Translations under genes and position numbers: made by a program
Virus record (IMG/VR): IMGVR_UViG_3300032087_000329
Coordinates: 1 to 61,352 of that record
Direction: 5' to 3' (one strand)
Length of the DNA stretch: 61,352 nt
Source of the DNA: a virus
Taxonomy: Duplodnaviria; Caudoviricetes
The notes under the pieces: model-generated
The model's database searches: none
What the model saw: the letters and a program-made list of their open reading frames with translations, nothing else
Told to the model about the DNA's origin: nothing
Shown: one piece after another, positions 1 through 61,352 of the stretch
Numbering within the stretch: the first letter of the stretch is position 1
Layout: the number at the start of each line of letters is the position of its first letter

Positions 1-670
1 TGACGCAAACAGTACCACTATTGCCAATAGATGTAATCTTAAGCCAGTCATTATCTAATGTACTTGATTGTGTAATGTTAAAAGTTCTTGAGTTACCAGT
101 TTGATCTAAATAGAAATATCCACCTGCATAACCCGAGCCTGTAAAATTCACTGTATTACTATCACCGTCTACATCTACATAGCTGGTACCACCGTCATAA
201 TTTATATCAAAATCAAAAGTGTTACTATCACCCTGTATAATCCAATCTAAATCTAATGTTGCAGCTAATGCAGTTGTACCATGATCTAAAGTAAAAGTAT
301 TAGAACTTCCTGTTACATCTACATTATAATTTGAATTATCTATACCATAAGTATTTGTTGGATCTCCTTGTATAGTAAAGGTATTACTATCACCATCAAA
401 CTCAAAAAAACCTGTTATAGAGTCACCATAAATATCTCCTAGAAATTTATTAGTGTCACCTATTTGGTTTATATCTAGAGTCAAAGTAAGACCATCTAAG
501 TCTAATGCTGTTAAAGAACCAGCAGAAGAGTTCAAGCCTCCTATGATGTTGCCAGATCCAAGTTGTTCTAAATCAATATTTGCTGTGGCACCTGATTGAT
601 CAACATATATTTCGTTATCAGCAGCAAAAATAAATGTAGAGGTTAGTAATAAACTAATCAGTATTTTCAT
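1..670 (-). CDS. Secreted curlin-like beta-repeat protein (CsgA/CsgB-like), 3' end truncated by the window edge
   Basis: Not in the ORF track; translated by hand from ATG 670: MKILISLLLTSTFIFAADNEIYVDQSG... It has a signal peptide and recurring curlin-like motifs (LEQLGSGN, INQIGDTN, FDGDSN, VTGSSN, IQGDSN, VDGDSN, DQTGNS). The frame stays open to position 2 and overlaps the csgG 3' end. Confidence 0.75.
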   Translation of the reverse strand, partial: MKILISLLLTSTFIFAADNEIYVDQSGATANIDLEQLGSGNIIGGLNSSAGSLTALDLDGLTLTLDINQIGDTNKFLGDIYGDSITGFFEFDGDSNTFTIQGDPTNTYGIDNSNYNVDVTGSSNTFTLDHGTTALAATLDLDWIIQGDSNTFDFDINYDGGTSYVDVDGDSNTVNFTGSGYAGGYFYLDQTGNSRTFNITQSSTLDNDWLKITSIGNSGTVCV

Positions 671-1469
671 TCTGTACCTCCCAGAAACCTTTATCATAAC
701 CTATTTTTACTATTTGCAAAACTGCCTCTTCTATAGCCCTTTGTAAAGCTAACGTTGTTGGTTCATTTTCAGCGTCTCCTGTCTCTATCTCAACCAGTTC
801 TGTTCCTGCTTCAATGAATCTAAAAACATCTTGTGATCTACCATAACTGTACAACTGTTTATTAATTAAAACGTCTATTAAGACTTCTCCAGTAGCTATA
901 GACACCATGCGTAAAGTAATGGTTATATTGTCTACACGGTATTGTTTGCTTGTTCCTATACCTAAATATCTAGCTCCTCTACCACCGCTTTTAATATTTG
1001 TATCATAGCCAATTACGGCACCTTCCATTAAAACTCCTGCAAAAAGTAATGGCATAATAGGTTTGGGTCCATCAGACTTTTCGTTTTGTTCTCTAGCAGA
1101 ACGTATAAGTTGTCTTTCTTTCGTAAGATTATCTAAGCCTACTCTTTCAGCTACTCTAAAAAATTTACCATCAGCAGTATGTTTTAAACTTCTGATTAAT
1201 AGATGACTTGGTGCTTGAGTTACAGCAGTAGAAAACAAAGCAAACTCACTATTGCTTTTACGTTGTCCTGTTTGGTCTGTAAAACTGTTCGGATAAACAG
1301 CAACTACAATAGGAACTTTAGGCTGTTTTACGTTAAGTAATTCTTTAGATTGTATTTCTAAAACACTAGGTGCTGTTTTGCTTTTTACAATAGTGTCATT
1401 TACAGATAATAAACTACAACTAGAAAGCAAAATCGCCAATAGGCAACTGTATCTCGGTAATATTTCCAT
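654..1469 (-). CDS. csgG: Curli secretion channel CsgG (outer-membrane lipoprotein)
   Basis: Lipobox LSSC; motifs VAVY..FTDQTGQRK, FSTAVTQ, ERVGLDNLTKERQLIR, GARYLGIG. Confidence 0.92.
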   Translation of the reverse strand: MEILPRYSCLLAILLSSCSLLSVNDTIVKSKTAPSVLEIQSKELLNVKQPKVPIVVAVYPNSFTDQTGQRKSNSEFALFSTAVTQAPSHLLIRSLKHTADGKFFRVAERVGLDNLTKERQLIRSAREQNEKSDGPKPIMPLLFAGVLMEGAVIGYDTNIKSGGRGARYLGIGTSKQYRVDNITITLRMVSIATGEVLIDVLINKQLYSYGRSQDVFRFIEAGTELVEIETGDAENEPTTLALQRAIEEAVLQIVKIGYDKGFWEVQNENTD

Positions 1470-1932
1470 CTGCGTCAGTTATTTTTAAAGTTATAATATC
1501 GTTTTCAATACTGTATTCTATCGTGTTTCCTTCTAAGTTCAAAACACCTGATGTACTAGGAGTTTCTCCGAATAAATTTTCTACTAGCTGTCTTGAAAGC
1601 TGAGCATAGATACGACTCTCTAAATTCCTAATAAATCTAGCTAATGTAGTATTTTCTTTATCTCTTTCTATTTGTTCTTGTAATGCTTTCAACTCTTCTT
1701 TGATAGACATCTTACGGTTGAATTCTTGGTTTTCAATTGTTAGGTAGTGTGATGAGGTATTTATACCACTAAAAGAAGGGTTTTTAAATTTATGAACTAT
1801 TTGGTCGGCTTTGATATTTTGTACAAAAATACCTATGATTAAAACTATACCTATAAGTGTCAGTGACCAAATTAATTTATCTTTTTCAAGCTGTTCTTTT
1901 TCTAATTGTTTTTTAGTCTTTTCTTTGGTCAT
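1420..1932 (-). CDS. csgF: Curli assembly protein CsgF-like
   Basis: Hydrophobic N-terminal segment, then HKFKNPSFSG...ENQE resembling the CsgF N-terminus (FxNPxFGG); adjacent to csgG; start 1932 preferred over 1950. Confidence 0.8.
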   Translation of the reverse strand: MTKEKTKKQLEKEQLEKDKLIWSLTLIGIVLIIGIFVQNIKADQIVHKFKNPSFSGINTSSHYLTIENQEFNRKMSIKEELKALQEQIERDKENTTLARFIRNLESRIYAQLSRQLVENLFGETPSTSGVLNLEGNTIEYSIENDIITLKITDADGNITEIQLPIGDFAF

Positions 1933-2263
1933 CTCTGTCCGCCTTAGCAATTTTATCTTGGTTTATTAATTGCGGAACTCCTAGTATTGTTTTTATCATA
2001 GTATCTTGTCTAATAATTTCGTTATCTAAGCTACGTACTCTATCTATTAGAGCCACTAAAATACCGTGTTGTGAGTCTAGTTTTGTTCCTAAACGTTCTT
2101 CTATGGCTGCTATTTGTGCTTCTACTTTTTCATCAAGAGTGTCCAGTTTAGCTTCCATGCCATCAACAATACGTATAACTAACTTATAGATAAACCAACC
2201 AAGACCTATTGCTGCTGCTATAGGAAAACCAACTTCCTGTATTACTGTAACTGCAGCTTCCAT
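1913..2263 (-). CDS. Membrane-anchored coiled-coil hypothetical protein
   Basis: N-terminal TM segment GFPIAAAIGLGWFIY followed by heptad-like sequence; overlaps csgF. Confidence 0.6.
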   Translation of the reverse strand: MEAAVTVIQEVGFPIAAAIGLGWFIYKLVIRIVDGMEAKLDTLDEKVEAQIAAIEERLGTKLDSQHGILVALIDRVRSLDNEIIRQDTMIKTILGVPQLINQDKIAKADRDDQRKD

Positions 2264-2443
2264 TTATACAAAACTAGCTACAACTATAGCACCTACTATA
2301 AATGGATATACTCCCCAGATTAAATTTTCTAAACGTTTAAATTTTAAAGAACCCTCATCTAAACGTTTTTCAATATATTCAAAACGTATTGCATTTTCTC
2401 TTTCAAGAGCTTCTGCTAATGTAGAGTCTTTAAAAAATTTCAT
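2264..2443 (-). CDS. Small protein with C-terminal TM helix (59 aa)
   Basis: Hand translation MKFFKDSTLAEALERENAIRF...LIWGVYPFIVGAIVVASFV; abuts both neighbours. Confidence 0.6.
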   Translation of the reverse strand: MKFFKDSTLAEALERENAIRFEYIEKRLDEGSLKFKRLENLIWGVYPFIVGAIVVASFV

Positions 2444-2601
2444 TTCTTTTTAGTTTTTTTAACTCTTTTAGTAGTCCAAGCTTCATTTACATCTGGTGTA
2501 GATTTATCATCAGCTACATAATGACCTTTTTTGTTACGAGCTCTAACTTTTACCTCTTCTGTATTAGTTAAATTACCCCATAATCTTTTAAAAAAACTCA
2601 T
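2440..2601 (-). CDS. Small basic hypothetical protein (53 aa)
   Basis: Hand translation MSFFKRLWGN...RARNKKGHYVADDKSTPDVNEAW...; ATGA overlap with the next gene. Confidence 0.6.
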   Translation of the reverse strand: MSFFKRLWGNLTNTEEVKVRARNKKGHYVADDKSTPDVNEAWTTKRVKKTKKK

Positions 2602-2602
2602 T

Positions 2603-2764
2603 TTACTTATCCTTTGCTTTTAAAACATTTAACGCACACCAATCAATTACTTTGTAAAGTTTTGATAGCCACCAATTACCTTGCGGTGTTGGTGTGATAG
2701 CTGCAATAAATGATGCAATGGCTATTATAGTTGTCACCCATGAAAATATATTTAATATTGTCAT
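2603..2764 (-). CDS. Small membrane protein (53 aa), possibly holin-like
   Basis: Hand translation MTILNIFSWVTTIIAIASFIAAITPTP...; AGGAG RBS upstream. Confidence 0.6.
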   Translation of the reverse strand: MTILNIFSWVTTIIAIASFIAAITPTPQGNWWLSKLYKVIDWCALNVLKAKDK

Positions 2765-2826
2765 TTAGTTTCTCCTTTAGTTTAATCTGCATTTACAGAT
2801 TTAATATTATTATAGTGTAAAAACGG

Positions 2827-3324
2827 TTAATCGCCTATAGCTACGTCAAAAGCTAAAACATATCTATCTATTTTAGGTATTCCTTTTTCAGCTTGATGAT
2901 ATAGCCTTGAATCAAATACATTCCAACAATTTATTTCAGGTCTAATTTTATTACTATCGAAAAACTTAGTACCAAAATTTGTTTTAGTTAAATAAGCTAT
3001 TGCTGATATGTTGTAGTTTTGACAATTATCTGCATGGTTATGCCTTATTGAGTCTATTTCTTCGCCTGCTTTATTTAAAAATACCCAACATTTTTTATGT
3101 AAAATATTTGGTCGATAGCCTAAATATTTAAATACAGTAATATCAATAGATTTATTTAGTTCTTTAAAGTTTTTATATAAAGTTCCATCAGATTGTATTC
3201 TTGCGTGTTCGCATTTTGGATAGTTTTTACAACAAGGATTGTTTTTAATAAAAGTATTAAGTTTTTTTAAGAAAATTTTATTGTTTATATTTTCTAAAAT
3301 ATCACAATAATAAGTTTCATACAT
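2827..3324 (-). CDS. Putative 2OG-Fe(II) oxygenase-fold protein
   Basis: HNH...H...RYVLAFD pattern; last gene of the oxygenase cluster. Confidence 0.55.
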   Translation of the reverse strand: MYETYYCDILENINNKIFLKKLNTFIKNNPCCKNYPKCEHARIQSDGTLYKNFKELNKSIDITVFKYLGYRPNILHKKCWVFLNKAGEEIDSIRHNHADNCQNYNISAIAYLTKTNFGTKFFDSNKIRPEINCWNVFDSRLYHQAEKGIPKIDRYVLAFDVAIGD

Positions 3325-3920
3325 TATTGTTTAAAAAAAGCTGGTAATCCTAACATGGGTCTAGTATCAAATTTATTTTGTTTAGCGTTTTTACCACTCG
3401 CATCATTGTAGTGTAAAAAAACTTGTGCACAATCTTTACCTGTAAATGGCTCACGCCAATGCTCTAAATCGCAACCACGATACATAAGCATATCGCCTGG
3501 ATTTAAGTTTACTTTAATATCAGGTTCTAAATATATTGGCCATGGATCTCCACCTAAGTTCATAGTAGTTGATATTTCGCATGAAGGTCTATCTTTGTGT
3601 CGTTTTAATTCATCACCTTTTTTATAAATTCTTGCGTACGAATAAGTTTCTATTAACGTTACACCTGCTTCTTTTTCCATAATTGGTTTAACTTTTTGTA
3701 ATAAAGTTTCCATAACTATATCTGCATAATGTGAATATGTTTCGGGTATTTGTGGATCATTCCATACACCAAAGTATTCGGTAAACTGGGATATATATTT
3801 TTCATCAAATAAATGTCTTGCCACCATTCTTTTATTTAAAAAATACTGATAACAAAAATCTGCTAATTCTTTTGATACAGCATTTTTAATTATTTGGTAT
3901 TTATCTTGTTTAAAACTCAT
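3324..3920 (-). CDS. 2OG-Fe(II) oxygenase-like protein
   Basis: YSYARIY...RHKDRPSCEIS...HWREPF. Confidence 0.75.
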   Translation of the reverse strand: MSFKQDKYQIIKNAVSKELADFCYQYFLNKRMVARHLFDEKYISQFTEYFGVWNDPQIPETYSHYADIVMETLLQKVKPIMEKEAGVTLIETYSYARIYKKGDELKRHKDRPSCEISTTMNLGGDPWPIYLEPDIKVNLNPGDMLMYRGCDLEHWREPFTGKDCAQVFLHYNDASGKNAKQNKFDTRPMLGLPAFFKQ

Positions 3921-4465
3921 AAAAAATTTGCAACTATAACTATTCTTTTTTCATCTATATCTGGACATTCTTGATAATGTTCGAGGTTGCCGTCAAACAT
4001 AATGACACTATCTTCTTTTGGATTTGAATAAAATTTTTGATTATCTTCTCCTAATACTATTGTTCTACCTTGTGAAAATTTTGTTAAATAAACTATAACG
4101 ACTTTATGGGGAAAGTTTAAATCTATATGCGGTACGCTAGATTTAACGGAACTATGTGGTGTCATGTTTATATTCATACGATACATAACTTCTATGTCAA
4201 TATTGTTAAAATCAAGTATTTCTTTCAAAATAAAATAACATTCATCAAAATAGGTAGATACTCTTTCAGGTATAGCAGGAACTTGTTTACCATAACTTTG
4301 ATGTGTTGGTCTGCCCAATAAACAATGAGCAAAAAAACCCATGTCTTCTTCATCTGTATCAGAAACAGTTTTATCAAGGTAATACCAAGGAAAGTTGTTG
4401 CTTAATACTAAATTTTTTAAATTTTTATAATTTTCTGTAACGGGATTTTTTAGTTCTGTAATCAT
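3917..4465 (-). CDS. 2OG-Fe(II) oxygenase-like protein
   Basis: PHID...FDGNLEH...KRIVIVAN (HxD...H...R). Confidence 0.65.
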   Translation of the reverse strand: MITELKNPVTENYKNLKNLVLSNNFPWYYLDKTVSDTDEEDMGFFAHCLLGRPTHQSYGKQVPAIPERVSTYFDECYFILKEILDFNNIDIEVMYRMNINMTPHSSVKSSVPHIDLNFPHKVVIVYLTKFSQGRTIVLGEDNQKFYSNPKEDSVIMFDGNLEHYQECPDIDEKRIVIVANFL

Positions 4466-5082
4466 TTAAATGGATATCCTAAATTCCAACACACTAAAGA
4501 GTGTCTTATTCCTTTTGTAACTGGCTTTACTCTATGCCAAACAAAAGAAGGAAAAACAATTATACTACCTTTTTCTCTTATTTCTTTACATATTCTTGGC
4601 TGAGAACCTTTGTCTGTATTTCTAAAATCAAACTCTAGATCGCCACCTTCATATTCTTTAGGATCGGTAAGTGATACGGTCATACTTAGTTTTCTTAGCT
4701 TACCATGTACATTTTGATTTTCTGGTTGATCGTATGGTTCTTCATGTGAATCACAATGCCAGTCATAAAATTGATCTTTTTTATACTCAGTAAATTGACA
4801 AGCCTCTGACCAATCCCATTGAAAATTCCATCCAGCACTTGCATTTGCTTGATAAATATAGGGTTGTATTTCCCTATATATCCATCGGTCTGACATCCAA
4901 ACAACATCAGACTTGCGTTTCTTTTGTATATTTTTTAGTTCTGTATTAGATAGATTTTCTTTTTGTGAATTACCTGTAAGAGCTATTTCTTTATTTTGCT
5001 CTTCACCATAACGCACTATTTCATCACATATTCTTTCTGGTATAGCTGACTGAAAGTACCAGTAATACCATTTTAGATTCAT
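4462..5082 (-). CDS. 2OG-Fe(II) oxygenase (prolyl 4-hydroxylase/PKHD-like)
   Basis: YDWHCD, RKLSMTVSL, YEGGDLEF, FPSFVWHRVKPVTKGIRHSLVCW. Confidence 0.88.
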   Translation of the reverse strand: MNLKWYYWYFQSAIPERICDEIVRYGEEQNKEIALTGNSQKENLSNTELKNIQKKRKSDVVWMSDRWIYREIQPYIYQANASAGWNFQWDWSEACQFTEYKKDQFYDWHCDSHEEPYDQPENQNVHGKLRKLSMTVSLTDPKEYEGGDLEFDFRNTDKGSQPRICKEIREKGSIIVFPSFVWHRVKPVTKGIRHSLVCWNLGYPFK

Positions 5083-5094
5083 TTTATATGGTGG

Positions 5095-6105
5095 TTAATT
5101 TGTCCAAGTACCAGCTTTTACAAAATCGTAAACTTCATCTAAATTCCAAACTCCTGAAGCTCCAGATACAAAATCTACTTCAGGTTCTTTAGTTATAACC
5201 ACACCAGAACCACCATTCGTGCTTGAACCACTTGGTGCAGGTGTTGCTGCTCCTGCTCCTCCAGCTCCAACAGTAATAGTATAATTTGTACCACCTACAA
5301 CAGTAAGTGTGGATTCAGCTGATGCTCCACCTCCAGAGTTTTCTCCTGGCACAGAACATCTATAACCTCCAGCTCCACCACCGCCACCAAAGTTTTGGAA
5401 GCCAGTAATACCATCTGTCCAACCGCCACCGCCACCGCCAGTATTAGCTGTACCGCTAGTGCCTGTATAACCTTGGTTGCCTCCATTTCCACCACCACCA
5501 GATCCACCAGAACCTGTTTGTAATGGAGAATTAACATAGTTGCTTGAACCACCGCCACCACCTGCTCTAGTCACGGGTGATCCTGTTATTGATGATGCGA
5601 CACCAGCACCACCGTCTCCACTTTTTCTAGGTGGTGAATTATGCGGTTGATGGTTTTGTCCTACGGCACCTGCACCGCCACCGCCACCAGAAAGGTCTGC
5701 TCCTTGATGAGCCCCTCTTGTACCAGCACCTCCATTAAAACCTTGACCAGCTGTTCCAGTACCAGTAGCGTAACGACCTCCTCCGCCACCAGAACCTCCA
5801 GGTTGTGTTCCAGGATTAGGTAGAAAATAACCTGTATCACCACCACCTCCTCCAGTTGAAGTAACAGTTGTTATAGGTGCTCCTGCTATAGAAGAGTCTC
5901 CGCCTCTTGAACCAACAGTAAATGTTGGAGCTACAGGATGACCTCCACCACCACCGCCACCTGCGATAATAAGGTATTGTAGTTCTGTTGTGTGTGTTGC
6001 TGTAGTTAAAGTACCACTAGAATTAAAAGTAGTTATTACTTCACTTTGAGTGCTTGTTGTTGGGTCATTATCTGGACCAATTATTCCACCATTACCAATT
6101 GACAT
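5095..6105 (-). CDS. Glycine-rich tail fibre/receptor-binding protein
   Basis: Many poly-Gly tracts; YLIIAGGG, GTANTGGGGG, GGSGVVI; C-terminal SGVWNL..VY; start 6105 preferred over 6123. Confidence 0.75.
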   Translation of the reverse strand: MSIGNGGIIGPDNDPTTSTQSEVITTFNSSGTLTTATHTTELQYLIIAGGGGGGGHPVAPTFTVGSRGGDSSIAGAPITTVTSTGGGGGDTGYFLPNPGTQPGGSGGGGGRYATGTGTAGQGFNGGAGTRGAHQGADLSGGGGGAGAVGQNHQPHNSPPRKSGDGGAGVASSITGSPVTRAGGGGGSSNYVNSPLQTGSGGSGGGGNGGNQGYTGTSGTANTGGGGGGWTDGITGFQNFGGGGGAGGYRCSVPGENSGGGASAESTLTVVGGTNYTITVGAGGAGAATPAPSGSSTNGGSGVVITKEPEVDFVSGASGVWNLDEVYDFVKAGTWTN

Positions 6106-6107
6106 AA

Positions 6108-6566
6108 TTAAATTTCTCTCCATTCGAGACTACTTGCATTCCACACATAGTCTGTTTCTATTTCTAAATCTCTACCTGTATAAGTTTTACCCCTCCATTC
6201 TTGATTAGGTTCGTACCATGAAATTTCAATAGTATTAGAGTTTATTTCTGTAACATTAGGAAGAGTTACAGGTGCCTGCCAATCATCATTGGTGTCTAAT
6301 GTCCAAGAATTAAAAGGTTTTGGAGAAATAAATTTATCTTTTGTTGCATCATAGATAAATCCTATACCTGCATACTTTTTGCGTTGATTATTGTTAAAAG
6401 AAGTTTGTTTCCAAGCGACACCATTTTCTGAGTGTGGTATTAAATTAGAAACGTAAGTTTCAGCTTCGGATGAATAATCACCACCATTAGCGTCTATATC
6501 ATCATTAGATATTACAACTACTTGGATTACTTCGTTATTGCTATCAAGTTCTGCAAAGTGAGCCAT
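6108..6566 (-). CDS. Tail fibre-associated/assembly protein
   Basis: MAHFAELD...WKQTS.N...YAGIG..YD...F..PKPF.SW family typically found beside Gly-rich fibres. Confidence 0.65.
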   Translation of the reverse strand: MAHFAELDSNNEVIQVVVISNDDIDANGGDYSSEAETYVSNLIPHSENGVAWKQTSFNNNQRKKYAGIGFIYDATKDKFISPKPFNSWTLDTNDDWQAPVTLPNVTEINSNTIEISWYEPNQEWRGKTYTGRDLEIETDYVWNASSLEWREI

Positions 6567-6577
6567 ATATAAACTCC

Positions 6578-6937
6578 TTACGCATCATCTAATATTTCAC
6601 CAGAAACTGTGTATTCTAAATCATTATTAGCACTACCCTGTATTTTCAATATATCTGTTTCATCTAAATAAAGAGTAGTAGATATTAAAGATAATGTTGA
6701 GTCTGCTGGTACTGAAATAGTTGATGCTATAGCTCTTGATGAGCTACCATTGTCTGTTGATATTGAAACACTTATATCTGCTGCATTTGTACCATCTATG
6801 TTTGAAATTAATATTGTGTTTATTTTATACAGTTTATCCGCAGCTACATCTATAATGTCCTGATTTGAAGTTGTAACTGCACCATTAATTGTGAATGGTA
6901 AAATGGATGTTACGTTTACTATATTTACTGATGCCAT
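6578..6937 (-). CDS. Small beta-rich virion/tail protein
   Basis: NIDGTNAADI...STISVPAD..LYLDETD; located in the tail module. Confidence 0.6.
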   Translation of the reverse strand: MASVNIVNVTSILPFTINGAVTTSNQDIIDVAADKLYKINTILISNIDGTNAADISVSISTDNGSSSRAIASTISVPADSTLSLISTTLYLDETDILKIQGSANNDLEYTVSGEILDDA

Positions 6938-6951
6938 AATTGTCTCCTATA

Positions 6952-7971
6952 TTATCCGAATACTATAGCCATAGCAATGGCTTTACCTGTTGAGGCTTTT
7001 GTATCTAGTTGAGTTTGTATGTTGGAAGTTACTCCGTCACTAAAGTTTAATTCTGCTGCTGTTGCAGTAACAGTAGTGCTTGCAATAGATAAAGCATCTG
7101 TTTCTAATGTACCATCTATATCTACATCTCCTGAGATGTCTAATTCTGTTGCAATAATTTTATTGTTAAATGTTGCCGCACCTGCCTCTGACATATCAAG
7201 GGATAGGGCTGTAATAGTAGCACCGCCATCATTGCCTTTGAATTTAATATCATAGTCTTGTTGAGAAGATGCAATATTCAAATCTCCATTTTCAAGACCT
7301 AATCTACCCATAGCTGTGCCACCATCTTTTAGATTAATATCTGCACCATCAGCATCAAGATTAATATCTCCTGCTACATCTATAGTTAAGTCACCACTTG
7401 ATAAATCTATTTCTGTTCCGTCTATGGTTATGTTGTCTATAGAAACACCTGCATCTGCTGTTACAGCACCTGTAACTCCTAGTGTTCCACCTATAGTTGC
7501 GTTACCGCTACCAGCTAAAACATCTACTGTTGTAGTTCCTGCTAGGTTTAAATCGGTAAAAGCGTCTACTATTGCTGCTCCAGAACCTGCTCCGTCTGAA
7601 TAAACAGCTTTTACATGACCTGCTGGTATGGTGACGTTTGCACCACTACCTTGAGAAATAATTATATTTTGTGAGCCTGTGGTTGCGTTTTCAATAAACC
7701 ACATTTTAGAAACTGTGTTTGGACCTAACGTAATAGTACAAGCTGAATCAAGTGTACCTGTGTATTTTAAAAATATTGATCTGCCTGGGTCAGTAGAACC
7801 GTCTGCTATTGTGGTTGTGTGCGTATCTGCGTTAGTAGTTATAGCTTCTGTGCCAAAACTAAAAGCTTCAGCGATTAGCTCTAAATTTGTGTTTGTACTT
7901 GTTCCCCAAGTACCAGCCTCATCACCTGTTGCGATTTCTTTTAGCCTTAAATCATTTACGTATGTTGCCAT
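6952..7971 (-). CDS. Tail fibre/tail structural protein
   Basis: N-terminal GDEAGTWGTSTNTNL; Thr/Gly/Asp-rich beta repeats; C-terminal GKAIAMAIVFG. Confidence 0.7.
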   Translation of the reverse strand: MATYVNDLRLKEIATGDEAGTWGTSTNTNLELIAEAFSFGTEAITTNADTHTTTIADGSTDPGRSIFLKYTGTLDSACTITLGPNTVSKMWFIENATTGSQNIIISQGSGANVTIPAGHVKAVYSDGAGSGAAIVDAFTDLNLAGTTTVDVLAGSGNATIGGTLGVTGAVTADAGVSIDNITIDGTEIDLSSGDLTIDVAGDINLDADGADINLKDGGTAMGRLGLENGDLNIASSQQDYDIKFKGNDGGATITALSLDMSEAGAATFNNKIIATELDISGDVDIDGTLETDALSIASTTVTATAAELNFSDGVTSNIQTQLDTKASTGKAIAMAIVFG

Positions 7972-7991
7972 GTTTTTCTCCGTGCAAATTT

Positions 7992-8020
7992 ATTATAAGT
8001 TGTTTTTCCATAAAAGTTAA
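7992..8020 (-). promoter_or_regulatory. Sigma70-type promoter
   Basis: TTAACT-N17-TATAAT upstream of the 7971 start. Confidence 0.55.
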
Positions 8021-8655
8021 GCGACTTCTTCCCAGTTGGGAGTTTGTGTATCATCTACAAGACCCCATACTAATACATCGGTTACAGATCCTGTCGCTGA
8101 AACCCCTGTTATATCTATGTTTGCTTTACAAACTGTAGTGACTGTTCCTAAAGAAGCAGTACAAGAAACACCATCTATAAAAACGTTATTTACTGTACTG
8201 ATTGAACTTGTACCTAGAGCTGACGTACCACTAAAACCAGAAACTGATAAATTATTATTACTAACTGGTGAAGCACTTCCTAAAAGTCCCTCAGCGAAAT
8301 CTAAAGAAACATCTAAATTATTGTTTGTTGATAAAGTTGCCGTACCTAAAGCTGATGTACTAGCTAAACCATCTACAGAAATATTATTTACTGAAGTTGT
8401 TGTGGCTGTACCTAAATTTGCTGCAGCTAATTGAGTTGCAGGAGTTACATTAGCGTCAGCTTGTATAGTAACAGTTACACTACCTAAACTGGCAGTAACT
8501 CCAGCTACTGATGCTATAGCCTGAGCATTTACTGTTGCAACTGGTGTACCTACTGATCCTGCTGATGGTGCGGTTATTTCAAGAGGAACTGCTGATTGAC
8601 CGTAATCAAGTTGTCCCCAAGTTCCCCGTCCCCAGCCATTTAGGTACTGAGACAT
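8017..8655 (-). CDS. Virion structural protein with repeats
   Basis: GWGRGTWG N-terminus; repeated TSALGT/TASLG motifs. Confidence 0.6.
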   Translation of the reverse strand: MSQYLNGWGRGTWGQLDYGQSAVPLEITAPSAGSVGTPVATVNAQAIASVAGVTASLGSVTVTIQADANVTPATQLAAANLGTATTTSVNNISVDGLASTSALGTATLSTNNNLDVSLDFAEGLLGSASPVSNNNLSVSGFSGTSALGTSSISTVNNVFIDGVSCTASLGTVTTVCKANIDITGVSATGSVTDVLVWGLVDDTQTPNWEEVA

Positions 8656-8656
8656 T

Positions 8657-9085
8657 TTAGGCTATACGTATAATCGCTGTGCTTGCTGCTGCTGCTGGGA
8701 AAACTATAGTAAAGTCACCTGCGGTTGATGTTTTGTCACCACCAAAGTCGATTGCTGCTACTGCTTTATCACTATTGGTGCTATTATAAATAAGACAACC
8801 TCTAGCAGTAACCGTAGCGTTACTAAAAGTAAGATCAGCGAAATCTGTGAACCCAGTAGTACCACTTGAAGTAGGTGCAACATTAGTAAGTGCTCCTCCT
8901 CCTGCAGTATAGTTAGTTCCACTAGCTTCATTAGAAGTTGAGTACGCAGTTGTACTTTCTCCCAGTGACGCTGAACTAGTGAATAAAGCTAGTTTAAAAC
9001 TATTACCGCCAGAAGCAGAAAAATTATGCGTGGCTTCTAAAAGTTCTTTTTTAAAACTAGTGGTTAATGTTGATGTAATTGCCAT
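8657..9085 (-). CDS. Virion structural protein
   Basis: TSFKKELL...FKLALFT...ARGCLIYN...DFGGDKTST; phage structural-module family. Confidence 0.65.
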   Translation of the reverse strand: MAITSTLTTSFKKELLEATHNFSASGGNSFKLALFTSSASLGESTTAYSTSNEASGTNYTAGGGALTNVAPTSSGTTGFTDFADLTFSNATVTARGCLIYNSTNSDKAVAAIDFGGDKTSTAGDFTIVFPAAAASTAIIRIA

Positions 9086-9087
9086 TT

Positions 9088-9378
9088 TTAAAGCTCCTTT
9101 ATTATCTTAGCCAAATCTCTGTGACCTTGTTGTTCTAAAACATTTTTCATAGTCACAACTTGACTGTTCATTGCTTGTTTCATATAATATAATATTGCAG
9201 AATATATAGCTACTCTGTAAGCTTCAGCTTGTTGACGAATATGTGGTTCTGAATTATCAGAAATGCCACATATTCTTTCTGTGCAACGTTCTGCCCAAAA
9301 CTCAGGACTGTGACCTTTATACTCAGTAGTAGAAACACCTATGGATCCTAATGTAGATGTAGTATCTATTTCTATCAC
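9088..9378 (-). CDS. Hypothetical protein
   Basis: ORF coupled to its neighbours in the structural operon. Confidence 0.6.
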   Translation of the reverse strand: MIEIDTTSTLGSIGVSTTEYKGHSPEFWAERCTERICGISDNSEPHIRQQAEAYRVAIYSAILYYMKQAMNSQVVTMKNVLEQQGHRDLAKIIKEL

Positions 9379-10019
9379 GCTTGTGGTTCTCTTCTTATTT
9401 CACCATACCTATATTGGTCTCTAGTGCTTTTGGCTTCCCCAAGATTTTTTAGCATCATAATAGCTTCTTGGAAACGTTGTTCGTAAACTGGTATTGATTC
9501 AAAATTTTTCAAATACATAGCACCTTCAGCTAGACTTCCGTAAAGTAGTGCATTTATTGCATTTTCTGACATCCATGTTGTTGATGAACTGTCTGTTAAG
9601 GATTGAGGTCTGTAGAAATAGTGTAACTCAAATGTAAAATTGCTGTTAGGTGTTGGTGCAAGTATAAATGTATCGCTATCAAACTCAGCATAGTATTGTG
9701 GACTTCCTGTAGTGGAAGCAACTGGAGTGTAGTCTCTTATAAACGACACATGTTTTAGTTTTAAAAAAGTGTACGTATTGTTTTCGTCTATAACTGCTAA
9801 ACTAAATGGAGCTAAAAAATCGGTAGGCATAGTTAAATATGTGTTATCAGCTGTGCCTGTGCCTGTCACATTCTTTTTAAATTCATCTAATTGTACACTT
9901 TTTAAAATTTTTTCTTCTGTTGCTTTTATAAAGTTAGGGATGTTTGAAACAAAAGACGACTCTGTATTCTCTAAATATTCTTTAATAGCTGTAGTTAATG
10001 TAGTATTAGTCCAACTCAT
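9375..10019 (-). CDS. Head-tail adaptor/tail tubular-like protein
   Basis: LAPTPNS...LHYFYRP...LLYGSL.E; position in the structural module. Confidence 0.6.
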   Translation of the reverse strand: MSWTNTTLTTAIKEYLENTESSFVSNIPNFIKATEEKILKSVQLDEFKKNVTGTGTADNTYLTMPTDFLAPFSLAVIDENNTYTFLKLKHVSFIRDYTPVASTTGSPQYYAEFDSDTFILAPTPNSNFTFELHYFYRPQSLTDSSSTTWMSENAINALLYGSLAEGAMYLKNFESIPVYEQRFQEAIMMLKNLGEAKSTRDQYRYGEIRREPQA

Positions 10020-10372
10020 GTGGTTACACTGACTCCTCCAAGCTCTGCTGTTGCTTGTTGCCCTGTAAAACTGGAACCTATGGTATTGCTATTTAAAGCA
10101 TACATAATTGGTGAACTAACTCCTGCACTGTTTACTGGGTTTTTTATTAAAACTGTTCCTAGATGTATGGTTGACTTAACATCTGGTCTAGCATTAAGTA
10201 ATGCTTCTGGGTCTGATACATTTCTTTTTGGCTCAAGCTGTGGATGTTTAGGATCGTACATATCTGGTCCAACCAACAAACCATCCCAAGTTCTTTTCAT
10301 AGTGTTTAATTTATATCTAAACCCACTTATGTCACATATACCGTATGCGTTTTTACCTCTTGCGTATGCCAT
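10016..10372 (-). CDS. Conserved phage hypothetical protein
   Basis: AYGICDISGFRY...WDGLLV...KHPQL. Confidence 0.6.
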   Translation of the reverse strand: MAYARGKNAYGICDISGFRYKLNTMKRTWDGLLVGPDMYDPKHPQLEPKRNVSDPEALLNARPDVKSTIHLGTVLIKNPVNSAGVSSPIMYALNSNTIGSSFTGQQATAELGGVSVTT

Positions 10373-11052
10373 TAGTACCCTATCCTCGGAGTAAGTTTTA
10401 TACTTGCTCTGTCTCTGTCTTCATCTGCAGCTCTTTTAAATGCTTCTTCATACTCCATTTTTAACAACGGAGACTTTTGTGGATTCTTTTTTAATGCTAT
10501 TTGATATGCTAATCCTAAAGACATACAGGGTATAAATCGACTAGGTACTTCTTGATCTTGTGTAGAAGCAGTAATGTCGTCTATTCTTTGTACTCTGTAA
10601 CTAATAAATTTATAAGTTGTAGTGTCATCTGGCGTAGGGTATACGTGTAAAACTGGCGTTTCTTTTCTTTCTACAAAATATTGAGAAGGTCTGCCTTTAG
10701 AAGTTTTATCTGGTATGTTTAAATATTCAGATCTACTTATACGTTCTAAAGTTATGTCACTGTATGTAGAACTGCTTGTGCTGTCGTAGACACGCACTAT
10801 AGCCTCTAGGACGTCAACATCATAAGAGTTTAAAGTGTAGGAAGAAGTTCCATTAGTAAAATCTAATGAAACTTGTTCTACTGTCCAAAGATTTATACCA
10901 CGATTGGACCAATCAGCAAACATAATGTTTAATGATCTTCTAGCAGTCCTGGCATCATATCCTGTTCTTAACTCAAGACCAGCAAGTTCATAGGCTTCTT
11001 CTATAACCTGTGCTGTGTCTAAACTAAATGTTTTCGTCCCTGAGGTCGCCAT
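10372..11052 (-). CDS. Head-tail adaptor/tail tubular protein
   Basis: EEAYE...ARRSLN...W.NRG.NLW...GRPSQYF...YPTPD. Confidence 0.65.
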   Translation of the reverse strand: MATSGTKTFSLDTAQVIEEAYELAGLELRTGYDARTARRSLNIMFADWSNRGINLWTVEQVSLDFTNGTSSYTLNSYDVDVLEAIVRVYDSTSSSTYSDITLERISRSEYLNIPDKTSKGRPSQYFVERKETPVLHVYPTPDDTTTYKFISYRVQRIDDITASTQDQEVPSRFIPCMSLGLAYQIALKKNPQKSPLLKMEYEEAFKRAADEDRDRASIKLTPRIGY

Positions 11053-11056
11053 GTGT

Positions 11057-11464
11057 TTAGTACTCTTTTACAACTGTTAACACTATAACGTAAGAATCAC
11101 CACTAGCGTGTCCAGTGGTAGTTAGTTTTATGTCACCTGTTTTCCCACTTGCTGCTGCAGTATTTTGCAGACCACCCATGTAGGAAAAATCTATGTCATC
11201 ACTATAGTCAGAATTTAAATCCCAACATATAGTATTTGTACTAGCGTTCCATAATAACTTTACACTCATGCCGAAAGTTGAATAGTTTATTCTACTAACT
11301 TTACAACCTGTACAAGTAGCACCATCAGTACTTCTTGTAGCTAGTGCACTTACATCGACTTTAGTGACAGCTGATTCACCAGTACCATCAGACGTGTTAG
11401 TAAGCTGTATAACAGCTTTTCTATCATCGTCAACAATTGTTGTTGAGGTTACTGCATCTGCCAT
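11057..11464 (-). CDS. Virion structural protein
   Basis: SDGTGESAVTKVDVSAL; downstream of the capsid genes. Confidence 0.55.
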   Translation of the reverse strand: MADAVTSTTIVDDDRKAVIQLTNTSDGTGESAVTKVDVSALATRSTDGATCTGCKVSRINYSTFGMSVKLLWNASTNTICWDLNSDYSDDIDFSYMGGLQNTAAASGKTGDIKLTTTGHASGDSYVIVLTVVKEY

Positions 11465-11473
11465 ATCCTACTC

Positions 11474-11980
11474 CTATGCGTCTGCGAATGGAGTAACCAC
11501 AGTACCAGAAGCAAGAACGATACCTTCAACTGCGTACTTGGCTGCACCTATAGCAGTCACTTTAATTACAGTACCAACTATACCACCTTTAGTAGTACCG
11601 TTTAAAGTAATGACGTCATTACTAGCACCTGACATAAAAGTTTTACCTGCTGCGTCACTCTTACCTAGATATAAACCACCTACGAACTTATCAGTTCCGT
11701 CAGTAAGAATATCCATATCAGTAGCTGCAGTTTCTACTACAAAAGTAAAAGTAGCACCTAAGTTATTAGTTTGGTTTGGGTCGTCGTCTCTTCCTGGAGC
11801 AGTAGCTACGATACTTGGTAAAGTAAATTTACCGTCTGCATCATTACAAGTAAGAACTTTACCTGCGTGTGCATCTACTGTGAGTGTTGTGTCTGCAGTT
11901 AAACTAACTACGTTAGCATTACCTGCTGAAATAAATCCTGCTAATGACCTTACAGGACCTGAAAAGGTTGATTTTGCCAT
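11474..11980 (-). CDS. Virion structural/capsid-associated protein
   Basis: MAKSTFSGPVRS N-terminus; directly after the major capsid gene. Confidence 0.55.
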   Translation of the reverse strand: MAKSTFSGPVRSLAGFISAGNANVVSLTADTTLTVDAHAGKVLTCNDADGKFTLPSIVATAPGRDDDPNQTNNLGATFTFVVETAATDMDILTDGTDKFVGGLYLGKSDAAGKTFMSGASNDVITLNGTTKGGIVGTVIKVTAIGAAKYAVEGIVLASGTVVTPFADA

Positions 11981-12084
11981 AATTTTTCTCCCGAAAAATA
12001 AGTTTTACTATCTTGGCTTGTCTGCTAGGTCAGTTAGTAAAACAAGTTAATAAATCCTAGACTTTTATGATATATCACTTCTGC

Positions 12085-12114
12085 AAAAAAAGAAAGGGAG
12101 CTAAATGCTCCCTT
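12085..12114 (-). terminator. Intrinsic terminator after the major capsid gene
   Basis: 8-bp stem AAGGGAGC/GCTCCCTT followed by a T-tract on the minus strand. Confidence 0.8.
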
Positions 12115-12133
12115 CCTAAAGATCGTTTAGAAC

Positions 12134-13042
12134 TTACGCTCCAGGAGATCCGTATATGCCTCTCCAATCACTAAATCCGAAAGAATATCTTTCTCTAGCT
12201 TTGTATCGCATATTTCCTGTCTCGAAGTCGCCTTCCATGCCAGTTGACATTGCAGCTCTAACAAAATGCTTTAATCCGTTAGGAGCATCTGTTTTAATGA
12301 AGAATGCATCTGTATCTGTTAAGAAATGGTTAACTGTGTAACCGTCAGGAAGCATACTCATATTTTTAAGAGCATTAATATCATTGTCAGAAGTTCCAAC
12401 TCTGTTTGGAGTGTTTAACAATCTATCTGCAACGAACTGCAGTGCTGGTGGTACGATTAGCTTTCTAGCTTGAACGTTAGTTTTTAAACCACGCTCATCT
12501 TTAAAAGCTGCAATGTCAATCATTGCATTTTCTAAAGAAGTCTCGTTTAAATCCGCAGCAGTGCTGGGTTCGTTAGACTGATCACCAGCTGTTAAAGTTG
12601 GATGATCTGTTGTCATTAATGGTTTGCCGTCGCCTCCTGGAAAGGAAGTTGAGAAACCATTGTTTAGTACATTCGCTGCTTTCACTTGTTTCGTTTGACT
12701 CATAGAACGAGCTAACGCTTTAGTGTATCTAGCTGATATACTGTCGTACAGATTGTCTTCTATAGCTTCTTCTGTGAGAGAGAAAGCTAATGCTACGGTT
12801 TCGTGTGAATACCTAGCTGTGAAAGTTTCTTGAGCATAGTCGTAAGTGACTGCTGCACCCTCGCCTTTCACAGGAGCTTCACCGAAGCCTGATAACATAA
12901 CTTCTTCCTCAAACGCTCTGTCTGAATTTTCTGTATCAAAAATTTCAGCATGTTCGTTTTCGTATCTGCTATATTCTAATCCGAAAAGAGCATTTAATCC
13001 AGGCTCTAGTTCTGCCACTAATTGGGCTCTGTTAATTGCCAT
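12134..13042 (-). CDS. Major capsid protein (Mu gpT-like family)
   Basis: LEPGLNALFGLEY, EEAIEDNLY, KALARSM, RYKARERYSFG..DWRGIYGSPGA; followed by a strong terminator. Confidence 0.88.
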   Translation of the reverse strand: MAINRAQLVAELEPGLNALFGLEYSRYENEHAEIFDTENSDRAFEEEVMLSGFGEAPVKGEGAAVTYDYAQETFTARYSHETVALAFSLTEEAIEDNLYDSISARYTKALARSMSQTKQVKAANVLNNGFSTSFPGGDGKPLMTTDHPTLTAGDQSNEPSTAADLNETSLENAMIDIAAFKDERGLKTNVQARKLIVPPALQFVADRLLNTPNRVGTSDNDINALKNMSMLPDGYTVNHFLTDTDAFFIKTDAPNGLKHFVRAAMSTGMEGDFETGNMRYKARERYSFGFSDWRGIYGSPGA

Positions 13043-13054
13043 TATCTATACTCC

Positions 13055-13594
13055 TTATGAATTACCGAACACAGAGGCTGGGAACGTCACGTATACTCTA
13101 GCGTATTGTCCAATAGAATTGCTTGGCTTATCTGGGAAGCCTACTACTGTCGCAATACCACTAGAAGTTGTGGTTGTCACACCCTCTTTTGATCTACCTG
13201 TTGATGTATCACCTGCAGTTGTGCTTATAGTGTTAGTTGTACCTATTGATGCTTGTGTAGGAGTACCAGTAGACTGAGCCTCGTAAACAATATCAGGGTC
13301 AACATACACATAGGCTTTTGCATCTGCAGAACCTAAAGTAGCAGTATCAGCTGTCCACATCTTTGAGAAGATCTTTTCACCTGACGTTGCTGTATATTCC
13401 ACTCCATAGAATACGCCTAGAGGAGTACCTGTTGCAGTACCCTGTATAACATAACCACTCGAGAGATTTACTACGTCACCTGAAAAAATCGATGCATTTG
13501 TAGCACTTGCTATTGCAAACTCTTGAGGTCTGATTACGCCACCAGACATATGATATGCGGGAGTGAAACCATCTGGGTCATTAATATTCGCCAT
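13055..13594 (-). CDS. Capsid decoration/minor head protein
   Basis: IFSGDVV...GVFYGVEY...DPDIVYEAQ; directly upstream of the major capsid gene. Confidence 0.6.
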   Translation of the reverse strand: MANINDPDGFTPAYHMSGGVIRPQEFAIASATNASIFSGDVVNLSSGYVIQGTATGTPLGVFYGVEYTATSGEKIFSKMWTADTATLGSADAKAYVYVDPDIVYEAQSTGTPTQASIGTTNTISTTAGDTSTGRSKEGVTTTTSSGIATVVGFPDKPSNSIGQYARVYVTFPASVFGNS

Positions 13595-13643
13595 TTTTAT
13601 TCACCTATAATATATATGTGTTAAATTTACCTTAATTATAAAA

Positions 13644-14132
13644 TTAAGATCCTTTACCGAAAGTCACTTTCGTTGATCTATTAGGTTGACTAATAGGCAT
13701 CGAAGGATTACTTTCTCTCATTAAATCTGTGTCGACAGCATTCATTGCATCAGCAGTCATATTATCAAAATATGCTTGCCTCTCTTTAACTGTCTCCTCA
13801 GGTATTCTAGCCAGGATCAATCCACCTACTCCGATTACACCTGCGTGCACACCATCATTAATCGTTGGAGCTTCAAAGTCTGGATATTCTTCAGCACGAA
13901 CAGGCTCAAATCCTTCACGTAAACGTTTGGACATGTTAGTTCTGTCATCCTGACCTAATATAGACTCTCTTATCCATCGATGTTTAAATCCTGGTGGGGC
14001 AGGAGGTGCATCTAATGCAGAGGGTTGTTTCCATGGTGTTCTGCGAGACTCTTTTTCTCGTGCTTGTGCAGATCGAGGAGATCGATCAGAAGCAACAGAT
14101 TGTTCTACGTTATTAGTATCTTTGTCTGTCAT
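13644..14132 (-). CDS. Conserved head-module hypothetical protein
   Basis: LDAPPAPPGFKHRWIR...GVGGLILARIP. Confidence 0.65.
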   Translation of the reverse strand: MTDKDTNNVEQSVASDRSPRSAQAREKESRRTPWKQPSALDAPPAPPGFKHRWIRESILGQDDRTNMSKRLREGFEPVRAEEYPDFEAPTINDGVHAGVIGVGGLILARIPEETVKERQAYFDNMTADAMNAVDTDLMRESNPSMPISQPNRSTKVTFGKGS

Positions 14133-14144
14133 TTTATACTCCTT

Positions 14145-15056
14145 TTAATTTGATTTAACATATTTAGCATACTCTTCAAGAGGCACACCGAGTTTTTTCG
14201 CTATTGCTACTTGACTCTGTGTGAGTTTAATAGTCTTACTGCGTGCTTTATTACTTCTAGCTTGTCTTGTGGGACTAGCAACTCTCTGCACGGGAGAGTC
14301 AGAAACTTGTTCTCGAGAACCATTATCGGTGGTAATACCAAAATTAGCAAGTCTCTTGTCTAATTCTTCATAATACCCATCAGTTGTTCCATCGAATCCT
14401 TCTTCCATTAACTCACGATGTATACCAAATGCTGCGAAAGTTGCACCTTGGTTTTGTCCAAACCATGTGTTTCTAGCAGCCCAGTCTTGAGCTTTTTTAT
14501 CTGGTACAGGTGCACCAGCATTATTAGGTACAAAAGAAGCAGTTTCATCAGGTGTTTGTGTTTCACCCTGTTCAGCTTTCTTTTTCTTTTGTTCAGAGAC
14601 TCTACGGAGACTTTCTTTTTCTACAGAAAGTCTGGATAATTTCTCGTTGGCTGCGACAATAGCTTCTGTATCTCCTTTGTCAAAAGCTTCTTTGTACTCA
14701 GCTTTTGCTGCTTCTAATTCAGTAGATATTCTATTGTCATACTCAGAAAACATTGCTGTGTTAGCAGAATCAGCTTTTTTCTTAAGTTTCTCGTTCTCTT
14801 CTTGTACTTTTTGAGCCCAAGAAATAGCTTCTTCACTTTGTCTTTCTGATTCTCTGAGTTTGTAGGTAAGTTTGTTTATTCGTTTTTGAACACCCTCACT
14901 ATACTCTTCTTGCTCAGATTTATTTTCTGTAGGTTGTTCTTCAACTACCTCCAGTTTCTCTTTCTGTGATTCTTCTTCCTTTTCTTCAGTAGGAAGTTCT
15001 ACTTCTACTGTTTCTTCTTTGGCAAGCATTTCTTCTTGTTGCATGGCTTTCTCCAT
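14145..15056 (-). CDS. Capsid scaffolding protein
   Basis: Acidic coiled coil, VQKRINKLT, C-terminal IAKKLGVPLEEYAK. Confidence 0.7.
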   Translation of the reverse strand: MEKAMQQEEMLAKEETVEVELPTEEKEEESQKEKLEVVEEQPTENKSEQEEYSEGVQKRINKLTYKLRESERQSEEAISWAQKVQEENEKLKKKADSANTAMFSEYDNRISTELEAAKAEYKEAFDKGDTEAIVAANEKLSRLSVEKESLRRVSEQKKKKAEQGETQTPDETASFVPNNAGAPVPDKKAQDWAARNTWFGQNQGATFAAFGIHRELMEEGFDGTTDGYYEELDKRLANFGITTDNGSREQVSDSPVQRVASPTRQARSNKARSKTIKLTQSQVAIAKKLGVPLEEYAKYVKSN

Positions 15057-15063
15057 GTTATAT

Positions 15064-15501
15064 TTAGTAATCTACTGCTTCAGGGTCAGGTATTCTAGCT
15101 AAGATCTCGTCATCGTTTAGAAGGCGAAGTTCTCCTCCATCTATTTTAAACCGAGCTCCAGCATACCTGCCGAACAGCACCCATTCTCCCTCTTTGCACC
15201 ATGCACCCTCAGGAAACTTTGCAGGATCCTTATAAGCGTCTGGTCCAAGAGAAATAACATATCCTACAACTGAGGATATAGTGTCTCTTTCTATTGTTCC
15301 TTTGTCTAAAATAATACCACCGTCTGTAACTGCAGCTCTTCCTCTAGGAAGTATCAATACTCTATACCCTGTAGGTACAGGCAGTAAATCTTTTTGTGAA
15401 GTAGCTGTTTCAGGTGTCATTTGTGTATCTTTGACTTCTTCTTCCATTTTCTTTTTTACTGTTCCAAAATTATCGACAGTTTTTGGTATAGTTTCACTCA
15501 T
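15064..15501 (-). CDS. groES: Co-chaperonin GroES-like
   Basis: PTGYRVLI, TDGGIIL, VLFGRYAG, LLNDDEILA. Confidence 0.85.
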   Translation of the reverse strand: MSETIPKTVDNFGTVKKKMEEEVKDTQMTPETATSQKDLLPVPTGYRVLILPRGRAAVTDGGIILDKGTIERDTISSVVGYVISLGPDAYKDPAKFPEGAWCKEGEWVLFGRYAGARFKIDGGELRLLNDDEILARIPDPEAVDY

Positions 15502-15694
15502 CTATTTCTTTCTCCATATTCTTTTGCAGGTCAATTATTTCTTGTTCGGCAGAGCGAAGACCTGATATCTCTCCGACGACACGTTGGTATTGCTCATGAT
15601 TTGCAACACCACCTGATGAAAGCGTCTCCTCAAGTGAGGAAATACGATCCCTGTACTTTTTTAACAAGTACTCTACGACTTTAATGTAATCCAT
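15494..15694 (-). CDS. Small hypothetical protein
   Basis: Coupled ORF containing YQRVVGEISGL. Confidence 0.6.
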   Translation of the reverse strand: MDYIKVVEYLLKKYRDRISSLEETLSSGGVANHEQYQRVVGEISGLRSAEQEIIDLQKNMEKEIDE

Positions 15695-15921
15695 TAAGGT
15701 TTGTGGTGAATCCCTTGTGTTGCAGCTCCAACACCTTTAGTTTTAACTTTACCATCAAAAAGACCTCCGTCTTTCATCTCCTTATACATTCCACCACCTT
15801 TTAATTTTTTCTTTCCACGTAAAGCCTTAAAATCTTCTCCTTCTAAAACTTTTGGATCTCCAGCCATAGCTGCAATTTTTTTCTGTTTGGGAGAATACTC
15901 TCCTGACTTACCTTTTGGCAT
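15694..15921 (-). CDS. Small Lys/Gly-rich basic protein
   Basis: AGGAG RBS; SPKQKKIA, LKGGG, MKDGG. Confidence 0.65.
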   Translation of the reverse strand: MPKGKSGEYSPKQKKIAAMAGDPKVLEGEDFKALRGKKKLKGGGMYKEMKDGGLFDGKVKTKGVGAATQGIHHKP

Positions 15922-15929
15922 AATAACTC

Positions 15930-16106
15930 CTATGTACCTTTTTTAGCTTTTAGTTTAGCTGTTTTACTTAATTCATTAAAATGGAATAATCTTACACTCG
16001 TTTTAGTGTGAGTTTTGTTAGAATGTAAATGTCCGTTAGGCATTTTATGTGTATTGCCTTTAAACTCAGTTCCATCTCTTTTATAGTGTTTCTGACCTTT
16101 ACCCAT
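15930..16106 (-). CDS. Small His/Lys-rich protein (58 aa)
   Basis: Hand translation MGKGQKHYKRDGTEFKGNTHKMPNGHLHSNKTHTKTSVRLFHFNELSKTAKLKAKKGT. Confidence 0.6.
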   Translation of the reverse strand: MGKGQKHYKRDGTEFKGNTHKMPNGHLHSNKTHTKTSVRLFHFNELSKTAKLKAKKGT

Positions 16107-16109
16107 AAC

Positions 16110-16166
16110 TTATTTCTTTTTCTTATCTTTCTTTTTCTTTTTACCGTATCCTTTTCCTTTTGGCAT
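16110..16166 (-). CDS. Lys-rich micro-peptide (18 aa)
   Basis: MPKGKGYGKKKKKDKKKK; shares the AGGAGTTATTATGCCAAAAGG initiation context with the 15921 start. Confidence 0.5.
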   Translation of the reverse strand: MPKGKGYGKKKKKDKKKK

Positions 16167-16174
16167 AATAACTC

Positions 16175-16513
16175 CTATTTAAGTTGTGTTGGTTTTCTAC
16201 GTTTGTTGTCAGTTACTCCACAGCCTTTACTTTGCACGAAAACACCACCGTCTCTCATTTTAACCATTGTGCCTCCAGGCATTCCGTTTTTCAATCCACC
16301 GTCTGCCATTTTATACAAGCCACCACCAGCTTTTTTCGCAGTTTTAGCTGCATCTTCGAAATCTTGTTTACTAGGAGCACCTTTCTCTCCAGGTTTTCTC
16401 ATTTTTTCACCACGTTTTTTCTTTTGATTTATATTGTAATATAAACCTTTTTTAACAGTTCTACCGTCTTGTGTTCTGTGTGTATCTTTACCCATCAGTT
16501 CTATCCTCTGCAT
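16175..16513 (-). CDS. Small basic protein
   Basis: KKGLYYNI..K, MRKPGEKGAPS, repeated MADGG/MRDGG; real start may be the internal MGKD. Confidence 0.65.
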   Translation of the reverse strand: MQRIELMGKDTHRTQDGRTVKKGLYYNINQKKKRGEKMRKPGEKGAPSKQDFEDAAKTAKKAGGGLYKMADGGLKNGMPGGTMVKMRDGGVFVQSKGCGVTDNKRRKPTQLK

Positions 16514-18929
16514 CTTTTACTTGTTTTAATATTTCGCTGTAAGATTTTTGTGTTTTAAGTTCAGCGTCCATTGCATCTTTTTCTCGTTGAGCAGCAATTC
16601 TCTGTTGAGCTATATCTTCATTCTTATCTGCTTTTGCGAGAGATGTTTGTGCGTCTAGCTCTGCTTTGGTAAGCTCTGTTCGAGCTCGTAATTGGTCAGC
16701 TTGAGCTTTACGTTGTATTTCCATTTGTTGTAACTCTAGTTGTTTATTAGCTAAGTCTACTTGAGGTTGTTGTTGTGCTATTTGCTGTGCTTGTATAAGA
16801 GCTTGTTCTTGTCCTGTAATCTGTTGTGTTGCTTGTGCTGCCATCATAGCTATCTGGTTCTCTACTTCCATGGGCACAGGTTGTCCAGGTTCAGGCAATT
16901 GCATTCCTTGTTCTGCCATAATTTGTTGCACCTGTAGTCTATACTTCAACGCTTGATGCTCTTGTATGTGTGCTTGTAAAGCAGACAATGCAGCAGGGTT
17001 TTGTTGTACCATAGGGTTTTGCATAAATGCCATATGTGCTTGTATGTGGGCATCGTGGTTTTGTTCTAAAAATGCTTTTAGAGGCATCCCCATCAATGCA
17101 TCTTGATTTTCCTGTACTGGATCTTTAGGCATAGCCTCGTCTTCAGGTATTAGTATCTCATCTATATTCTGTACACCTAAAGCACTGTACATTTTATAAT
17201 ATGCTTGATGTAAATCGTGTAATTGTGGTGCACTTTGTGCTAACTGTAGTTGAGTTTGTGCTAACACTACTCTTTGACTCATGCTGAAAATATTAGGGTC
17301 ACTTACAGGTAAAACATCTACTTGACCGTCGAAATCTTTAGCATAGACAGTTCTTGAACCTCCAACTACATCATATGGGTACTCTGGTGGTAAAGACTCA
17401 GAAAAAACTCTCGCAAGAAGTTTAAACTCCATTTTTTGTGCATAATGTAGTCTTTTATGGATTGCAGACATTATTTTGCTTCCACGTTCCATCATAGCAA
17501 TAGTTGTTCCTACTGGAGCTTCTTGTCCCATGTCACCCATCTTCATGTCAGCAATATTAGCAAAACGTTGACCACTATCTACTAATACACCTAAAAGTTG
17601 GGCTAATACACCACTCGGCTCTTTGTACGGCAACGGCATGAGTGCATCTCTAATGGTGCCACCTGGAACATCTACATCTCGCCACTCTCCAGGTTCAATA
17701 GGTGTATCATCGTCTCGGATACGCATTCCTCTTGCTTTAAACCCTGCTGGAAGATTGGATAATGTCCCTGCGTCTATTAATTGTCTTAATAGTGAGGTTG
17801 CAGATTTACTTAAACCTCCAATCATGTGTATTAACCCAAAACCGTAAAAACCTAATCCTGGAAGGAACTTATAGTGTACAAAATACTCTATTTTCTTTTT
17901 TAGAGGATCGTTAGGGTCAAAATTCTTACGTATAGAAAGTATTTGCATGCTTTCTTTGATTATAGTGACTATATACGGTAAAGCTACGCCTGTAGGCTCT
18001 CCGTCGACCGTATCTTCGAATCCTTCTAGGTCTAATTCGACGTGCATTTCTAAAACAGTGTATGTTTCAGAGTCTGTAGGTCTTGAAACACCTGTAATAT
18101 CGTCTATTTTCTCTTTTACACCTGCTATATCGCCTTCATAATCGTTTGCAGGAGCTCCTATCTCTAAATCTCTGTATAAACCAGCCATTTGCATCTTGCG
18201 AATATGGTTTCCTGACATTTCTATTACATGTGTAGCTCTAGGACACTCTGTTAAGTCGTTTGTAGAGTAAGAAACTATAAAATCTTCTGCCATAACGAAG
18301 CTACTTACTGCTCGAGCTTTGGCTGGGTCATAATATACCTTTTTAAACGCAGATCCAGACAATGGTAAGTAAAATAATAGTTGGTCAAGTTCAGGATCGT
18401 ACTCTTCCATGTTGTACGTAATCTGATAATTCATGAATTCTTTGACTCTTTGAGCTTGTTGCTCTCTTAATGTGTCAGCAACACCTAATATTTGTGTTTG
18501 TACAGGTCCATCAGCTGGTAAAAGTTCTTTATATGCTTGTGCTTGAAACTGTGCTACCGATTCAGATAGCAAAGGATGGTGTACACCACTCGCTCCAGGA
18601 AATGGTTCACTTCTATCTTCAGCTTTTATACCTAAAAGATCTAAACCTTTAGTAAAAGTTTCTAACCATTCTCTTCTTGACTCTTCGTCTTCGTCAAAAT
18701 CAGAGCAAAGATCACTAGCTAACGCTGTTAAATCATCTTCGCTTATTATTTCGGCTAAGTTTTTGTTGATGTCTTCTGGTGGATCAGGAACAATGTCTAT
18801 ATTTGAAAGTTCTTCTTCTCCCTCTATGACAATATTTTCTGGTAAGATCTCTTCCATCTCGTCAGGAACCTCTATTTCGGCTGTTTCACCGTTCAATAAC
18901 GACTCTAACTCTACTTTTTCTATTGCCAT
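16488..18929 (-). CDS. Portal protein
   Basis: 813 aa; PFPGASGVHHPLL, LPLSGSAFKKVYYD, LRQLIDAGTLSNLPAGFK; Gln-rich tail; downstream of terL. Confidence 0.88.
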   Translation of the reverse strand: MAIEKVELESLLNGETAEIEVPDEMEEILPENIVIEGEEELSNIDIVPDPPEDINKNLAEIISEDDLTALASDLCSDFDEDEESRREWLETFTKGLDLLGIKAEDRSEPFPGASGVHHPLLSESVAQFQAQAYKELLPADGPVQTQILGVADTLREQQAQRVKEFMNYQITYNMEEYDPELDQLLFYLPLSGSAFKKVYYDPAKARAVSSFVMAEDFIVSYSTNDLTECPRATHVIEMSGNHIRKMQMAGLYRDLEIGAPANDYEGDIAGVKEKIDDITGVSRPTDSETYTVLEMHVELDLEGFEDTVDGEPTGVALPYIVTIIKESMQILSIRKNFDPNDPLKKKIEYFVHYKFLPGLGFYGFGLIHMIGGLSKSATSLLRQLIDAGTLSNLPAGFKARGMRIRDDDTPIEPGEWRDVDVPGGTIRDALMPLPYKEPSGVLAQLLGVLVDSGQRFANIADMKMGDMGQEAPVGTTIAMMERGSKIMSAIHKRLHYAQKMEFKLLARVFSESLPPEYPYDVVGGSRTVYAKDFDGQVDVLPVSDPNIFSMSQRVVLAQTQLQLAQSAPQLHDLHQAYYKMYSALGVQNIDEILIPEDEAMPKDPVQENQDALMGMPLKAFLEQNHDAHIQAHMAFMQNPMVQQNPAALSALQAHIQEHQALKYRLQVQQIMAEQGMQLPEPGQPVPMEVENQIAMMAAQATQQITGQEQALIQAQQIAQQQPQVDLANKQLELQQMEIQRKAQADQLRARTELTKAELDAQTSLAKADKNEDIAQQRIAAQREKDAMDAELKTQKSYSEILKQVKDAEDRTDG

Positions 18930-18976
18930 GTATTCTCCAATCCAGGTGGATAGTCTAAATCATACTTATAAATTCT

Positions 18977-20482
18977 CTAATAGTAAACTCGTTTTCTTCG
19001 AGGCAGTGGTTCTTCGTCAAAATCTGTCTCTAATCGGACAAATCCACCTTGTCTAAATCTCATAAGTGCTTGTGTTGTACTATCCACTAAATCGTCGTGT
19101 TCTCCGTAAGGGAAATCTGATACCTCGTCCATCAATTCTTCTGCCCAGTTTGTTTCTGGAACCCATATATAGCCACCACTAAAATATGGAGCACAAGAAT
19201 TTAATCTAGCAACTTTATCCTGCCCCCTGCTTGGCGTAAATGTTTGCACTGGAATACCAATGGCTCGGAGTTCCTGAGTCAAAGGCATACCAGATGCTTT
19301 TCCTTCTATAATTACCGATTCAGGACTCCATTCTTTATATTGTTCCAGAGCTTTTTTCTTCAGTTCGGGGAAAGTCATACGTTCTTTTATAGAGTCTAAC
19401 AATATAATATGTGCTTCGTTACCAGTATATTGCTCATCGCCTATCGTTCCCTCTGGGTAAAACACTCCCCATGTAGTAATAGCACTAAAATCTGCCCTTT
19501 CAGTTTTCAAAAAAGCCGTGTCGTAGCTTTGTATAATGTACTCTACAGGTGGTGGTTGGTCTCTATCCCATATTTTAAACCACTCTTTGTTAATTATCGA
19601 TGCTCCTTCGCCTGTCGGATTTTGCATGTACTCTGCTGCCCATTTACTGGGAGAGATAGAGGCTTTTATTTTCTCTAGTTCGGGCAATGGCCAATATCCT
19701 GGCCAAAGAGACTTACCACTAGGTAGTACAGCAGGCAGTTCTATTATCTCCCATTGGTCAGCATCGTCGGACTCCATCATCTTTTTAACTACTCTACCAG
19801 TCAAATCTTTCTTAGACCACCGTGTCATAACCATGACGATAGCTCCTCCAGGCTGTAACCTTTGTCTTGGACCTGTCATATACCACTCATATGCATCATC
19901 TAATGCGTTTGCACTCATGGCATCTTGTTCTGAATGTGGATCGTCGATAATAAATAAGTCCGCACCACGACCAGCCAATGCACCACCAACACCTGAGGCA
20001 AAGTACTCACCGTTCATTTTACCGTCTATAGTTCTAGTTTCCCATCTACCTGCTGCTTTACTCTCTGGGTTTAGTTCTACATTAGGAAATATTTCTCTAA
20101 AACTCTTTGTGACTATTAGATCCCTTATTTTACGACCAAATCTAACAGCCAAATCAGCAGTGTGAGTTGCTTGTATTATCTTAAGTCCTGGTCGTTTGCC
20201 TACAAGGTACGCTGGGAACAGGTAGGAGGCGAATTCCGATTTAGTATGACGTGGTGGCATATTAATAATTAACCGTTTTAGTTCGCCTGATGCTATTCGA
20301 TCAAAGGCTCTTGCCATTATTTTGTGGTGTTCTCCTTCTATAAAGTCCGTCCACATGGCTTTTACGAATGGCATAAAGTTTGTTTGTATTGTTTCCTTCT
20401 TCTGGAGTTCCGCGAGACGTTCGGATAGTTCCAAATGTTCTGCTAGTAACTCTTGTGGAATATGTTCTAGGTCGTTATTCAT
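18977..20482 (-). CDS. terL: Terminase large subunit
   Basis: INMPPRHTKS (Walker A), FIIDDPH (Walker B), SYDTA, HDDLVDS nuclease motif; start 20482 preferred over 20530. Confidence 0.93.
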   Translation of the reverse strand: MNNDLEHIPQELLAEHLELSERLAELQKKETIQTNFMPFVKAMWTDFIEGEHHKIMARAFDRIASGELKRLIINMPPRHTKSEFASYLFPAYLVGKRPGLKIIQATHTADLAVRFGRKIRDLIVTKSFREIFPNVELNPESKAAGRWETRTIDGKMNGEYFASGVGGALAGRGADLFIIDDPHSEQDAMSANALDDAYEWYMTGPRQRLQPGGAIVMVMTRWSKKDLTGRVVKKMMESDDADQWEIIELPAVLPSGKSLWPGYWPLPELEKIKASISPSKWAAEYMQNPTGEGASIINKEWFKIWDRDQPPPVEYIIQSYDTAFLKTERADFSAITTWGVFYPEGTIGDEQYTGNEAHIILLDSIKERMTFPELKKKALEQYKEWSPESVIIEGKASGMPLTQELRAIGIPVQTFTPSRGQDKVARLNSCAPYFSGGYIWVPETNWAEELMDEVSDFPYGEHDDLVDSTTQALMRFRQGGFVRLETDFDEEPLPRRKRVYY

Positions 20483-20617
20483 GTTAAAAATTTTTTGCAA
20501 AATTTTTGCAGGACATTTGTCAGGAACCAACGCACGGTTTTTTTATAAAGGCGTCTATGTGCAGGGGGGTCACGATCCACAGTATTAGAGTTAGGGAGAC
20601 TTCCAGAGAAAAGAATC

Positions 20618-21148
20618 CTAGTCATTAGACTCATCACTTTCAGAAGTTGTTTCCAGAACATTATCTTTGGGCGAGGACTCAACAGCCTCCACAGAATAGC
20701 TAGTTGGTATTGGTAAAATGCCTCCTGACTCCTGGTGTAATTCTTGTATGCGTTTAATAATATCTAGTTTGGTCATATCAGAAGTTTTATTGACTGTTAA
20801 CTCTTTTCTATCTACGTATAATCCTGCTGCTTTTCCTCTATTTATTTCTGCGGTGACGGCAGCACCAAAGGCATTGTTCGAGATTGCTTTGTCTCTTAAC
20901 TGTTCTAGATTATCTAAATGCTTTGATAAAGTTAAAGTTGCTCTGGCTGCTCCTCTGTTCTGGAGTTCTTGAATCCTTGCCTTTACTAATGGCTCATGGT
21001 TCGCCAAGAATGCTCCTGCACGAGCTGCATTGTTGTTTGAATACCCAGCAAGGACGGCTGACTCCTTTAAGCTAGTTCCCGATGCAACGTGTTGGCAGAA
21101 TTTTTCTTGCTTGGGCGTAAGTTTTTTCTCCTTGCGAGTACTATCCAT
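20618..21148 (-). CDS. terS: Terminase small subunit
   Basis: LTPKQEKFC...SAVLAGYS HTH; AEINRGKAAGLY; upstream of terL. Confidence 0.8.
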   Translation of the reverse strand: MDSTRKEKKLTPKQEKFCQHVASGTSLKESAVLAGYSNNNAARAGAFLANHEPLVKARIQELQNRGAARATLTLSKHLDNLEQLRDKAISNNAFGAAVTAEINRGKAAGLYVDRKELTVNKTSDMTKLDIIKRIQELHQESGGILPIPTSYSVEAVESSPKDNVLETTSESDESND

Positions 21149-21267
21149 AATGTCTCATGTCCCTGTGGAGCTATATAAGGCTCTCCAACGTTTAATTCTA
21201 CAATTCTACTACTATCTACCTGCTATCAGCAAGGACTCTCAAACATATCTCATATTAGCTTGTACAA

Positions 21268-21351
21268 CCAATAGGAGTCCAATATCCCTTGCTAATACGC
21301 TGTGATGCCTTCTGCAACAGTCTTGGAGTCAATTCGTATTAGCCTATTAGC
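21268..21351. repeat. Copy 1 of an ~85-bp boxed element; inverted copy at 41275-41359
   Basis: Reverse complement reads GCTAATAGGCTAATACG-N35-CGTATTAGCAAGGGATATTGGACTCCTATT, matching the boxes and spacing at 41275. Confidence 0.65.
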
Positions 21352-21419
21352 TGTTTGACAACTTTTACACAAACCACAACAAAAAATCCATTTCTCATGT
21401 ATAACCAATATTTTTCCTA

Positions 21420-21567
21420 TTCGCATAAGTCGACTGCACTGCGACTTATCGCCGAACTTACCACTGTTATTTCGCATTTCTCGACTGCACTGCGACTCAT
21501 CGTCGAAAGGCAAATCGATATCTTCGGCACTTCGCATTTCTGGACTGCACTGCGACTCATCGCGAAA
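21420..21567. repeat. Three ~32-37-bp imperfect direct repeats with unique spacers
   Basis: TTCGCAT-N5-GACTGCACTGCGACTYATCG at 21420, 21471 and 21531, each followed by CGAA. Confidence 0.85.
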
Positions 21568-21584
21568 CGCCACAATGCACAAAT

Positions 21585-21611
21585 AAAAAATGGCACCTTT
21601 TTAGGTGCCAT
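21585..21611 (-). terminator. Intrinsic terminator
   Basis: TGGCACCT/AGGTGCCA stem plus T-tract on the minus strand, after ORF 21632-22024. Confidence 0.8.
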
Positions 21612-21631
21612 TGTGTGGGGGACAGTATAGT

Positions 21632-22024
21632 TTATAAAACTATACTAAATCTGTCGTTATCTTCGGTAAACGACGAACTACCTATAACAAGGACAGAAAT
21701 TAATTTAGGATTAAAAATATCTTTAATCATTCTTTTAGCAACTTTTTTACCAAGTCTAACATGTACGTGGTTAGCAGATCTATAAACTCTTTCTGCTTCG
21801 CCATTTTCGTTAAAACACTCTTCGTCATAACCACCTAAATCGGTAGAAAGTGAAACAGTGGTACATTTACGCATACCGATAACACAAATAACTTCTTCTT
21901 GTGTTAAATAGATATTATCGCTATTAGTTTCCTGCATTTCTTCAGGATTATCGCCGTATCCTTTAGGCTCCATTCTACTCTGGGTAGCCTTTTGGATCTT
22001 CTGTATTAGTTTTGCTTTATTCAT
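21632..22024 (-). CDS. Early hypothetical protein
   Basis: Has its own promoter, AAGGAG RBS and terminator. Confidence 0.7.
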   Translation of the reverse strand: MNKAKLIQKIQKATQSRMEPKGYGDNPEEMQETNSDNIYLTQEEVICVIGMRKCTTVSLSTDLGGYDEECFNENGEAERVYRSANHVHVRLGKKVAKRMIKDIFNPKLISVLVIGSSSFTEDNDRFSIVL

Positions 22025-22055
22025 TTTTTAGCTCCTTTTTAGTTAATATACAGCT

Positions 22056-22084
22056 ATCATATCACATTCTTTCATAAAAGTAAA
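22056..22084 (-). promoter_or_regulatory. Conserved phage promoter
   Basis: GTCC-TTTACT-N17-TATGAT. Confidence 0.75.
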
Positions 22085-22120
22085 GGACTTTTTAAAAAAT
22101 AATTAAATTAATTTTTACCA

Positions 22121-22158
22121 TTTCGCAGGAGTCCACTGTCCAGTGCAGAACTGCGAAA
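22121..22158 (-). repeat. Diverged inverted fourth copy of the 21420 repeat
   Basis: Reverse complement TTTCGCAGTTCTGCACTGGACAGTGGACTCCTGCGAAA aligns with unit 3; 8-bp terminal inverted repeat. Confidence 0.6.
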
Positions 22159-22176
22159 ACTACAAAAACCACACAC

Positions 22177-22202
22177 AAAAAAATGGGATCCGAAGATCCC
22201 AT
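22177..22202 (-). terminator. Intrinsic terminator (UUCG loop)
   Basis: ATGGGATC-TTCG-GATCCCAT plus T-tract on the minus strand. Confidence 0.85.
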
Positions 22203-22218
22203 AATTGTTTAAGTATTT

Positions 22219-22434
22219 TTAGCTGACACTGGCATTTTCCTCCCATTGGTCCACATAATAACTTGATTTTTTATTCATAGTTACAAGGTCGGAAATATGA
22301 ACTAACTCATGCATTTCTGCTTCTATTAATAAAATATTATCTTTTATTTCAATACTTTCTTTACACTCTTTCAAGTCGTTAGCTAAAATACTTATATTCC
22401 TAACAGCTTCTTCTATTTTTTGTATTCTTTTCAT
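22219..22434 (-). CDS. Early hypothetical protein
   Basis: RBS context AAAAGGAGCTAAAAAATG, the same as at 22024. Confidence 0.65.
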   Translation of the reverse strand: MKRIQKIEEAVRNISILANDLKECKESIEIKDNILLIEAEMHELVHISDLVTMNKKSSYYVDQWEENASVS

Positions 22435-22447
22435 TTTTTAGCTCCTT

Positions 22448-22906
22448 TTATGAAACTTTTTTTGGCTGACCGTATTTGTCGAAGCCAGTGTCGCTATAAG
22501 CAACACTAACTTCAAATTTACGCATACAATCTAAAAGTCTAACATAAACTTTTAACTTCCAATCTGCTGAAGGTTTAAGACCTAAAGCAATCATCATAGT
22601 AATTTCGTGATTAACACCAAGTTCTGTTCTGAAATAAGGGTTAGACGAAACTTTACTAGGAACTTCGTTATAGTTAGATAAATTACCACTAGCATAACGT
22701 TCCATAATTTCTAAATAAGCAAGTAAATAACCATAAGCCTCGTTAAGGTTATTTTCACTTACTTTAGTCACGGCATCGTCTAGTTGTTCTAACATTGCTT
22801 TACCTACATATTTAGGTAAGTAGTTAGAAGACATATAAGATTTTACCATTCTTTTAGACTCTTGGATAGCTCTTATTACGCTGGTTAAAGTATATTTAGT
22901 TTTCAT
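22448..22906 (-). CDS. Early hypothetical protein
   Basis: AAGGAG RBS with a promoter upstream. Confidence 0.7.
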   Translation of the reverse strand: MKTKYTLTSVIRAIQESKRMVKSYMSSNYLPKYVGKAMLEQLDDAVTKVSENNLNEAYGYLLAYLEIMERYASGNLSNYNEVPSKVSSNPYFRTELGVNHEITMMIALGLKPSADWKLKVYVRLLDCMRKFEVSVAYSDTGFDKYGQPKKVS

Positions 22907-22936
22907 ATTTTTCTCCTTTAGTTAAATACAAGACTC

Positions 22937-22965
22937 ATTCTATCTCATGTTTCTAAAAAAGTAAA
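22937..22965 (-). promoter_or_regulatory. Conserved phage promoter
   Basis: CTCC-TTTACT-N17-TAGAAT. Confidence 0.75.
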
Positions 22966-23003
22966 GGAGTTTTTTAAAAAAAGTTAAATTATTTTTATTA
23001 AAT

Positions 23004-23164
23004 GTGGACAGCTTGGGAACAAAAGTATATGAAAACTCTTTTTCAAGCTGTCCACGATGAGTGTGTTAAACGAGATTTAGGAGGACAGGAAATAGGTCTC
23101 GTTCAACTTTACTAATAGCGGAGCACCACTCACAGTGCTCACTGGTATTAACCCTATTCCTGTC
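23004..23164 (-). ncRNA. Candidate structured RNA (double pseudoknot plus hairpin)
   Basis: Five complementary segments in 160 nt, two of them crossing; see findings. Confidence 0.5.
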
Positions 23165-23170
23165 TGAAAC

Positions 23171-23422
23171 TTAATTTTGTTTCATTAAATAAAATTTTGC
23201 TGCTAACGACAAGCAATCTATGTTTGCGTCAGCAATATTTTGTACATCTTCTCTTTTACAATAAGAAAAAGATAAATGCAATTTGTCACGTTCTTCTTTC
23301 GGAAGATCGGCTAGTCGTGTGTCTTTCCACAACGAGCGAAGGTCATCTATTTCGCTAGTTTGTTTTTCTTCTTGCTGTATTTGAAGTTCACCATTAGATA
23401 TATTATGTGTAAATTTTTTCAT
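23171..23422 (-). CDS. Early hypothetical protein
   Basis: AGGAG RBS and its own promoter. Confidence 0.7.
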   Translation of the reverse strand: MKKFTHNISNGELQIQQEEKQTSEIDDLRSLWKDTRLADLPKEERDKLHLSFSYCKREDVQNIADANIDCLSLAAKFYLMKQN

Positions 23423-23451
23423 ATTTTCTCCTATATAATTAATATTCCATT

Positions 23452-23480
23452 ACTCTATCTCATTCTATTACAAAAGTAAA
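23452..23480 (-). promoter_or_regulatory. Conserved phage promoter
   Basis: GTCC-TTTACT-N17-TAGAGT. Confidence 0.65.
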
Positions 23481-23493
23481 GGACTTTATAAAA

Positions 23494-23966
23494 TTTGTGA
23501 CTATTGAGGTCGCTGGTGTAGTTCTCATACCTCGTTTATCTCTAACCTCTCTTTCAAGGTTTTTACAAGAGCTCATCTTATAGCCACAAAACTTAATAAT
23601 CTAACATGCTTTATAGGACAGGTAGCCACATAGTTTGTTTCAAAACATTAACAAAGTTGTACACCTTTGCACTAATCAGGCATAAAGTTCAGGAACTAGT
23701 CGTCTACTTTATGCACCTTTTCAGGCTACTCTTACGACTAACAACGTTCTGCATATTGTTGCGTTTGTAAAAATAAATCTGCCCTATAAAGCATGTTAGA
23801 TATGGCAAGAGTTGTTAACATGTCTGATTTAAGCTACCACGTGAATCTTGTAGCTACCATAATTTAGCTATAACTTACGAAGAGGCTAGAAGCGTCATAT
23901 GGACTTAACTCCGTAAGAGTGTAGTTATCTTTAAGTTTTTTGTCGTTTAACTACCAAGCCGACAAT
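23494..23966 (-). ncRNA. Candidate ~470-nt structured non-coding RNA
   Basis: Directly behind a conserved promoter, no ORF of 60 aa or more contained within it, a 23-bp long-range stem and several nested stems. Confidence 0.55.
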
Positions 23967-23972
23967 AAAGAC

Positions 23973-24001
23973 ATTGTATCTCATGTTTTTAAAAAAGTAA
24001 A
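23973..24001 (-). promoter_or_regulatory. Conserved phage promoter
   Basis: GTCC-TTTACT-N17-TACAAT. Confidence 0.75.
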
Positions 24002-24049
24002 GGACTTTTTTAAATTTATTTAAAATATTTTTTAGAGTACAATATATCC

Positions 24050-24736
24050 ATGGTAGATTTACATCGAATCTATAATTATAGTCCCGATAATATAGCTCCC
24101 GAGCTTGTAAAAGCGACACAAGATTATGTGCTTGTTCCCGAAGAAAACTTTATGCCGACCGAAGAAGTTAAAGCATCGGTTTTAGATTTTATCGAAGAAC
24201 CAGCACCAGATATTATTAGTTTCCCATTTTTAACACCAGAATATTGTGCCGATCTAGTAGATTTGTGCGAAGCAATCGGAAAGTTTGGCCATAGACCAGG
24301 AGACTCTTATCCTGCTCCTGAAATGGATTTAAAAGATATATCACCTTATATAAATACAACACACATCCAAAATATCGAGAAACACATTCTACCAATCGCA
24401 TGTAGTAAATGGGCATTTCCTTTAGTTTGGTTATCATCGGCGTTTGTGGTTAAGCACAGCATGGATGGGCAGATTGGCAATCCTGGATGGCATCATGACG
24501 GTTTGGCAGACATCTCATTGTCAGTCCAACTCAACGACGACTTCGAAGATGGTGGTGTTTATTTTGAAAACCAAAAATTTGGTGCTGGTAATTTACCTGT
24601 TGGTCATGCCATTTTATTTCCCTCGCGAGTGACGCATCGCCACACGGCACTTAATATTACGCAAGGAAAAAGATATTCTTTAACTTATTGGATGAAAGGC
24701 GATATTCCAGAAGATCGATCAGCCAGAACCACGTAA
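24050..24736 (+). CDS. 2OG-Fe(II) oxygenase resembling the lysyl hydroxylase (PLOD) C-terminal domain
   Basis: AFVVKH...WHHD...LNDDFEDGG.YF...GHAILFP..THRH....TQGKRY. Confidence 0.8.
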   Translation: MVDLHRIYNYSPDNIAPELVKATQDYVLVPEENFMPTEEVKASVLDFIEEPAPDIISFPFLTPEYCADLVDLCEAIGKFGHRPGDSYPAPEMDLKDISPYINTTHIQNIEKHILPIACSKWAFPLVWLSSAFVVKHSMDGQIGNPGWHHDGLADISLSVQLNDDFEDGGVYFENQKFGAGNLPVGHAILFPSRVTHRHTALNITQGKRYSLTYWMKGDIPEDRSARTT

Positions 24737-24737
24737 A

Positions 24738-25142
24738 TTATCTCCTTTCTCTAAGCTCACTGGACGAAAATCCATGTTGACGACTGTTATAGTAAATATA
24801 TTTTTTAGGATCATCTTTATACTCATCACGACCAGTGTAAGGAGCATTTTTATACTCTTCCCCGATAATCCTAACATCCCATTGTACACCAGCTAAAATA
24901 TCTAATACGTCCTGCTCAGTTTCGTAAACTAGAACTTCATCAACATATCGACATCCTTTAACTTGTAGTTGTCGTTCTACAATATTTTGTACAGGTTTAT
25001 TTTTCTCTGGTCTATCTAAACTAGGATCTCTCTGTATACAGACTATCATGTAATCGCATACAGTATCTGCTTCTTGTAGCATTAAGACATGCCCAGCGTG
25101 AAATAAATCAAAAGCACCGAATGTTATTCCTATTTTATTCAT
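24738..25142 (-). CDS. Cytidylyltransferase (TagD/glycerol-3-phosphate CT-like)
   Basis: HIGH-type motif FDLFHAGH; C-terminal FSSSELR. Confidence 0.85.
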   Translation of the reverse strand: MNKIGITFGAFDLFHAGHVLMLQEADTVCDYMIVCIQRDPSLDRPEKNKPVQNIVERQLQVKGCRYVDEVLVYETEQDVLDILAGVQWDVRIIGEEYKNAPYTGRDEYKDDPKKYIYYNSRQHGFSSSELRERR

Positions 25143-25305
25143 ATTTTCCTAACATAATGTTAGTGATCTTGTGCTTTTTGACTTTACCATTTAATCGTTT
25201 GTTAGGATTTTTTATAACAACTTTTTTGGCGACTATACCTTGTTTTTCTTTGTTGTGTTTTTTGTAAAACACTTCCTCTTCATGATACAATAGATCTCTA
25301 TTCAT
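25135..25305 (-). CDS. Small basic hypothetical protein (56 aa)
   Basis: Hand translation MNRDLLYHEEEVFYKKH...; overlaps both neighbours. Confidence 0.5.
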   Translation of the reverse strand: MNRDLLYHEEEVFYKKHNKEKQGIVAKKVVIKNPNKRLNGKVKKHKITNIMLGKYE

Positions 25306-25582
25306 TATTTACTCCTTTTGGTGGATTAGTAGATTCAAGATAAAATCTTTTTTCTTCAATTTCTTTATTTACTATTTCCATTAATTCATCCATGTTCATA
25401 GGACCAATATCTTTGTCCGTCCATACACATAGTTTTATCATGGCTCGTTTTTTATGTTTTCCGTTTAGTCTTTCAACCTCTCTTTTGCCGCAATCCTCGC
25501 ACTCCAGGACACTCTGTAAGACTCCGTTTTTAGTAATCGTAAAACTATTACTAATATTAGTGCACGGACAATCTGTACTCAT
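25298..25582 (-). CDS. Hypothetical protein with Cys pairs
   Basis: CPC...CEDC. Confidence 0.55.
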   Translation of the reverse strand: MSTDCPCTNISNSFTITKNGVLQSVLECEDCGKREVERLNGKHKKRAMIKLCVWTDKDIGPMNMDELMEIVNKEIEEKRFYLESTNPPKGVNNE

Positions 25583-25851
25583 GTTCTAAAGTTCCTAGAG
25601 TTTGCGTTGGCTTTTGTAGTTGGCTCGTAATCGTAAACTTTTACATCGCCTAGATTACCAACCCAGCCTATCATCATATCGGCTGTATCACGAACAATCC
25701 AACCACCCATGCGTTCACTAGAATATTCCTCGCTTACAATCTTATCGTACGTAGGAATTAAATGTTTAGCTTTTTTATAAAACTTTTTCTGCATCTCTTC
25801 GTAAGAGTTTTCTATCCATGGTCTTGATTTTATTTCTTTATCCATGTCCAT
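25579..25851 (-). CDS. Hypothetical protein
   Basis: Coupled ORF with GGAG RBS. Confidence 0.6.
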   Translation of the reverse strand: MDMDKEIKSRPWIENSYEEMQKKFYKKAKHLIPTYDKIVSEEYSSERMGGWIVRDTADMMIGWVGNLGDVKVYDYEPTTKANANSRNFRT

Positions 25852-26003
25852 ACTCCGTGTCCTTGATAACTATCTTTTGTATAACCACGTTTCTGCATTT
25901 CTACGTCTACGTAATCGTCGATACTACCTTTTTTGCCGTTAAGTTCCCAACTACGTTTACCATCTTGATAAGCGTAGTATGATTCTAGTTTTTCGTAGTT
26001 CAT
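25830..26003 (-). CDS. Small hypothetical protein (57 aa)
   Basis: Hand translation MNYEKLESYYAYQDGKRSWEL...; AGGAG RBS and upstream promoter. Confidence 0.6.
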   Translation of the reverse strand: MNYEKLESYYAYQDGKRSWELNGKKGSIDDYVDVEMQKRGYTKDSYQGHGVWTWIKK

Positions 26004-26035
26004 AATTTTTCTCCTAAATAATTAATTACTCTCAT

Positions 26036-26064
26036 ATCATAATCTACTTTTTTCTAAAAGTAAA
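26036..26064 (-). promoter_or_regulatory. Conserved phage promoter
   Basis: GTCC-TTTACT-N17-TATGAT. Confidence 0.7.
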
Positions 26065-26259
26065 GGACTTTGTATCATGGTCGTAATTAGGAGTTTGCTC
26101 GTCAGGCATACCATTAGGATATTTCATAGCATGGAGATACATTTCGTAATCTTCTTTAGACAATATTTTCTCTAACTTGTTAAACGGAGTGGAGAGTGGT
26201 AAGCTATATTTTTGTTTAATATAGCTCATAATACTCCTTGGTGCGTCGTTCCTAGCCAT
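26044..26259 (-). CDS. Hypothetical protein
   Basis: Coupled ORF with GAGG RBS. Confidence 0.55.
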   Translation of the reverse strand: MARNDAPRSIMSYIKQKYSLPLSTPFNKLEKILSKEDYEMYLHAMKYPNGMPDEQTPNYDHDTKSFTFRKK

Positions 26260-26417
26260 TAAATAACCTCTCTTTCAGCATTACTAAAATGTTTACCATC
26301 GTTTTCAGAATAAAACACTTTTGGGTTTTTTATTTTACTCAAATCTAGAGACTCGAGTAAACTATCTCTTTCTTCTTCTGACTCACATTTTATTGTGATG
26401 TTGAATGTGTCAGCCAT
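26259..26417 (-). CDS. Small hypothetical protein (52 aa)
   Basis: Hand translation MADTFNITIKCESEEERD...; TAATG coupling at both ends. Confidence 0.55.
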   Translation of the reverse strand: MADTFNITIKCESEEERDSLLESLDLSKIKNPKVFYSENDGKHFSNAEREVI

Positions 26418-26800
26418 TATGCCACCTCTCTTTTAGTTATGTTAATGTATCCCCACTTACGAAAATAATTGAGGTCTGCTTCGCAAATACCAAGTTCTTT
26501 TTTAAGAATATCTACAGGACGATTTTTAGAACCTATTCCCTCGACCATATCTTTTATGTTAGTAGAACGTGGGATCCTAATACCATTGCGATACTCGTTA
26601 GATTGATTAACAATGTCATTAGGTGCGATGCCGTAGGTTTTTGAAGTTTTTGCTTTACTTCTAGGGGTTTTACGTTTTACATGTTCTGACAATAGTTGTA
26701 ATGCTTTTTCAGCATTACTATTACCATTCACAGCTTTACGTAAAGTTTTGAATACCGTGGATAAGTTTTTATCGTACGGATTTAGATTATTATTTTCCAT
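26417..26800 (-). CDS. Basic hypothetical protein
   Basis: AAGGAG RBS and its own promoter. Confidence 0.65.
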   Translation of the reverse strand: MENNNLNPYDKNLSTVFKTLRKAVNGNSNAEKALQLLSEHVKRKTPRSKAKTSKTYGIAPNDIVNQSNEYRNGIRIPRSTNIKDMVEGIGSKNRPVDILKKELGICEADLNYFRKWGYINITKREVA

Positions 26801-26833
26801 AGTTTTTCTCCTTTCTTAAACTAATCTAGAATC

Positions 26834-26862
26834 AGTCTATCTTATTTCTACAATAAAGTAAA
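26834..26862 (-). promoter_or_regulatory. Conserved phage promoter
   Basis: GTCC-TTTACT-N17-TAGACT. Confidence 0.65.
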
Positions 26863-26865
26863 GGA

Positions 26866-27246
26866 CTATTTTAAAAAAGTTTCAATTAATAGTTCCCAAT
26901 CATATGGCTTTTTTAGACAAAGTTCAGGAGTCAAACGTAAACCGTCATCGGCAACTTGTCTAGCATCTTCACCTTTATATAGATATATTTCTGCTGCAGG
27001 AGTTCTAACTAGAACAAAACATTTACCACCACTCATAGATCTTTTAATTAACCATCCAACTTGTTCTGGTCGAAGACCAACTTTTTTACCAGCGTTGACA
27101 ACTTTTAATTCCACCCAAAACTCTGTTCCTTCGCAACATGCATTAAAGTCAGGAATGCCTCTACCTGTGCCTCCTGTTTCTATTCTTTGTATATGCATGT
27201 TGCTCAGGTTTTTATTTACAAGAGCCCAGAATGCACTCTCTTTCAA
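26866..27246 (-). CDS. VRR-NUC-like PD-(D/E)XK nuclease/resolvase
   Basis: QRIE...GIPD...FWVELK...LRPEQ..W. Confidence 0.8.
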   Translation of the reverse strand: MKESAFWALVNKNLSNMHIQRIETGGTGRGIPDFNACCEGTEFWVELKVVNAGKKVGLRPEQVGWLIKRSMSGGKCFVLVRTPAAEIYLYKGEDARQVADDGLRLTPELCLKKPYDWELLIETFLK

Positions 27247-27533
27247 AGAAATCTATTTTTTACTTTCTTGATTCCTTTAGTTTCGAGCCAATCTCTATAT
27301 TCTTCGTTAGTGAGATGTTTTTTCTCTTGTTCTACTTGTAGAGCGTCATAATAATGACCCTCTCCTATTTTGCATCTTCGTATAATCTGATGCACCCTTT
27401 GTTTAGAAATGTTAAATTTATCACCAATGTTTTCCATAGTTAAACCTTGTTTATACATATCAAACATTTCTTTATTTCTTTTTAAGAAGTTGGTAGCCAA
27501 CTCTTCGTTTATACCTTGCATTAATTGCTCCAA
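27243..27533 (-). CDS. HTH DNA-binding protein (sigma70 region 4-like)
   Basis: GLTMENIGDKFNISKQRVHQII. Confidence 0.75.
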   Translation of the reverse strand: MEQLMQGINEELATNFLKRNKEMFDMYKQGLTMENIGDKFNISKQRVHQIIRRCKIGEGHYYDALQVEQEKKHLTNEEYRDWLETKGIKKVKNRFL

Positions 27534-29401
27534 AATTTATTGTGATCAACAGTAGCTGTTCCCCATGTATCACCTATCTCAGCATCTACTTTTGAAGGAA
27601 CATCTAAATCGACACAAGTTTCCATTATTTCCACAACCTTTCTGCTTTCTTCTTTATTTTTAACAGATATGTCCAACTCATCATGTACTTGGATGTGTGG
27701 GACTATACCCTCGTTCCATAAATCTACCATGGCTTGTTTTGTCATATCTGCTGCACTGCCTTGTATCAACCTATTAAATGCTCTATAGGTGTATGCTCGG
27801 CGAATGTTTCCACCATACTCTTCGTATGCTTTATCATACGGCAACGGTGTGTCTTTCTCGTTTCTTGGTTCGTATAAATCAAAACGACATCGTCTATCTA
27901 ATAATGTCGTAATATAACCAACATTTTCTGCTCTTCTAGAGCATGCTAATGTCAACTCTTTGATAAAAGGTACTTTTGAATGATAAGTGTTAAATAACAC
28001 GTCAGCTTCTAGTTCGTTGATACCTAATGCATTAATTAGTTTAGCTTTACCCATACCATAGCTTAAAGATAAATTAATTACTTTAGCATCTTTTCTAGAT
28101 ATTCCTGCCATATCTGCTACAATCTGATGAAAGTCAGCATCCTCATGGCGATATGCTTGCACTGCTTCATCAGCACCAGGAAGTTCCATTTGCGATGCAT
28201 AATGTACGGTCAATCTAGGTTCTTGTTGTGAGTAATCGAAGGCTCCCCATTTATGTCCTTCTTCAGGCAAAAATAATCCACGAACTAGTGGACCTAACAC
28301 TGGATCACGAGCAGGAACTTGTTGTAAATTGGGTGTGCTATAACTAAACCTACCACTAACAGTCCCACCAGAATCCCCACGTAAAGGGTGCATTTGTCCA
28401 TGTATCCTGCCGTTATGTGCATGTTTTAAAATCATATTTTCTATAAACGCACTTCTAATTTTCTGTAGTTTTCTTGCTTCAACTATAAGTTTTGGCAATC
28501 CATGGTTTAAACTTTCTAACCATTTACCAGTGAAACTTGGAGCATTAGTTTTCTTAGTTCTAGGATATGTTAGACCAGCTTTATCGAATGCTTTTGCGAC
28601 ACTAGCAGATGCCCATACATCCACATCTACACCATACTTATACTTTATTTGTTTTACGCATTCGTTTTCTTTAATTTTTAATTCTTTTGCCGATTGTTCT
28701 GCCTTATTTTCATCAACACGCACACCGTTCCATCGCATCTCTACAAGCAAAGGAATAAGACTAGATTCAAGTTCATAGATACTGTGTAAATTCTCTATAT
28801 CCATTAATTTACTCAATTTATCCCACAGTTTTAGAGTCAACAGAGCGTCTTGTTCAGCATAATGCCCTACATACTTAGCAGGAAGTCTCCACATTTCTGA
28901 CTTTGCGTCAACTCCATAGCTGTTTGCTGCTTCAATGAGCAATGTTTCATCTTTTACATCACCACAATATTCTTCACCTAATATATTTAAAGAGTATCTT
29001 CGTTTGTTTTCGTCAACTAACGGAGCAGCAATTACAGTGTCATGTATTTTACCATTAATTTGTATTCCTTCTCGTTTTAGCCAACCTACATCGTACAAAG
29101 CGTTGTGAAATATTTTATCACAACTACCTGATAATGTTTTGTTCACCCAGCGTTTTACTAAACCTTCATCTAAATTACCACCACCCTCATGTCTTATAGG
29201 TAAGTACCCAGACCATGTGTCTGTAGCTATTGCAAAACCAGTGACGTATCCATCTCCAGTTGCCCATCCTGGACCAGAAGTTATTAAGTTAGGATCTTTA
29301 GTTTCTAAATCTATAGCTATACGTTTAGCTGATGATAAATCGGGCAATGTATCAGGAGCAGTCCAGTCAGATTTAGGAGGAAATAAAGGCATGGTTCTCA
29401 C
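27521..29401 (-). CDS. polA: Family A DNA polymerase with 3'-5' exonuclease domain
   Basis: DLET, FHNALYD, SGRFSYSTPNLQQ, DYSQQEPR, AKVINLSLSYGMG, IQGSAAD, VHDEL. Confidence 0.95.
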   Translation of the reverse strand: MRTMPLFPPKSDWTAPDTLPDLSSAKRIAIDLETKDPNLITSGPGWATGDGYVTGFAIATDTWSGYLPIRHEGGGNLDEGLVKRWVNKTLSGSCDKIFHNALYDVGWLKREGIQINGKIHDTVIAAPLVDENKRRYSLNILGEEYCGDVKDETLLIEAANSYGVDAKSEMWRLPAKYVGHYAEQDALLTLKLWDKLSKLMDIENLHSIYELESSLIPLLVEMRWNGVRVDENKAEQSAKELKIKENECVKQIKYKYGVDVDVWASASVAKAFDKAGLTYPRTKKTNAPSFTGKWLESLNHGLPKLIVEARKLQKIRSAFIENMILKHAHNGRIHGQMHPLRGDSGGTVSGRFSYSTPNLQQVPARDPVLGPLVRGLFLPEEGHKWGAFDYSQQEPRLTVHYASQMELPGADEAVQAYRHEDADFHQIVADMAGISRKDAKVINLSLSYGMGKAKLINALGINELEADVLFNTYHSKVPFIKELTLACSRRAENVGYITTLLDRRCRFDLYEPRNEKDTPLPYDKAYEEYGGNIRRAYTYRAFNRLIQGSAADMTKQAMVDLWNEGIVPHIQVHDELDISVKNKEESRKVVEIMETCVDLDVPSKVDAEIGDTWGTATVDHNKFWSN

Positions 29402-29919
29402 TCTGTTGCTCCGTAAGATTTAACTAAATAACCTAATAATGACTTGCCTCTCTTGTTTAAATTCATATCAACTAATTTTTCTACACCATTACTAAAAACT
29501 ACATTAACGTTTGTGTTTCCTAAACTTCTTTGATTTACACAATACAGCAAAAGTTCAAACAGATCAGATTGTTTAAAATACTCTTGTTCTTCTGCATCTA
29601 AATCGTAATCTACACCTAGTTCTTCTTCTATTTCTTTTTCGACCCTGCGTAATTCACACGCTAAATCTTTGTTATTCCATTTAGTCGGAGCTGGCATATC
29701 TCCAGTTCTTTTTTCAGCCACATCGTGACTTAATGCTTTTAGAAGTGCTACTTTACTTATATCAGGTTTTAACCAATTTAGAATAACTGCAACTCCCCAT
29801 GAATGATTAGCTACTGTTTGCTCACCGATAGTTTTCATAGTGTGATAACGTTTAACTTCGCCACCACTTAAAATGTCTATTAAATTTTTTACTTTTTTAG
29901 ATTGATCTATACTCATCAC
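29398..29919 (-). CDS. HD-domain nucleotide phosphohydrolase (YfbR-like)
   Basis: KRYH...TVANHSW...LSHDVAE..TGD.P.P.K. Confidence 0.8.
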   Translation of the reverse strand: MMSIDQSKKVKNLIDILSGGEVKRYHTMKTIGEQTVANHSWGVAVILNWLKPDISKVALLKALSHDVAEKRTGDMPAPTKWNNKDLACELRRVEKEIEEELGVDYDLDAEEQEYFKQSDLFELLLYCVNQRSLGNTNVNVVFSNGVEKLVDMNLNKRGKSLLGYLVKSYGATE

Positions 29920-30598
29920 ATATTCCTATTTTACCATAATGACACCAGCGACAATTTTTTACACTTGCATTTGCTGGGTATTCTTTAGCTTCTGTTAGTT
30001 TTAATGCTCGTTCATGGAACATTCTTTGTCGTTCTTTTATTTCTTCTACTGTATACGAGTGTCTAGATATTTTACCATGATCTAAATACCATAATTCTGC
30101 TTGTATATTCTCTACCGAAGGATCACGATTGTATGTTGCAGATGCATATAAGGCACATTGTTGTTCGTGGGACTCTTCGTTGCCCATATATCTACCTGTT
30201 TTGAAATCTATGACTACTGTGCGATCGGGTTTTTTAACGTATGCGTCTATTTTATACCTGCACCAAGTATTATTTTCTTTCCATCCACTAGGTTGCCAGT
30301 CTAAATCAAACGCCCAATCTTCTTCTACGGAAACTTGACCATCTATATAACCTTGTCTTAACTCCTCAAAACCTAGTTCAAACATCTGTAAACCTTTAGT
30401 AAGTTCACCTTCACCTTTTATGTAATTTTCTGCCTCTATATGGATGTTAGTTCCTCTAGTAGCAGCAGGATGCTGAGGAGTTGGTATTTTTTCTATGCTA
30501 GAGTAATAATACCTTTTAGGGCATTGCTCAAACACAGACAATCTACTATACGACCATGTTGTCAACATTTTCTCCTGATATCTTAGTTGGACCACCAT
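29897..30598 (-). CDS. PD-(D/E)XK exonuclease (RecB/Cas4-like)
   Basis: WSYSRL...CP, KID, DFKTG, C-terminal CRWC...C; real start is probably the internal MLTTWSYS. Confidence 0.8.
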   Translation of the reverse strand: MVVQLRYQEKMLTTWSYSRLSVFEQCPKRYYYSSIEKIPTPQHPAATRGTNIHIEAENYIKGEGELTKGLQMFELGFEELRQGYIDGQVSVEEDWAFDLDWQPSGWKENNTWCRYKIDAYVKKPDRTVVIDFKTGRYMGNEESHEQQCALYASATYNRDPSVENIQAELWYLDHGKISRHSYTVEEIKERQRMFHERALKLTEAKEYPANASVKNCRWCHYGKIGICDEYRSI

Positions 30599-31634
30599 CT
30601 TTTGTAGGTGTTTCCACTAAACTAGGCTTTAATCTTCGTTGTAACCATTCTATACAAGCTATACTCCAATCTTCTGCTTTACAAAACTCTTTTAAGACAG
30701 AGATTGCTCCTTGTGTGTTTTTATCTTTATGCATAAACCATGCTTTATGCATAGGTTGAACCACATGTATAAAAAACGGATGTTCAAATCTCCATTTTTC
30801 TTCTGTATACTTATGAAACTTATCTAAATCTTCCTCAAACGATCTTACTGAGTCATCGTCTGATGTAAGCATAGGATACGGAGAAATATCGTCATACGGA
30901 CTTCCAGTCATAGGATATTTTAAAGCGTAGTAATCTACTTCAGGAAGTCTTTTTTCCATCTCGTTATACACATCTTCATAAACATGGAAACTGTCACTAA
31001 TTTGATTGTAGACACCTACGTCTACACCTATTTTTGCTGCCATATACTCTTGCAACATAGACATATGAACTGCGTTTGCACCGTATGCTCCCCAAATCAT
31101 ATCGTTGGATCTACAACAAACAGTCATGTTTAACTTATTGTTTCTTATTTTAAAATATATGTGTGTATTACATGGCGTGTCTTTAGTGTCACGATCTAAA
31201 TCTCTTACACAATCCCACATTGCTAACACACATCTTCTGTCTGTAGGATCATTTTGTAATCGGTTTGCTATAATGTCTAGCTGGTCTTTTTGAAAAAATC
31301 TTTTCCATCTATACCCATATGCTCCATTAAGTGTCACACCGTTATCACTGTACTCAGCCATGCGTTTGTTGTACTTCGTTAGGAAATGTACGTCATCCCT
31401 GCCAGCTAACATCCATAAACTTTCCATAAAATGAAAGAATGGATTAGCATCACGAGGTTCCCAAAAAATTACACGCTGACATGGATTTCTATATGTAGTT
31501 ATCACTGGACCATCGTACTCTAGCGTTGTACCTGCTCTACTTTCTTGTTTACAGATATCTCCGTCCCATCTGAATAAATCTATACCTAATATAAACGCTT
31601 CATGTACATTATCACAATTTATTATTTTCGCCAT
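30546..31634 (-). CDS. Thymidylate synthase-family enzyme, probably dUMP hydroxymethylase
   Basis: GAYGYRW, DRRCVL.MWD, catalytic PCN, RSNDMIWGAYGAN with Asn at the dUMP-specificity site; neighbours match 5hmdU phage clusters. Confidence 0.8.
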   Translation of the reverse strand: MAKIINCDNVHEAFILGIDLFRWDGDICKQESRAGTTLEYDGPVITTYRNPCQRVIFWEPRDANPFFHFMESLWMLAGRDDVHFLTKYNKRMAEYSDNGVTLNGAYGYRWKRFFQKDQLDIIANRLQNDPTDRRCVLAMWDCVRDLDRDTKDTPCNTHIYFKIRNNKLNMTVCCRSNDMIWGAYGANAVHMSMLQEYMAAKIGVDVGVYNQISDSFHVYEDVYNEMEKRLPEVDYYALKYPMTGSPYDDISPYPMLTSDDDSVRSFEEDLDKFHKYTEEKWRFEHPFFIHVVQPMHKAWFMHKDKNTQGAISVLKEFCKAEDWSIACIEWLQRRLKPSLVETPTKDGGPTKISGENVDNMVV

Positions 31635-31643
31635 TGTTTTCTC

Positions 31644-32981
31644 CTATATTTCTTTTGACAATTTAAAAAAGTCTGACATAACTTCTTCTGTTTTATTTAT
31701 AACTTTATCAGAAACCTCACCTACCTTTAGATCTTTGTAAAATCCTGTCGGCATATTAAACGCTAGTGAAATGTATTGTTGAGCAACTCTTTCTCTTTCA
31801 AAATCAGCTAACAGTGTATAGTTAGCTTCATGTATTTCATTAGATAAATAGTCAGGTAGATTACATGTTTCTTCTATCTTTTCAGCAAACTCTAACGGAG
31901 TAGCATCATGAGGAACCATCATATAGTTTTCATATGGTTTAAACACCTCTCCTACACCGTCTTCATTAGTGGATATACCGAAATTTCTAGCTATAGGTAT
32001 TGCTCCCTCTATTATTCCGTCTACAACTACACGGTTAAAATGGTCACCAACCTTTGCATAAGCCACAGACCAAGAAGGATCTATAACTACTTTAGATTGC
32101 CTTAATAGATGGCGTATTGTTGGTTGACTTAAATAACCTAACCACTCCATACCATGCTCTAACGCAACATCCCATATTTTTCTACCATAATAAATAGGAT
32201 CTATGTCTGGATCTTTTTCTTCTGAAACAAAATATTGTGGTTTACATTTATCTACAGAAGTCATGTAGTTATGCTCTATACCACCACCAGCCATAAGTTT
32301 ACGTGTATTTTTAGACACATGTGGTATAGCTCTAACTAAGTCATCCACATGTTTCCAGCCTTTAAAGGTCTGCATAGATATAAAACTATTTTTTCTATTT
32401 TTCCAATCATTACGTCTAGTTAACGAAGCTAAATCCTGCGGATTAAATATTAAAGCTCTTGGCACATCTAACACACTAGCACCATGATAAGCACATGGAT
32501 GTACACAAGCCAATCCATGTAAATGTCTAGATATTTGATGTATCCATGGATAACTTTTTTCCATATTACCGTCGTGAATAATAGCAACTTGTCTTATATC
32601 TTGAGGTAAATCGTATAATGCTAACCAATCTGTATTGCCCTCATTATCTCTTTGTTTTGTAGGAACAGGTATTTGCCATATTATCATATCATAATCATCT
32701 ACAAATCTTTTCCACCTTTTTAAATTCCAGTCACCTTTATAGGCAAATCTGTTAGCAGCAGGAAACAACCATCCTTTACCTTGATGCACTGGTATACCAG
32801 ATGCACCAGTCTCGTACTCATCTGTATTTTTAGTAGTTTTACTTTTGACACTTTCTCTCCAGATAAGTTCTACAAAATTTACATCGTGTCCCTGTTGTTT
32901 TAGACCAGCTATAAGTTGTTCGTTATGATTAATAATCCCACCTGGACTATTAATACCATACATAGTAATTAATATCTTCAT
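31644..32981 (-). CDS. GT-B fold glycosyltransferase-like protein
   Basis: MKILI...PGGI N-terminus; WKHVDDLVRAI; WLGYL...VIDPSW...FNRVVVDGI..G.IPI. Confidence 0.7.
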   Translation of the reverse strand: MKILITMYGINSPGGIINHNEQLIAGLKQQGHDVNFVELIWRESVKSKTTKNTDEYETGASGIPVHQGKGWLFPAANRFAYKGDWNLKRWKRFVDDYDMIIWQIPVPTKQRDNEGNTDWLALYDLPQDIRQVAIIHDGNMEKSYPWIHQISRHLHGLACVHPCAYHGASVLDVPRALIFNPQDLASLTRRNDWKNRKNSFISMQTFKGWKHVDDLVRAIPHVSKNTRKLMAGGGIEHNYMTSVDKCKPQYFVSEEKDPDIDPIYYGRKIWDVALEHGMEWLGYLSQPTIRHLLRQSKVVIDPSWSVAYAKVGDHFNRVVVDGIIEGAIPIARNFGISTNEDGVGEVFKPYENYMMVPHDATPLEFAEKIEETCNLPDYLSNEIHEANYTLLADFERERVAQQYISLAFNMPTGFYKDLKVGEVSDKVINKTEEVMSDFFKLSKEI

Positions 32982-33289
32982 TCTTCGCTCTCCTTTTTAA
33001 TTGATGTGACATGCTCTTCGACTAATAGTAGATAGCGACGTAAATCTTGTATATCATCTAAAATACCTTCTTTTCTATCGTCATCATAATACGCTTGAAA
33101 CACATCATAGTTATATCCTAAGACTTGGTTTTCTATTCTGTCCCATTTACGTGCTAGCATCATAAATGCACCAACGCCACCTCTTCTTCTCCAAGAGTCT
33201 CCGTAAGATTTACCAGCTTCTTCTAGTTCAGTGACATCTGTTTGTGCAATGCCACGCATTTTTTCAAACGGTGTAAATAAATTGCTCAT
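32978..33289 (-). CDS. Nucleotide modification-associated domain 1 (Nmad1/DUF1599-like) protein
   Basis: KSYGDSW..RG....MLARKWDRI...DDIQDLRRY. Confidence 0.7.
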   Translation of the reverse strand: MSNLFTPFEKMRGIAQTDVTELEEAGKSYGDSWRRRGGVGAFMMLARKWDRIENQVLGYNYDVFQAYYDDDRKEGILDDIQDLRRYLLLVEEHVTSIKKESEE

Positions 33290-33978
33290 AATTCTAACTC
33301 CTTCATTTTATCTTTAACCAAACCCAGTCCAGGATTTGTTCTATGTAATATTAATGTTGTGACATGCCAACTAAATCTAAACTTGGTGTGATAATGCCAG
33401 TCGTTAAATTTTCTAGCTAACGCCATACCTAGTTCTCTAAAACCTTTTTTGCCTAAATGTAGTTCTATAGCAACTTGTTCAACATAGTCTGGTATGTCTT
33501 TTTGAAACATGAAATTATATTCACCACCCTCTATGTCTACCTTTAGCACTTGTGGTTTATGTATATCTAATTTTTGCCAAAAGTTTTCTGCTTGTACCGT
33601 GACAACCTCTCTGTTCTTTACAGGAATATGTGTATGGCACGTAGGATAAGTTTTAGATAAATAAAATTCAGTTTCTATGTCGTCATGACCTGTAAGAGCT
33701 GAATTATACAAACTTGTTTTCTCATTGTTTACATTCATAACTGCAAGTGCGAAACTCTCTGGCGTTGGTTCATAGGCATATACATGTTTAGCACCGTTTT
33801 TTAACGCTAAATCTGTAAAACACCCTATGTGTGCACCCACATCCATAACAGTTTTATCTTTAAAGTCTAGTTTAGCATACTGAGACTGTTCGTTTATTAC
33901 AAAAAGTTCTCCCAACTCTGGTCTATACCATAAACCAGACTTTTCGTCTTTTTCTATTTTTGCATTAAGTTCATCCAT
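33286..33978 (-). CDS. FkbM-family SAM-dependent methyltransferase
   Basis: VMDVGAHIG.F, YAYEP, LKVDIEGGEY. Confidence 0.85.
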   Translation of the reverse strand: MDELNAKIEKDEKSGLWYRPELGELFVINEQSQYAKLDFKDKTVMDVGAHIGCFTDLALKNGAKHVYAYEPTPESFALAVMNVNNEKTSLYNSALTGHDDIETEFYLSKTYPTCHTHIPVKNREVVTVQAENFWQKLDIHKPQVLKVDIEGGEYNFMFQKDIPDYVEQVAIELHLGKKGFRELGMALARKFNDWHYHTKFRFSWHVTTLILHRTNPGLGLVKDKMKELEL

Positions 33979-34055
33979 TACTTTTGCTCCTTTATGTACG
34001 CATATATTATTAATAACAACAGTCCTAAAACTGCTAGAAAACTTATGTCTATCAT
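33978..34055 (-). CDS. Single-TM micro-protein (25 aa)
   Basis: MIDISFLAVLGLLLLIIYAYIKEQK; ATGA and TAATG overlaps fill the gap exactly. Confidence 0.5.
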   Translation of the reverse strand: MIDISFLAVLGLLLLIIYAYIKEQK

Positions 34056-34885
34056 TCTACACTCCTCTTATATAATGATCTAGGTTTACCCTGACCAAGT
34101 CTAACACGTTCATATTTATCGAACTCACATAAAGAATGTTCAATATCTCTCATCTCTAAATCTGGAACTTGCCCATGTAAAAAATCTGGACTAGCTTTTA
34201 AAAGTTCTCGCATCTCAACTATATTCTGACCACTTTTTACATGTTTGTCAACAGGTCTGTTATATATTCTGTTTAGACCACGTTTTGCTCCTGGTCCAGG
34301 ATTTGCCCAGTCCATAATATCATCGGCGTTTTCTCCTACCCATGTGTGTCTCCAGTCAGTGACAACCTCGTAAGCCATAAATGGACCCATGTATGGATAA
34401 GGTAGTAAAACTTCCCATAATTTACGTAAAGAATTTTTAGCTTCGTGTATATCGTCTAGAAACTTATTATGGTTTTTCATAATCTGATCTATACACCAAC
34501 AAACTCCTGCTAGTTTATCCATTCCGTTAGGTGTTTTTATTATGTATGCTCCAGTAATCCATTGTGGTTGATCTTTCATAACTTTATAGCATAGGTCACT
34601 ATCCCAAAACCTATGTAAATGGTGTTTCTTTAAAACTTCTCCTGTAGCGATAAGATTAAACCATCTAAAAATTATAGTGGCTAGTATAACATCCTGTTCA
34701 TCTTTTAAAGGATCACGTATATTTTCTCTAAACCATACTGTTGTTTTATCGTTCTCTCTAAACACATTAGTAAATTTATATTTTTGCAGAATAGGATCTT
34801 CTGTCCAAGGAAACTCTTGACCACGTAATCTACGTAGGTGTATCAAATGTCTTTCGTTTATAAAATTAAAAAAATTACTGTACAT
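34052..34885 (-). CDS. 5-hmdU DNA kinase family protein (aGPT-Pplase1/HMUDK helical domain)
   Basis: PWTEDPILQKYKFTNVFRENDK, GPFMAYEVVTD, NPGPGAKRGL, DIEHSLCEFDKY. Confidence 0.8.
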   Translation of the reverse strand: MYSNFFNFINERHLIHLRRLRGQEFPWTEDPILQKYKFTNVFRENDKTTVWFRENIRDPLKDEQDVILATIIFRWFNLIATGEVLKKHHLHRFWDSDLCYKVMKDQPQWITGAYIIKTPNGMDKLAGVCWCIDQIMKNHNKFLDDIHEAKNSLRKLWEVLLPYPYMGPFMAYEVVTDWRHTWVGENADDIMDWANPGPGAKRGLNRIYNRPVDKHVKSGQNIVEMRELLKASPDFLHGQVPDLEMRDIEHSLCEFDKYERVRLGQGKPRSLYKRSVE

Positions 34886-34893
34886 ATTTTCCT

Positions 34894-35322
34894 CTAGTGG
34901 TTTTGTTCTTTTAGTTTTCTAGCTTTCATCGTTGCATAAGAAACATCGTGGTGTTCGTTATAAGATTTTATAAATTCTTCGAATCCTGCCATGACCCTTC
35001 TATTTTCATGGTCAATACAATCGAGCCTATGTTGTTCGTCGCGTAATTCTACAGCTTCCCATACATCATTATCAATAGGTATGTCGTCTAAAGTATAACG
35101 ACCATTACCCATTACATAAGTTTCGTCTTTTTTGATAGAGTTTTCGACTTTTGATAAACTTCTAGGTCCACCTTGCGAGTCAAGTTCTTTATAAACGCCT
35201 TTTCTATCTATACAGTATTGTTTTACTTGGCATTTTCTACTACAAAATTTTCTTTGTTTTCCTATAAGTGGGTTATCACATCCAGGTATGCAACATTTTA
35301 AATAGTTTACTTTTTCACTCAT
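34894..35322 (-). CDS. Zn-finger hypothetical protein
   Basis: CCIPGC...FCSRKC; start moved to 35322 because a promoter overlaps the longer ORF start. Confidence 0.6.
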   Translation of the reverse strand: MSEKVNYLKCCIPGCDNPLIGKQRKFCSRKCQVKQYCIDRKGVYKELDSQGGPRSLSKVENSIKKDETYVMGNGRYTLDDIPIDNDVWEAVELRDEQHRLDCIDHENRRVMAGFEEFIKSYNEHHDVSYATMKARKLKEQNH

Positions 35323-35329
35323 GACCACA

Positions 35330-35358
35330 ATCATACTATAACTCCTATACAATGTAAA
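35330..35358 (-). promoter_or_regulatory. Conserved phage promoter upstream of the modification cluster
   Basis: CTCC-TTTACA-N17-TATGAT. Confidence 0.65.
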
Positions 35359-35363
35359 GGAGT

Positions 35364-36872
35364 TCATAGGATTGGTTTAAAAAATTTAGACGTAGACGGC
35401 TGAACTATATGTAAGTTTTTTCTAGTTCTAGTTACAGCTACGTAAAACGCACGATTTTCGCCATCTGGTCTAGCGTATAGTTCGTTAGCAGTTTTAACAG
35501 ATATATCTGTAAACACTACCACATTGTCTGCTTCTCCACCTTTTGCTGCATGTATAGTAGATAAACGTATTCTAGGTTTTGTAGCTTTTTCTCCTCTACG
35601 TAAACAAGCTATAAGGTATTCTCTTTGCTGTGCTCCAACTCTATCAAAAGCCTTGTGCCATATTTCATCAGTCAGGAGTCCATGTTTTTCTTTTAGTTCC
35701 TCTATGTCGACTAACTCTTCTTCTGAAAGTCCAGGAAGTTTTTTCTTTCCTTTCGCTACACCTTTTCCTACTGACATAAAGTAATAAATGTCTCGAACAC
35801 TACTTACAGACACTTTACGTTTTTTACGAAGCAACTCCCAGTTGCCTATAGCATCTAACAATCCTTGTTTTACAGACAGCTTGTTATTTTTAACGTAAAT
35901 GAAACCAATTTGTTGCAAAAATTTTTCAACACGATTTAAGATGTAACCGTTGCGTGCAAGCACTAACCAATCTCCATCAGAAAAGTCAATATGCTCATGG
36001 GAAACGTGAATAAATATCTTACCCTCTACTGATCTAGGGTTCCAAGATTTTTCTCTTCTGTTTTCTTTAGGTATTCTATTTAAGATTGCTTGTGCTAACT
36101 CGTGCACTTTTTTAGGAATTCTATAAGAGTTTTCTAGAACAGTGACGTCGCCCTCTAGTTGTATAAAAGAGTTTACATCTGCTCCTGCCCATTGGTAAAT
36201 TGCTTGATCGTCGTCGCCAGCAACATGTACATTCTTTACTCCTTGTGCCAACTTTTTAATACATTCCCACTGTAGTTTAGATAAATCCTGTGCCTCATCA
36301 ACAATTAATACATCTAAACTTGGTTTACTTTTATCACGAACAAAAAGATATAACATATCTGTGTAGTCTTTTAAAAATCTTTCTTCTTTAAATTTTTCTA
36401 AACTTGTACAAAACCAATGTACATGGTTCCATGGTATATCTACTCCTGACATTTTCCACTGTTCTTTTACGGATACTTGTTTGTTTCTAGCTATGTTTTC
36501 TATAAAAAGCATTTGATCACCTTTTGATAAACCAAACACTGTACCCTCTTCGGTTTTAAGTTGACCGTTTAATGGCTCTCCCATAATTTTACTAAATTCT
36601 TTATAGTGTGTTCTAGCCATTATGTCTGATGTTTTTAACCCTAACCAATTATAACAAAGTGAATGTATAGTTCTAAAATACACTAACTGTTTTCTATCTA
36701 AATTGAATCTATAACTTGCTCTTTCTAACGCTTCGTTTGCAGCTTTTTTAGTAAACGCTAAATAACCTATTTTGTGAGGCTCCACACCGTTTTGCAGATA
36801 ATCTTCTGTAAGATTAAGGAGACTGGTAGTCTTACCTGTTCCTGGTGGTCCAAGTATAATGTTCCAAGTCAC
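35364..36872 (-). CDS. UvrD/Rep-like SF1 helicase
   Basis: GPPGTGKT, DEAQD, GDDDQAIY, STIHAAKGGE, YVAVTR. Confidence 0.92.
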   Translation of the reverse strand: MTWNIILGPPGTGKTTSLLNLTEDYLQNGVEPHKIGYLAFTKKAANEALERASYRFNLDRKQLVYFRTIHSLCYNWLGLKTSDIMARTHYKEFSKIMGEPLNGQLKTEEGTVFGLSKGDQMLFIENIARNKQVSVKEQWKMSGVDIPWNHVHWFCTSLEKFKEERFLKDYTDMLYLFVRDKSKPSLDVLIVDEAQDLSKLQWECIKKLAQGVKNVHVAGDDDQAIYQWAGADVNSFIQLEGDVTVLENSYRIPKKVHELAQAILNRIPKENRREKSWNPRSVEGKIFIHVSHEHIDFSDGDWLVLARNGYILNRVEKFLQQIGFIYVKNNKLSVKQGLLDAIGNWELLRKKRKVSVSSVRDIYYFMSVGKGVAKGKKKLPGLSEEELVDIEELKEKHGLLTDEIWHKAFDRVGAQQREYLIACLRRGEKATKPRIRLSTIHAAKGGEADNVVVFTDISVKTANELYARPDGENRAFYVAVTRTRKNLHIVQPSTSKFFKPIL

Positions 36873-37045
36873 TTCTTTTTACTTTTCTTTTCAGGCTTAT
36901 CTTGTAGCATCATGTTGTTATGCATATTTAACCAGTCTATATCAACTTCATCTTTTCTGTTATCAAAATAATATAGAATTGATGCAACTGTGTTTCTCCA
37001 CATAGTGTCAATAAAGTTATCTAGTTTTTTAAACAGTTTTCTCAT
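36869..37045 (-). CDS. Small hypothetical protein
   Basis: MRKLFKKLDNF...; shorter start chosen to avoid a long overlap. Confidence 0.45.
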   Translation of the reverse strand: MRKLFKKLDNFIDTMWRNTVASILYYFDNRKDEVDIDWLNMHNNMMLQDKPEKKSKKK

Positions 37046-37253
37046 TTGTTTTAGTTTCTTTCTCTTCACTTTTCTTTTCAGACTTATTTTCTTTTTCAGG
37101 AACATTAAACGCTGGTTCATGCATAACCACATCCACTACATCAGCCATGTTTAAAAGTGTAGCACGTATTTGATTTCGTAATGGATCTGGTGTTAGATCA
37201 GACTCTAGGAGCAGAATGTACTGCTCCATGTTTTCTCGTATAGTAGTTTTCAT
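37029..37253 (-). CDS. Hypothetical protein
   Basis: GGAGG RBS and ATGA coupling. Confidence 0.55.
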   Translation of the reverse strand: MKTTIRENMEQYILLLESDLTPDPLRNQIRATLLNMADVVDVVMHEPAFNVPEKENKSEKKSEEKETKTNEKTV

Positions 37254-37567
37254 AAGACCTCCGCAGGTATAGCAACTAAATGTGTCTCGAAAAAGTATCC
37301 TTCCTTAGAATTTTTTAGTTTTTCAATTACAGATTTATCATAACATCTAGCAGGTAAACAACAAGTCACTCCACTTTTTAGAACTTTTGAGCCAACTTCT
37401 TTCAGTTGCAGTAATGCTTTTTCCATGTGCTTGTCCTGAACTTTTGCAGCTATCGAAAACTCACCGATAACATACTTGTCCCAAACATGGTGTGCTTGTT
37501 TAGTTTCTGGGTCTTCTATAGTTATAGTAAAGACTGAAACGTGATGATGTTGTTTTAATTTTTCCAT
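37250..37567 (-). CDS. Hypothetical protein
   Basis: AAGGAG RBS and its own promoter. Confidence 0.65.
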   Translation of the reverse strand: MEKLKQHHHVSVFTITIEDPETKQAHHVWDKYVIGEFSIAAKVQDKHMEKALLQLKEVGSKVLKSGVTCCLPARCYDKSVIEKLKNSKEGYFFETHLVAIPAEVL

Positions 37568-37595
37568 TTTTTTCTCCTTTCTTAGTTAAAAGACA

Positions 37596-37624
37596 ATCAT
37601 ATCTCCTTTACTACAAAAAGTAAA
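37596..37624 (-). promoter_or_regulatory. Conserved phage promoter
   Basis: TTTACT-N17-TATGAT. Confidence 0.7.
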
Positions 37625-37632
37625 GTAGTTTA

Positions 37633-37878
37633 TTAATGTATTGTTTCGTGTCCTAAAGGCATATCTTCTAGAACTGAGTCTGTAGCGTATTGTATCACTA
37701 ACTTTATGATTTCTGGATGTAAATTTAATTTTAGTCCGATTGCTAATGCAGCCCAGATAGTTGCTAAGAGTAAAGCACCATCGTCTAAATTGTCTTCTCT
37801 TAAATCTGTAAAAACTAATGTACTTATTTGTTCTGCTAAATCTATAGCACGTTTTAGATTTAGTTCGTAAACATCCAT
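37633..37878 (-). CDS. Hypothetical protein
   Basis: Protein-like composition; downstream of the primase. Confidence 0.5.
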   Translation of the reverse strand: MDVYELNLKRAIDLAEQISTLVFTDLREDNLDDGALLLATIWAALAIGLKLNLHPEIIKLVIQYATDSVLEDMPLGHETIH

Positions 37879-37916
37879 ATAATAATATCATAGTCTTAAT
37901 GCTCTTCTTCGTATAG

Positions 37917-39431
37917 TTAAAATGGATCTTGTTTCATATCAGGAATATCTATATCTGCATCCTCACTGGTGTAAGCAGGTATTCCCCAAGCATTTACACC
38001 TCTTCCTTTTATATTAAAAAACACATGCTCAGCACCCATATCTTTTAATTTAGCAGCAATCTGGTTAGTTTTCATATCCATAAACCTATGCCTTTGTAAA
38101 TAATCCATTAAGTCACGGAGTCTAAAATGTGTCACACCATCATTAGTCCATGGTTTACCTAATAACATTTCCTCTCTAGTGGACGCTTGTGCTATGTCTG
38201 TACAAAAAGACTCTAACAACTCGTTAAACTGTCCCTGTACTGATGCATCTTCACTTACCTCTATTATTTCTAGACCATTTTCTAATAGTTGTTGTACTAA
38301 TCCTTGCCATGCAACTTCTTTCATTTTAGGTGGCATAATATTTAATGTTTCCATACACACACGCTGAAAACGTATTTGGTTTTGTAACTGTTCTGTACTA
38401 AGTTCTAAACGTTTATCGTTTACGGACATAAACCATAACGGTGGTTGTGTGTTTAGTTTAGCTAAACTAGAAAATACAGGTGCATCGTGTCCTGCACCCA
38501 CACCAAACTTACATGTTTTACACTTAGTAGGATTACAGTAAGATTTAATTGGTTCATCACTACACTTATAATTATAGTCTTTCTTCTCGTGCTGTGATAT
38601 AAGTTGCATAACTTCTTTAGCTGGTAGTGGTGGTTTAAAGTATTTACGGTTGTATTCTTCTAATTGTTCTCGCCAACTTTCTGGGTACGCTTTCTGTAAA
38701 TAAACAGCTACATTAAACAATCCATTGTTTCTAGTTCCTTCAGGAAATCCTTGTTTTAATAATATTTTTAAACAAGGTGGACCATGTAATAAATCTTCTT
38801 TTACAGTTGCTATCTCTATCTTAAATAACTCATCTGCGGTTGTTATTTGTCTAGTTATAGCATGCGATAAAAAATCTTCGATAGTCAATGCTTCTGCTTT
38901 TTCTGATAATCCATATCTAGTTGAATCATCGCCACCAAAATATGGCATGTTTAACCATGAACCGATGTCTCCTCTGTCTGCTAATACTTGTCTTTGTTTA
39001 GGAAATATTTCCAAACCACCATAACCTAGTCCTGCAGATATTTCCCTTAACTTATCCTGCATATCACCAGCTTCTACAGGTTCTGAAACGAAAAGCAGTA
39101 TATGTGCTCCACCACTTTTACTTCTACAAACTACTAACGGCAGTTTTTGAACTTCTATTTTTTCTACTAGCTCAGCTAAATCTAAAGGATATACATCTAC
39201 ATCTATACAACCCCAATGACACATATTGTCATCGTCAATGGGGATAACACCTAACCCATATTCTCCTTGTAGGTGTTTTTCCCACAGATCCACAGATGGT
39301 CCAGAGGTCTTAACAGTAATGGCTTTACCTTGTTTTTTACCATCGCCTCTGTTTTTAATAATTTCAAAATTACCATGTGCTCTTTGCGATCCTTTAAATA
39401 GCTGAGAAAAACTCTCTGCTATTTTTCTCAT
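37917..39431 (-). CDS. AEP-type primase with PriCT-like domain
   Basis: WGCIDVD, SKSGGAH, EIFPKQ, NMPY, PPCL...EGTRNNGLF. Confidence 0.8.
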   Translation of the reverse strand: MRKIAESFSQLFKGSQRAHGNFEIIKNRGDGKKQGKAITVKTSGPSVDLWEKHLQGEYGLGVIPIDDDNMCHWGCIDVDVYPLDLAELVEKIEVQKLPLVVCRSKSGGAHILLFVSEPVEAGDMQDKLREISAGLGYGGLEIFPKQRQVLADRGDIGSWLNMPYFGGDDSTRYGLSEKAEALTIEDFLSHAITRQITTADELFKIEIATVKEDLLHGPPCLKILLKQGFPEGTRNNGLFNVAVYLQKAYPESWREQLEEYNRKYFKPPLPAKEVMQLISQHEKKDYNYKCSDEPIKSYCNPTKCKTCKFGVGAGHDAPVFSSLAKLNTQPPLWFMSVNDKRLELSTEQLQNQIRFQRVCMETLNIMPPKMKEVAWQGLVQQLLENGLEIIEVSEDASVQGQFNELLESFCTDIAQASTREEMLLGKPWTNDGVTHFRLRDLMDYLQRHRFMDMKTNQIAAKLKDMGAEHVFFNIKGRGVNAWGIPAYTSEDADIDIPDMKQDPF

Positions 39432-39491
39432 AATTATATCTTATATCATGCTCGATGTTGTAGAGTACCGAGCAAACTCTAAAGACCATAA

Positions 39492-40256
39492 TTAAAACGG
39501 AGTGTCTTCGTTGGCTGTTTTTACGGAACCAGAATTTACATTCTGACTAAACTGTTTAGCAGCAGAATAAATAAAGCTATCCTCACTTCCTAATTGTTCA
39601 TCCATAGCTACATCCCAACCATACCATGATCCCTGATCATTTTGTTCTATCACTGAAGTCAATTTATATTTGTGAGAAAACGTAGGTGGTGTAAACACAT
39701 TGCCATCTTTTGTTCTTATTTTAAGACCAGACATTATAGAATTCCACTTCTTAGACTTTTTAAGTTGGCTACCACCAAAAGCAATAATCGCTTGGCTAAA
39801 CCCACCTGCATTATCTAATACGAGTACATAATGATTGGCTGTAGTTGCTATTAGATTACCATTTTCTAAATAATCTTGACCTTTGTCACTTCTTACAACT
39901 TTACTTAAAATTTCAGAACTTTCATGCACACCTGCTAGACCTTTTCTATCAGGTAACCACTCTAAAAAATTACGTTTATACGCCACTGGTACCACTGTGA
40001 CACCCTCTGCACCTTTGTACAATGTATTATCAACAGTGTTAAATATATCTCCTTGCTCACAACCAGCTATGTGTTTACCATCACGAGCATTAACCTGTGG
40101 GCTCATAGCTTGTATAATTCGCAAGAACGGAATAGCTAAATCTTCTGAAGATACATTCTCCAGACCAGAATTAGCATCTGCCATCATATCGTTAACATCT
40201 AACGACAAATCGGTATTTTGTTTCTTTGTTATTGGTTTTTTTACTTCATCATTCAT
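39492..40256 (-). CDS. Putative single-stranded DNA-binding protein
   Basis: DLAIPFL.I.Q.MSPQ, SQLKKSKKWN, acidic C-terminus EDTPF. Confidence 0.6.
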   Translation of the reverse strand: MNDEVKKPITKKQNTDLSLDVNDMMADANSGLENVSSEDLAIPFLRIIQAMSPQVNARDGKHIAGCEQGDIFNTVDNTLYKGAEGVTVVPVAYKRNFLEWLPDRKGLAGVHESSEILSKVVRSDKGQDYLENGNLIATTANHYVLVLDNAGGFSQAIIAFGGSQLKKSKKWNSIMSGLKIRTKDGNVFTPPTFSHKYKLTSVIEQNDQGSWYGWDVAMDEQLGSEDSFIYSAAKQFSQNVNSGSVKTANEDTPF

Positions 40257-40263
40257 TTTTTAT

Positions 40264-40830
40264 TTATCCTTTAGTTATTTTAGTTTTTTGACCTACATAT
40301 ACATTAAAGACATCAAACGGGAGGTCTGTACCATTTTCAACCTGTTCACGTGCAAACGCTTTGAGAGTCATAGGCTCTACCCAACGTTTGTTCGTAGGAG
40401 CGTACCCTTGAGCAATTAAACTCTCAGATACAGAAACAGCAGATTCATCTTCGCCTCTACCAAACTGTACAGAAATAACATTTTTTATAATGTCTTCATG
40501 TCCATTTTGTTTAAGCCATGCAAATGCTTCTGCTTCTCTTTCCTTTCCTATACGTGCAGAATAAAACTGCTGTACAGAAACTTTTGAACCATCTGCTAGT
40601 TTAATCTCTGATAGATTACATTCACGCATAGCATCTGGTAATTTTTGTTCTACTATATCTTTTAGTTTTTTCTTTTCGTCAGCTAACTCTTCCTCTTTTT
40701 GTCTGACTAATTCTTCTAACCTTAATTGTTCTTGAGCCCAAAAAGATACTTCTTTTAGACTATCATTTTGGGGAGTGTTGTCCATGTTTGGTGTGGCATC
40801 TTCTTCCCATACGTTTTTTAAATCTGACAT
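40264..40830 (-). CDS. Conserved replication-module protein
   Basis: AFAWL..NGH.DIIKN...VEPMTLKA. Confidence 0.6.
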   Translation of the reverse strand: MSDLKNVWEEDATPNMDNTPQNDSLKEVSFWAQEQLRLEELVRQKEEELADEKKKLKDIVEQKLPDAMRECNLSEIKLADGSKVSVQQFYSARIGKEREAEAFAWLKQNGHEDIIKNVISVQFGRGEDESAVSVSESLIAQGYAPTNKRWVEPMTLKAFAREQVENGTDLPFDVFNVYVGQKTKITKG

Positions 40831-40839
40831 AATATTCCT

Positions 40840-41145
40840 CTACTTAAAATCTACTTGTACTGGGAAATATTTATATTCTCTATTATCCCATTTTAGCATG
40901 TTTACTTTATTAGTATTCATAGCAGCATAGTGTGTTGCTATTCCTATCGAAACTGGATCTCCGACTAATAAAAGATAGTCTTCTGGTCCAAAAAACTCTA
41001 AGGCAGAACGTATTTTACTGACTGCTTCTTCAGTCGAGAACATTAGATTAGTTTTGGGGGGTAAAAGAAACTCTAGTTCACCGTAATTAGTAGCAGCAAG
41101 TAGATTCTTGCCTGGAGTTTCTTGTATTGCGTAGACTTTCGACAT
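40840..41145 (-). CDS. Conserved hypothetical protein
   Basis: YGELEFLLP...DYLLLVGDP...LKWD. Confidence 0.6.
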   Translation of the reverse strand: MSKVYAIQETPGKNLLAATNYGELEFLLPPKTNLMFSTEEAVSKIRSALEFFGPEDYLLLVGDPVSIGIATHYAAMNTNKVNMLKWDNREYKYFPVQVDFK

Positions 41146-41179
41146 TCTTAATTCTTCCTCTAGTTTCTATCTATCAGTG

Positions 41180-41208
41180 ATCATATATAATCTTTCTTAA
41201 AAAGTAAA
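41180..41208 (-). promoter_or_regulatory. Conserved phage promoter (leftward member of a divergent pair)
   Basis: TTTACT-N17-TATGAT. Confidence 0.7.
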
Positions 41209-41274
41209 GCGGAAATGTTATTGCTTCATGAAAAATTATTTTTTTGATGATGATACGTTAAAAATTATCAAAAA

Positions 41275-41359
41275 GCTAATAACCTAATATGATAGCAAGC
41301 AAAGACAATAGAACAAAGGGCAGGAGTCGTATTACCTTTACATATTGGACACCTATTAC
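41275..41359. repeat. Copy 2 of the ~85-bp boxed element (inverted relative to 21268-21351)
   Basis: GCTAATAACCTAATATG-N36-CGTATTACCTTTACATATTGGACACCTATT. Confidence 0.65.
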
Positions 41360-41366
41360 TTAGTCC

Positions 41367-41395
41367 TTTACTATTGTGTATTTATAGGTTATGAT
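41367..41395 (+). promoter_or_regulatory. Conserved phage promoter (rightward member of a divergent pair)
   Basis: GTCC-TTTACT-N17-TATGAT. Confidence 0.75.
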
Positions 41396-41423
41396 TTGCG
41401 ATAACTATAAGAAAGGAGAGATT

Positions 41424-41915
41424 ATGAACATATTTTACGTATATAAAGACCCAGCTCATGCTGCTATCTGTTTACCAGATAAACTAGTAGTTAAAATGCC
41501 TTTAGAGTCAGCTCAAATGTTAAGCACTGCTCATCGTGTACTTAACGGTGACGAATGGTGTGACCTTAACGGTGTATATAAAACTGCTCACCTTAACCAT
41601 CCTTGCACTATATGGACTAGAGAATCACTACAAAACTACAGGTGGCTCTACTATCACTTTTTTGCTTTATGTCAAGAGTACAAAACTAGATACGGTAGAG
41701 AACACCTTAGTTATACAAAACTTAACGAAGTATTGTCTAGTGCCCCTGCTAATATTCCAGACATAGGTATAACTCCTATGCCACAGGCTATGCCCGATGA
41801 GTATAAAAATTCTGATCCTGTTAAAGCATATCGTGATTACGTAGTTAACGAAAAACATTATGCAGAGTGGAATAAATTACCTGACAGACAACCAGATTGG
41901 TGGACTACAGCATGA
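41424..41915 (+). CDS. Pyrimidine-dimer DNA glycosylase/endonuclease V-like protein
   Basis: MNIF...DK.VVKM.LESAQMLST, H.NHPC..W, EY..RYG..H, PQAMPD; AAGGAG RBS before 41424. Confidence 0.8.
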   Translation: MNIFYVYKDPAHAAICLPDKLVVKMPLESAQMLSTAHRVLNGDEWCDLNGVYKTAHLNHPCTIWTRESLQNYRWLYYHFFALCQEYKTRYGREHLSYTKLNEVLSSAPANIPDIGITPMPQAMPDEYKNSDPVKAYRDYVVNEKHYAEWNKLPDRQPDWWTTA

Positions 41916-43357
41916 CAAAAGCATTTGTATTTAAAACTGAACCATACGAACACCAACTTACAGCATTACAAGAAAGTTGTGATAAAGAAAACTTTGCATA
42001 TTTTATGGAGATGGGGACTGGTAAATCAAAAGTGTTAATTGACAATATAGCACATCTCTACACTAAAAAGAAAATAAATGCTGTTGTTATAATAGCACCT
42101 AAAGGTGTGTATCGTAATTGGGCACAAAGAGAAATACCTATACATTTACCAGATCACATAGATAAACAAGTATATTTGTGGACAGCTAGTGATTCAGGTA
42201 AAGCTATGAAAGAGAAAGAAGATTTATTAAACAGTTCGCCTGAATTAAAAATATTGGTCATGAATGTAGAGGCTTTGAGCACTACTAAAGGTGTCAAATT
42301 TGCATGGAAACTTATAGCTAATAAAGACACGTTAATGGCTGTTGATGAAAGCACGACTATAAAAAATCCTGGAGCTAAACGTACTAAAAATGTAATCAAG
42401 ATAGGTAAGTATTGTCATTATCGTAGAATATTAACTGGATCACCTGTCACTCGATCACCTTTAGACGTATACACACAATCACAGTTTCTAGATCCTGCGT
42501 TGTTAGGGTTTAGTTCTTATTTTGCGTTTAGAAATCGTTATGCTTTATTAGTGGATAGACAAGCAGGTGGTAGAAGTTTTAAGCAAGTTGTCGGTTTCCA
42601 GAATTTAGATGAGCTTAATGAACAGTTACAAAAATTTAGCTATAGAGTATTAAAAGAAGATTGTTTGGATTTACCAGATAAAGTTTATATAAGACGTGAG
42701 ATAGAAATGTCACCTGAACAGAAAAAAGTATATAAAGAAATGAAGAAGTATGCTATTTCTGAGCTATCAGGCATAGGCACAGTTTCTGCATCTTCAGTCA
42801 TTACACAAATAATACGTTTACATCAGATATCTTGTGGGTTTGCATCTACAGATGATAATGAAATAAAAGACATACCTAACAGTAGAACTGATGAACTGAT
42901 GCAAATATTAAGTGAAACTGAGGGTAAAGTTATTATATGGGCAAACTATAGACACGACATACAGAGATTACATGGACTTATAAGTAAAGAGTATGGTGAA
43001 AATTCTGTAGGAACATATTATGGAGACACGTCTGATGTAGATAGAGAAGAACTTATAACTAAGTTTCAAGATAAAGATAATCCATTGCGTTTCTTTATAG
43101 GTAATACACAAACAGGTGGGTATGGTATTACACTTACTGCTGCAAACACAGTTGTGTATTTTTCTAATAGTTATGATTTAGAGAAACGTTTACAATCTGA
43201 AGACCGTGCTCATCGTATCGGTCAGACCAATAAAGTCACATATATAGACATAGTTTGTAAAGATACAGTTGACGAAAAAATAGTACAAGCATTAAGAAAC
43301 AAATTAAACTTAGCTCAGACAGTTTTAGGCGAAGAGGCTTGGGAAGACTGGTTATAG
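41897..43357 (+). CDS. SNF2-family helicase
   Basis: EMGTGKS, DEST, LTGSP, GGYGITLT, QSEDRAHRIGQ. Confidence 0.9.
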   Translation: MVDYSMTKAFVFKTEPYEHQLTALQESCDKENFAYFMEMGTGKSKVLIDNIAHLYTKKKINAVVIIAPKGVYRNWAQREIPIHLPDHIDKQVYLWTASDSGKAMKEKEDLLNSSPELKILVMNVEALSTTKGVKFAWKLIANKDTLMAVDESTTIKNPGAKRTKNVIKIGKYCHYRRILTGSPVTRSPLDVYTQSQFLDPALLGFSSYFAFRNRYALLVDRQAGGRSFKQVVGFQNLDELNEQLQKFSYRVLKEDCLDLPDKVYIRREIEMSPEQKKVYKEMKKYAISELSGIGTVSASSVITQIIRLHQISCGFASTDDNEIKDIPNSRTDELMQILSETEGKVIIWANYRHDIQRLHGLISKEYGENSVGTYYGDTSDVDREELITKFQDKDNPLRFFIGNTQTGGYGITLTAANTVVYFSNSYDLEKRLQSEDRAHRIGQTNKVTYIDIVCKDTVDEKIVQALRNKLNLAQTVLGEEAWEDWL

Positions 43358-43429
43358 TCGATTGCACAGAGTCTTTAGTTGTAGTTATACCCTACCAATT
43401 TAATTTAGAACGTCTGTGCAAACGACTAT
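43354..43429. terminator. Long inverted repeat between convergent genes (possible bidirectional terminator or processing site)
   Basis: ATAGTCGATTGCACAGA (43354-43370) pairs with TCTGTGCAAACGACTAT (43413-43429) at 16 of 17 positions. Confidence 0.55.
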
Positions 43430-43432
43430 TAT

Positions 43433-44005
43433 TTACTGTATTGGTGTTTTATCGACTATATCTATAATTGAGTCATCAAAAACAGAATAATAAATATCCC
43501 CAACGTTTTTGTTTTTAAACTTACTGTATGTTGTATCTCTTTTCAATGCTTTTATGCCATAGTTAGAAAAAACTTCTTCAGGAACTTTACCAACTTCTTC
43601 TAAATTATCCATCACATCCTTCCATCCTCTTGTTTTTGATTTGTCTATAGGTCGTAAGTTGAAATCTTTTATAATTGCATCTAGTTTAGATTGTACAACA
43701 GGAGTTTGATTGTCGTATGCTCTAGCTACGTAAATTTGGTCAGGAGATATATCTATTTCAGTTTTATATAAAGTTGGGTTAGGATTACCACCACGTCTTC
43801 GTATTACATCGTCTACTTGGTCTTTGTTCCACATCTTTTTAATTTTAGATGCATCTAAATCTGTGTACATGCCTCCGATGCCTTTCTCAGGAGAAAAATA
43901 TAGACCATACCCTAGATCGCCTTTACCAGCTTTATCTATATCGAATTCATTAAAGTTTTTTCCAGATCCATGATACAGAGTAAGTTTCTCTGTTGGAGCT
44001 TCGTT
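43433..44005 (-). CDS. ADP-ribosyltransferase-like domain (ART-PolyVal type), in frame with the upstream gene across one TGA
   Basis: Frame is open from 44005: NEAPTEKLTLYHGSGKNFNEFDIDKAGKGDLGYGLYFSPEKGIGGMY...YSVFDDSII; no ATG/GTG/TTG before the YHG motif. Confidence 0.7.
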   Translation of the reverse strand, partial: NEAPTEKLTLYHGSGKNFNEFDIDKAGKGDLGYGLYFSPEKGIGGMYTDLDASKIKKMWNKDQVDDVIRRRGGNPNPTLYKTEIDISPDQIYVARAYDNQTPVVQSKLDAIIKDFNLRPIDKSKTRGWKDVMDNLEEVGKVPEEVFSNYGIKALKRDTTYSKFKNKNVGDIYYSVFDDSIIDIVDKTPIQ

Positions 44006-45073
44006 TCAGCTACTGCCTCTGCTTGCTGTTAATTCTGCTCGTAGTTTATTTATTCTAGCATCAAGAGCAGAAATTTGATTCGGAGTCATATATTGATATT
44101 CAGTTTCTCTTTCTCTCATTAATTTTTTTAGTTTTTCTGATTTGTTTATCATTTCTTTTCTAATTGCTTTTTCAGCTAGTATCTCAGCTTCAGGTATGAC
44201 TCCTCTGGAAGCTGTTGCTCCTTGTTTTGGAATAAAATACGCACTAAACCCACCTATGTATGGATCTGACCCATAATGCAGTCCTACTGGTTTACCATCT
44301 ACCGTGAATGTTTTTACTTTGTCTATAGCTTCTTCTCCATTCTCAAGTCTAAATGTATAATTTTTAACTGAACCTGGATCTGGCTTAAAATCAAGTTTAG
44401 CCATATCTTCAAAACCTGTTGTATCGTCATCGAAAACTCTAATAGAATTTTTATCGAATCCCATATCTTCAAAATGTTTTGCAATTACAGCGTTGCTTTT
44501 GTTGTTTACATCAAAATCTTCTATTCTAAATGATTTAGCATCAACATCGAATGTTGAATCACCTGTTTTACGAATATTAAGATTTACTGGTTTGATGACT
44601 TCTTCTGGTAGTTGGTTAAAATCAGCAGATTTAGTATCAGAAAGTTTGTATATTTCATCAAATGGTCCACTTCCACCTCCACGACTACCACCTCCACCTC
44701 CAGGAATATTACTATCCATTCTAGTGTTTACTCTGTTCATTAAATTACCTATGCCTCTTTCAAGAGTTTTACTACCTACTCTACCAGCATCAACAGCAGA
44801 GCCTAAAAATGGAAGCATACTAGCTTGAGCTATTAAACCTTGTGTTCCAAAACCTAACATGTCTCCGTATCTTCCTTCTTCTTTTGCTCTACCTGCTTTA
44901 TCATACAAATCTGCACTTTCTACAAAAGCAATGGCATCCCCAACTCCTGGAGTCATGTATAAACCCATTTGATCTCTAAACGGAAGTTTTGTAAAAGACT
45001 GATATGCAGCCATAGGATCACCAGCTGCAATATTATCTATAACTTGTTGATATAAATCAGTTTCATTTGCCAT
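44006..45073 (-). CDS. Hypothetical protein with pre-toxin-like N-terminus
   Basis: TPGVGDAI...MLPFLGS, Gly linker; ends in TGA in frame with the ART domain. Confidence 0.65.
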   Translation of the reverse strand: MANETDLYQQVIDNIAAGDPMAAYQSFTKLPFRDQMGLYMTPGVGDAIAFVESADLYDKAGRAKEEGRYGDMLGFGTQGLIAQASMLPFLGSAVDAGRVGSKTLERGIGNLMNRVNTRMDSNIPGGGGGSRGGGSGPFDEIYKLSDTKSADFNQLPEEVIKPVNLNIRKTGDSTFDVDAKSFRIEDFDVNNKSNAVIAKHFEDMGFDKNSIRVFDDDTTGFEDMAKLDFKPDPGSVKNYTFRLENGEEAIDKVKTFTVDGKPVGLHYGSDPYIGGFSAYFIPKQGATASRGVIPEAEILAEKAIRKEMINKSEKLKKLMRERETEYQYMTPNQISALDARINKLRAELTASRGSS

Positions 45074-45112
45074 AATTGTATTCTCTTATATTTTTATACA
45101 TAAGTAAAGGAG

Positions 45113-45391
45113 TTAACAGTTCCAATCTCTACGTGCCCAATAATTAGCACTGCATCTATCTGTAGTACCACTTATACCACCACTCCTAGCACAATAACTT
45201 TTCTTTCTACTTTTGTCACCAGGATGTTTACCTAATTTTTTATCTCCAAAAGTTATACGTTTTACACGTCCTCCGTCACTACTACAACCTTTTACAAAAA
45301 CAACTTTACGTTTTTTGCCATATCCAGGTTCGCCTTTACGAATAGCTCTAGGACTATTTAACGTCACTTTTTTACCTTTAAATTCTGCCAT
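45113..45391 (-). CDS. Small basic conserved phage protein
   Basis: ITFGD...RKKSYCARS...SANYWA...W.C. Confidence 0.65.
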   Translation of the reverse strand: MAEFKGKKVTLNSPRAIRKGEPGYGKKRKVVFVKGCSSDGGRVKRITFGDKKLGKHPGDKSRKKSYCARSGGISGTTDRCSANYWARRDWNC

Positions 45392-45392
45392 A

Positions 45393-46376
45393 TTATCTTC
45401 TCCTAAATGGGTCGAGTGTATCTATACCAAATTTCGGTGCGTCTAAAAACATTGGTTGATTACGTGGTCCACCTATAGTATCTCTAACCTTTCTATCGTT
45501 TATGTCTTGGATAAAACGTGGAGGTGTGAGTGGAGGACGTGTAACTGGAGGTGGTGTATTTATTGCTGGTGGCATCATTAAATTTTCTGGATTAAAAAAA
45601 TCTTCTGTAGGTCTTATACCTGGACCAAAGCCAAAATCTTCTAGGGGTGGTGTTGGTGGTTGAACAAAATCAAATGGTGGACGATATGGTGGGGGAACAT
45701 CAATTGGTGGAACAAACGGTGGTCTATCTATAGGTGGATCGTATGGTGGTCTATCTATAGGTGGAACAAACGGTGGATCATACGGAGGTCTATTTATAGG
45801 TGGAACAAACGGTGGATCGTATGGTGGATCGTATGGTGGATCGTATGGAGGATCATATGGTGGACGATCATATGGAGGTTTTACGTTTCCTCCTCCGCCA
45901 CCGCCAGTGCCACCACCTTCGTCACCACCACCAGTGTCACCACCAGTGCCATCATCAGTGCCACCTCCACCAGTGCCACCTCCACCAGTGTTACCTCCAC
46001 CAGTATTACCTCCACCAGTGTCATTTCCACCAGTGTCATTTCCACCAGTTCCTAACAACGAAGCAAACGCATTAGCTTGTTGATTTGCTAAATTTTGTGC
46101 AGCATCAGCTACTTCCATGTTTCTTTGCTCTTGTTGTTGTGACTGTAATCTTAGATTTGTTGGAGGTGTATACGTATTAATCAATGGTTCTATGCCTTGA
46201 GGTTGTGTAATCGGGATTCTGTAATCTCTAGGAGGCATTGGATCTTGACGATAATTATCATCTATAATTGTCACATTATCTCCTGCACCACCACCCATGT
46301 ATTGTTGATTAGATGGTGTAATAGTTCCATAATTTAATCTACCCTTAGCATTTTTAAAAAATTTTGCTATTGACAT
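45393..46376 (-). CDS. Gly/Pro-rich low-complexity protein
   Basis: GGNDT/GGGNT tandem block followed by PPYD/PPFV/RPP repeats. Confidence 0.7.
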   Translation of the reverse strand: MSIAKFFKNAKGRLNYGTITPSNQQYMGGGAGDNVTIIDDNYRQDPMPPRDYRIPITQPQGIEPLINTYTPPTNLRLQSQQQEQRNMEVADAAQNLANQQANAFASLLGTGGNDTGGNDTGGGNTGGGNTGGGGTGGGGTDDGTGGDTGGGDEGGGTGGGGGGNVKPPYDRPPYDPPYDPPYDPPYDPPFVPPINRPPYDPPFVPPIDRPPYDPPIDRPPFVPPIDVPPPYRPPFDFVQPPTPPLEDFGFGPGIRPTEDFFNPENLMMPPAINTPPPVTRPPLTPPRFIQDINDRKVRDTIGGPRNQPMFLDAPKFGIDTLDPFRRR

Positions 46377-49336
46377 TATTCTGTACCCTCATCAGTAAAG
46401 TTTTCATAATAGTTATACAATCCATTTTTAAGTTTCAACATTTGTTCTTCTCTAAACTCTGGTCGTACGTTGGTTTCTCCTTCCATTAAAGTTAGTACAT
46501 CTGCGTGTAGATTAGTAGCTGCAAAACCTACATCTCTTGCAGATTTATTTTCTATAATAGTAGTTAAATATCTTAATGTTTTAGGATTAGACAATAAACT
46601 TCCAACAATCCTTAATTTAGCTAAAATAGGTATATTGTTTAAAGGATGTAATGCAACTGATTGTACAGCTATGTTACCACCCTGTTGTCCAGGTTTAGTA
46701 GTTAAAAATGCAGCTTTTTCTGCAAAATCTTCTAATGCTGACGCAGTTTCACTTCCAAACACTGCTTTAATTTTGGCTGCTTGTCCTTCTTTTTGTAAAA
46801 ACGTTAATAATTTTTGTCCGTCTAAAACTGCTGCAACTGGACTTTCTTTCGCTGTAACGAATGCTTTGTCTAAAATATTCTGCATGTACGCAGATTTAAA
46901 CGACAAAAACTCATCTGACTCTTTACCAAAATAGTTTTGAAATGCTACTATATCATCTGTTTTAGCTCTATTGACTAACCACGGAATAACTTCTTCAGAC
47001 GAATAATTACCTATATTTTTATTAAAATTATTATCTAAAAAATCAAATCGTTGATTCACGCTTTTCACATACTCATTAACTTCTTTTACAAATATTCCAG
47101 GTTTACCATCCGCAAGTGATTTATTTAATGTAGCAGATATTCTTTTCATATCCTCTGCAGGCACAAACGCCATAGCATCATTAAGTTCTGTTAATGCTTT
47201 TTTAACATTAGAAGCAGTTTCACCATATAAAAAATTATAAGATGTTCCCATATTTTTTATTTCTGTTAACATTCGTATTGGACTAAATTGTCCATTAGCA
47301 GGATTAATCGCATTAGTAAACATGTTATCATAGTGTGCTGCACGCAACAATAGTTTAGTTGCTTCAGGATCGTTAGTAGCGTTTATAAAATCTTTTATTT
47401 TTTGTGGAGAGTTTTTAGATATGATTTTGCTTAAAACTAAATCTGGTTCAACATTATCTGTTTTAGTTAATGTTCTTACAATTCTGTTATCAAACACAGA
47501 CATGCCATCAGCATAGTGTTTTTTAGCGTCAGCCAACTTATTTAAACCTATCTCTATATTTTTTAATTCTGCTGGATTAGTCACAGTTCTTTTACCTAAT
47601 ACAGTATTCCCTTCTGCATCAATATATTTAAATCCTTTTGCACCATTATTTATAGCTATGTCGAATGCATCATTTGCTGCTCCTTTCAATAGTCCAAACT
47701 GTTTTGTGTCAAAACCTTTCATAAGATCAGGATCATAACTTGCTTCTGTAAACAATGTTCTATATGTTGACATTTGTTTAGCAGATATGTAGTCTGGAGT
47801 ATTAGCTATGTCTTCTAACATTCTAACTATGTTATCACTGAAACCTGCTACAACTTTTCCATCAGATGTTTTAGGTACATTTTCTAATAATTCTGCAGCA
47901 ACATTTTTTAACGGTTGTGTTGGAATTATTTTTCTACCCTTTAGTATTGCATCAGCTTCGTGATATAATCCAGCAGATGTAGCTCTAAAATCATCAAAAG
48001 AAGTAAGTACGTTATCTTTTAACGTAGTGCCAACATCTTCTAAATTTTGACCTGCTACAACTTTTTTGTTTAATAGTGCAGTTTCATCGTCGATAACTTT
48101 TATTAAATTTGCTAATGAAAGTTCTGCAGCTTCTTCTGTAGCAGTTTTAGCACCATCTACTTTTAACTGTATTAGTGCACCTATCTCTTGTTCATTTAAT
48201 TTAGGAAAAACTTTGTTCATAAATGGTTCGAAAGGTTCAATCCCTTCATCAGCTAAAAATCCATTTATTCTATCAGTCATGTATTTTACGTTTGTGACAT
48301 TTTTTTGCTGATTGTAGCCAAATATTTCTTCTGCAAAACCTGCAAATCTACCTAATATTTTTCTATTAGTAGCTTTATAAGCATCTGGTATAGCACCTTC
48401 ATCTAAAAGTTCTCTAACTAAAGTTTGTGTTGCTCTTGCATCTGGACCACTTGCAGCATCTACTTTGGGAGCATACGTATACGTTTTAAAGTTTAATAAG
48501 CCTCTCTCTCCTGTAGGAACTCTAACTTCTCCAGGTGAAAAAATCATTTTTCCACCTTTTAATATAAATCTGCCAGCTAACTCTCCACCAAAACCTAATG
48601 CAGCTTCTACTCCAGCATCTTTAGTAATTTCTCCTAACGTTTGATCTTGTAAACCTAACCCTGTTTCAAATCCTTCTTCTAAAAATTTAGCAGTACCTGT
48701 TGCTCCAGCACTCCCGAAGGCTGCTGCCATAGGTCCATAGTTTCGCATCGCAATACTTGCTGCTATTGCTGCTATTATTTCTGGAGAAGAACCAGCTAAA
48801 TCTGATATATCTTCTCTTTCAAAACCATCAGGATTGTCAATAATCAATGGTTTATCTCCTGGAGGTGCACCTGCTATTTCTCTGTATTCTGGCATAATGG
48901 CGTATCTACCATATTTATCCATTACCCATCCTTCACCTTTACCAGCTCCTAAAAAATTAGTCATAAACGCTTCTTTTTCTGCACCTGTGTCCATAAAACT
49001 CATTTTTCTTCTAAACTTTGCATTAGGTAACCCTGTGTATTCGAAACGATCGTCTCGCATGCCTTTCATAATATCAGCAACTGTGTCTTCCATAGGGAAA
49101 CTACCTGTGCTAGTTAATACAGGAACTTTGGAGTCCATGCCTCCACCTGGCATAAAAGTTTGTTGTGTTCCAGTCCTACCGATTATTTGTTCTCTAGGAA
49201 CATTAGTGAGTCGAGCTTCCATATCTATTAGTTCATTTTCATCTAACTGTTCTAAAAAATTTTTCTGACTTCCTGCATCCAACATCATATAGTTATTGAA
49301 TATCTCGTCAGTTATGTTTGATACGTATTCAGCCAT
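46376..49336 (-). CDS. Large internal virion/ejection protein
   Basis: 986 aa, helical composition, Ala/Gly hydrophobic segment, position in the ejection-protein block. Confidence 0.6.
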   Translation of the reverse strand: MAEYVSNITDEIFNNYMMLDAGSQKNFLEQLDENELIDMEARLTNVPREQIIGRTGTQQTFMPGGGMDSKVPVLTSTGSFPMEDTVADIMKGMRDDRFEYTGLPNAKFRRKMSFMDTGAEKEAFMTNFLGAGKGEGWVMDKYGRYAIMPEYREIAGAPPGDKPLIIDNPDGFEREDISDLAGSSPEIIAAIAASIAMRNYGPMAAAFGSAGATGTAKFLEEGFETGLGLQDQTLGEITKDAGVEAALGFGGELAGRFILKGGKMIFSPGEVRVPTGERGLLNFKTYTYAPKVDAASGPDARATQTLVRELLDEGAIPDAYKATNRKILGRFAGFAEEIFGYNQQKNVTNVKYMTDRINGFLADEGIEPFEPFMNKVFPKLNEQEIGALIQLKVDGAKTATEEAAELSLANLIKVIDDETALLNKKVVAGQNLEDVGTTLKDNVLTSFDDFRATSAGLYHEADAILKGRKIIPTQPLKNVAAELLENVPKTSDGKVVAGFSDNIVRMLEDIANTPDYISAKQMSTYRTLFTEASYDPDLMKGFDTKQFGLLKGAANDAFDIAINNGAKGFKYIDAEGNTVLGKRTVTNPAELKNIEIGLNKLADAKKHYADGMSVFDNRIVRTLTKTDNVEPDLVLSKIISKNSPQKIKDFINATNDPEATKLLLRAAHYDNMFTNAINPANGQFSPIRMLTEIKNMGTSYNFLYGETASNVKKALTELNDAMAFVPAEDMKRISATLNKSLADGKPGIFVKEVNEYVKSVNQRFDFLDNNFNKNIGNYSSEEVIPWLVNRAKTDDIVAFQNYFGKESDEFLSFKSAYMQNILDKAFVTAKESPVAAVLDGQKLLTFLQKEGQAAKIKAVFGSETASALEDFAEKAAFLTTKPGQQGGNIAVQSVALHPLNNIPILAKLRIVGSLLSNPKTLRYLTTIIENKSARDVGFAATNLHADVLTLMEGETNVRPEFREEQMLKLKNGLYNYYENFTDEGTE

Positions 49337-51291
49337 TATGGTTTAGATAACTTTAATAGTTCTTCTACTCTAGATTTATTGTCAAGAGATCTCTCTTCTA
49401 TAGACATAGTTTCTATAGGTCTATAATTGCCTTCAAGTTGATTCATAAGAACAGTGTCTGTTCTGTCTATTATCTCCATAACTTCTTCTAAACGTAAAAG
49501 AGCTTCTGCTTGAGTTTTATAATTGTCACCTTTTATAAATTCTCTAACCATTCTTCTGTCTTGTTCGGTAAATCTGTCTTCTTTTATGATTCCTTCTATT
49601 AAATCTATTTCAGCAACATTTAACAATATTTTACTTAAAGTATACTCTGCTGGGATGGAAAACCCTGTAACATCTGAAAGTATTCTTGCTACGTCTGTTC
49701 CTAAAAGTTCTCCTTTAACACCGACTACATTCTCAGGAGCATTTTTTAAAATATTTCCAACTATCTCCATTTTGTTTCGTAAAGACTTATTAGCTAAATA
49801 CGATGTAGCAAGTTCTTTAGGTGCTGTAGGAAGTAGATTAACAGGTATTTTAGCTAGTTCTGCGACATTTGGGTCATTAAGATCTAGTCCTATACGTTCA
49901 GCATATTCTTTAGGAGTGACATTAACAAAGGGTTGTCTTTGTTTTAACGTGTCTAATGCTCCTGTTTTAGTTATCTGAGTGTCTGTTGTAGCTTTGTATA
50001 AACCAGCATAGATGTTTAATTGGTCGAGTTTAGTGTCTAAATCAGCAGTTTTTAATTTCTCTATATAATCAGTTTTAATCATATTAGTGATGTTGTTCAT
50101 CATTATACCGTCACTGCTGTCTCCAAACACAGCATCACCACCGACAAAACCATTGTCTGTTTTCGGGACTAATAGATTAAAATTGTAATCAGATTGTTTA
50201 AATTCTTCCACACTAGCAGGAGTGTACTCTTCTAACAATCCTGTTAATTCTGATAAATCTTGATCTTTTGATCCAGCTTTTCTTACTAAAACACTAGAGT
50301 CTTGTCTACCACCTTTTTCATACTCAGCCACACTGGCAGGAGTGAAGAGTTTTAGATACTCGATTATTTTAGTATCTTTATCATCTTTTTCTGATAATCT
50401 GACTAAATCATTATAATCGCCTGATTGTTGATATTTACCTACAGAAGCAGCAGTGAAGTTATCTAATAGATTTTCTTTACTTTCTTGTTCATCTACTAAC
50501 ACTAAATCACCTATTTTACCAGAGTTTTGGAATGTTTTTAACGAAGCAGGTGTTACTTTACCTACTAAACTTAACAAGTCATTAGTTTTTATTTCACGAG
50601 ACTGATATAGCTCGAGTGCTTTTTCTTTAATTTCTTTTTCTAATTGAGCTTTAGCTGTAGCATCTGCATTACGTTTATTGAACATATATGTAGCAGTTTT
50701 ACCTTTAGCTTGTAAATACGCTTGTCTCCAATCTCCAGGCTCATTCATCATAAAGGTTCCAAACACAGCAGCAGGTAATGCCCACTCAGGAATGTTTTCT
50801 TTATTATCTCCATCTGTGTACATAGAACGTACAAACTCTTCTACTGCTGGTAGACCACCTGCATCAATAATATCTGATAAATTACGGTATGCATCTTCTT
50901 TTTCTTCAATTAAACCAGGAGCATTGTCTAATGCTAATGCACCAACAGCACGTATACCGTCTTCTACGTCTCCTGCTTGAGCATTATTTATTACAGCTTC
51001 AGTTTCGTCTATTATTGATGTTCTAACATCAGGAGGTATTGGAGGCATTTGTTCTGACAGATCAAGGATATTTGTCAAATCTAAGTTTAAACTTGGTAGT
51101 TCACCAGCTTCTGCATACTCTATAGGTGCAAACTGAGGAGTTGTCATTTCAGGTGGCGTGGATGGCATTCCTGGTCTTGTCACACCACTAAGACTATCAT
51201 ACTGTGCCATAGCATCTCTTAACATTTTTGGATCAGTGTCCAACCTGAGGTTAAAAGGGTCAATTATGTTTCCATCTCTATCTACTGCCAT
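49336..51291 (-). CDS. Internal virion/ejection protein with internal repeats
   Basis: 651 aa; four T(P/A)AS repeats. Confidence 0.6.
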   Translation of the reverse strand: MAVDRDGNIIDPFNLRLDTDPKMLRDAMAQYDSLSGVTRPGMPSTPPEMTTPQFAPIEYAEAGELPSLNLDLTNILDLSEQMPPIPPDVRTSIIDETEAVINNAQAGDVEDGIRAVGALALDNAPGLIEEKEDAYRNLSDIIDAGGLPAVEEFVRSMYTDGDNKENIPEWALPAAVFGTFMMNEPGDWRQAYLQAKGKTATYMFNKRNADATAKAQLEKEIKEKALELYQSREIKTNDLLSLVGKVTPASLKTFQNSGKIGDLVLVDEQESKENLLDNFTAASVGKYQQSGDYNDLVRLSEKDDKDTKIIEYLKLFTPASVAEYEKGGRQDSSVLVRKAGSKDQDLSELTGLLEEYTPASVEEFKQSDYNFNLLVPKTDNGFVGGDAVFGDSSDGIMMNNITNMIKTDYIEKLKTADLDTKLDQLNIYAGLYKATTDTQITKTGALDTLKQRQPFVNVTPKEYAERIGLDLNDPNVAELAKIPVNLLPTAPKELATSYLANKSLRNKMEIVGNILKNAPENVVGVKGELLGTDVARILSDVTGFSIPAEYTLSKILLNVAEIDLIEGIIKEDRFTEQDRRMVREFIKGDNYKTQAEALLRLEEVMEIIDRTDTVLMNQLEGNYRPIETMSIEERSLDNKSRVEELLKLSKP

Positions 51292-51298
51292 ATTTTTC

Positions 51299-52804
51299 CT
51301 ATGCGTTCATAAATGTTTGTCCTAATGCGTTAGTAAAACCACCTAACGCAGAACTGTTATAAGATATCCCAGGAGTTCCAGTGGTCTGTGTGACACTTCC
51401 TCCACCTAATGGACCAATACCTTGAGCAATACCTGAATATTGTCCTAATAAATTAGCAGGTAAATTATATTGTCCTACAAAGTTTTGATAAGCAAGATCA
51501 TTTGCTGCTTGATTCATAGCACGGTTTGCACCACCTACAGAACCAAGTAGACTTATGTCTCCTCTTTGTAGTTGACCTAAATTATTGCCCATCGCACCGA
51601 ACTGATTAGCTGTGCCCTGCATCAACCCTGCACCCTGTAAACCTAATGCACCTAAATTAGATCCTAAATTACCTAATGTGGCACCACCTATTTGTCCTAA
51701 CCCAGCTATACCACTTGCTAAATTTTGTCCTAAATTAACTCTTTGATTAGTTAGACCAGCCTGTACACCACCTAAATTAGCTAAAGCATTACCACCTGCT
51801 TGACCAAAATTAGATAATTGATTAGCTAAATTTTGTCCTGCTGTAGCTTGTTGACCTGCTAAACTTCCTAACCCACCTGCTATATTACCTAATTGACCTG
51901 CAGCTGCAGCTTGTCTTCTCTGTTGATTTTCAAAGTTTTGTGCAGCTTGTTGTTGTGCTTGTTGGAATCCACCTGCACGAATACGACCTATAGTGTCTAG
52001 TTCTGCTTCTCTTTGTGCTTCTGCTAACTCACCTGCTTGTAGTCTAGATCTAGATCCTCCGAATGCACCACTTCCTATTTCTCTAGCTCTTCTAGTTTGA
52101 TCAGCTACAGAACCTTGTTCTCGTATATCACTTAATGTTCGTTGTACAACTTGGTCTTCAAAAGGATTCATATAAGCAGATGTACTGCTTGGATCAAACT
52201 GTTGTGTTGCACCTAACGAAGTTCTAGCTGCATCTTGCAAAGTACCTCTTGCTGTTAAATTAGAGCCACCTAACTGACTACCTAGTAGACCATATGCACC
52301 TCTAGCTGCTGAAGTTGCGTCACCTAACCCTGCAAGAGACATACCTGTGCCTCGTCTATATAAATCTTCAGCTTGTCTAAAACCTCTGTCTTGGAGTCCT
52401 TCTAAACCTCTGTATCTTTGTCCTGCTTCATCTAAACCAGCTAATGTTCTATCAGCACCCTCCATCTGTAGTTGAGTTGCTTGATCTAACCCACCTATGC
52501 CTCTATCTAAACCACCTTGCAAAAGGTCTTGTTGTCTGTTTAAATAAGGCATATAACTACCTATTGCTTGATCAGCAAGCTCAAAACTAGCAGTTTCTCT
52601 TGGATCAAACCCAGCTATACGTTCTCCTTGATACGTAAATGGTGTTGCTCCAGGTTGTCCAAGTGTACTGAACTGATTAAACATAGACTGATTTAATAAA
52701 GGGAATAGTCCAGGAACTCCTGATCCTGCACCTTGACCTGCTAAGAAATCCTGCATGTACTGAGGAGGAAGCGATTGTGATGTTGTAGTTTGTTGTTCTG
52801 CCAT
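51299..52804 (-). CDS. Gln/Gly/Ala-rich internal virion (DNA-pilot-like) protein
   Basis: AYMNPF..QVV...GAFGGSR motif; amphipathic repeats. Confidence 0.65.
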   Translation of the reverse strand: MAEQQTTTSQSLPPQYMQDFLAGQGAGSGVPGLFPLLNQSMFNQFSTLGQPGATPFTYQGERIAGFDPRETASFELADQAIGSYMPYLNRQQDLLQGGLDRGIGGLDQATQLQMEGADRTLAGLDEAGQRYRGLEGLQDRGFRQAEDLYRRGTGMSLAGLGDATSAARGAYGLLGSQLGGSNLTARGTLQDAARTSLGATQQFDPSSTSAYMNPFEDQVVQRTLSDIREQGSVADQTRRAREIGSGAFGGSRSRLQAGELAEAQREAELDTIGRIRAGGFQQAQQQAAQNFENQQRRQAAAAGQLGNIAGGLGSLAGQQATAGQNLANQLSNFGQAGGNALANLGGVQAGLTNQRVNLGQNLASGIAGLGQIGGATLGNLGSNLGALGLQGAGLMQGTANQFGAMGNNLGQLQRGDISLLGSVGGANRAMNQAANDLAYQNFVGQYNLPANLLGQYSGIAQGIGPLGGGSVTQTTGTPGISYNSSALGGFTNALGQTFMNA

Positions 52805-54309
52805 TATGCCATACTCTCAAATTTATTCATTAGTGCATACATAGTGTCTGCACCTTTATCTATATCTCCATTACCAGCACCACGCACTGCGTCTGCTGTC
52901 ATTACAAACTCATTGTTAGATAACTTAGCGTTAATCATATCGTCTTTTTCTCCTCCTGGACCACTCACTTTTCCTCCACCCTCATGTATTCCACCCATGT
53001 AAAACATAGGTCTAGTCATTGCTAAATCACCACCTAAACCACCTGATCTTGCGTACACAGGTGGTTCAAACTCAGGGAAAGGAGAAACTAAACTAGCTAA
53101 AGCAGGTGCATTTATTCCTTCTGCTTTTTTAAATCTATCAGATAGACCATCTAATAAAGTACTGCCTTTTGTTATATTGTTCATTGCAGAAGCATACGCT
53201 GGGGAACTAGGATCTTCATTCACACTTGTTGTTGTTGTCGTGTTTGTTGGACCAGCAGATCCAGGTAAACTGCCTATTCCAGATCCAGCTATATCTCCTG
53301 ATGTTGGAATGTTCCCTCCAGAAGTTAATGGTCTAGTTAGATACGGACTGTCTACTCTTACATTAGAACTGCCGTCTTGACCCTCTGGTATACCCATAAC
53401 TTGTTCAAAACCTGTCTGTAATGCAAATTTCTGTAATGGATTTAAACTTGAGTATGATGCTGATGCACTTTGTAGTAAACCTGGACCAAAAGTTCCTGGA
53501 GCTACACTGCCTAAATTACTGAGTATTCTAGGATCAGTTATACCTACATTCATTGCTGCTTCAAATGCAGAGCTTCCTGTTCTAGCCATTTCTGTTGACA
53601 CTAATCTAGCTTGTTCAGCATTAAGTCCTGCACTACTAAGAGAAGCAGTGTTACCCAAACCTAAACTTCTTGCAGCACCTGAACCTACATTTTGGAAAAA
53701 TCCAGTTAAACCTGTTTGTCCAGCTGCCATAGGTGTCCAGTTAGTAGGATTAAAAAATGCTCCTACACCACTACCAAAACCTCCACCTGCTGCTCTTGCT
53801 GCTTGTGCTGCATCGAATGCACCACCTGCTCCTGCACCTTGTAGTCCTGCGTATCCTCCAAAACCAATAGCCATGTTTCTTAATATGTTTTCACTTGGTT
53901 GTGCTGAAGTTTTAGTACCTATCCCAGCTCCGATAGCAGCACCTGGAGCACCACCTATCATTCCTCCAATAACAGCACCGATTACTGGACCAGCTTTTTT
54001 TACTGTTTTTCTAACACTTTTCCATGTTTTCTTTAACCAACCAGCTTCATATAATCCTGTTTCTGGGTTTACAGACATAATACCAGAGCCTACAACGTAT
54101 TGCTCCATAGGAATATCTTCGTTTTCAAAAGCTAAACGTAAATCTTTCTTTAAGTTTGGATTTTTTGCCAACAGTTCCTCAGGAACTATAGTCTCTCCTG
54201 TGGTCGTGTGTGTAAGCTGAGTGTCCCCATTCCTACCTTTTGATGCTAGAAACTCTGCTGCTCCTAGTATTCCTTGTCTTGGACTCGATGTACTCGAAAC
54301 TCCAGGCAT
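52804..54309 (-). CDS. Internal virion protein
   Basis: GRNGDT...NPETGL.E N-terminus; GPG....D...A.LS..EFV.TA.AV C-terminus. Confidence 0.65.
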   Translation of the reverse strand: MPGVSSTSSPRQGILGAAEFLASKGRNGDTQLTHTTTGETIVPEELLAKNPNLKKDLRLAFENEDIPMEQYVVGSGIMSVNPETGLYEAGWLKKTWKSVRKTVKKAGPVIGAVIGGMIGGAPGAAIGAGIGTKTSAQPSENILRNMAIGFGGYAGLQGAGAGGAFDAAQAARAAGGGFGSGVGAFFNPTNWTPMAAGQTGLTGFFQNVGSGAARSLGLGNTASLSSAGLNAEQARLVSTEMARTGSSAFEAAMNVGITDPRILSNLGSVAPGTFGPGLLQSASASYSSLNPLQKFALQTGFEQVMGIPEGQDGSSNVRVDSPYLTRPLTSGGNIPTSGDIAGSGIGSLPGSAGPTNTTTTTSVNEDPSSPAYASAMNNITKGSTLLDGLSDRFKKAEGINAPALASLVSPFPEFEPPVYARSGGLGGDLAMTRPMFYMGGIHEGGGKVSGPGGEKDDMINAKLSNNEFVMTADAVRGAGNGDIDKGADTMYALMNKFESMA

Positions 54310-54443
54310 ATTATTCTCCGATATATGTTATTATATTCGCAGGTTATTGCTTTACCTGTAAAGCTGCAGCTTCTGGACTGATACTGTAATCATACTTAAT
54401 ATTTCGGGAATAATAAATGATATAATTAATTTTTATAAAGTCC

Positions 54444-54472
54444 TTTACTTTTATAAATAACTATAGTATGAT
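54444..54472 (+). promoter_or_regulatory. Conserved phage promoter
   Basis: GTCC-TTTACT-N17-TATGAT. Confidence 0.75.
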
Positions 54473-54503
54473 TGTGAAGTATTAATAAGAAAGGAGAATA
54501 TTT

Positions 54504-55313
54504 ATGAGAGATAACCAGAAACGTAAAGTCTATAACTGGGAAGACAATCTTATACCTACCACTAATGATCTATCTAAACAAGAATGTATACACATTGTTG
54601 ATCAGTTAAATAAGATTTATAAATGTAACGGCAGAATAAAGTTTGTTAATAGACACCAACATGCTCATGGTCACAGTAATGGTTTAATAACTATACCAAC
54701 TGGATGGGCAATGTGTTGGAAAATATTAATCCACGAATATGCTCATGTTTTAACTTTTCAGAAATATGGTTGGCGTGGGATAGAAGCACATGGTAAAGAG
54801 TTTGTCACCACATACTGCATATTACTTAAAAATTTCCACCCAAACAAACCTACGTATAGTAAACTAGCAAAATCTCTAAATGAACGTAACATAGATTTTG
54901 TAAGTTTTGATAACGATCTAGAGAAAAAAGCTAGAAGACGTAAAGTATCTTTAGATAATTTTAAAGAAAATAAATCATTCGATGAACTAACTACAACTAG
55001 AGTTTCTGTCACACCTGATGGTTTGAAACGTTATTACCTTAGAAAAACTAGAATAGATAAAATATGTTTTGTTATACAAGCTATAAAACAATCTGAATAT
55101 GCAACTACGTTGCCTTTAGAAAAAGTTTTGTGTGTGTTTAAACGTGGGTTTATACCTTTTTGGGAGGGTAAGTGCAGAAACGCTTCTTTAACTGAAAAAT
55201 TAAATAACGAAGTTAAACCGTTACTACGTACTATGCCTAAAGTGACTTTAGCAGATCTTAAATATATCGACAAACATAAACGAGGAATAAAACTAATTAC
55301 GCCCAAACTTTAG
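54504..55313 (+). CDS. HEXXH zincin metalloprotease-like protein (SprT-like)
   Basis: ILIHEYAH...HGKEF; AAGGAG RBS; own promoter. Confidence 0.75.
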   Translation: MRDNQKRKVYNWEDNLIPTTNDLSKQECIHIVDQLNKIYKCNGRIKFVNRHQHAHGHSNGLITIPTGWAMCWKILIHEYAHVLTFQKYGWRGIEAHGKEFVTTYCILLKNFHPNKPTYSKLAKSLNERNIDFVSFDNDLEKKARRRKVSLDNFKENKSFDELTTTRVSVTPDGLKRYYLRKTRIDKICFVIQAIKQSEYATTLPLEKVLCVFKRGFIPFWEGKCRNASLTEKLNNEVKPLLRTMPKVTLADLKYIDKHKRGIKLITPKL

Positions 55314-55659
55314 TTTTCTTACCACCTTGATACTCTACTGCGTGTCCTTCTTCTATGAGTAGGGCACATATGTCTTTACCCTCTATCGTATGCGGAATAC
55401 CTAGTATCCTACCATATTTGCCTTTACCTAATGACTTGACCTGTAGTTTCTCACCACATAGCTCTTTTAATCTTTCTTTAGCTTTTAACCCTAATGCTTT
55501 TTCAGCTAGATTACGAGTTCTGCTTTCTGGTGTATCTATACCAGCTAACCTAACTCTTTGTTTGACTAACGTCACGTTAAAGCCTAAATCGATATCGACG
55601 TCTATAGTGTCTCCATCTATGACTTTAACTAACGTGCAATTATAATAAAAAGGTTCCAT
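55297..55659 (-). CDS. Thermonuclease (SNase-like)
   Basis: VIDGDT, VRLAGIDTPE, GKYGRILG. Confidence 0.9.
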   Translation of the reverse strand: MEPFYYNCTLVKVIDGDTIDVDIDLGFNVTLVKQRVRLAGIDTPESRTRNLAEKALGLKAKERLKELCGEKLQVKSLGKGKYGRILGIPHTIEGKDICALLIEEGHAVEYQGGKKTKVWA

Positions 55660-55665
55660 ATTTCC

Positions 55666-55992
55666 TCATATAAGTATAGTTGTGTCACCGTCTATCGTGA
55701 CAGTTAGTTTACCAACACTTGTGTTAGCTTGAAAACCTTGGGGAGATTTAGGTGTACCTATATCTAACCAAGTATTACCTGTATACACCTGTAAAACTTC
55801 TATTGTTGTGTTCCATATAATTGTTCCTGGATCAAAATATAGTTTATCTCTCTCAGGTGTGTTTATTTGTCTTGTGTTGTCAGGATTAAACGAGCCTAAG
55901 TTTAATTCTAATACTCTTACTAACCTGTTATATGTATCTGCTGTGACTTCATCATTAGCAATAGGCAATCTTGTGCTTAATAATCTACTCAT
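55666..55992 (-). CDS. Small virion structural protein
   Basis: NRLVRVLELNL...GTIIWNTT...LQVY.G..W. Confidence 0.55.
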   Translation of the reverse strand: MSRLLSTRLPIANDEVTADTYNRLVRVLELNLGSFNPDNTRQINTPERDKLYFDPGTIIWNTTIEVLQVYTGNTWLDIGTPKSPQGFQANTSVGKLTVTIDGDTTILI

Positions 55993-57869
55993 CGTCTTCC
56001 GTCGTTTCTAATGTTTAATCTTGTAGCACCTACTCTCCATCCTACATCGTCATTACCTGTAGCACTTGCGTCATCGTCAGACTCAAACCTAATTACTGCT
56101 TGTCTGCCTCTTGCTCTTACGTCTGCTTTTTTAGTTGTACTACCAAAAGCAGATGTGCTTGATGTAGATAAACTGTCTCCTGGATAATCTCTGACTTTTA
56201 AAACAAGATTTATTTGACCAGCTTCACTATTGTTTAAAAATCTTACATCAGGAATAATGTCTGTAATAAAAGCAAACTGTTCACCATCGCCGATGTCGAA
56301 ATCACTACTTTCTATAAACACGTTAGTCATAGGACTACCATCATCATTATACCCAAACTCATGTTGATATAAATAGTTATTAGCAGTTGCTCTTGGATAA
56401 TTAACGATGCCTTGATCAAGCCATGCTGTTCTACTTAATTGACCATATGTCCAAACATTGTCTACATAATCATACATTACATATCTGTCTATTTCACTAG
56501 AACTATTAGAGCAATAATACCAGCCTACTTCGTCAAATTTATTATTACTAAAACCGAAAACTTTATAAATTTGTGATTCGTTAAAATCGTTAAATACATA
56601 GTTTAACACATTACAAGGTACTTTTGTGACACTTCCATTATATACATAAAAATTTTCTTGTCCCATCCAAAATACACCAACAGGACTATCTATTGCTGCT
56701 TTTGGACCAGCTAAACCAGAAGAATTGTTTATTAAATTAACACCGAATGTGTATGGTGGTCCAATAAATTGCATACTATACAGAGCTGTGTCTGTCCAGA
56801 TTAATGTTTCTTGTCTAGTGTTTATACCACCAACGATTAAACTTCCTTGGTCTAACCTTAAATCCCCAGCTGTGTTGGTTGTTAAAGGTTCAAAATCTAA
56901 TGCATTTTCTTGATCACTAAACGCCACTAACATAGGATCTATAGTACCAGACCTAGAACTTCCTACTATAGGATCAGCACCTAGAACTATAACATGCCTA
57001 TCTGTTTCTGATACTAAAACTTGTAAACCAACTGTTGGAACTAAATTTGCTCCAGTTTTATTAGCTAGTTCTAACGCTCTTGTTTGAGTGCCTGCAGCAT
57101 GCTCTGACGCATCCCAATAATAAATACCACCAGCTCTTGGGTTTATAATTAAATCCTCTCCAAAATTATCATGTGACCACAACCTTAACTGGTTTGTAAC
57201 ATCTAAAGCATTACTGCTTCCCCATCCACTTGCTCCCCATGTGTTTACTCCCCAACCTGTAGAACTTACATAAACATCTAAACCCACGTTTATTTGGTAC
57301 TTACCTATTACAGTTCCTTGACCATTACCTGAATCACTAGCGTTAGCAGTCACAGTTGCTCCTGAAGTGTTTTTAGCTGTTATAGTGTACACATTAGAGT
57401 TAGTCACTGATTGTATTTCGTACTCTTGATTTAGTACTGCAGCAGTTATGTTTCCTCCAAGTGAAACGCATCCACTAAATGTGACAAAATCACCTATTAC
57501 TGCACCATGTGCTGAGTCTGTAACAGTTAAAGTAGAACTGCCATTAGTGGCTGAAAAAGATATTTCATTGCTTCCAGTAGTTGAACGCAAAGGAGTTATA
57601 TCTGTGTACGTTATACCACCCTCTTCTACGTAATATTTATTAGTTGTTCCTAGTCCTAAGTATTTTGCTCCTGGAAGAGAAACCCAAGAGAATAATGCTC
57701 TGCACGTTCCTAAAAAAGTGTTCTCATTATCTTTACGCCATCCACCTATTTTTTGTGGTCTACCTTTGTTAAATCTAACTAAATTTACGTCAAACCATCC
57801 TCCCTCTGTGTCATATGAGGTTCCTTCTCTGTCTATTCCAGGTCTTAATACAAATTTACTTAAAGGCAT
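55989..57869 (-). CDS. Tail nozzle/head stabilisation protein
   Basis: Beta-propeller-like: VRF..G.PQKIGGW, DNFGEDL, LIWTD, FWMG; start 57869 preferred. Confidence 0.65.
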   Translation of the reverse strand: MPLSKFVLRPGIDREGTSYDTEGGWFDVNLVRFNKGRPQKIGGWRKDNENTFLGTCRALFSWVSLPGAKYLGLGTTNKYYVEEGGITYTDITPLRSTTGSNEISFSATNGSSTLTVTDSAHGAVIGDFVTFSGCVSLGGNITAAVLNQEYEIQSVTNSNVYTITAKNTSGATVTANASDSGNGQGTVIGKYQINVGLDVYVSSTGWGVNTWGASGWGSSNALDVTNQLRLWSHDNFGEDLIINPRAGGIYYWDASEHAAGTQTRALELANKTGANLVPTVGLQVLVSETDRHVIVLGADPIVGSSRSGTIDPMLVAFSDQENALDFEPLTTNTAGDLRLDQGSLIVGGINTRQETLIWTDTALYSMQFIGPPYTFGVNLINNSSGLAGPKAAIDSPVGVFWMGQENFYVYNGSVTKVPCNVLNYVFNDFNESQIYKVFGFSNNKFDEVGWYYCSNSSSEIDRYVMYDYVDNVWTYGQLSRTAWLDQGIVNYPRATANNYLYQHEFGYNDDGSPMTNVFIESSDFDIGDGEQFAFITDIIPDVRFLNNSEAGQINLVLKVRDYPGDSLSTSSTSAFGSTTKKADVRARGRQAVIRFESDDDASATGNDDVGWRVGATRLNIRNDGRR

Positions 57870-57870
57870 A

Positions 57871-58314
57871 TTAAACTTCGTGCCACTCCTTGCCCTCAAA
57901 TAATAGAGCTTCTGCTTCTCTTCTTCTGATTAAACCATCTAAAACTTTACCACCTGCTTTGTTCCAACGTTTTATTTGTGCAGGAACTTGATCATACTCT
58001 CCCTCATTTAAAACTTTTAAAAGTGTAGATTGTTTTAAATTGGATGGACCAAGATTAAATGTCCAAGAGACTAAAGCATCGAATTGGTTTTGTTGTAACG
58101 GTACATTAACTTCTTCCTTAACTGCTTCCTCAAACCTTTGTACATCTTCTAACAATAGTTCTTCTGCTGTGTCTTTAGATATAGTCATGCCCTCAACCAC
58201 ATTTTCTGTTGAACCGTACCCTATTGTCCAGACTCCTGCTGCACATTTATAACTGTGCAATTCACATCCTTCGAATGTTTTTATAAGTGACAATCCTTCT
58301 TGGGATATTTTCAT
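57871..58314 (-). CDS. Lysozyme/endolysin (GH24)
   Basis: LIKTFEGC.L..Y.C.AGVWTIGYG, QFDALVS..FNLG, GLIRRREAE; start 58314. Confidence 0.92.
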   Translation of the reverse strand: MKISQEGLSLIKTFEGCELHSYKCAAGVWTIGYGSTENVVEGMTISKDTAEELLLEDVQRFEEAVKEEVNVPLQQNQFDALVSWTFNLGPSNLKQSTLLKVLNEGEYDQVPAQIKRWNKAGGKVLDGLIRRREAEALLFEGKEWHEV

Positions 58315-58315
58315 A

Positions 58316-58795
58316 TTAATCTCCTTTTTCTGGGGTATGAGATGCTCCAAAATAGAACGAAATAATTGCACTTGCTAATCCTCCTAAATAACCTAACACT
58401 AAATTTATAAGTGCTTCGCTGTTTTGTTCTGGTGGTTGTAAAGTCACTAGAAAAATATAACCTAAAAACCCAGCTATAGTAAATAATCCTATGATACGAG
58501 CAGTCCAGTCTTTGCTGAACATGCCTCTCGCGTGTTGTTTGTCTGCTGTTTCTAACTTAAAAACATCGACATCGAGTTCTTTCATTTGCACTTCAAACTC
58601 TTGTTCAGCTTTTTTAAGTTCTAACATTTGCTCTGGTGTAGCACTTTGTAGAGCTTGTTGTATAGATTTTTGATTGTTAGATACGCCTAAAACTTCAGCT
58701 ATTTTACCCATAGCCATATTACCTAGTGGTCCACCCATTGCTGAACCTAGTGTTGGTGCTACAGCTCCAACTATGTTTTTTAATATTCCTTTCAT
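58316..58795 (-). CDS. Holin-like membrane protein
   Basis: N-terminal hydrophobic segment, two C-terminal TM helices ending ISFYFGAS; directly upstream of the lysozyme. Confidence 0.65.
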   Translation of the reverse strand: MKGILKNIVGAVAPTLGSAMGGPLGNMAMGKIAEVLGVSNNQKSIQQALQSATPEQMLELKKAEQEFEVQMKELDVDVFKLETADKQHARGMFSKDWTARIIGLFTIAGFLGYIFLVTLQPPEQNSEALINLVLGYLGGLASAIISFYFGASHTPEKGD

Positions 58796-58798
58796 ACG

Positions 58799-60559
58799 CT
58801 ACACCGTGTATATAGTTAATTTCAATTTTTTGCCTTTAACTTGTATAGGCTTTAATAATTTTAACCTAAAATTGCTCTTTTGTTTAGTTTTGCTTCCTAT
58901 AATTAAATTTTCACCTACTTCTTTTGTAGAACTTTCTAGTCTTGCAGCTGTGTTAACAGCATCACCTATAGCTGTGTAGTCAAATCTATTTTCACTTCCC
59001 ATGTTACCTATAACAGCTTCTCCTGAGTTTATACCTATACCTATGTCGACTTTAGGTAAACCCTCTTGAGATAATTCTTTGTTTAACTTTTCCATGTTGT
59101 TTTGTATGTCCATAGCACATTGTATAGCTTTGTCTTCATGGTTTTCTAAATCTAAAGGTGCATTAAATATAGCCATCATTGCATCACCGATATATTTATC
59201 CACCATACCATTATGTTTTTGTACTGCTGATTGCTGTGCAGTTAAGGCTTTGTTCATAATGTATGTAACTTTTTCAGGTTCAACGCTTTCACTTAACGAA
59301 GTGAATCCTCTCACATCTGTAAATAAAAATGTTGCGTATTTTCTTTCGCCACCTAGTTTTAATAATTCTGGGCTATCTTGTAAACGTTTTACTTGTCGTG
59401 GGTCTAAATAGTGTTCGAATTGTTTTTTAATTTGTTGTCTTAGTTTATATTGTTCTCTAAACCTGATATAGAATACAATAGTGGCAGTTATAAACTGTGA
59501 TATAAGTGTCCATGTGACATCTATTAAATAGCCATTCTGTATTAATCTGTATCCTGTAAAACTCGTGCAGACCATCAATAAAACAGCACTTATAATACCC
59601 CATGATACACCAAATCGATTTAATGCAGCCCATGTCAGAGCTACAAATGTGAAGAAAAGCACTATTTCTAACGCTAATGACCAATCTGGGACGTGTGGAC
59701 TGTTTTGTATTAATATACTTTCAGCGAGTGCTGCTTGTATTTTATGAGGCTCTAGTAAACCAACAGGAGTAGCTACTTGTGGCATTACACCGTTAGCTGT
59801 TACACCTACGAATACAAACTTACCGTTTACGTCCATTTCCTGTAAGTCTGTTTGTGGTGTGTCCACCCAACTAATCCATTTACGACCTAGACTATCAGTT
59901 TTAACTGGAGGTATACCACGTATAGCTATCTCTTGTATACCATTTTCGTTTGTAGTTATAATGTAAGTTTTTACGTTAAATAACGCTTTATATACTTGTG
60001 TACCGAAAGAAGCTAACCAACCGTCAGGAGACTTTAATAAGAGAGGAACTCTCCTTACAAGTTGGTCAACTTCAGTAGGAGCTGTAGCTATTCCTTGTAA
60101 TACGTTATCATAAGTGTAAAAATTTTCTTTGACGCCTTCAGTAAATATACCACCAATATCATCACCTTTTATAACTGTTCCTGTTGTTTTAGGGTAATTA
60201 CCATTTGGAGTTTCAAACATAGCTATTACACTAGGAGCATACTCTAAACTCGCAGCAAACCTAAAGTCGCCACCTAACCTATCAGCTTGAGGAAAACTTA
60301 TTACCCAACCTACACCTAAAGCACCTCGACCTAATAATTCAAGCTGGATATCTGCTAATCTTTCTCTAGGTAAAGGATAACCACCTTCACGTTCTACATC
60401 TTGTTCGGTGATATTAAGTATAACAAAATTACCACTAGGCTCAGGTGTTTGTATAAACGTGTCAAACGTTTTAAGTTTTATAATTTCTGTTGGTGTCGAT
60501 TGAAATATTAACGGTAATGCTAATAATATGGTTAAAGGTAATATATATAGTTTTTTCAT
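58799..60559 (-). CDS. CHASE2-domain class III adenylate cyclase
   Basis: N-terminal TM, CHASE2-like motifs (YPLPRE.LA, D.LVRRVPL), three TM helices, then FTDVRGFT, DKYIGDA, RFDYTAIGDAVNTAARLE (Lys/Asp pair consistent with ATP specificity). Confidence 0.9.
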   Translation of the reverse strand: MKKLYILPLTILLALPLIFQSTPTEIIKLKTFDTFIQTPEPSGNFVILNITEQDVEREGGYPLPRERLADIQLELLGRGALGVGWVISFPQADRLGGDFRFAASLEYAPSVIAMFETPNGNYPKTTGTVIKGDDIGGIFTEGVKENFYTYDNVLQGIATAPTEVDQLVRRVPLLLKSPDGWLASFGTQVYKALFNVKTYIITTNENGIQEIAIRGIPPVKTDSLGRKWISWVDTPQTDLQEMDVNGKFVFVGVTANGVMPQVATPVGLLEPHKIQAALAESILIQNSPHVPDWSLALEIVLFFTFVALTWAALNRFGVSWGIISAVLLMVCTSFTGYRLIQNGYLIDVTWTLISQFITATIVFYIRFREQYKLRQQIKKQFEHYLDPRQVKRLQDSPELLKLGGERKYATFLFTDVRGFTSLSESVEPEKVTYIMNKALTAQQSAVQKHNGMVDKYIGDAMMAIFNAPLDLENHEDKAIQCAMDIQNNMEKLNKELSQEGLPKVDIGIGINSGEAVIGNMGSENRFDYTAIGDAVNTAARLESSTKEVGENLIIGSKTKQKSNFRLKLLKPIQVKGKKLKLTIYTV

Positions 60560-61352
60560 CCGCTACTTTGTCTAATAGTAATAGTAGAATCACCACCACC
60601 ATTTACTTTAATTACATTAGAAACTCCGTCTTGTATCAAAATAACCGTATAACTCTCACTTGCATTTAAATCTACTTGTACCGATTCACTAACTGCTCTA
60701 CGTAAACTAACGGTTTGTCCTGTTACTATTGTTGTAATTTGTGTATTAGTGTCTTGTCCTATAAGAGTTCCTGATATATTGACACGCGTAGTTAAACCAA
60801 GTTGGTCTTCTTCATCGTCTACAGCTAAAGTATCAAGTATATCTAGTAGGTCTTCTAAAAAGTTTACGTCAAGATAATTTATATCAAGCTCTGTAAATTC
60901 TAAGTCTCCATTTTCTAAAAAATCTTCGTTTAAGTAATCAATATCTAAATCGTTAAAATCTAATAAATTAACTGTTTTAGTAGTTGCTGTTTCTTCTGAA
61001 GAAATTGTATTTTCTTTCGGAGGAGTTACTATTAGCATATTATCTATAATATCTAAAGATAAATCTAATATTACAGGCTTACTAGGTGCACTTTCGAACA
61101 CATCAACTGTTGTAGCTTGATACGGTTTATTAAGTAAAACACTACCTGTAGCTGTAACAACTTCTATTTCACCACTAGATAAACCAAAAGCATCTGGTAA
61201 TAATATTATAAGGCTACGACCTAGCTCATCTACAGTGGCTGTAAAGTCTGTTCCTCTTATGGCTATGTTTGCTGTAGGTGTTTTTAGTTGTATGTTTTGT
61301 TTGTCTATACGGTTTAAATTACCTGTTATAAACCTAGCTGTGCCCAAACCAA
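60556..61352 (-). CDS. FecR-domain protein, 5' end truncated
   Basis: GTARF.TG...TPTA.IAIRGTDF; acidic middle region; beta-rich C-terminus; frame open to the window edge. Confidence 0.75.
   Translation of the reverse strand, partial: GLGTARFITGNLNRIDKQNIQLKTPTANIAIRGTDFTATVDELGRSLIILLPDAFGLSSGEIEVVTATGSVLLNKPYQATTVDVFESAPSKPVILDLSLDIIDNMLIVTPPKENTISSEETATTKTVNLLDFNDLDIDYLNEDFLENGDLEFTELDINYLDVNFLEDLLDILDTLAVDDEEDQLGLTTRVNISGTLIGQDTNTQITTIVTGQTVSLRRAVSESVQVDLNASESYTVILIQDGVSNVIKVNGGGDSTITIRQSSG

Follow-up and report, generated by a model that had tools for sequence, protein, structure and literature searches.

In transcriptional riboswitches and attenuators, the aptamer is closed by a P1 helix whose 3' strand can also become part of an antiterminator; an intrinsic terminator follows. 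In trp-type leader-peptide attenuation, the position of the ribosome selects between alternative hairpins. The frameshift signal of the coronavirus IBV is a long-stem H-type pseudoknot with an 11-bp stem 1, in which loops of about 8 nt are tolerated, and the PeSL cassettes of T4-type phages are simple repeated stem-loops bounding shuffled small early genes. The fluoride riboswitch is a pseudoknotted example of the transcriptional riboswitches (PMC11077080). A total of 8,495 candidate structured RNAs (csRNAs) of 29-151 nt, with a mean of 67, were mined from IMG/VR (PMC10690425).

The stretch of DNA analysed here, hereafter the window, is an entire IMG/VR virus record of 61,352 bp with a rating of complete, and its DNA was detected in seawater and marine metagenomes of 11 studies. 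In an initial annotation, a compact RNA with two crossing pairings had been proposed behind a small gene on the minus strand. All of the helices noted there (P1, P2, the loop-tail pairing, S2 and the terminal hairpin), together with a CCUCCU segment, were found in their places on that strand and were confirmed by the inverted repeats I2, I8 and I14. The element, some 160 bases in all, is best explained as a conserved structured RNA of ~110 nt plus a terminal hairpin, which probably makes up the 3' UTR of an 83-aa gene on the minus strand. The features of the locus are as follows.

23451-23490, minus strand: copy of a sigma-70-type promoter upstream of the 83-aa ORF (TTTACT, 17 nt, TAGAGT; repeat families D2-D4)
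23171-23422, minus strand: 83-aa ORF, with its TAA stop at 23173-23171; the element starts 6 nt after the stop
23153-23164, minus strand: 5' strand of P1, GACAGGAAUAGG
23121-23140, minus strand: P2 hairpin, GAGCAC/GUGCUC (23140-23135 with 23126-23121), 6 bp with the 8-nt loop UGUGAGUG
23132-23127, minus strand: 5' side of the loop-tail pairing (PK), the last six bases of the P2 loop
23097-23107, minus strand: 5' strand of S2, GUUGAACGAGA, adjoining the P1 3' strand with zero linker
23084-23096, minus strand: 3' strand of P1, CCUAUUUCCUGUC, situated within the S2 loop
23076-23083, minus strand: linker L3, CUCCUAAA, with anti-Shine-Dalgarno-like letters
23065-23075, minus strand: 3' strand of S2, UCUCGUUUAAC
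23058-23063, minus strand: 3' side of the loop-tail pairing, CACUCA, one base 3' of S2
23004-23055, minus strand: terminal hairpin, a perfect 12-bp stem (23055-23044 with 23015-23004) and a 28-nt loop with an inner stem
22937-22965, minus strand: next promoter, the 3' bound of the element (TTTACT, 17 nt, TAGAAT; A/T-rich stretch ahead; consensus scan and repeat families D2-D4)
22055-22094, 22936-22975, 23451-23490, 23972-24011, 26035-26074, 26833-26872, 37595-37634 and others, minus strand: copies of the promoter family

The element resembles transcriptional riboswitches and attenuators in having a pseudoknotted fold closed by a long P1, with a hairpin directly after it (a canonical terminator in the related phage locus L120), and in the complementarity of its P1 3' strand to the 5' arm of the terminator. 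It differs from them in that it follows a coding gene instead of lying in a 5' leader, has no consistent downstream gene and no Rfam riboswitch match, and ends in the window's clade in a hairpin without a U-tract. As in trp attenuation, four segments can pair either 1:2 and 3:4 or 2:3, and a stop codon stands a few bases before segment 1; however, the ORF here encodes a conserved protein of 63-83 aa and not a short leader with regulatory codons, and P2, S2 and the loop-tail pairing have no counterpart in that system. With the IBV signal the element shares two stems of 11-12 bp, a zero linker and a 7-14-nt loop spanning stem 1, whereas it has neither a slippery site nor a conserved shifted frame, contains a second, nested loop-tail pseudoknot and belongs to a bacterial host. 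As for PeSL cassettes, the window's clade has a hairpin that, with the repeated early-type promoter after it, divides the small ORFs into cassettes ordered differently in close relatives, but the element is single-copy and its covarying pseudoknot core of ~110 nt always accompanies one ORF. The csRNAs of IMG/VR (PMC10690425) come from the same data source as the element and are similar in being phage intergenic RNAs with covariation, many of them containing terminators.

Architecture of the element and its surroundings

P1 comprises 12 bp between GACAGGAAUAGG and CCUAUUUCCUGUC with one bulged U, and S2 comprises 11 bp between GUUGAACGAGA and UCUCGUUUAAC. The strands of the two helices are separate and interleaved, S2 crossing P1, and since S2 begins on the base adjoining the end of P1, the two helices can stack as one H-type pseudoknot. 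Coexistence of P1 and S2 is compatible with their non-overlapping strands and a linker of 7-14 nt; their energies are nearly equal (-14.5 versus -12.1 to -14.4 kcal/mol). P2 is placed in the long connecting loop, where its own loop pairs with the six bases right after S2. The segment CCUCCU occupies 23084-23079 on the minus strand. In the window, the terminal hairpin is followed by AUUUAAU and not by a U-tract, and the terminator scan gives it no score. The element is present as a single copy in the window's genome.

The ORF in front of the element is maintained as an open frame in all relatives, encoding a conserved protein of 63-83 aa, and its changes are concentrated at third codon positions (7/4/23 by position between the window and L004, for example). 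It thus evolves like a gene. No Pfam or PHROG family match was obtained for the 83-aa ORF. The AlphaFold model of its protein (mean pLDDT 54) was unusable and was kept out of the fold search, and the look-alikes of the protein in the Atlas, with scores of only 0.80-0.81, were uninformative.

The large terminase of the window is 52-58% identical to those of 023Pt_psg01, DSL-LC04 and the Pelagibacter phages HTVC027P and HTVC023P, and the element-bearing phages are two clades related to HTVC023P-type pelagiphages. The genes near the element lie on the minus strand as small ORFs with a repeated sigma-70-type promoter ahead of each. At least 8 near-identical copies of this promoter, A/T-rich upstream and each heading a small-ORF cassette, are present in the window; the consensus promoter scan picks up four of the 8 repeated copies, and the copy at 23451-23490 falls slightly below its threshold. 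The promoter 3' of the element is kept in all 5 sequences of the window's clade, being confirmed by the consensus scan for the window and read as a motif in the other four. The order and content of the cassettes vary among contigs, three of which have a 97% identical terminase, and this suggests recombination at these promoters. Canonical terminators are present within 1.5 kb of the element, at 22202-22183 and 21612-21589.

Several other features of the window were recorded. Three tandem 37-nt repeats at 21420-21567, with a spacing of 51-60 nt and an 8-bp palindrome in each, sit between the terminator at 21612-21589 and the small terminase gene, and may be a packaging or protein-binding site; the segment around them (21538-21702, minus strand) was the most stable of 4,896 scanned. 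Other unusually stable folds after GC correction are at 22438-22602 (minus strand, z -3.8), which covers the end of a 152-aa ORF and its junction to the next gene, and at 12038-12602 (minus strand, z about -3.2). Long arrays of 12-15-nt and 27-39-nt repeats at 45679-46038 and 5358-5508 are CCACC-rich on the plus strand; their minus strand probably codes for a structural protein with glycine-rich or collagen-like repeats. A weak Rfam freshwater-2 match (16.2 bits versus a gathering score of 49.9) was obtained for the leader 5' of the 152-aa gene (22904-22984, minus strand) and is probably just a common ribosome-binding site with an A/T-rich leader. A mobile element was considered and rejected, as its 24-nt flanking direct repeat, D1, is A/T-rich promoter-upstream sequence and no empty site was found; the T-to-C co-change of D1 in L004 was not mirrored in L018.

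Sequencing runs were also compared with the window. No variant within 23004-23164 was present in the DNA runs X5, X7 and X9. The metatranscriptome run X20 contained 7% of the words of 21500-24500, and its contigs covered 21581-21612, 22308-22344, 22448-22538, 23585-23751 and 24442-24500, the element lying outside this coverage. One of its contigs joins 21612 to 22448 with 16 other letters between them, so that 835 bases with two cassettes are skipped; it is a natural variant without those two cassettes, seen in an RNA library.

Relatives and covariation

A protein search with the ORF led to three IMG/VR contigs, and pattern scans of metagenomes added L018 and L025, the latter equal to L004. 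The three IMG/VR contigs encode a 97% identical terminase and therefore represent the same phage lineage as the window; this identity covers those three, L018 and L025 being metagenome contigs outside that check. Scans of viral, metagenome and genome collections with 18-mer and 20-mer patterns gave L004/L010/L025, L005/L008, L006/L007 and L018 only, and two degenerate patterns gave only the same three viral contigs. The matches L009, L011-L017, L019-L024 and L026-L032 were dismissed as fortuitous similarities in coding DNA, among them three from marine group II archaea. In a profile search of 1.84 billion representative proteins, one further true relative was obtained, P0007 (63 aa), and P0008 (692 aa) was discarded as a repetitive low-complexity artefact. 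The locus of P0007 is L120, from a related phage, in which the ORF is 49% identical to that of the window, the neighbour proteins are 57-88% identical and the gene order is rearranged.

In all five further phage contigs (L004, L005, L006, L018 and L120), the element directly follows the ORF homologue. The spacer between stop and element is 6 nt in the window, L005, L006 and L018, 3 nt in L004 and 7 nt in L120. Within the window's clade, the order of ORF, element and promoter is constant and the next gene varies; ORF and RNA stay together while the flanking genes on both sides differ. The proposed link between the RNA and the 83-aa ORF was thus borne out in 6/6 sequences, one of them in a rearranged neighbourhood.

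In the close clade, consisting of five distinct sequences, 233 of the 235 pair cells are standard pairs, and 5/47 pairs are changed on both sides, P1 and S2 contributing two each and the terminal hairpin one (C-G to U-A). Slid controls in this clade gave 35-45% pairing and no doubly changed pairs. In L120, 7 bases past the stop, the same architecture is built from almost wholly different helix letters. Its P1 has 13 positions, the last six bases of its P2 loop, UUUGUG, match CACAAA one base after S2 (UGAGUG/CACUCA in the window), and its S2 is again an 11-bp helix (GAUAUAUAGGU/GCCUAUAUAUC) that adjoins the P1 3' strand with zero linker; its linker begins with the same CUCCUAAA.

The six sequences were aligned with MAFFT without regard to structure (alignment A5), and L120 was aligned almost gap-free. 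In A5, 205/210 cells pair (97.6%; P1 95.8%, S2 100%), the 6/6 loop-tail pairs are kept in every sequence, and 17/35 pairs are changed on both sides (P1 5/12, P2 3/6, loop-tail 2/6 and S2 7/11). These values were reached by 0/500 shuffles, and slid controls gave 38-47% pairing with 0-4 doubly changed pairs. In this register, L120 has three P1 cells and one P2 cell that do not count as pairs. Inspection by eye favours a shift of its inner P1 by one base and of its P2 5' strand by two, and this fitted register is excluded from the counts. As in an H-type pseudoknot, two interleaved helices were found with covariation in each of them.

Covariation in homologues had been set as a test beforehand, and compensatory changes keep each of the two crossing pairings that the initial annotation had drawn. 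This covariation shows that the element is more than a well-folding region and that its pairings, both crossing interactions among them, are under selection. The element is a real, conserved double-pseudoknot RNA tied to a small phage ORF, with a well-supported structure and a function that we infer.

The anti-Shine-Dalgarno-like segment pointed out earlier is retained as well, since the CUCCUA of linker L3 is invariant in 6/6 sequences; as these represent two independent clades only, conservation of unpaired letters says little. One reading of this segment is a trans-acting sRNA or decoy freed from the 3' UTR, which would present CUCCUA(A) on a rigid scaffold and bind the ribosome-binding sites of mRNAs or a 16S-tail factor. 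The invariance of CUCCUA in 6/6 sequences despite an almost complete change of the flanking helices would fit such an RNA, as would its position in a single-stranded linker, its complementarity to the Shine-Dalgarno sequence and its resemblance to the 3' end of 16S rRNA; 3'-UTR-derived sRNAs also usually carry a terminator like that of L120. However, complementary sites in the phage genome are not above chance (4 versus 3.3 expected for the linker, and 9 versus 7.6 for the invariant J1/2 stretch), a general anti-Shine-Dalgarno RNA would also hit the phage's own genes with their AGGAG sites, and L3 must span P1 in the pseudoknot and may be buried. We consider this reading quite unlikely.

The co-inheritance of ORF and RNA, down to 49% protein identity and across genome rearrangement, bears on a further possibility, in which the 83-aa protein would bind the RNA, so as to regulate its own expression or to form an RNA-protein module, for instance a pair of the antitoxin type. 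The protein belongs to no known family, which leaves room for RNA binding. The adjacency is equally explained by a cis element, the protein model (mean pLDDT 54) is unusable, and there are no tandem repeats, no toxin family and a gene order unlike that of type III toxin-antitoxin systems. A protein partner of this kind seems improbable, slightly more so than a trans-acting sRNA. Antitoxin RNAs of type III (ToxIN-like) systems consist of tandem direct repeats ahead of an endoribonuclease toxin gene. The initial suggestion of an antitoxin-type RNA found no support, since no tandem repeats occur in 22900-23250, the RNA is single-copy and lies 3' of the ORF, and the ORF has no toxin or other family in Pfam or PHROG.

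The distribution of the element was examined with the covariance models R1 and R2, which gave no credible match among 80 loci surrounding related terminases (872 kb and 904 kb; best 16-17.5 bits). R1 found the element in 0/2 of the whole genomes of 023Pt_psg01 and HTVC027P, a search that left out HTVC023P and DSL-LC04, and in L033 (87% terminase identity) neither the ORF nor the RNA is present in the 4.4 kb upstream of the terminase. One copy was found by R2 in each of the four relatives' records searched. By these sequence searches the family appears to be narrow, with two clades.

Strand, known families and coding potential

The minimum free energy of the minus strand is -54.1 kcal/mol, as compared with a shuffle mean of -35.2 (z = -5.08; 0/200 shuffles as good), and the plus strand also folds well (z = -3.91). 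When 4,896 segments of 165 nt were scanned on both strands, 6 of the top 25 after GC correction overlapped the element, and 5/6 of these were on the plus strand. Since the plus strand folds well too, nested energies mark the region as unusual without deciding the strand, and the minus-strand assignment comes from wobble pairs and gene direction. In the five close sequences, 14 G-U cells (in 9 columns) are present on the gene strand versus 1 A-C cell, and each of these 14 would be a C-A mismatch on the opposite strand; the U-tract of the L120 terminator lies on the same strand as the gene. The initial annotation had likewise read the single wobble of S2 as G-U on the minus strand only, and it is indeed C-A if the plus strand is taken; both the wobble asymmetry and the gene direction agree with the minus-strand RNA it proposed.

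These observations weigh on a DNA-level explanation, namely an origin, packaging or recombination site or a chance cluster of palindromes. The plus-strand z of -3.9, the 5/6 top-25 segments over the element on that strand and the AT-rich direct repeats (D1) flanking the element would be in line with such a site. The excess of G-U over A-C cells on the gene strand (14 versus 1), the covariation of the crossing helices and the strand-specific terminator of L120 are against it, and the flanking repeat is low-complexity promoter-upstream sequence; we regard a DNA site as highly improbable.

No match at gathering score to Rfam 15 was found in the whole window, and at E values up to 10 over 22850-23500 nothing meaningful appeared, with no match on the element's strand over the core, which agrees with the earlier description of an unrecognised structured RNA. 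The best Rfam match of L120 was Atu_C8 (20.6 bits versus a gathering score of 50), spanning the terminator. ARAGORN predicted 0 tRNA or tmRNA genes in the window. The element is thus unclassified with respect to Rfam 15, the IMG/VR csRNA catalogue (PMC10690425) being outside this comparison. Among the titles and abstracts listed for pelagiphages together with riboswitches or with HTVC023P, none concerned such an element.

Past the stop of the ORF, no reading frame is open in all five close sequences, and 1-nt indels are present, which indicates that the element is neither coding nor a recoding extension; the extension of L120 beyond the stop, as read from the sequence, is unrelated to that of the window. 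The possibility of a self-cleaving ribozyme or a translational recoding signal (a frameshift or read-through pseudoknot) has to be weighed here. The compact double pseudoknot begins 3-7 nt past the stop codon, a spacing typical of recoding stimulators. Against both, no Rfam ribozyme or frameshift family was matched over the window's element even at E = 10, and the ribozyme suggested initially found no counterpart in any Rfam ribozyme model (hammerhead, twister, pistol, hatchet and HDV-like). Recoding is further opposed by extensions that stop at differing lengths, with L005 stopping in the shifted frame, and by the 1-nt indels. No slippery heptamer was seen by eye before the spacer in the window sequence, and the weak flavi_FSE match of L120 (15.9 bits versus a gathering score of 43) lies at 3328-3379, over the terminator and the following stretch, outside the pseudoknot core. 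A ribozyme or recoding signal is accordingly judged very improbable.

The transcript end and the possible function

In L120, a canonical intrinsic terminator (GGCUCC-UUCG-GGAGCC-UUUUUU, with a 6-bp GC stem) begins five bases after the loop-tail pairing, and the 12-bp hairpin of the window's clade occupies the homologous position. As this hairpin carries no U-tract, although canonical terminators are nearby, we infer a terminator role in the window's clade from its position only.

In 6/6 sequences, complementarity also exists between the P1 3' strand and the region of the terminal hairpin's 5' arm, with letters that differ between the clades. In the window, CUGUCC (23088-23083, the outer part of the P1 3' strand plus the next base) can pair with GGACAG, and in L120 AGUCGGUC can pair with GACUGGCU, covering 4/6 bases of the terminator 5' arm. 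The alternative duplex, found post hoc, has an energy of -10.1 to -13.1 kcal/mol versus shuffle means of -5.0 to -7.0, and the fraction of 500 shuffles as good is 0.008-0.056. Because this pairing crosses S2, nested folding cannot evaluate it, and it was absent from nested folds in which the first 12-20 nt were masked.

Taken with the terminator of L120, this alternative pairing suggests a switch that would act in cis on the formation of the transcript end. It is nearly an even call, leaning slightly against, whether the element is such a conformational switch on terminator or 3'-end formation, located in the 3' UTR of the 83-aa gene. It would act in cis, controlling the formation of the terminal hairpin: with P1 formed, the hairpin would form and the transcript would end or gain a protected 3' end, and with P1 prevented, its 3' strand would capture the hairpin's 5' arm and RNA polymerase would continue. 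The simplest trigger would be a ribosome terminating 3-7 nt before P1, which would cover or open its outer pairs; binding of the pseudoknot by the 83-aa protein or by a small ligand would be another possible trigger. Since all six sequences have the stop 3-7 nt ahead of P1, the ribosome would affect the outer pairs that the alternative pairing needs, and coupling to translation of the ORF is favoured.

Some findings count against the switch. The alternative pairing has only 6-8 bp as against the 12-bp hairpin stem in the window's clade, and from the usual ribosome footprint a terminating ribosome is estimated to reach only the outer 2-7 bases of P1. No regulated gene downstream in the same direction is consistent among the window, L004, L005, L006 and L018; the downstream gene in the window's clade has its own promoter, and in L120 only a convergent 2OG oxygenase follows.

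In L120, the end of the ORF-RNA unit (3317-3338) is head-to-head with the 2OG-Fe(II) oxygenase gene at 3392-4078, whose product is 88% identical to that of 24050-24736 in the window, and read-through of the terminator would give antisense RNA to this gene.

A simpler explanation is a passive 3'-end module, in which the pseudoknots and the hairpin end the transcript, block 3'-to-5' exonucleases, or both, and so stabilise the mRNA without any switching. The element stands at the 3' end of the ORF in 6/6 sequences, with a canonical terminator in L120; its long stacked helices would be a strong roadblock, and the hairpin-plus-promoter arrangement bounds shuffled gene cassettes, all of which a passive module would account for. 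Yet a plain terminator or hairpin suffices elsewhere in the genome, four covarying pairings and an invariant CUCCUA over ~110 nt far exceed the need, and it is left unexplained why the P1 3' strand is complementary to the hairpin. This explanation is considered unlikely, less so than a trans-acting sRNA.

Returning to the cis-acting switch, its most far-reaching form would be a new class of regulatory RNA, namely a double-pseudoknot sensor at the end of a gene, which would read the ribosome at the stop codon or a ligand and decide on termination at the hairpin, with the invariant CUCCUAA, a look-alike of the 16S tail, as part of the sensing surface. We hold this form to be doubtful. If true, such a sensor would make early-gene read-through depend on the translational state of the host, which may lose its ribosomes during infection. 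Ribosome-deprived infected SAR11 cells are reported in PMC11066056.

The element matches no riboswitch, ribozyme or viral recoding family in Rfam. To our knowledge, two interlocked covarying pseudoknots are rare outside these three kinds of RNA. Even if passive, the element is a small and well-defined RNA fold that lends itself to structural studies. Should it be a switch through which a ribosome or a ligand controls transcript-end formation, it would be a new, compact design for regulation at a gene's 3' end. We know of almost nothing on early-gene control in the phages of streamlined ocean bacteria, and such a switch, if true, would give a handle on it.

Follow-up and report, generated by a model that had tools for sequence, protein, structure and literature searches.

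Which product is encoded in a stretch of about 470 nt (23494-23966) of a phage genome that holds no open reading frame (ORF) of at least 60 amino acids on either strand? The window, that is, the whole 61,352-nt stretch of DNA that was analyzed (IMG/VR record IMGVR_UViG_3300032087_000329), belongs to a relative of the HTVC023P-type Pelagibacter phages. A first-pass annotation based on the letters of the window had proposed that a promoter at 23973-24001 points into this stretch and drives the early expression of a highly structured non-coding RNA (ncRNA). The promoter was recovered on the minus strand (table 1) and the lack of longer ORFs behind it was borne out; judging from the promoter spacing, the transcript is expected to start near A 23966. 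The site (24001..23973) is included in a 41-nt promoter-like repeat, the core 15-mer of which occurs in eight copies in the window (at most two mismatches) compared with 0.56 expected, a number that none of 100 shuffles reached. The downstream 83-aa ORF is without a Pfam family and the other neighbor is a 2OG-Fe(II) oxygenase-like gene on the opposite strand. Early expression would be in line with the type of promoter and its position among small genes.

Homologues and their genomic contexts

Homologues, searched for with sequence patterns and with a covariance model of 131 inner-core positions, were found in at least 30 other IMG/VR contigs and in 13 metagenome contigs; the neighborhoods of the metagenome loci were compared by local tblastn. 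The homologues fall into four groups with different promoters and neighbors, here called clades 1-4 (a grouping not based on a tree), and the core of the RNA is the unit conserved among uncultured marine phages of at least four groups. In one search, 11 of 31 new loci were without a model match at E<=0.01 and some matches were located at contig ends. Ten of the 18 stretches in one pattern search and six of the nine new loci in a later one were rejected as chance pattern matches.

The core has the same sense as the neighboring genes in every context examined. Clades 1-3 have a dedicated promoter for the RNA; the clade-4 core is often located between two ORFs and frequently begins at a GP88-family stop codon and ends ~12 nt before the next Shine-Dalgarno sequence. 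What follows the core is a separate promoter and the 83-aa ORF in the window, a second structured element of ~560 nt in clades 2 and 3 and, in clade 4, a variety of small ORFs. The two structured RNAs of these relatives are each closed by their own long stem and share one transcription unit, and in related phages the RNA belongs to a non-coding block of 1-1.5 kb. One locus (L053) displays the order promoter, 5′ domain, core, second structured element and intrinsic terminator, with no ORF. The minimal member (L067) consists of 133 nt with a 16-bp stem. Presence among related phages is patchy, neighborhoods differ and the module boundaries are sharp at the arms of the closing stem P1. A single model match was found in the window and in each of the genomes G004, G005, and G006, and a self-comparison of the window DNA matched the region only to itself and its two arms; in the close relative G001 the core is tandemly duplicated.

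No match to the model (R1) was obtained in six reference phages (HTVC023P, HTVC027P, 023Pt_psg01, DSL-LC04, HTVC309P, and HTVC035P). The search route works, since the same route found the RNA in G004-G006, and the RNA is therefore dispensable for this phage group. Neither window positions 23000-24500 nor the clade-2 RNA block matched any cultured-phage record by blastn, and from a clade-4 locus only the GP88 coding part matched cultured phages (HTVC309P and HTVC035P), in both of which the GP88 gene is directly adjoined by the next gene. An exact-pattern scan of 185,579 species genomes returned no match. A separate search via the phage CsgG led to a Pseudomonadales MAG only and to no SAR11 genome. 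Parts of the core or of its variants were present on contigs from four runs labelled as RNA, each from a different study, which indicates presence in these libraries only; in run X1 the flanking genes have a depth similar to that of the core.

Covariation, strand and architecture

An RNAalifold analysis of 11 distinct sequences resulted in a consensus of 66 pairs, 21 of which carry compensatory changes (1-6 in controls with slid partners). Overall, 98.7% of the cells are paired, compared with 32.9-44.8% in the slid controls, and 0 of 500 shuffles reached the observed values. Among 24 distinct cores from all four clades, 98.6% of cells are paired (37.0-56.3% in controls) and nine pairs are compensatory (1-4 in controls). 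Read on the minus strand, the cells of the 66-pair consensus comprise 631 Watson-Crick pairs, 77 G-U pairs, one A-C pair and eight others; the excess of G-U over A-C identifies the minus strand as the RNA strand. That mismatches read as G-U on the minus strand, as noted in the first-pass annotation, thus applies to the whole family. The minus strand (479 nt) folds with z = -3.37 (0/100 shuffles as good) and the plus strand with z = -3.90, so energy alone does not choose the strand. The core alone (23597-23803, minus strand) reaches z = -5.68 (0/200 shuffles as good), and the 5′ domain alone has an unexceptional fold energy (z = -0.14, 88/200 shuffles as good).

The conserved unit (23597-23965, minus strand) consists of a 103-nt 5′ domain and the core closed by a 23-bp stem (table 1). 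The ~470-nt ncRNA of the first-pass annotation is accordingly retained as a structured minus-strand RNA but not in its extent, since the tail beyond 23597 is shared with G001 only. In the core (~205 nt in the window), P1 and its 6-bp extension P1a close a multi-helix junction with ~45 near-invariant bases, from which the arms P2 to P5 emerge.

Table 1. Location of the RNA, its parts and the adjacent elements in the window
Feature	Positions	Strand	Description
Sigma-70-type promoter	23973..24001	-	-35 TTTACT (23996-24001), 17-nt spacer, -10 TACAAT (23973-23978); 9/12 matches
5′ domain	23863..23965	-	Terminal hairpin UUGUCG...CGACAA (23940-23965) and long irregular hairpin with CAUAU pentaloop cap
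Lineage-specific insertion	23804..23862	-	AGCUAC/GUAGCU hairpin; from comparison with relatives
P1 5′ arm	23779..23801	-	23-bp closing stem; inverted-repeat search and consensus fold
P2 arm	23738..23766	-	Outer helix and hairpin P2b
P1a 5′ side	23724..23729	-	RNA GUAGCC; pairs with 23622-23627; 96.5% of cells paired (24 cores)
P3 hairpin	23680..23714	-	9-bp stem (23680-23688 with 23706-23714) and 17-nt loop; 99.3% of cells paired
P4 hairpin	23651..23670	-	Self-complementary apical hexamer UGUACA (23658-23663)
P1a 3′ side and P1 3′ arm	23599..23627	-	RNA GGCUAC (23622-23627) and P1 3′ arm (23599-23621); consensus fold
3′ tail	23494..23596	-	Holds the 11-bp stem of the first-pass annotation
Second copy of promoter-like repeat	23456..23496	-	Serves the next gene; downstream limit of the non-coding unit
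Next gene, 83-aa ORF	23171-23422	-	AGGAGA, then ATG at 23422

P1 (23599-23621 with 23779-23801) is 96% complementary over 23 bp, with one G-U pair. It is represented by 22 pairs in the 11-sequence consensus (99.6% of cells paired), and its length of 22-23 bp is kept by seven compensatory pairs; in clade 4 at least 16 bp are retained. Together, P1 and P1a form a nearly perfect duplex of 22-29 bp. The outer P1 sequence (AUGYUUUA...UAAAGCAU) is more conserved than pairing requires. P1a is replaced by GCAGUC/GACUGC in L100 and L107, a compensatory change noted by eye. The helices of the P2 arm carry compensatory changes in 5 of 10 pairs, and the P2b stem reads GAAAC/GUUUC in clade 4 compared with ACAGC/GCUGU in the other clades. 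One pair of P3 changes from G-C to A-U in 5 of the 11 sequences. The base of P3 is flanked by the invariant motifs CUGAAARGG and CUGAUURG, and its loop is deleted in G002 and exchanged for GAUA-GCAA/GUAA-UAUC in many clade-4 members. Half of the six pairs of the P4 helix show compensatory changes among the 24 cores.

The 5′ domain is kept in clades 1-3. Its helix CUUAC/GUAAG has compensatory changes in four of five pairs, and, as judged by eye, both sides of a pairing between a loop and downstream sequence (GUAGUUA/UAACUAC in the window) vary together in clades 2 and 3; RNAalifold yielded little on this domain alone (alignment A7) because MAFFT shifted the clades by 1-3 columns. The insertion downstream of the 5′ domain is found only in the window and G001 and is missing from G002, G003 and every other clade; it is bridged by one contig from an RNA library. 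The 3′ tail is common to G001 only (97% identity), where it is located after a second RNA element and its terminator, and is absent from G002 and G003.

Most stems proposed from the single sequence reappeared in this analysis. The 23-bp and 9-bp stems and GTAGCC/GGCTAC are part of the consensus fold, the AGCTAC/GTAGCT stem and the TTGTCG/CGACAA hairpin can be read directly from the sequence, and the 11-bp stem (23494-23504 with 23580-23590) is contained in a longer repeat (23489-23504 with 23580-23595; 16 nt, 81% complementary). A proposed pseudoknot (23728-23736 with 23912-23920) had to be abandoned: both 9-mers are present, but there are no compensatory pairs and the 71.7% of cells that are paired equal the shuffle mean (71.6%; 325/500 shuffles as high).

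None of the Rfam 15 covariance models, which include GOLLD, ROOL, OLE, 6S, tmRNA, RNase P, introns, ribozymes, riboswitches and IMES motifs, matched the window or 16 related loci at the gathering score. Seven loci remained without a match at E<=1, and at E<=10 positions 23300-24150 returned only mir-316 (16.7 bits vs. 80) and PYLIS_3 (14.3 vs. 38), which is chance level. ARAGORN searches of the window and of 19 related loci yielded neither a tRNA nor a tmRNA. The exclusion of tmRNA, RNase P, 6S and introns in the first-pass annotation agrees with these results. The family matches no Rfam model and no description of it was found in literature searches; the words non-coding, noncoding and intergenic are absent from an 80-genome survey (PMC9599517), and neither ncRNA nor sRNA appears in the HTVC027P paper (PMC12753301). 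Given the compensatory changes, the excess of G-U pairs and the lack of a conserved ORF or Rfam match, the region is very probably a gene for a structured ncRNA on the minus strand and a real family at the RNA level.

Palindromic loops and possible functions

The apical hexamer of P4 occurs in the variants UGUACA, UUGCAA, UUCGAA and UUAUAA. The two adjacent bases at its center are AU in six, UA in five, CG in four, GC in four and other combinations in five of the 24 cores, which gives a covariation score of 0.609 (vs. 0.150; 0/500 shuffles as high). An exact palindrome of at least 6 nt is present in six of eight distinct loops, compared with ~4.7% expected for random 8-nt loops; a variant found later (L103) has the P4 loop AUAUAUAA. 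The P2b loop is usually a palindrome (UUUGCAAA, UUGCAA or UUUAAA) and is degenerate in the window (AUAUGCAG). The P4 loop of G003 is not self-complementary, four clade-4 sequences carry GUCUGAC, a loop that might fold back into 2 bp and a triloop, and AT-rich palindromes (UUUAAA, UUAUAA) are likelier to arise by chance in AT-rich DNA. Kissing between P2b and P4 within one molecule was considered and rejected; it fits only members with UUGCAA in both loops and, by eye, misfits the window, clade 2 and clade 4. When adjacent loop bases covary, this speaks for intermolecular pairs, since steric constraints preclude their pairing within a single chain; the available text of PMC12286853 makes this argument for OLE L9.3 and GOLLD L21a.

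The best reading of these data, with a probability of roughly 0.45 on sequence evidence, is a stand-alone, self-associating phage RNA. The RNA itself would be the product, a stand-alone folded RNA, because the L053 unit runs from promoter to intrinsic terminator without an ORF. It may bind its own copies through kissing contacts of self-complementary loops, those of P4 and in most members those of P2b as well, and this loop pairing would lead to dimers or larger assemblies as in the OLE, ROOL and GOLLD RNAs. As a mechanism, self-association through kissing loops is put at a little below even odds. For P1, a long and perfect helix, the most likely role is to clamp the fold; host RNase III may also cleave there and thereby release the core from longer transcripts. 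The joint proposal, a new class of self-assembling ornate RNA with two palindromic kissing loops that in many relatives is part of a two-RNA operon, is put forward tentatively.

The placement of the clade-4 core between a GP88 stop codon and the next Shine-Dalgarno sequence fits a cis-acting role as well. According to this alternative, the P1-closed core is an intercistronic site of RNase III processing, stability or translation control without a function once cut, comparable to the sites that RNase III cleaves between early genes of T7. In clade 4, the 5′ arm is directly adjoined by the stop codon of the GP88-family ORF upstream, ~12 nt separate the 3′ arm from the AAGGAG of the following ORF and, by eye, the 3′ arm of P1 (GUCCUUUU) could pair with the Shine-Dalgarno sequence. 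The nearly perfect P1-P1a duplex suits such a site, and transcription may continue into the 83-aa gene since no terminator-like site was found in the region of the window. However, the invariant junction, four or five arms and palindromic loops would be superfluous for a simple processing hairpin, clades 1-3 have their own promoter and no ORF, the L053 unit ends at a terminator and the downstream genes vary among contexts, so that a purely cis-acting element is considered unlikely. It is quite improbable that the RNA represents a new class of self-cleaving ribozyme by which phage transcripts are cut at the core or close to it. Small ribozymes of known classes are frequent in the intergenic DNA of phages, and the compact conserved junction with variable peripheral arms, the constant sense orientation inside transcribed regions, the placement between other RNA domains or ORFs and the tandem duplicate in G001 would all fit; yet a search relaxed to E<=10 still returned no Rfam ribozyme, the minimal member L067 is rather big for a ribozyme of this type, there is no hint of a cleavage site and the palindromic loops are left unexplained. 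A ligand-sensing riboswitch aptamer controlling the downstream gene is suggested by a junction with invariant bases closed by P1 and by the clade-4 P1 3′ arm that adjoins the Shine-Dalgarno sequence, but it is very unlikely: riboswitches are expected to be constantly associated with a functionally related downstream gene and an expression platform, whereas the downstream context of the core varies, no Rfam riboswitch matches, and P1 helices of riboswitches are usually far shorter and less conserved in sequence than P1 here.

Two further alternatives were considered. The 23-bp terminal inverted repeats around ~160 bp, the patchy presence in differing neighborhoods with sharp boundaries at the arms and the conserved outer arm sequence are reminiscent of a MITE-like insertion or a palindromic replication or recombination site, with RNA structure as a by-product, and the terminal inverted repeats of Correia-type and MITE elements likewise fold into a long hairpin in the transcript. 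Such repeats occur in many copies and in either orientation, whereas this element is found as one copy per genome and in the same orientation relative to transcription in every context examined, its pairing is kept on one strand only (77 G-U vs. 1 A-C cells) and compensatory changes are present in at least five short internal helices outside the terminal repeats. An element acting at the DNA level is accordingly given very little credence. The least credible alternative, to the point of being negligible, is a decayed or very short protein-coding region. The stretch does contain short ORFs (38, 34, and 27 aa on the minus strand, 54 and 28 aa on the plus strand), but none of them is kept in the three closest relatives (G001-G003), and an open frame conserved among relatives, as expected of a coding region, was not found. 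The frames are broken by indels that are not multiples of three (e.g., 4+2+11 = 17 nt lost from the P3 loop), and the antisense ORFs of related loci are low-complexity junk.

Relation to known RNAs and significance

GOLLD and ROOL have recently been shown to build RNA-only cages, as given in the available text of PMC12286853. Like GOLLD, ROOL and OLE, the RNA described here is phage-encoded, elaborately structured and non-coding and in relatives is part of a 1-1.5 kb non-coding block. Its P4 loop palindromes with covarying adjacent central bases resemble OLE L9.3 and GOLLD L21a as presented in that text; the P4 loop thus carries the homo-oligomer signature of these RNAs in its sequence, and assembly is predicted. 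The core is much smaller (about 130-350 nt), the carriers are marine phages related to Pelagibacter phages and there is no nearby tRNA, whereas GOLLD and ROOL are often located beside tRNA genes in phages and prophages.

Loop-loop pairing between copies is also used by the prohead RNA (pRNA) of phi29 to form a ring. The pRNA is a promoter-driven phage RNA, as predicted here, but its loops are non-palindromic, each pairing with another kind of loop on the adjacent copy; as the window phage carries a terminase large subunit gene, it has no need for a packaging RNA of this type. The duplex of P1 and P1a brackets a folded RNA in the manner of the RNase III stems of T7 early genes and of 16S and 23S rRNA precursors, and the two RNAs of the relatives, with their own long stems in one unit, are a further point of resemblance. 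P1 provides the near-perfect double strand of ~20 bp or more that is expected of an RNase III substrate and is a candidate for cleavage; the T7 sites, unlike the RNA enclosed by P1, are without a conserved junction and loops. A reverse transcriptase directly downstream, the hallmark of retrons, is absent, the neighbors being the 83-aa ORF and the oxygenase-like gene, and the 25 families listed, out of 49 in the 68 window proteins, do not include one.

A collection of 8,495 candidate structured RNAs (csRNAs) of 29-151 bases from IMG/VR intergenic regions (PMC10690425, available text) draws on the same source of data and likewise uses covariation in intergenic phage DNA. It could include individual hairpins of this RNA; given the size of the csRNAs in that text, the full architecture of at least 370 nt is not described there.

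The RNA carries a comparative signature of intermolecular pairing like that of GOLLD and OLE and is located in relatives of HTVC023P-type Pelagibacter phages. To our knowledge, very few such large structured phage RNA classes are known. With 130-200 nt in its short forms, the core is small enough for direct biophysics and cryo-EM, and the covariation supplies ready-made mutants for tests. If the proposal is true, uncultured phages related to the most abundant phages known for SAR11, the bacteria that dominate the ocean, would carry an RNA that forms RNA-only dimers or larger assemblies via the two palindromic kissing loops of its core, and many of them would co-transcribe it with the unrelated ~560-nt RNA as a 1-1.5 kb two-RNA operon without a protein product. 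RNA quaternary assemblies would then be a general phage strategy beyond the phages of Lactobacillales and the rumen, and the RNA would add a non-protein component to host takeover by phages of streamlined ocean bacteria.

Position of the RNA in the phage genome

The virus record of 61,352 bp that makes up the window is complete, and genes are packed densely along it, most of them on the minus strand. The phage's terminase is 52–58% and its DNA polymerase A 48–53% identical to the proteins of the Pelagibacter phages HTVC023P and HTVC027P and of two related records, which places this uncultured phage among the relatives of HTVC023P-type pelagiphages. The phage also carries (at 654–1469 and elsewhere) genes resembling the curli secretion genes CsgG and CsgF, a thymidylate-synthase-like gene, a 5-hmdU DNA kinase domain and a protein with a CHASE2 and an adenylate/guanylate cyclase domain; secretion and DNA-hypermodification genes are mentioned for this phage group in PMC9599517.

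Small genes fill the 21–27 kb region, with one copy of a promoter-like repeat ahead of each. The 15-mer AAAGTAAAGGACTTT occurs eight times in the window at ≤2 mismatches (0.56 expected), and the repeat family reads ...AAAGTCCTTTACTTT... on the minus strand, with TTTACT as the −35 element; one copy faces the plus-strand gene 54504–55313. A generic sigma-70 scan of 21000–27500 displayed no overall enrichment (15 sites vs 23.9 in shuffles). The first-pass annotation had described the stretch behind one copy as free of ORFs of 60 aa or more, and an ORF scan between the two flanking promoter copies agrees with this. Based on a greedy ORF call, this gap is among the very few non-coding stretches of the genome, and no terminator-like site was found within it. 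Two further gaps lack a plausible ORF by the same call (table). On the plus strand, the ATG (24050) of a 228-aa 2OG-Fe(II) oxygenase-like gene lies 6 nt past a TACAAT (24038–24043) with no Shine-Dalgarno visible ahead of it; the layout is also present in the related genomes G001 and G003, and the mRNA may be leaderless.

Features of the RNA locus and of related loci
Feature	Location	Strand	Description
Promoter copy	24001..23973	minus	TTTACT-17 nt-TACAAT; points into 23494-23966
Next promoter-like copy	23456-23496	minus	serves 83-aa ORF 23171-23422
Promoter-like repeats	22077, 22958, 23473, 23994, 26057, 26855, 37617		plus-strand coordinates of motif
Promoter-like repeat	54437	opposite to the other seven copies	motif match
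Further gap	11053-11363		311 nt
Further gap	22907-23170		264 nt; contains another promoter copy
P1			23 bp in window; at least 16 bp in clade 4
P1a			GUAGYC/GGCUAC; continues P1
P5			few nt in window and L053; ~190 nt in G002
Second element	L024:2331-2945	+	
Second element	L053:3629-4241	-	
Second element	L059:8562-9238	-	
Second element	L050:1528-2164	+	

Fold and covariation

The 23-bp inverted repeat proposed by the first-pass annotation (23599–23621 with 23779–23801) was recovered with 96% complementarity. Folding of the whole region against shuffles gave z = −3.37 on the minus and z = −3.90 on the plus strand; as both strands fold better than shuffles, the energy carries no strand information. 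The core closed by stem P1 (23597–23803, minus strand) reached z = −5.68 on its own, a value matched by none of 200 shuffles, and the 5′ 104 nt alone gave z = −0.14.

An RNAalifold consensus of 11 distinct full-length sequences contains 66 pairs in eight helices, 21 of which show compensatory changes, including 7 of the 22 pairs of P1. In this alignment 98.7% of cells are paired, compared with 32.9–44.8% when partners are slid by 1–3 columns (1–6 compensatory pairs), and the observed values were reached by none of 500 shuffles. An alignment of 24 distinct cores that covers all clades has 33 pairs with 98.6% of cells paired (37.0–56.3% in controls), nine of these pairs being compensatory (1–4 in controls). 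The predicted pairs contain 77 G-U cells vs a single A-C cell, so that only the minus strand, the one read by the promoter, carries the structure, as had been proposed.

The junction is closed by P1 and its extension P1a and bears the arms P2, P3, P4 and a variable P5, joined by the near-invariant strands GAGUAGYCUGAAARGG, CUGAUURGUGCAA, GUYAAUG and CAAACUAUGUGGCUACCUG. The 5′ domain (23863–23965) of clades 1–3 contains one helix with compensatory changes in four of five pairs, and a second pairing, between the loop of the first hairpin and a downstream stretch, for which in-step change was seen by eye only. A long-range pseudoknot suggested earlier did not hold: it has no compensatory pairs and pairs no better than shuffles, and the covariation of its 5′ bases is with a local partner.

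Relatives and neighboring elements

A search with an exact 19-mer of the stem identified three IMG/VR contigs (G001–G003) that share the region as a mosaic. The first 103 nt past the promoter are present in all three, and 23804–23862 and the 3′ tail (23494–23596) are found among them in G001 only, which additionally has a second core in tandem and an insertion of 580 nt. In RNA sense, the outer 5′ arm of G001 (locus L024) is followed by core b, a degenerate inner arm, core a and the 3′ arm, an order that would allow two registers for the closing stem; 10 bases between the tandem copies are N in the stored sequence. In more distant phages that have the neighboring oxygenase-like gene, the same promoter is followed by an ordinary ORF, which places the RNA in a gene-cassette slot.

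A degenerate P3-hairpin pattern identified four more viral contigs and 13 metagenome contigs (all 13 family members) and had no match in 185,579 prokaryote species genomes. A P1a-junction pattern added 31 viral loci, 20 of them matched by R1, a covariance model built on the inner core, and a third pattern added three members. R1 found no match in HTVC023P, HTVC027P, 023Pt_psg01, DSL-LC04, HTVC309P or HTVC035P, and by the same route it identified a single copy in each of three uncultured genomes; no similar DNA was found in cultured-phage records. Overall, the RNA is present once in each genome and always points in the direction of transcription. The core or variants of it occur in contigs of four RNA-labelled libraries from four studies, which documents presence in libraries, not transcription.

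Members were grouped by eye, without a tree, into four clades. Clade 1 consists of the window, G001–G003 and L056. Clade 2 (contigs such as L036 and L059) has by eye a different promoter, TTGCAT-17 nt-TATAAT, and proteins with 45–75% identity to genes at the window's other end. Clade 3 (L053 and L060) belongs to a more distant phage, and clade 4 has compact cores (133–187 nt) in phages of 52–54 kb with a GP88-family gene. Many clade-4 copies (L072, L076, L070, L096 and others) have a conserved non-coding leader ~130 nt upstream of the core (TAGACTGATTTTTCCACATCTGCGTGGG...GCTAGTTT...AAACTAGC, with hairpins); other copies directly follow the GP88-family gene.

In G001 and in clades 2 and 3, the core is directly followed by a second large non-coding element (~560–620 nt). 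For six of its sequences, RNAalifold predicts 125 pairs, 34 with compensatory changes, in a fold closed by a 12-bp stem and ending in an intrinsic terminator in L024 and L053; Rfam gave no match. The window lacks this element, the deletion having its borders exactly where the P1 3′ arm ends and where the 3′ tail starts. A different ~800-nt stretch follows the core in L057 (RNA-sense ~2590–3400), L058 and L062, with conserved blocks, no sense-strand ORF of at least 60 aa and no Rfam match at E ≤ 1.

Alternative readings and a possible mode of action

The first-pass reading of a structured non-coding RNA describes a real feature and is essentially right. A coding remnant is contradicted by the lack of any ORF common to close relatives, in which indels break the frames, and strand-specific pairing, occurrence as a single copy and a constant orientation speak against an element acting at the DNA level, MITE-like or other; the covariation shows an RNA-level family. 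The earlier annotation did not recognise a tmRNA, RNase P, 6S RNA or intron, and Rfam searches of the region and related loci gave no family match, leaving the RNA outside every Rfam family; no tRNA or tmRNA was found. The RNA is not described in the literature searched on pelagiphage ncRNA, HTVC023P, marine phage structured RNA and SAR11 phage metatranscriptomes. Pieces of it may be among the supplementary candidates of PMC10690425, which reports 8,495 short structured candidates (29–151 bases) predicted from IMG/VR.

Clade 4, where the core begins at a stop codon and ends ~12 nt before a Shine-Dalgarno, would agree with a cis-acting intercistronic element, but this reading would leave both the elaborate conserved junction and the ORF-less units unexplained. 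The varying downstream context makes a riboswitch unlikely, and a new self-cleaving ribozyme is a possible reading.

On the most likely reading, the RNA itself would be the product: in clades 1–3 it is driven by a promoter of its own and contains no ORF, and the L053 unit is ordered as promoter, 5′ domain, core, second structured element and canonical terminator. The RNA may also bind copies of itself. The P4 apical loop contains UGUACA, UUGCAA, UUCGAA or UUAUAA, with AUAUAUAA as a later-found variant, and its central adjacent bases are AU, UA, CG or GC in 19 of 24 sequences, a score reached by 0 of 500 shuffles. Such adjacent bases are unable to pair inside one hairpin, and PMC12286853 therefore infers symmetric kissing loops between molecules of OLE and of GOLLD from just this signature; the P4 sequences share the covarying signature. 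The loops of P2b, a hairpin in P2, are palindromic in most members (UUUGCAAA, UUGCAA, UUUAAA), the window's own loop being an exception. An intramolecular contact between P2b and P4 fails to fit most members. P1, whose length of about two helical turns is maintained by compensatory change, may be an RNase III site freeing the core from longer transcripts; such putative release would be of most importance to clade 4 and to those units of clades 2 and 3 that hold two RNAs. Based on its predicted architecture and the kissing-loop signature, the RNA is best regarded as a new class that stands next to the large "ornate" RNAs of phages.

Follow-up and report, generated by a model that had tools for sequence, protein, structure and literature searches.

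A kinase-less thymidine-modification cluster in a phage genome encodes a candidate DNA 5-hydroxymethyluracil glycosyltransferase

Our analysis of a 61,352-nucleotide stretch of phage DNA, here called the window, suggested a route of thymidine modification that is independent of a kinase. The whole record is a complete phage genome of 61 kb (CheckV 100%). We consider it rather likely that 5hmdU is made before replication and is then directly O-glycosylated in DNA, with an FkbM-family methyltransferase providing a variable tailoring step. In the first step, the thymidylate synthase (TS) homologue would produce 5-hydroxymethyl-dUMP, as orthology and active-site residues suggest. An HD-domain 5'-deoxynucleotidase-like enzyme is proposed to lower thymidine nucleotides by draining the dTMP/dTTP pool, and the DNA polymerase PolA would make DNA with 5hmdU in place of T. 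In the second step, a GT-B glycosyltransferase would move a sugar from a nucleotide-activated donor directly to the 5-hydroxymethyl group of 5hmdU in DNA, creating a base-J-like O-glycoside. This step is suggested by the gene context of 80 loci and by the fold. More tentatively, the FkbM enzyme may then O-methylate the attached sugar, a step that would vary among related phages.

All genes described here are on the minus strand, and those of the cluster form a single compact run with start/stop overlaps of 4 nt. An earlier note had read the run as a thymidine hypermodification cluster. Our analysis supports its assignment to the M6/YuA/PaMx11 lineage, inside the replication operon. The HMUDK_hel protein, the TS homologue, the HD protein and PolA are 31-50% identical to their counterparts in PhiJL001, PaMx11 and YuA, and are found in the same order. 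Profile searches, which covered roughly 75 ORFs of the window, agreed with the run and with most identities given in the note. Its label ‘Nmad1’ was not borne out, and its ‘HMUDK’ consists of the helical domain without a kinase. PolA, a 626-aa family A DNA polymerase with a 3'-5' exonuclease (27521-29401; DNA_pol_A E 6.2e-57, DNA_pol_A_exo1 E 1e-11), is present, but it falls outside the interval 29398-34885 that the note had assigned to the run.

Thymidine hypermodification in M6/YuA (Pseudomonas), PaMx11, ViI (Salmonella), PhiW-14 (Delftia) and the cyanophage Pam3 proceeds through 5-HMUDK and an amino acid:DNA transferase (ADDT). These phages share with the window the core order of HMUDK_hel (clade 1), TS homologue, HD protein, small protein and PolA, with the same 31-50% identity. 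Unlike them, the window lacks a P-loop kinase and ADDT/aGPT-Pplase2, together with any PLP, radical-SAM, FAD or acetyltransferase enzyme; a GT-B glycosyltransferase and an FkbM methyltransferase are encoded instead. In the whole record, the models PF18748, PF18747, PF18724 and PF02223 gave no match, and none was obtained for ADDT, HMUDK_HMUD1, HMUD2 or Thymidylate_kin. The scan of roughly 75 window ORFs gave no PLP or radical-SAM family. Since ADDT is missing and a glycosyltransferase and a methyltransferase are present instead, a different and probably sugar-bearing end product is likely, as the note had also proposed. A Walker A scan of the record retrieved only the UvrD helicase among small and medium ORFs, plus two weak motifs in 521-aa and 176-aa frames. 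The Cys-rich 157-aa ORF (34894-35367), located at the place of the PaMx11 gp49/YuA gp13 kinase, has no family match. It was rejected as a P-loop 5-hmdU DNA kinase, its translation containing no Walker A motif. The PaMx11 kinase as query gave no match in PhiJL001 or in the two complete relatives, G001 and G002. Together with ADDT, it was recovered in PaMx11 itself, and both were below the cut-off in G001, G002, G003 and PhiJL001. In contrast to PhiJL001, PaMx11 and YuA, the record has no dCMP deaminase.

The TS homologue (362 aa; 30546-31634) matches PF00303 (Thymidylat_synt, E 4.6e-23) and phrog_5131 (E 1.6e-113). By sequence alone it is indistinguishable from a dTMP synthase. It is syntenic with and 41-43% identical to PhiJL001 gp24, PaMx11 gp51 and YuA gp17. 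The catalytic Cys is present, and an Asn aligns with N177 of E. coli TS, a position occupied by Asp in the CMP hydroxymethylase MilA. M6-type relatives of PaMx11, YuA and PhiJL001 are described as carrying 5hmdU-derived bases (PMC8989533). The enzyme is most likely a dUMP hydroxymethylase. That it makes another 5-substituted pyrimidine nucleotide (dTMP, a 5-hydroxy compound or other), on which the glycosyltransferase then acts, appears highly improbable. The TS superfamily does include dCMP hydroxymethylases, and it also has a 5-hydroxy-dCMP synthase that yields the nucleotide arabinosylated in RB69-like phages (PMC13390438). The top PDB sequence match of the window enzyme is a CMP hydroxymethylase (E 1.7e-20). 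However, the base-discriminating residue is Asn and not Asp, the identity and synteny are with the YuA, PaMx11 and PhiJL001 enzymes, and HMUDK_hel is known from 5hmdU phages only. The neighboring YfbR-like HD protein (173 aa; 29398-29919; PF12917 E 1.3e-15, NF003009 E 6.2e-13) is syntenic with PaMx11 gp52, YuA gp18 and Pam3_53. Between the two, the PD-(D/E)XK/Cas4-like nuclease (233 aa; 29897-30598; PDDEXK_1 E 8.2e-20) is kept in close relatives only.

The 277-aa protein of aGPT-Pplase clade 1 (34052-34885) belongs to PF18723 (HMUDK_hel, E 5.9e-51), a Pfam family named for the 5-hmdU DNA kinase. Its phage homologues carry the depositor label ‘aGPT-Pplase1’ in GenBank. The closest cultured homologue is PhiJL001 gp19 (49.8% identity), and PaMx11 gp50 is 45% identical. 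HMUDK_hel was thus recovered by the profile searches that the earlier note had suggested, while ADDT and DUF1599 (PF07659) were not in the record. That note had also assigned pyrophosphorylation to a ‘5-HMUDK’. In this scheme the protein would (pyro)phosphorylate 5hmdU in DNA, and the glycosyltransferase would then displace the phosphate by a sugar or phospho-polyol. The kinase itself is missing: the alignment spans positions 4-277 of the 281 of the profile, which is the helical domain only, and no P-loop kinase is found in the record, the complete relatives or PhiJL001. In SP10 the HMUDK_hel domain is fused to a kinase (PMC5889632, Table 3), and among the 92 long homologues, fusions of Thymidylate_kin with HMUDK_hel are the majority. 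The relatives of the glycosyltransferase, however, adjoin dioxygenases that make the hydroxymethyl group only. GT-B enzymes transfer from activated donors onto hydroxyl groups and are not known to displace phosphates. A phosphorylated intermediate is very unlikely.

The 277-aa protein has a helix-hairpin-helix DNA-glycosylase-like fold and is a paralogue of the amino acid:DNA transferase, not a kinase. Its predicted model (pLDDT 89.7) is most similar to the glycinyltransferase PaMx11 gp46/PUGT (8z2n_B; Z 11.4, rmsd 3.9, 220 residues). C253-E254 and G197-P198-G199 are invariant among the homologues; alignments of 30 and of 8 homologues both keep the motif L-C-E-x-D-K-Y unchanged. A weak profile alignment places C253 on the catalytic C247 of PUGT and E249 on its metal ligand E243 (residue roles from PMC11472151), but with E 0.26 it falls short of significance. 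PhiJL001 gp19 is a weak match to the Pfam ADDT model (E 7.8e-4). These features would fit a protein that is itself a transferase. As in its paralogue ADDT, Cys253 would attack C6, the 5-substituent would be expelled and a nucleophile added, and the final base would not be a simple O-glycoside. The leaving group could be water, or a group from the glycosyltransferase or from a CDP/ADP-activated donor. We consider this unlikely in either form. Unrelated helical proteins also reach a Z of 11, no amine-handling enzyme is present, and the clade-1 paralogue gp55 was dispensable in the M6 reconstitution (PMC8989533). In addition, the TS-type records G019 and G020, both incomplete, contain the glycosyltransferase and show no HMUDK_hel. 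HMUDK_hel associates with the TS route and not with the glycosyltransferase. In the pathway we favor, with direct glycosylation, the protein probably binds or flips a 5-substituted uracil in DNA. No other partner of the TS homologue is conserved as well.

The glycosyltransferase (445 aa; 31644-32981) is barely above the cut-off of the general GT4 family Glycos_transf_1 (29.1 bits versus 26.4). Its GT-B model (pLDDT 95.1) matches 6eji (Z 26.9), TarM (Z 26.5) and T4 alpha-GT with HMU-DNA (1y8z_B; Z 26.1, 333 residues aligned). The DNA-bound T4 enzyme is thus among the three best matches, tied with the top GT4 match. There is no sequence similarity to the T4 glycosyltransferases (no PDB sequence match at E 1). 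A search of 50,697 cultured-phage records gave no match, and this glycosyltransferase is therefore not known from any isolate. Relatives are encoded on 254 viral contigs, from which the best 80 loci were taken for neighborhood counts. A protein of about 450 aa, whose representative is Tet_JBP (E 1.2e-15), adjoins the glycosyltransferase in 57 of the 80, and a TS homologue is found in 15, with no overlap between the two sets. An enzyme of hydroxymethyl-pyrimidine formation, from one of two unrelated routes, is therefore adjacent in 72 loci; the other eight are mostly cut loci. Among 50 whole records of the non-TS loci, 42 have Tet_JBP above the cut-off and none has a C5 DNA methylase. Most of these records are fragments 3-44% complete, and the absence of the methylase is the only basis for classing the Tet_JBP neighbors as T-dioxygenases. 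In a quick tree, the TS and TET/JBP contexts are separated by one branch (SH-aLRT 100). The window subfamily is sister to glycosyltransferases adjoining Tet_JBP in phages of roughly 170 kb, with 40-48% identity. Phage T-dioxygenases are described as often adjacent to glycosyltransferases (PMC13229309).

The location of relatives beside TET/JBP dioxygenases argues for direct attachment of the sugar to the 5-hydroxymethyl group, in the style of T-even phages and base J, and not for phosphate displacement. We propose that the window enzyme is a DNA 5-hydroxymethyluracil glycosyltransferase. An alpha linkage is probable, since the predicted fold is shared with retaining GT4 enzymes and T4 alpha-GT. 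Sugar, linkage and acceptor are each inferred. Alternatively, the glycosyltransferase and the FkbM enzyme could act on host surface glycans, a virion protein or a small molecule, with only 5hmdU or plain T in the DNA. Teichoic-acid, bacillithiol and lipid glycosyltransferases are among the closest solved structures, the JGI name of relatives is ‘glycosyltransferase involved in cell wall biosynthesis’, and glycans or polyketides are the usual substrates of FkbM methyltransferases. Such a target is nevertheless quite unlikely, given the translational coupling of the glycosyltransferase gene within the replication operon, the two hydroxymethyl-pyrimidine routes that never occur together, and the T4 enzyme among the top structural matches.

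The FkbM-family SAM methyltransferase (230 aa; 33286-33978) scores above the cut-off of TIGR01444 (E 4.2e-17) and matches Methyltransf_21 (E 2.5e-12). FkbM is present in eight of the best 80 loci, every one of the TS type. It is not in L007 and has moved behind PolA in L013 and L018. In L006, L008, L009 and L011 it is only 37-38% identical, while neighboring genes are 72-75% identical. FkbM thus appears to be a variable accessory gene, proposed to O-methylate the attached sugar. Several TS-type loci are without it, and its substrate could differ from the sugar. A hydrophobic 25-aa micro-ORF (33978-34055), read from the sequence, is coupled to both neighbors by overlaps with the HMUDK_hel stop (ATGA) and the FkbM start (TAATG). 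It is kept in two of seven relatives examined, the closest two (L004 and L017), and is missing from L005, L006, L008, L009 and L011.

The 103-aa conserved protein (32978-33289) matched no family in Pfam, PHROG or NCBIfam, and PF07659/DUF1599 was not found across the record. The only support for the name Nmad1 is therefore a DUF1599 lead from the language-model Atlas. A homologue with 48% identity is Pam3_54 (‘nucleotide modification’), whose gene is flanked by HD and PolA in an M6-type cluster. In L014 and L016 it is 59% identical, while the glycosyltransferase is merely 38% identical. This suggests that it is part of the core 5hmdU module rather than the sugar step.

A cytidylyltransferase-like protein (134 aa; 24738-25142; PF01467 E 2.4e-13) is encoded 5 kb from the cluster. 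It matches rfaE_dom_II (E 1.2e-16) and TagD (E 2.8e-13), each below its cut-off, and the ethanolamine-phosphate cytidylyltransferase in the PDB (E 4.9e-20). Homologues are directly upstream of the glycosyltransferase in 13 other loci; in L024, L025, L029 and L031 the distance is about 8 kb. Neither of the complete relatives, G001 and G002, has the gene. It may be an accessory gene that supplies a special donor of heptose type or CDP-alcohol type, and with it a phospho-polyol product is conceivable. Heptose addition to 5hmC is described as requiring a cytidylyltransferase, a GT-B DNA glycosyltransferase and a HAD/APH enzyme (Pyle et al., bioRxiv 10.1101/2023.12.21.572611). The GT-B enzymes published there also resemble BshA and MshA; the comparison with GT53, GT66 and GT94 was by published description.

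The phage TET/JBP (5mYOX) and GT-B clusters (the same preprint; clade C2 in PMC13229309) contain the sister glycosyltransferase subfamily, often with a cytidylyltransferase-like gene directly upstream. There, a dioxygenase makes the hydroxymethyl group after replication at selected sites, whereas the TS homologue of the window would act before replication, presumably at every T. In T-even phages, a TS-family hydroxymethylase also acts on the nucleotide pool and is followed by a DNA glycosyltransferase. The window differs in its predicted base, uracil instead of cytosine (Asn versus Asp), in the glycosyltransferase sequence, and in having HMUDK_hel and a methyltransferase. The proposed product, a sugar on the hydroxymethyl of uracil in DNA, resembles base J of kinetoplastids (JBP1/2 and JGT). 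However, JGT is a GT-A enzyme forming a beta-glucoside on 5hmU from thymine oxidation (PMC13229309), whereas the window pairs a retaining-type GT-B with 5hmdU that would be TS-made. Compared by genes alone, PhiJL001 (Keylargovirus, an alphaproteobacteria phage) shows what appears to be the same logic, without a kinase and with another glycosyltransferase fold. Its gp19-gp24 region, in the replication module, encodes HMUDK_hel, a TS homologue and a glycosyltransferase, the last being a TAGT (PF20691, GT-A type) followed by Nmad5, and has neither FkbM nor GT-B.

The virus record is 100% complete by CheckV, has about 35% G+C and carries almost all of its genes on the minus strand. The interval 29398-34885 is a single tight operon whose genes are joined by 4-nt start/stop overlaps. 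A UvrD-type helicase gene (35364-36872, minus strand like all genes of the run) comes first in transcription order, followed by a Cys-rich 157-aa ORF without a family match (34894-35367), the HMUDK_hel protein (277 aa, 34052-34885; PF18723, E 5.9e-51), a 25-aa hydrophobic micro-ORF (33978-34055), an FkbM methyltransferase (33286-33978; Pfam PF05050 and TIGR01444), a 103-aa protein without a family match (32978-33289), a glycosyltransferase of the Glycos_transf_1 family (GT; 31644-32981; PF00534) and a thymidylate-synthase (TS) homologue (30546-31634; PF00303, E 4.6e-23). Family matches identify the remaining genes as a PD-(D/E)XK nuclease (29897-30598), an HD 5'-deoxynucleotidase-like protein (29398-29919) and PolA (27521-29401), the last of the run. 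When the cluster DNA was compared with cultured phages by nucleotide search, the sole match was a 110-base stretch of PhiJL001.

This gene run agrees with the earlier note in outline, but two of its members need qualification. The micro-ORF is real, an open frame that overlaps the adjoining genes at ATGA and TAATG, but it is kept in only the two closest of seven relatives examined. The 103-aa protein (P0004) had been called Nmad1, which we take to be the same as DUF1599; the names aGPT-Pplase and Nmad reportedly go back to Iyer and colleagues in 2013. PF07659 (DUF1599) has no match across the record at E 10, and searches of P0004 against Pfam, PHROG and NCBIfam gave nothing, even at E 10. A language-model feature search (Atlas) placed it at 0.97 beside a viral cluster in which 25% of members carry DUF1599. 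A homologue with 48% identity is found in cyanophage Pam3, where it is annotated 'nucleotide modification' and flanked by HD and PolA in a complete M6-type cluster. The 103-aa protein goes with the core module rather than with the tailoring FkbM.

The HMUDK_hel protein matches PF18723 at 173.9 bits (cut-off 25) over profile positions 4-277 of 281. This full-length match bears out the family label HMUDK/aGPT-Pplase1, the second half of which is also the depositors' label for its phage homologues. The protein is not a kinase. According to Table 1 of PMC8989533, the experimentally defined 5-hydroxymethyldeoxyuridine (5hmdU) DNA kinase is PaMx11 gp49 or YuA gp13, a separate 189-aa P-loop protein. 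The window protein is homologous to the product of the gene next to it, PaMx11 gp50 and YuA gp14. Kinase and HMUDK_hel are fused in SP10 (PMC5889632, Table 3).

Neither a kinase nor an amino acid:DNA transferase was found elsewhere in the record. The Pfam models HMUDK_HMUD1, HMUD2, Thymidylate_kin and ADDT gave no matches, with PF18748, PF18747, PF02223 and PF18724 (ADDT, aGPT-Pplase clade 2) each at zero at E 1 in the complete record. PF18724 recognizes its positive control, PaMx11 gp46, at E 1.6e-27. Because the Pfam kinase model PF18748 is weak even on PaMx11 gp49 (E 0.002), absence of the kinase rests mainly on a Walker A scan and a protein search. The scan covered all stop-to-stop frames of the record and found a good motif in the UvrD helicase only, and no small Walker A protein. 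The PaMx11 kinase, used as a query, and the ADDT model gave no match over the cut-off in the complete related records G001 (62 kb) and G002 (68 kb) or in PhiJL001, and PaMx11 itself was found in the control. The earlier note was therefore correct in proposing a cluster without an amino acid:DNA transferase. Its '5-HMUDK' is only the helical domain, however, and the route that it drew through (pyro)phosphorylation is wrong for a complete record that holds no P-loop kinase by Pfam profiles or Walker A scan. The 157-aa ORF lies at the syntenic position of the kinase and was considered as the missing enzyme; it was rejected, being rich in Cys, devoid of a Walker A motif and not a P-loop protein.

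Persistence of HMUDK_hel in genomes without the kinase and the transferase indicates that its role is not merely to assist these two enzymes. Of 92 long homologues recovered, most fuse Thymidylate_kin with HMUDK_hel; others are joined to MazG and MazG_C, or to MT-A70. The fusion proteins P0144, P0195, P0219 and P0130 illustrate these MazG plus MazG_C, MT-A70 and Thymidylate_kin partners. Some fusions are located on contigs of 2-4.7 Mb, indicating that the domain occurs in cells as well and combines with several catalytic partners.

A structural model of HMUDK_hel built from 30 homologues (pLDDT 89.7) indicates that its fold is helix-hairpin-helix DNA-glycosylase-like. Foldseek matches are weak yet coherent (E 0.15-1), with archaeal Ogg, PaMx11 gp46 (PUGT, a glycinyltransferase) and a queuine-salvage glycosylase at 0.15-0.4. 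In VIA-align, where helical proteins can reach Z values of up to about 13 unspecifically, PUGT ranks top (Z 11.4, rmsd 3.9 over 220 residues), followed by QNG1 (10.9), archaeal Ogg/AGOG (about 10) and MutY and AlkA (6-9). A search of PDB sequences gave no meaningful match. Two motifs, G197-P198-G199 and L-C253-E254-x-D-K-Y, are invariant in 30 diverse homologues and in the PhiJL001, PaMx11, YuA and Pam3 proteins. A non-significant profile alignment with PaMx11 gp46 (E 0.26) places C253 on PUGT Cys247 and E249 on Glu243, which are described in PMC11472151 as the catalytic residue and a metal ligand, respectively. On these features, HMUDK_hel probably acts on 5-substituted uracil in DNA, either as an enzyme or as a module that flips the base. 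Complex prediction for GT and HMUDK_hel gave scores of 0.00, 0.44 and 0.00, for a mark of 0.32, and is counted neither for nor against binding.

The TS homologue shares 41-43% identity with its counterparts in PhiJL001, PaMx11 (gp51) and YuA (gp17), and its order with HD and PolA is the same. HMMER alignments show that the catalytic Cys is kept and that the position of Escherichia coli TS N177 is occupied by Asn, which is Asp in the CMP hydroxymethylase MilA. The residue at this position decides between uracil and cytosine. The protein is thus a predicted dUMP hydroxymethylase, in an alignment that does not separate hydroxymethylase from methylase. A search of the record for dCMP deaminase found none.

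GT scores 29.1 bits on PF00534 (cut-off 26.4). Its 443 homologues at E 0.001 or better are all metagenomic, partly from marine surveys. There was no match by tblastn in 50,697 phage records, and none among PDB sequences at E 1. A model from 42 sequences (pLDDT 95.1) indicates a GT-B fold of two Rossmann domains, GT4-like. By Foldseek it resembles the retaining GT4 enzymes BshA, HepE, MshA and PimA (E 1e-13), and among viral models the GT of Bacillus phage SP-15 and 'DNA alpha-GT' entries. VIA-align gives Z 24-27 over 304-346 residues to GT4 enzymes and T4 alpha-glucosyltransferase. The latter, on hydroxymethyluracil DNA (1y8z_B), reaches Z 26.1 with 333 residues aligned, level with the top entries 6eji (26.9) and TarM (26.5). 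Retaining GT4 enzymes feature an E-x7-E motif. Residues 312-326 of GT read G-D-H-F-N-R-V-V-V-D-G-I-I-E-G, in which G312, H314, N316, R317 and G326 are invariant in the alignment. The GT model also matches the structures of two viral proteins annotated 'FkbM', implying that fusions of GT-B and FkbM exist.

The gene context of GT relatives points to their acceptor. A single-protein search gave the first 15 viral loci, and an alignment search gave 254 viral contigs, from which the best 80 loci were kept and all ORFs within 6 kb of GT were clustered. In the first 15 loci, HMUDK_hel adjoins GT wherever the locus reaches upstream and a TS homologue is present wherever it reaches downstream. This holds also in six loci whose GT is only 38-44% identical. 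Across the best 80 of 254, GT is adjoined in 57 loci by a protein of about 450 aa, whose representative is Tet_JBP (E 1.2e-15). The TS homologue is present in 15, and no locus contains both, so that GT stands beside one partner or the other in 72 of the 80. The eight loci with neither are cut or, for record G019, have the TS homologue farther off. HMUDK_hel is found in 12 of the 80, all TS-type; the TS-type record G055 is a thirteenth, with HMUDK_hel 14 kb away.

The two contexts correspond to two GT subfamilies. In a quick maximum-likelihood tree of the 80 GT loci, one branch (SH-aLRT 100, length 1.09) separates 57 TET-type loci and five cut loci from 15 TS-type loci and three others. Tet_JBP was found over the cut-off in 42 of 50 records tested in full, the eight misses being 'neither' loci and one TS-type record. 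A C5 DNA methylase was found in none of the 50, including the complete 169-kb G021. PMC13229309 and the preprint 10.1101/2023.12.21.572611 contain the argument that a phage TET/JBP protein without a C5-methylase is a thymine dioxygenase. Two unrelated routes to 5-hydroxymethyluracil (5hmU), with one GT subfamily each, provide the strongest evidence for 5hmU in DNA as the acceptor. Sugar transfer by GT to this base in DNA is predicted from the context in 72 of 80 loci and from the T4 alpha-glucosyltransferase fold.

Several TET-type loci lie in phages of about 170 kb (loci L053, L070, L085, L088, L101 and others), which carry genes for PolB, RecA-like, DnaB-like and peptide deformylase proteins. 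The gene order there is Tet_JBP, small ORFs, a cytidylyltransferase-like gene, GT, two conserved genes of no assigned family (about 230 and 450 aa) and DUF6267. With no C5-methylase in 50 records, these clusters look like widespread post-replicative thymine glycosylation. GT-B genes next to TS homologues, and glycosyltransferases next to T-dioxygenases, have already been noted in published surveys, and some of our loci may coincide with contigs of the published GT53, GT66, GT94 or 5mYOX89.

A 134-aa cytidylyltransferase-like gene (24738-25142) is a candidate source of the sugar donor. Its product matches the RfaE heptose-1-phosphate adenylyltransferase domain (E 1.2e-16) and glycerol-3-phosphate cytidylyltransferase (E 2.8e-13), each below its cut-off, and among PDB entries it is matched best by ethanolamine-phosphate cytidylyltransferase. 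Homologues sit immediately upstream of GT in 13 of the best 80 loci of 254, 12 of them TET-type, and about 8 kb from GT in the close relatives of the window. The complete relatives G001 and G002 lack the gene, and the families reported for the rest of the window include no sugar-nucleotide genes (HAD, sugar kinase, isomerase, epimerase). In a system outlined in the preprint 10.1101/2023.12.21.572611, 5hmC acquires one or two heptoses through the joint action of a cytidylyltransferase, an HAD/APH enzyme and a GT-B DNA glycosyltransferase. By analogy, GT may use a donor of the heptose type or another special donor, which is a reasonable guess and no more.

The FkbM protein exceeds the cut-offs of PF05050 (47.7 bits vs 22.7) and TIGR01444 (62.9 vs 37.7). 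It is present in eight of the best 80 loci of 254, all TS-type. It is missing in L007 and located behind PolA in L013 and L018. In L006, L008, L009 and L011 (at about 5060-5570), FkbM is only 37-38% identical, with flanking genes at 72-75%, and sequence identity here suggests cassette exchange of a tailoring enzyme. FkbM would act as a variable O-methylase of the sugar, the least secure step in the model.

The window has the same core as the systems of M6, PaMx11, ViI and Pam3, without the kinase and the transferase, which are two of their defining features. Of the 5-HMUDK/amino acid:DNA transferase pathway (Lee et al. 2018, 2021), it retains the TS homologue and lacks the kinase and ADDT. PhiJL001 is the closest cultured analogue, having HMUDK_hel and a TS homologue without the kinase. 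It differs in its glycosyltransferase, which is TAGT-type and accompanied by Nmad5, whereas that of the window is GT-B.

Taken together, the data favor direct glycosylation of 5hmdU in DNA without a kinase step, which we consider probable. The earlier note was right in spirit to propose a different, probably sugar-type end product, given a GT in the run, the absence of ADDT and the context of GT in its relatives. A more extended and clearly less probable version, which we put forward tentatively, is that in this phage lineage most or all thymine is replaced, without a kinase step, by a base undescribed in any organism, an alpha-linked O-methylated glycosyl-oxymethyl-uracil. The attached group would then be a methyl-hexose, a methyl-heptose, or the phosphate of a sugar or alcohol supplied by a CDP or ADP donor that the phage makes. 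HMUDK_hel would serve as a general module for flipping or activating 5-substituted uracil, joined by evolution at different times to kinases, MazG, MT-A70 and, in this phage, a glycosyltransferase. Kinetoplastid base J is a known sugar-bearing thymine derivative, and surveys suspect such bases in phages. A search of open-access literature found no report of phage-made sugar-bearing 5hmdU through the TS route.

The cluster and its relatives define a candidate minimal gene set of TS homologue, HD and GT, with HMUDK_hel and FkbM optional. One GT family divides cleanly into members partnered with TET/JBP and members partnered with TS homologues, which connects the way to modified thymine taken after replication with the one taken before it. 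A methyl-capped DNA glycan would bear on restriction evasion, type IV restriction and GmrSD-like sensing, and its enzymes would be a source for 5hmU labelling.

Several other genes were observed in the record. Two proteins belong to the 2OG-Fe(II) oxygenase family (E 3.8e-5 and 1.3e-14), one at 24050-24736 on the plus strand and the other among the scanned ORFs; neither is Tet_JBP by family scans. A small plus-strand island at 41391-43357, in a genome otherwise on the minus strand, encodes a DenV-like pyrimidine-dimer DNA glycosylase (E 5.3e-8) and a SNF2-family helicase. A homologue of the curli secretion channel CsgG (PF03783, E 9.4e-48) is located at 654-1469 (minus strand), and one of 42 other scanned ORFs matches CsgF (E 2.2e-17). 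A 586-aa protein at 58799-60559 (minus strand) combines a CHASE2 sensor with an adenylate/guanylate cyclase domain (E 1.7e-23 and 3.7e-21). It is unusual phage cargo at the end of the record; in a circularly permuted genome it would adjoin the CsgG region. The Pam3 gp32, gp33 and gp34 families have members at 39492-40830 (minus strand) and in one further scanned ORF; together with the Pam3_54 homologue, they tie the phage to the freshwater cyanophage Pam3.
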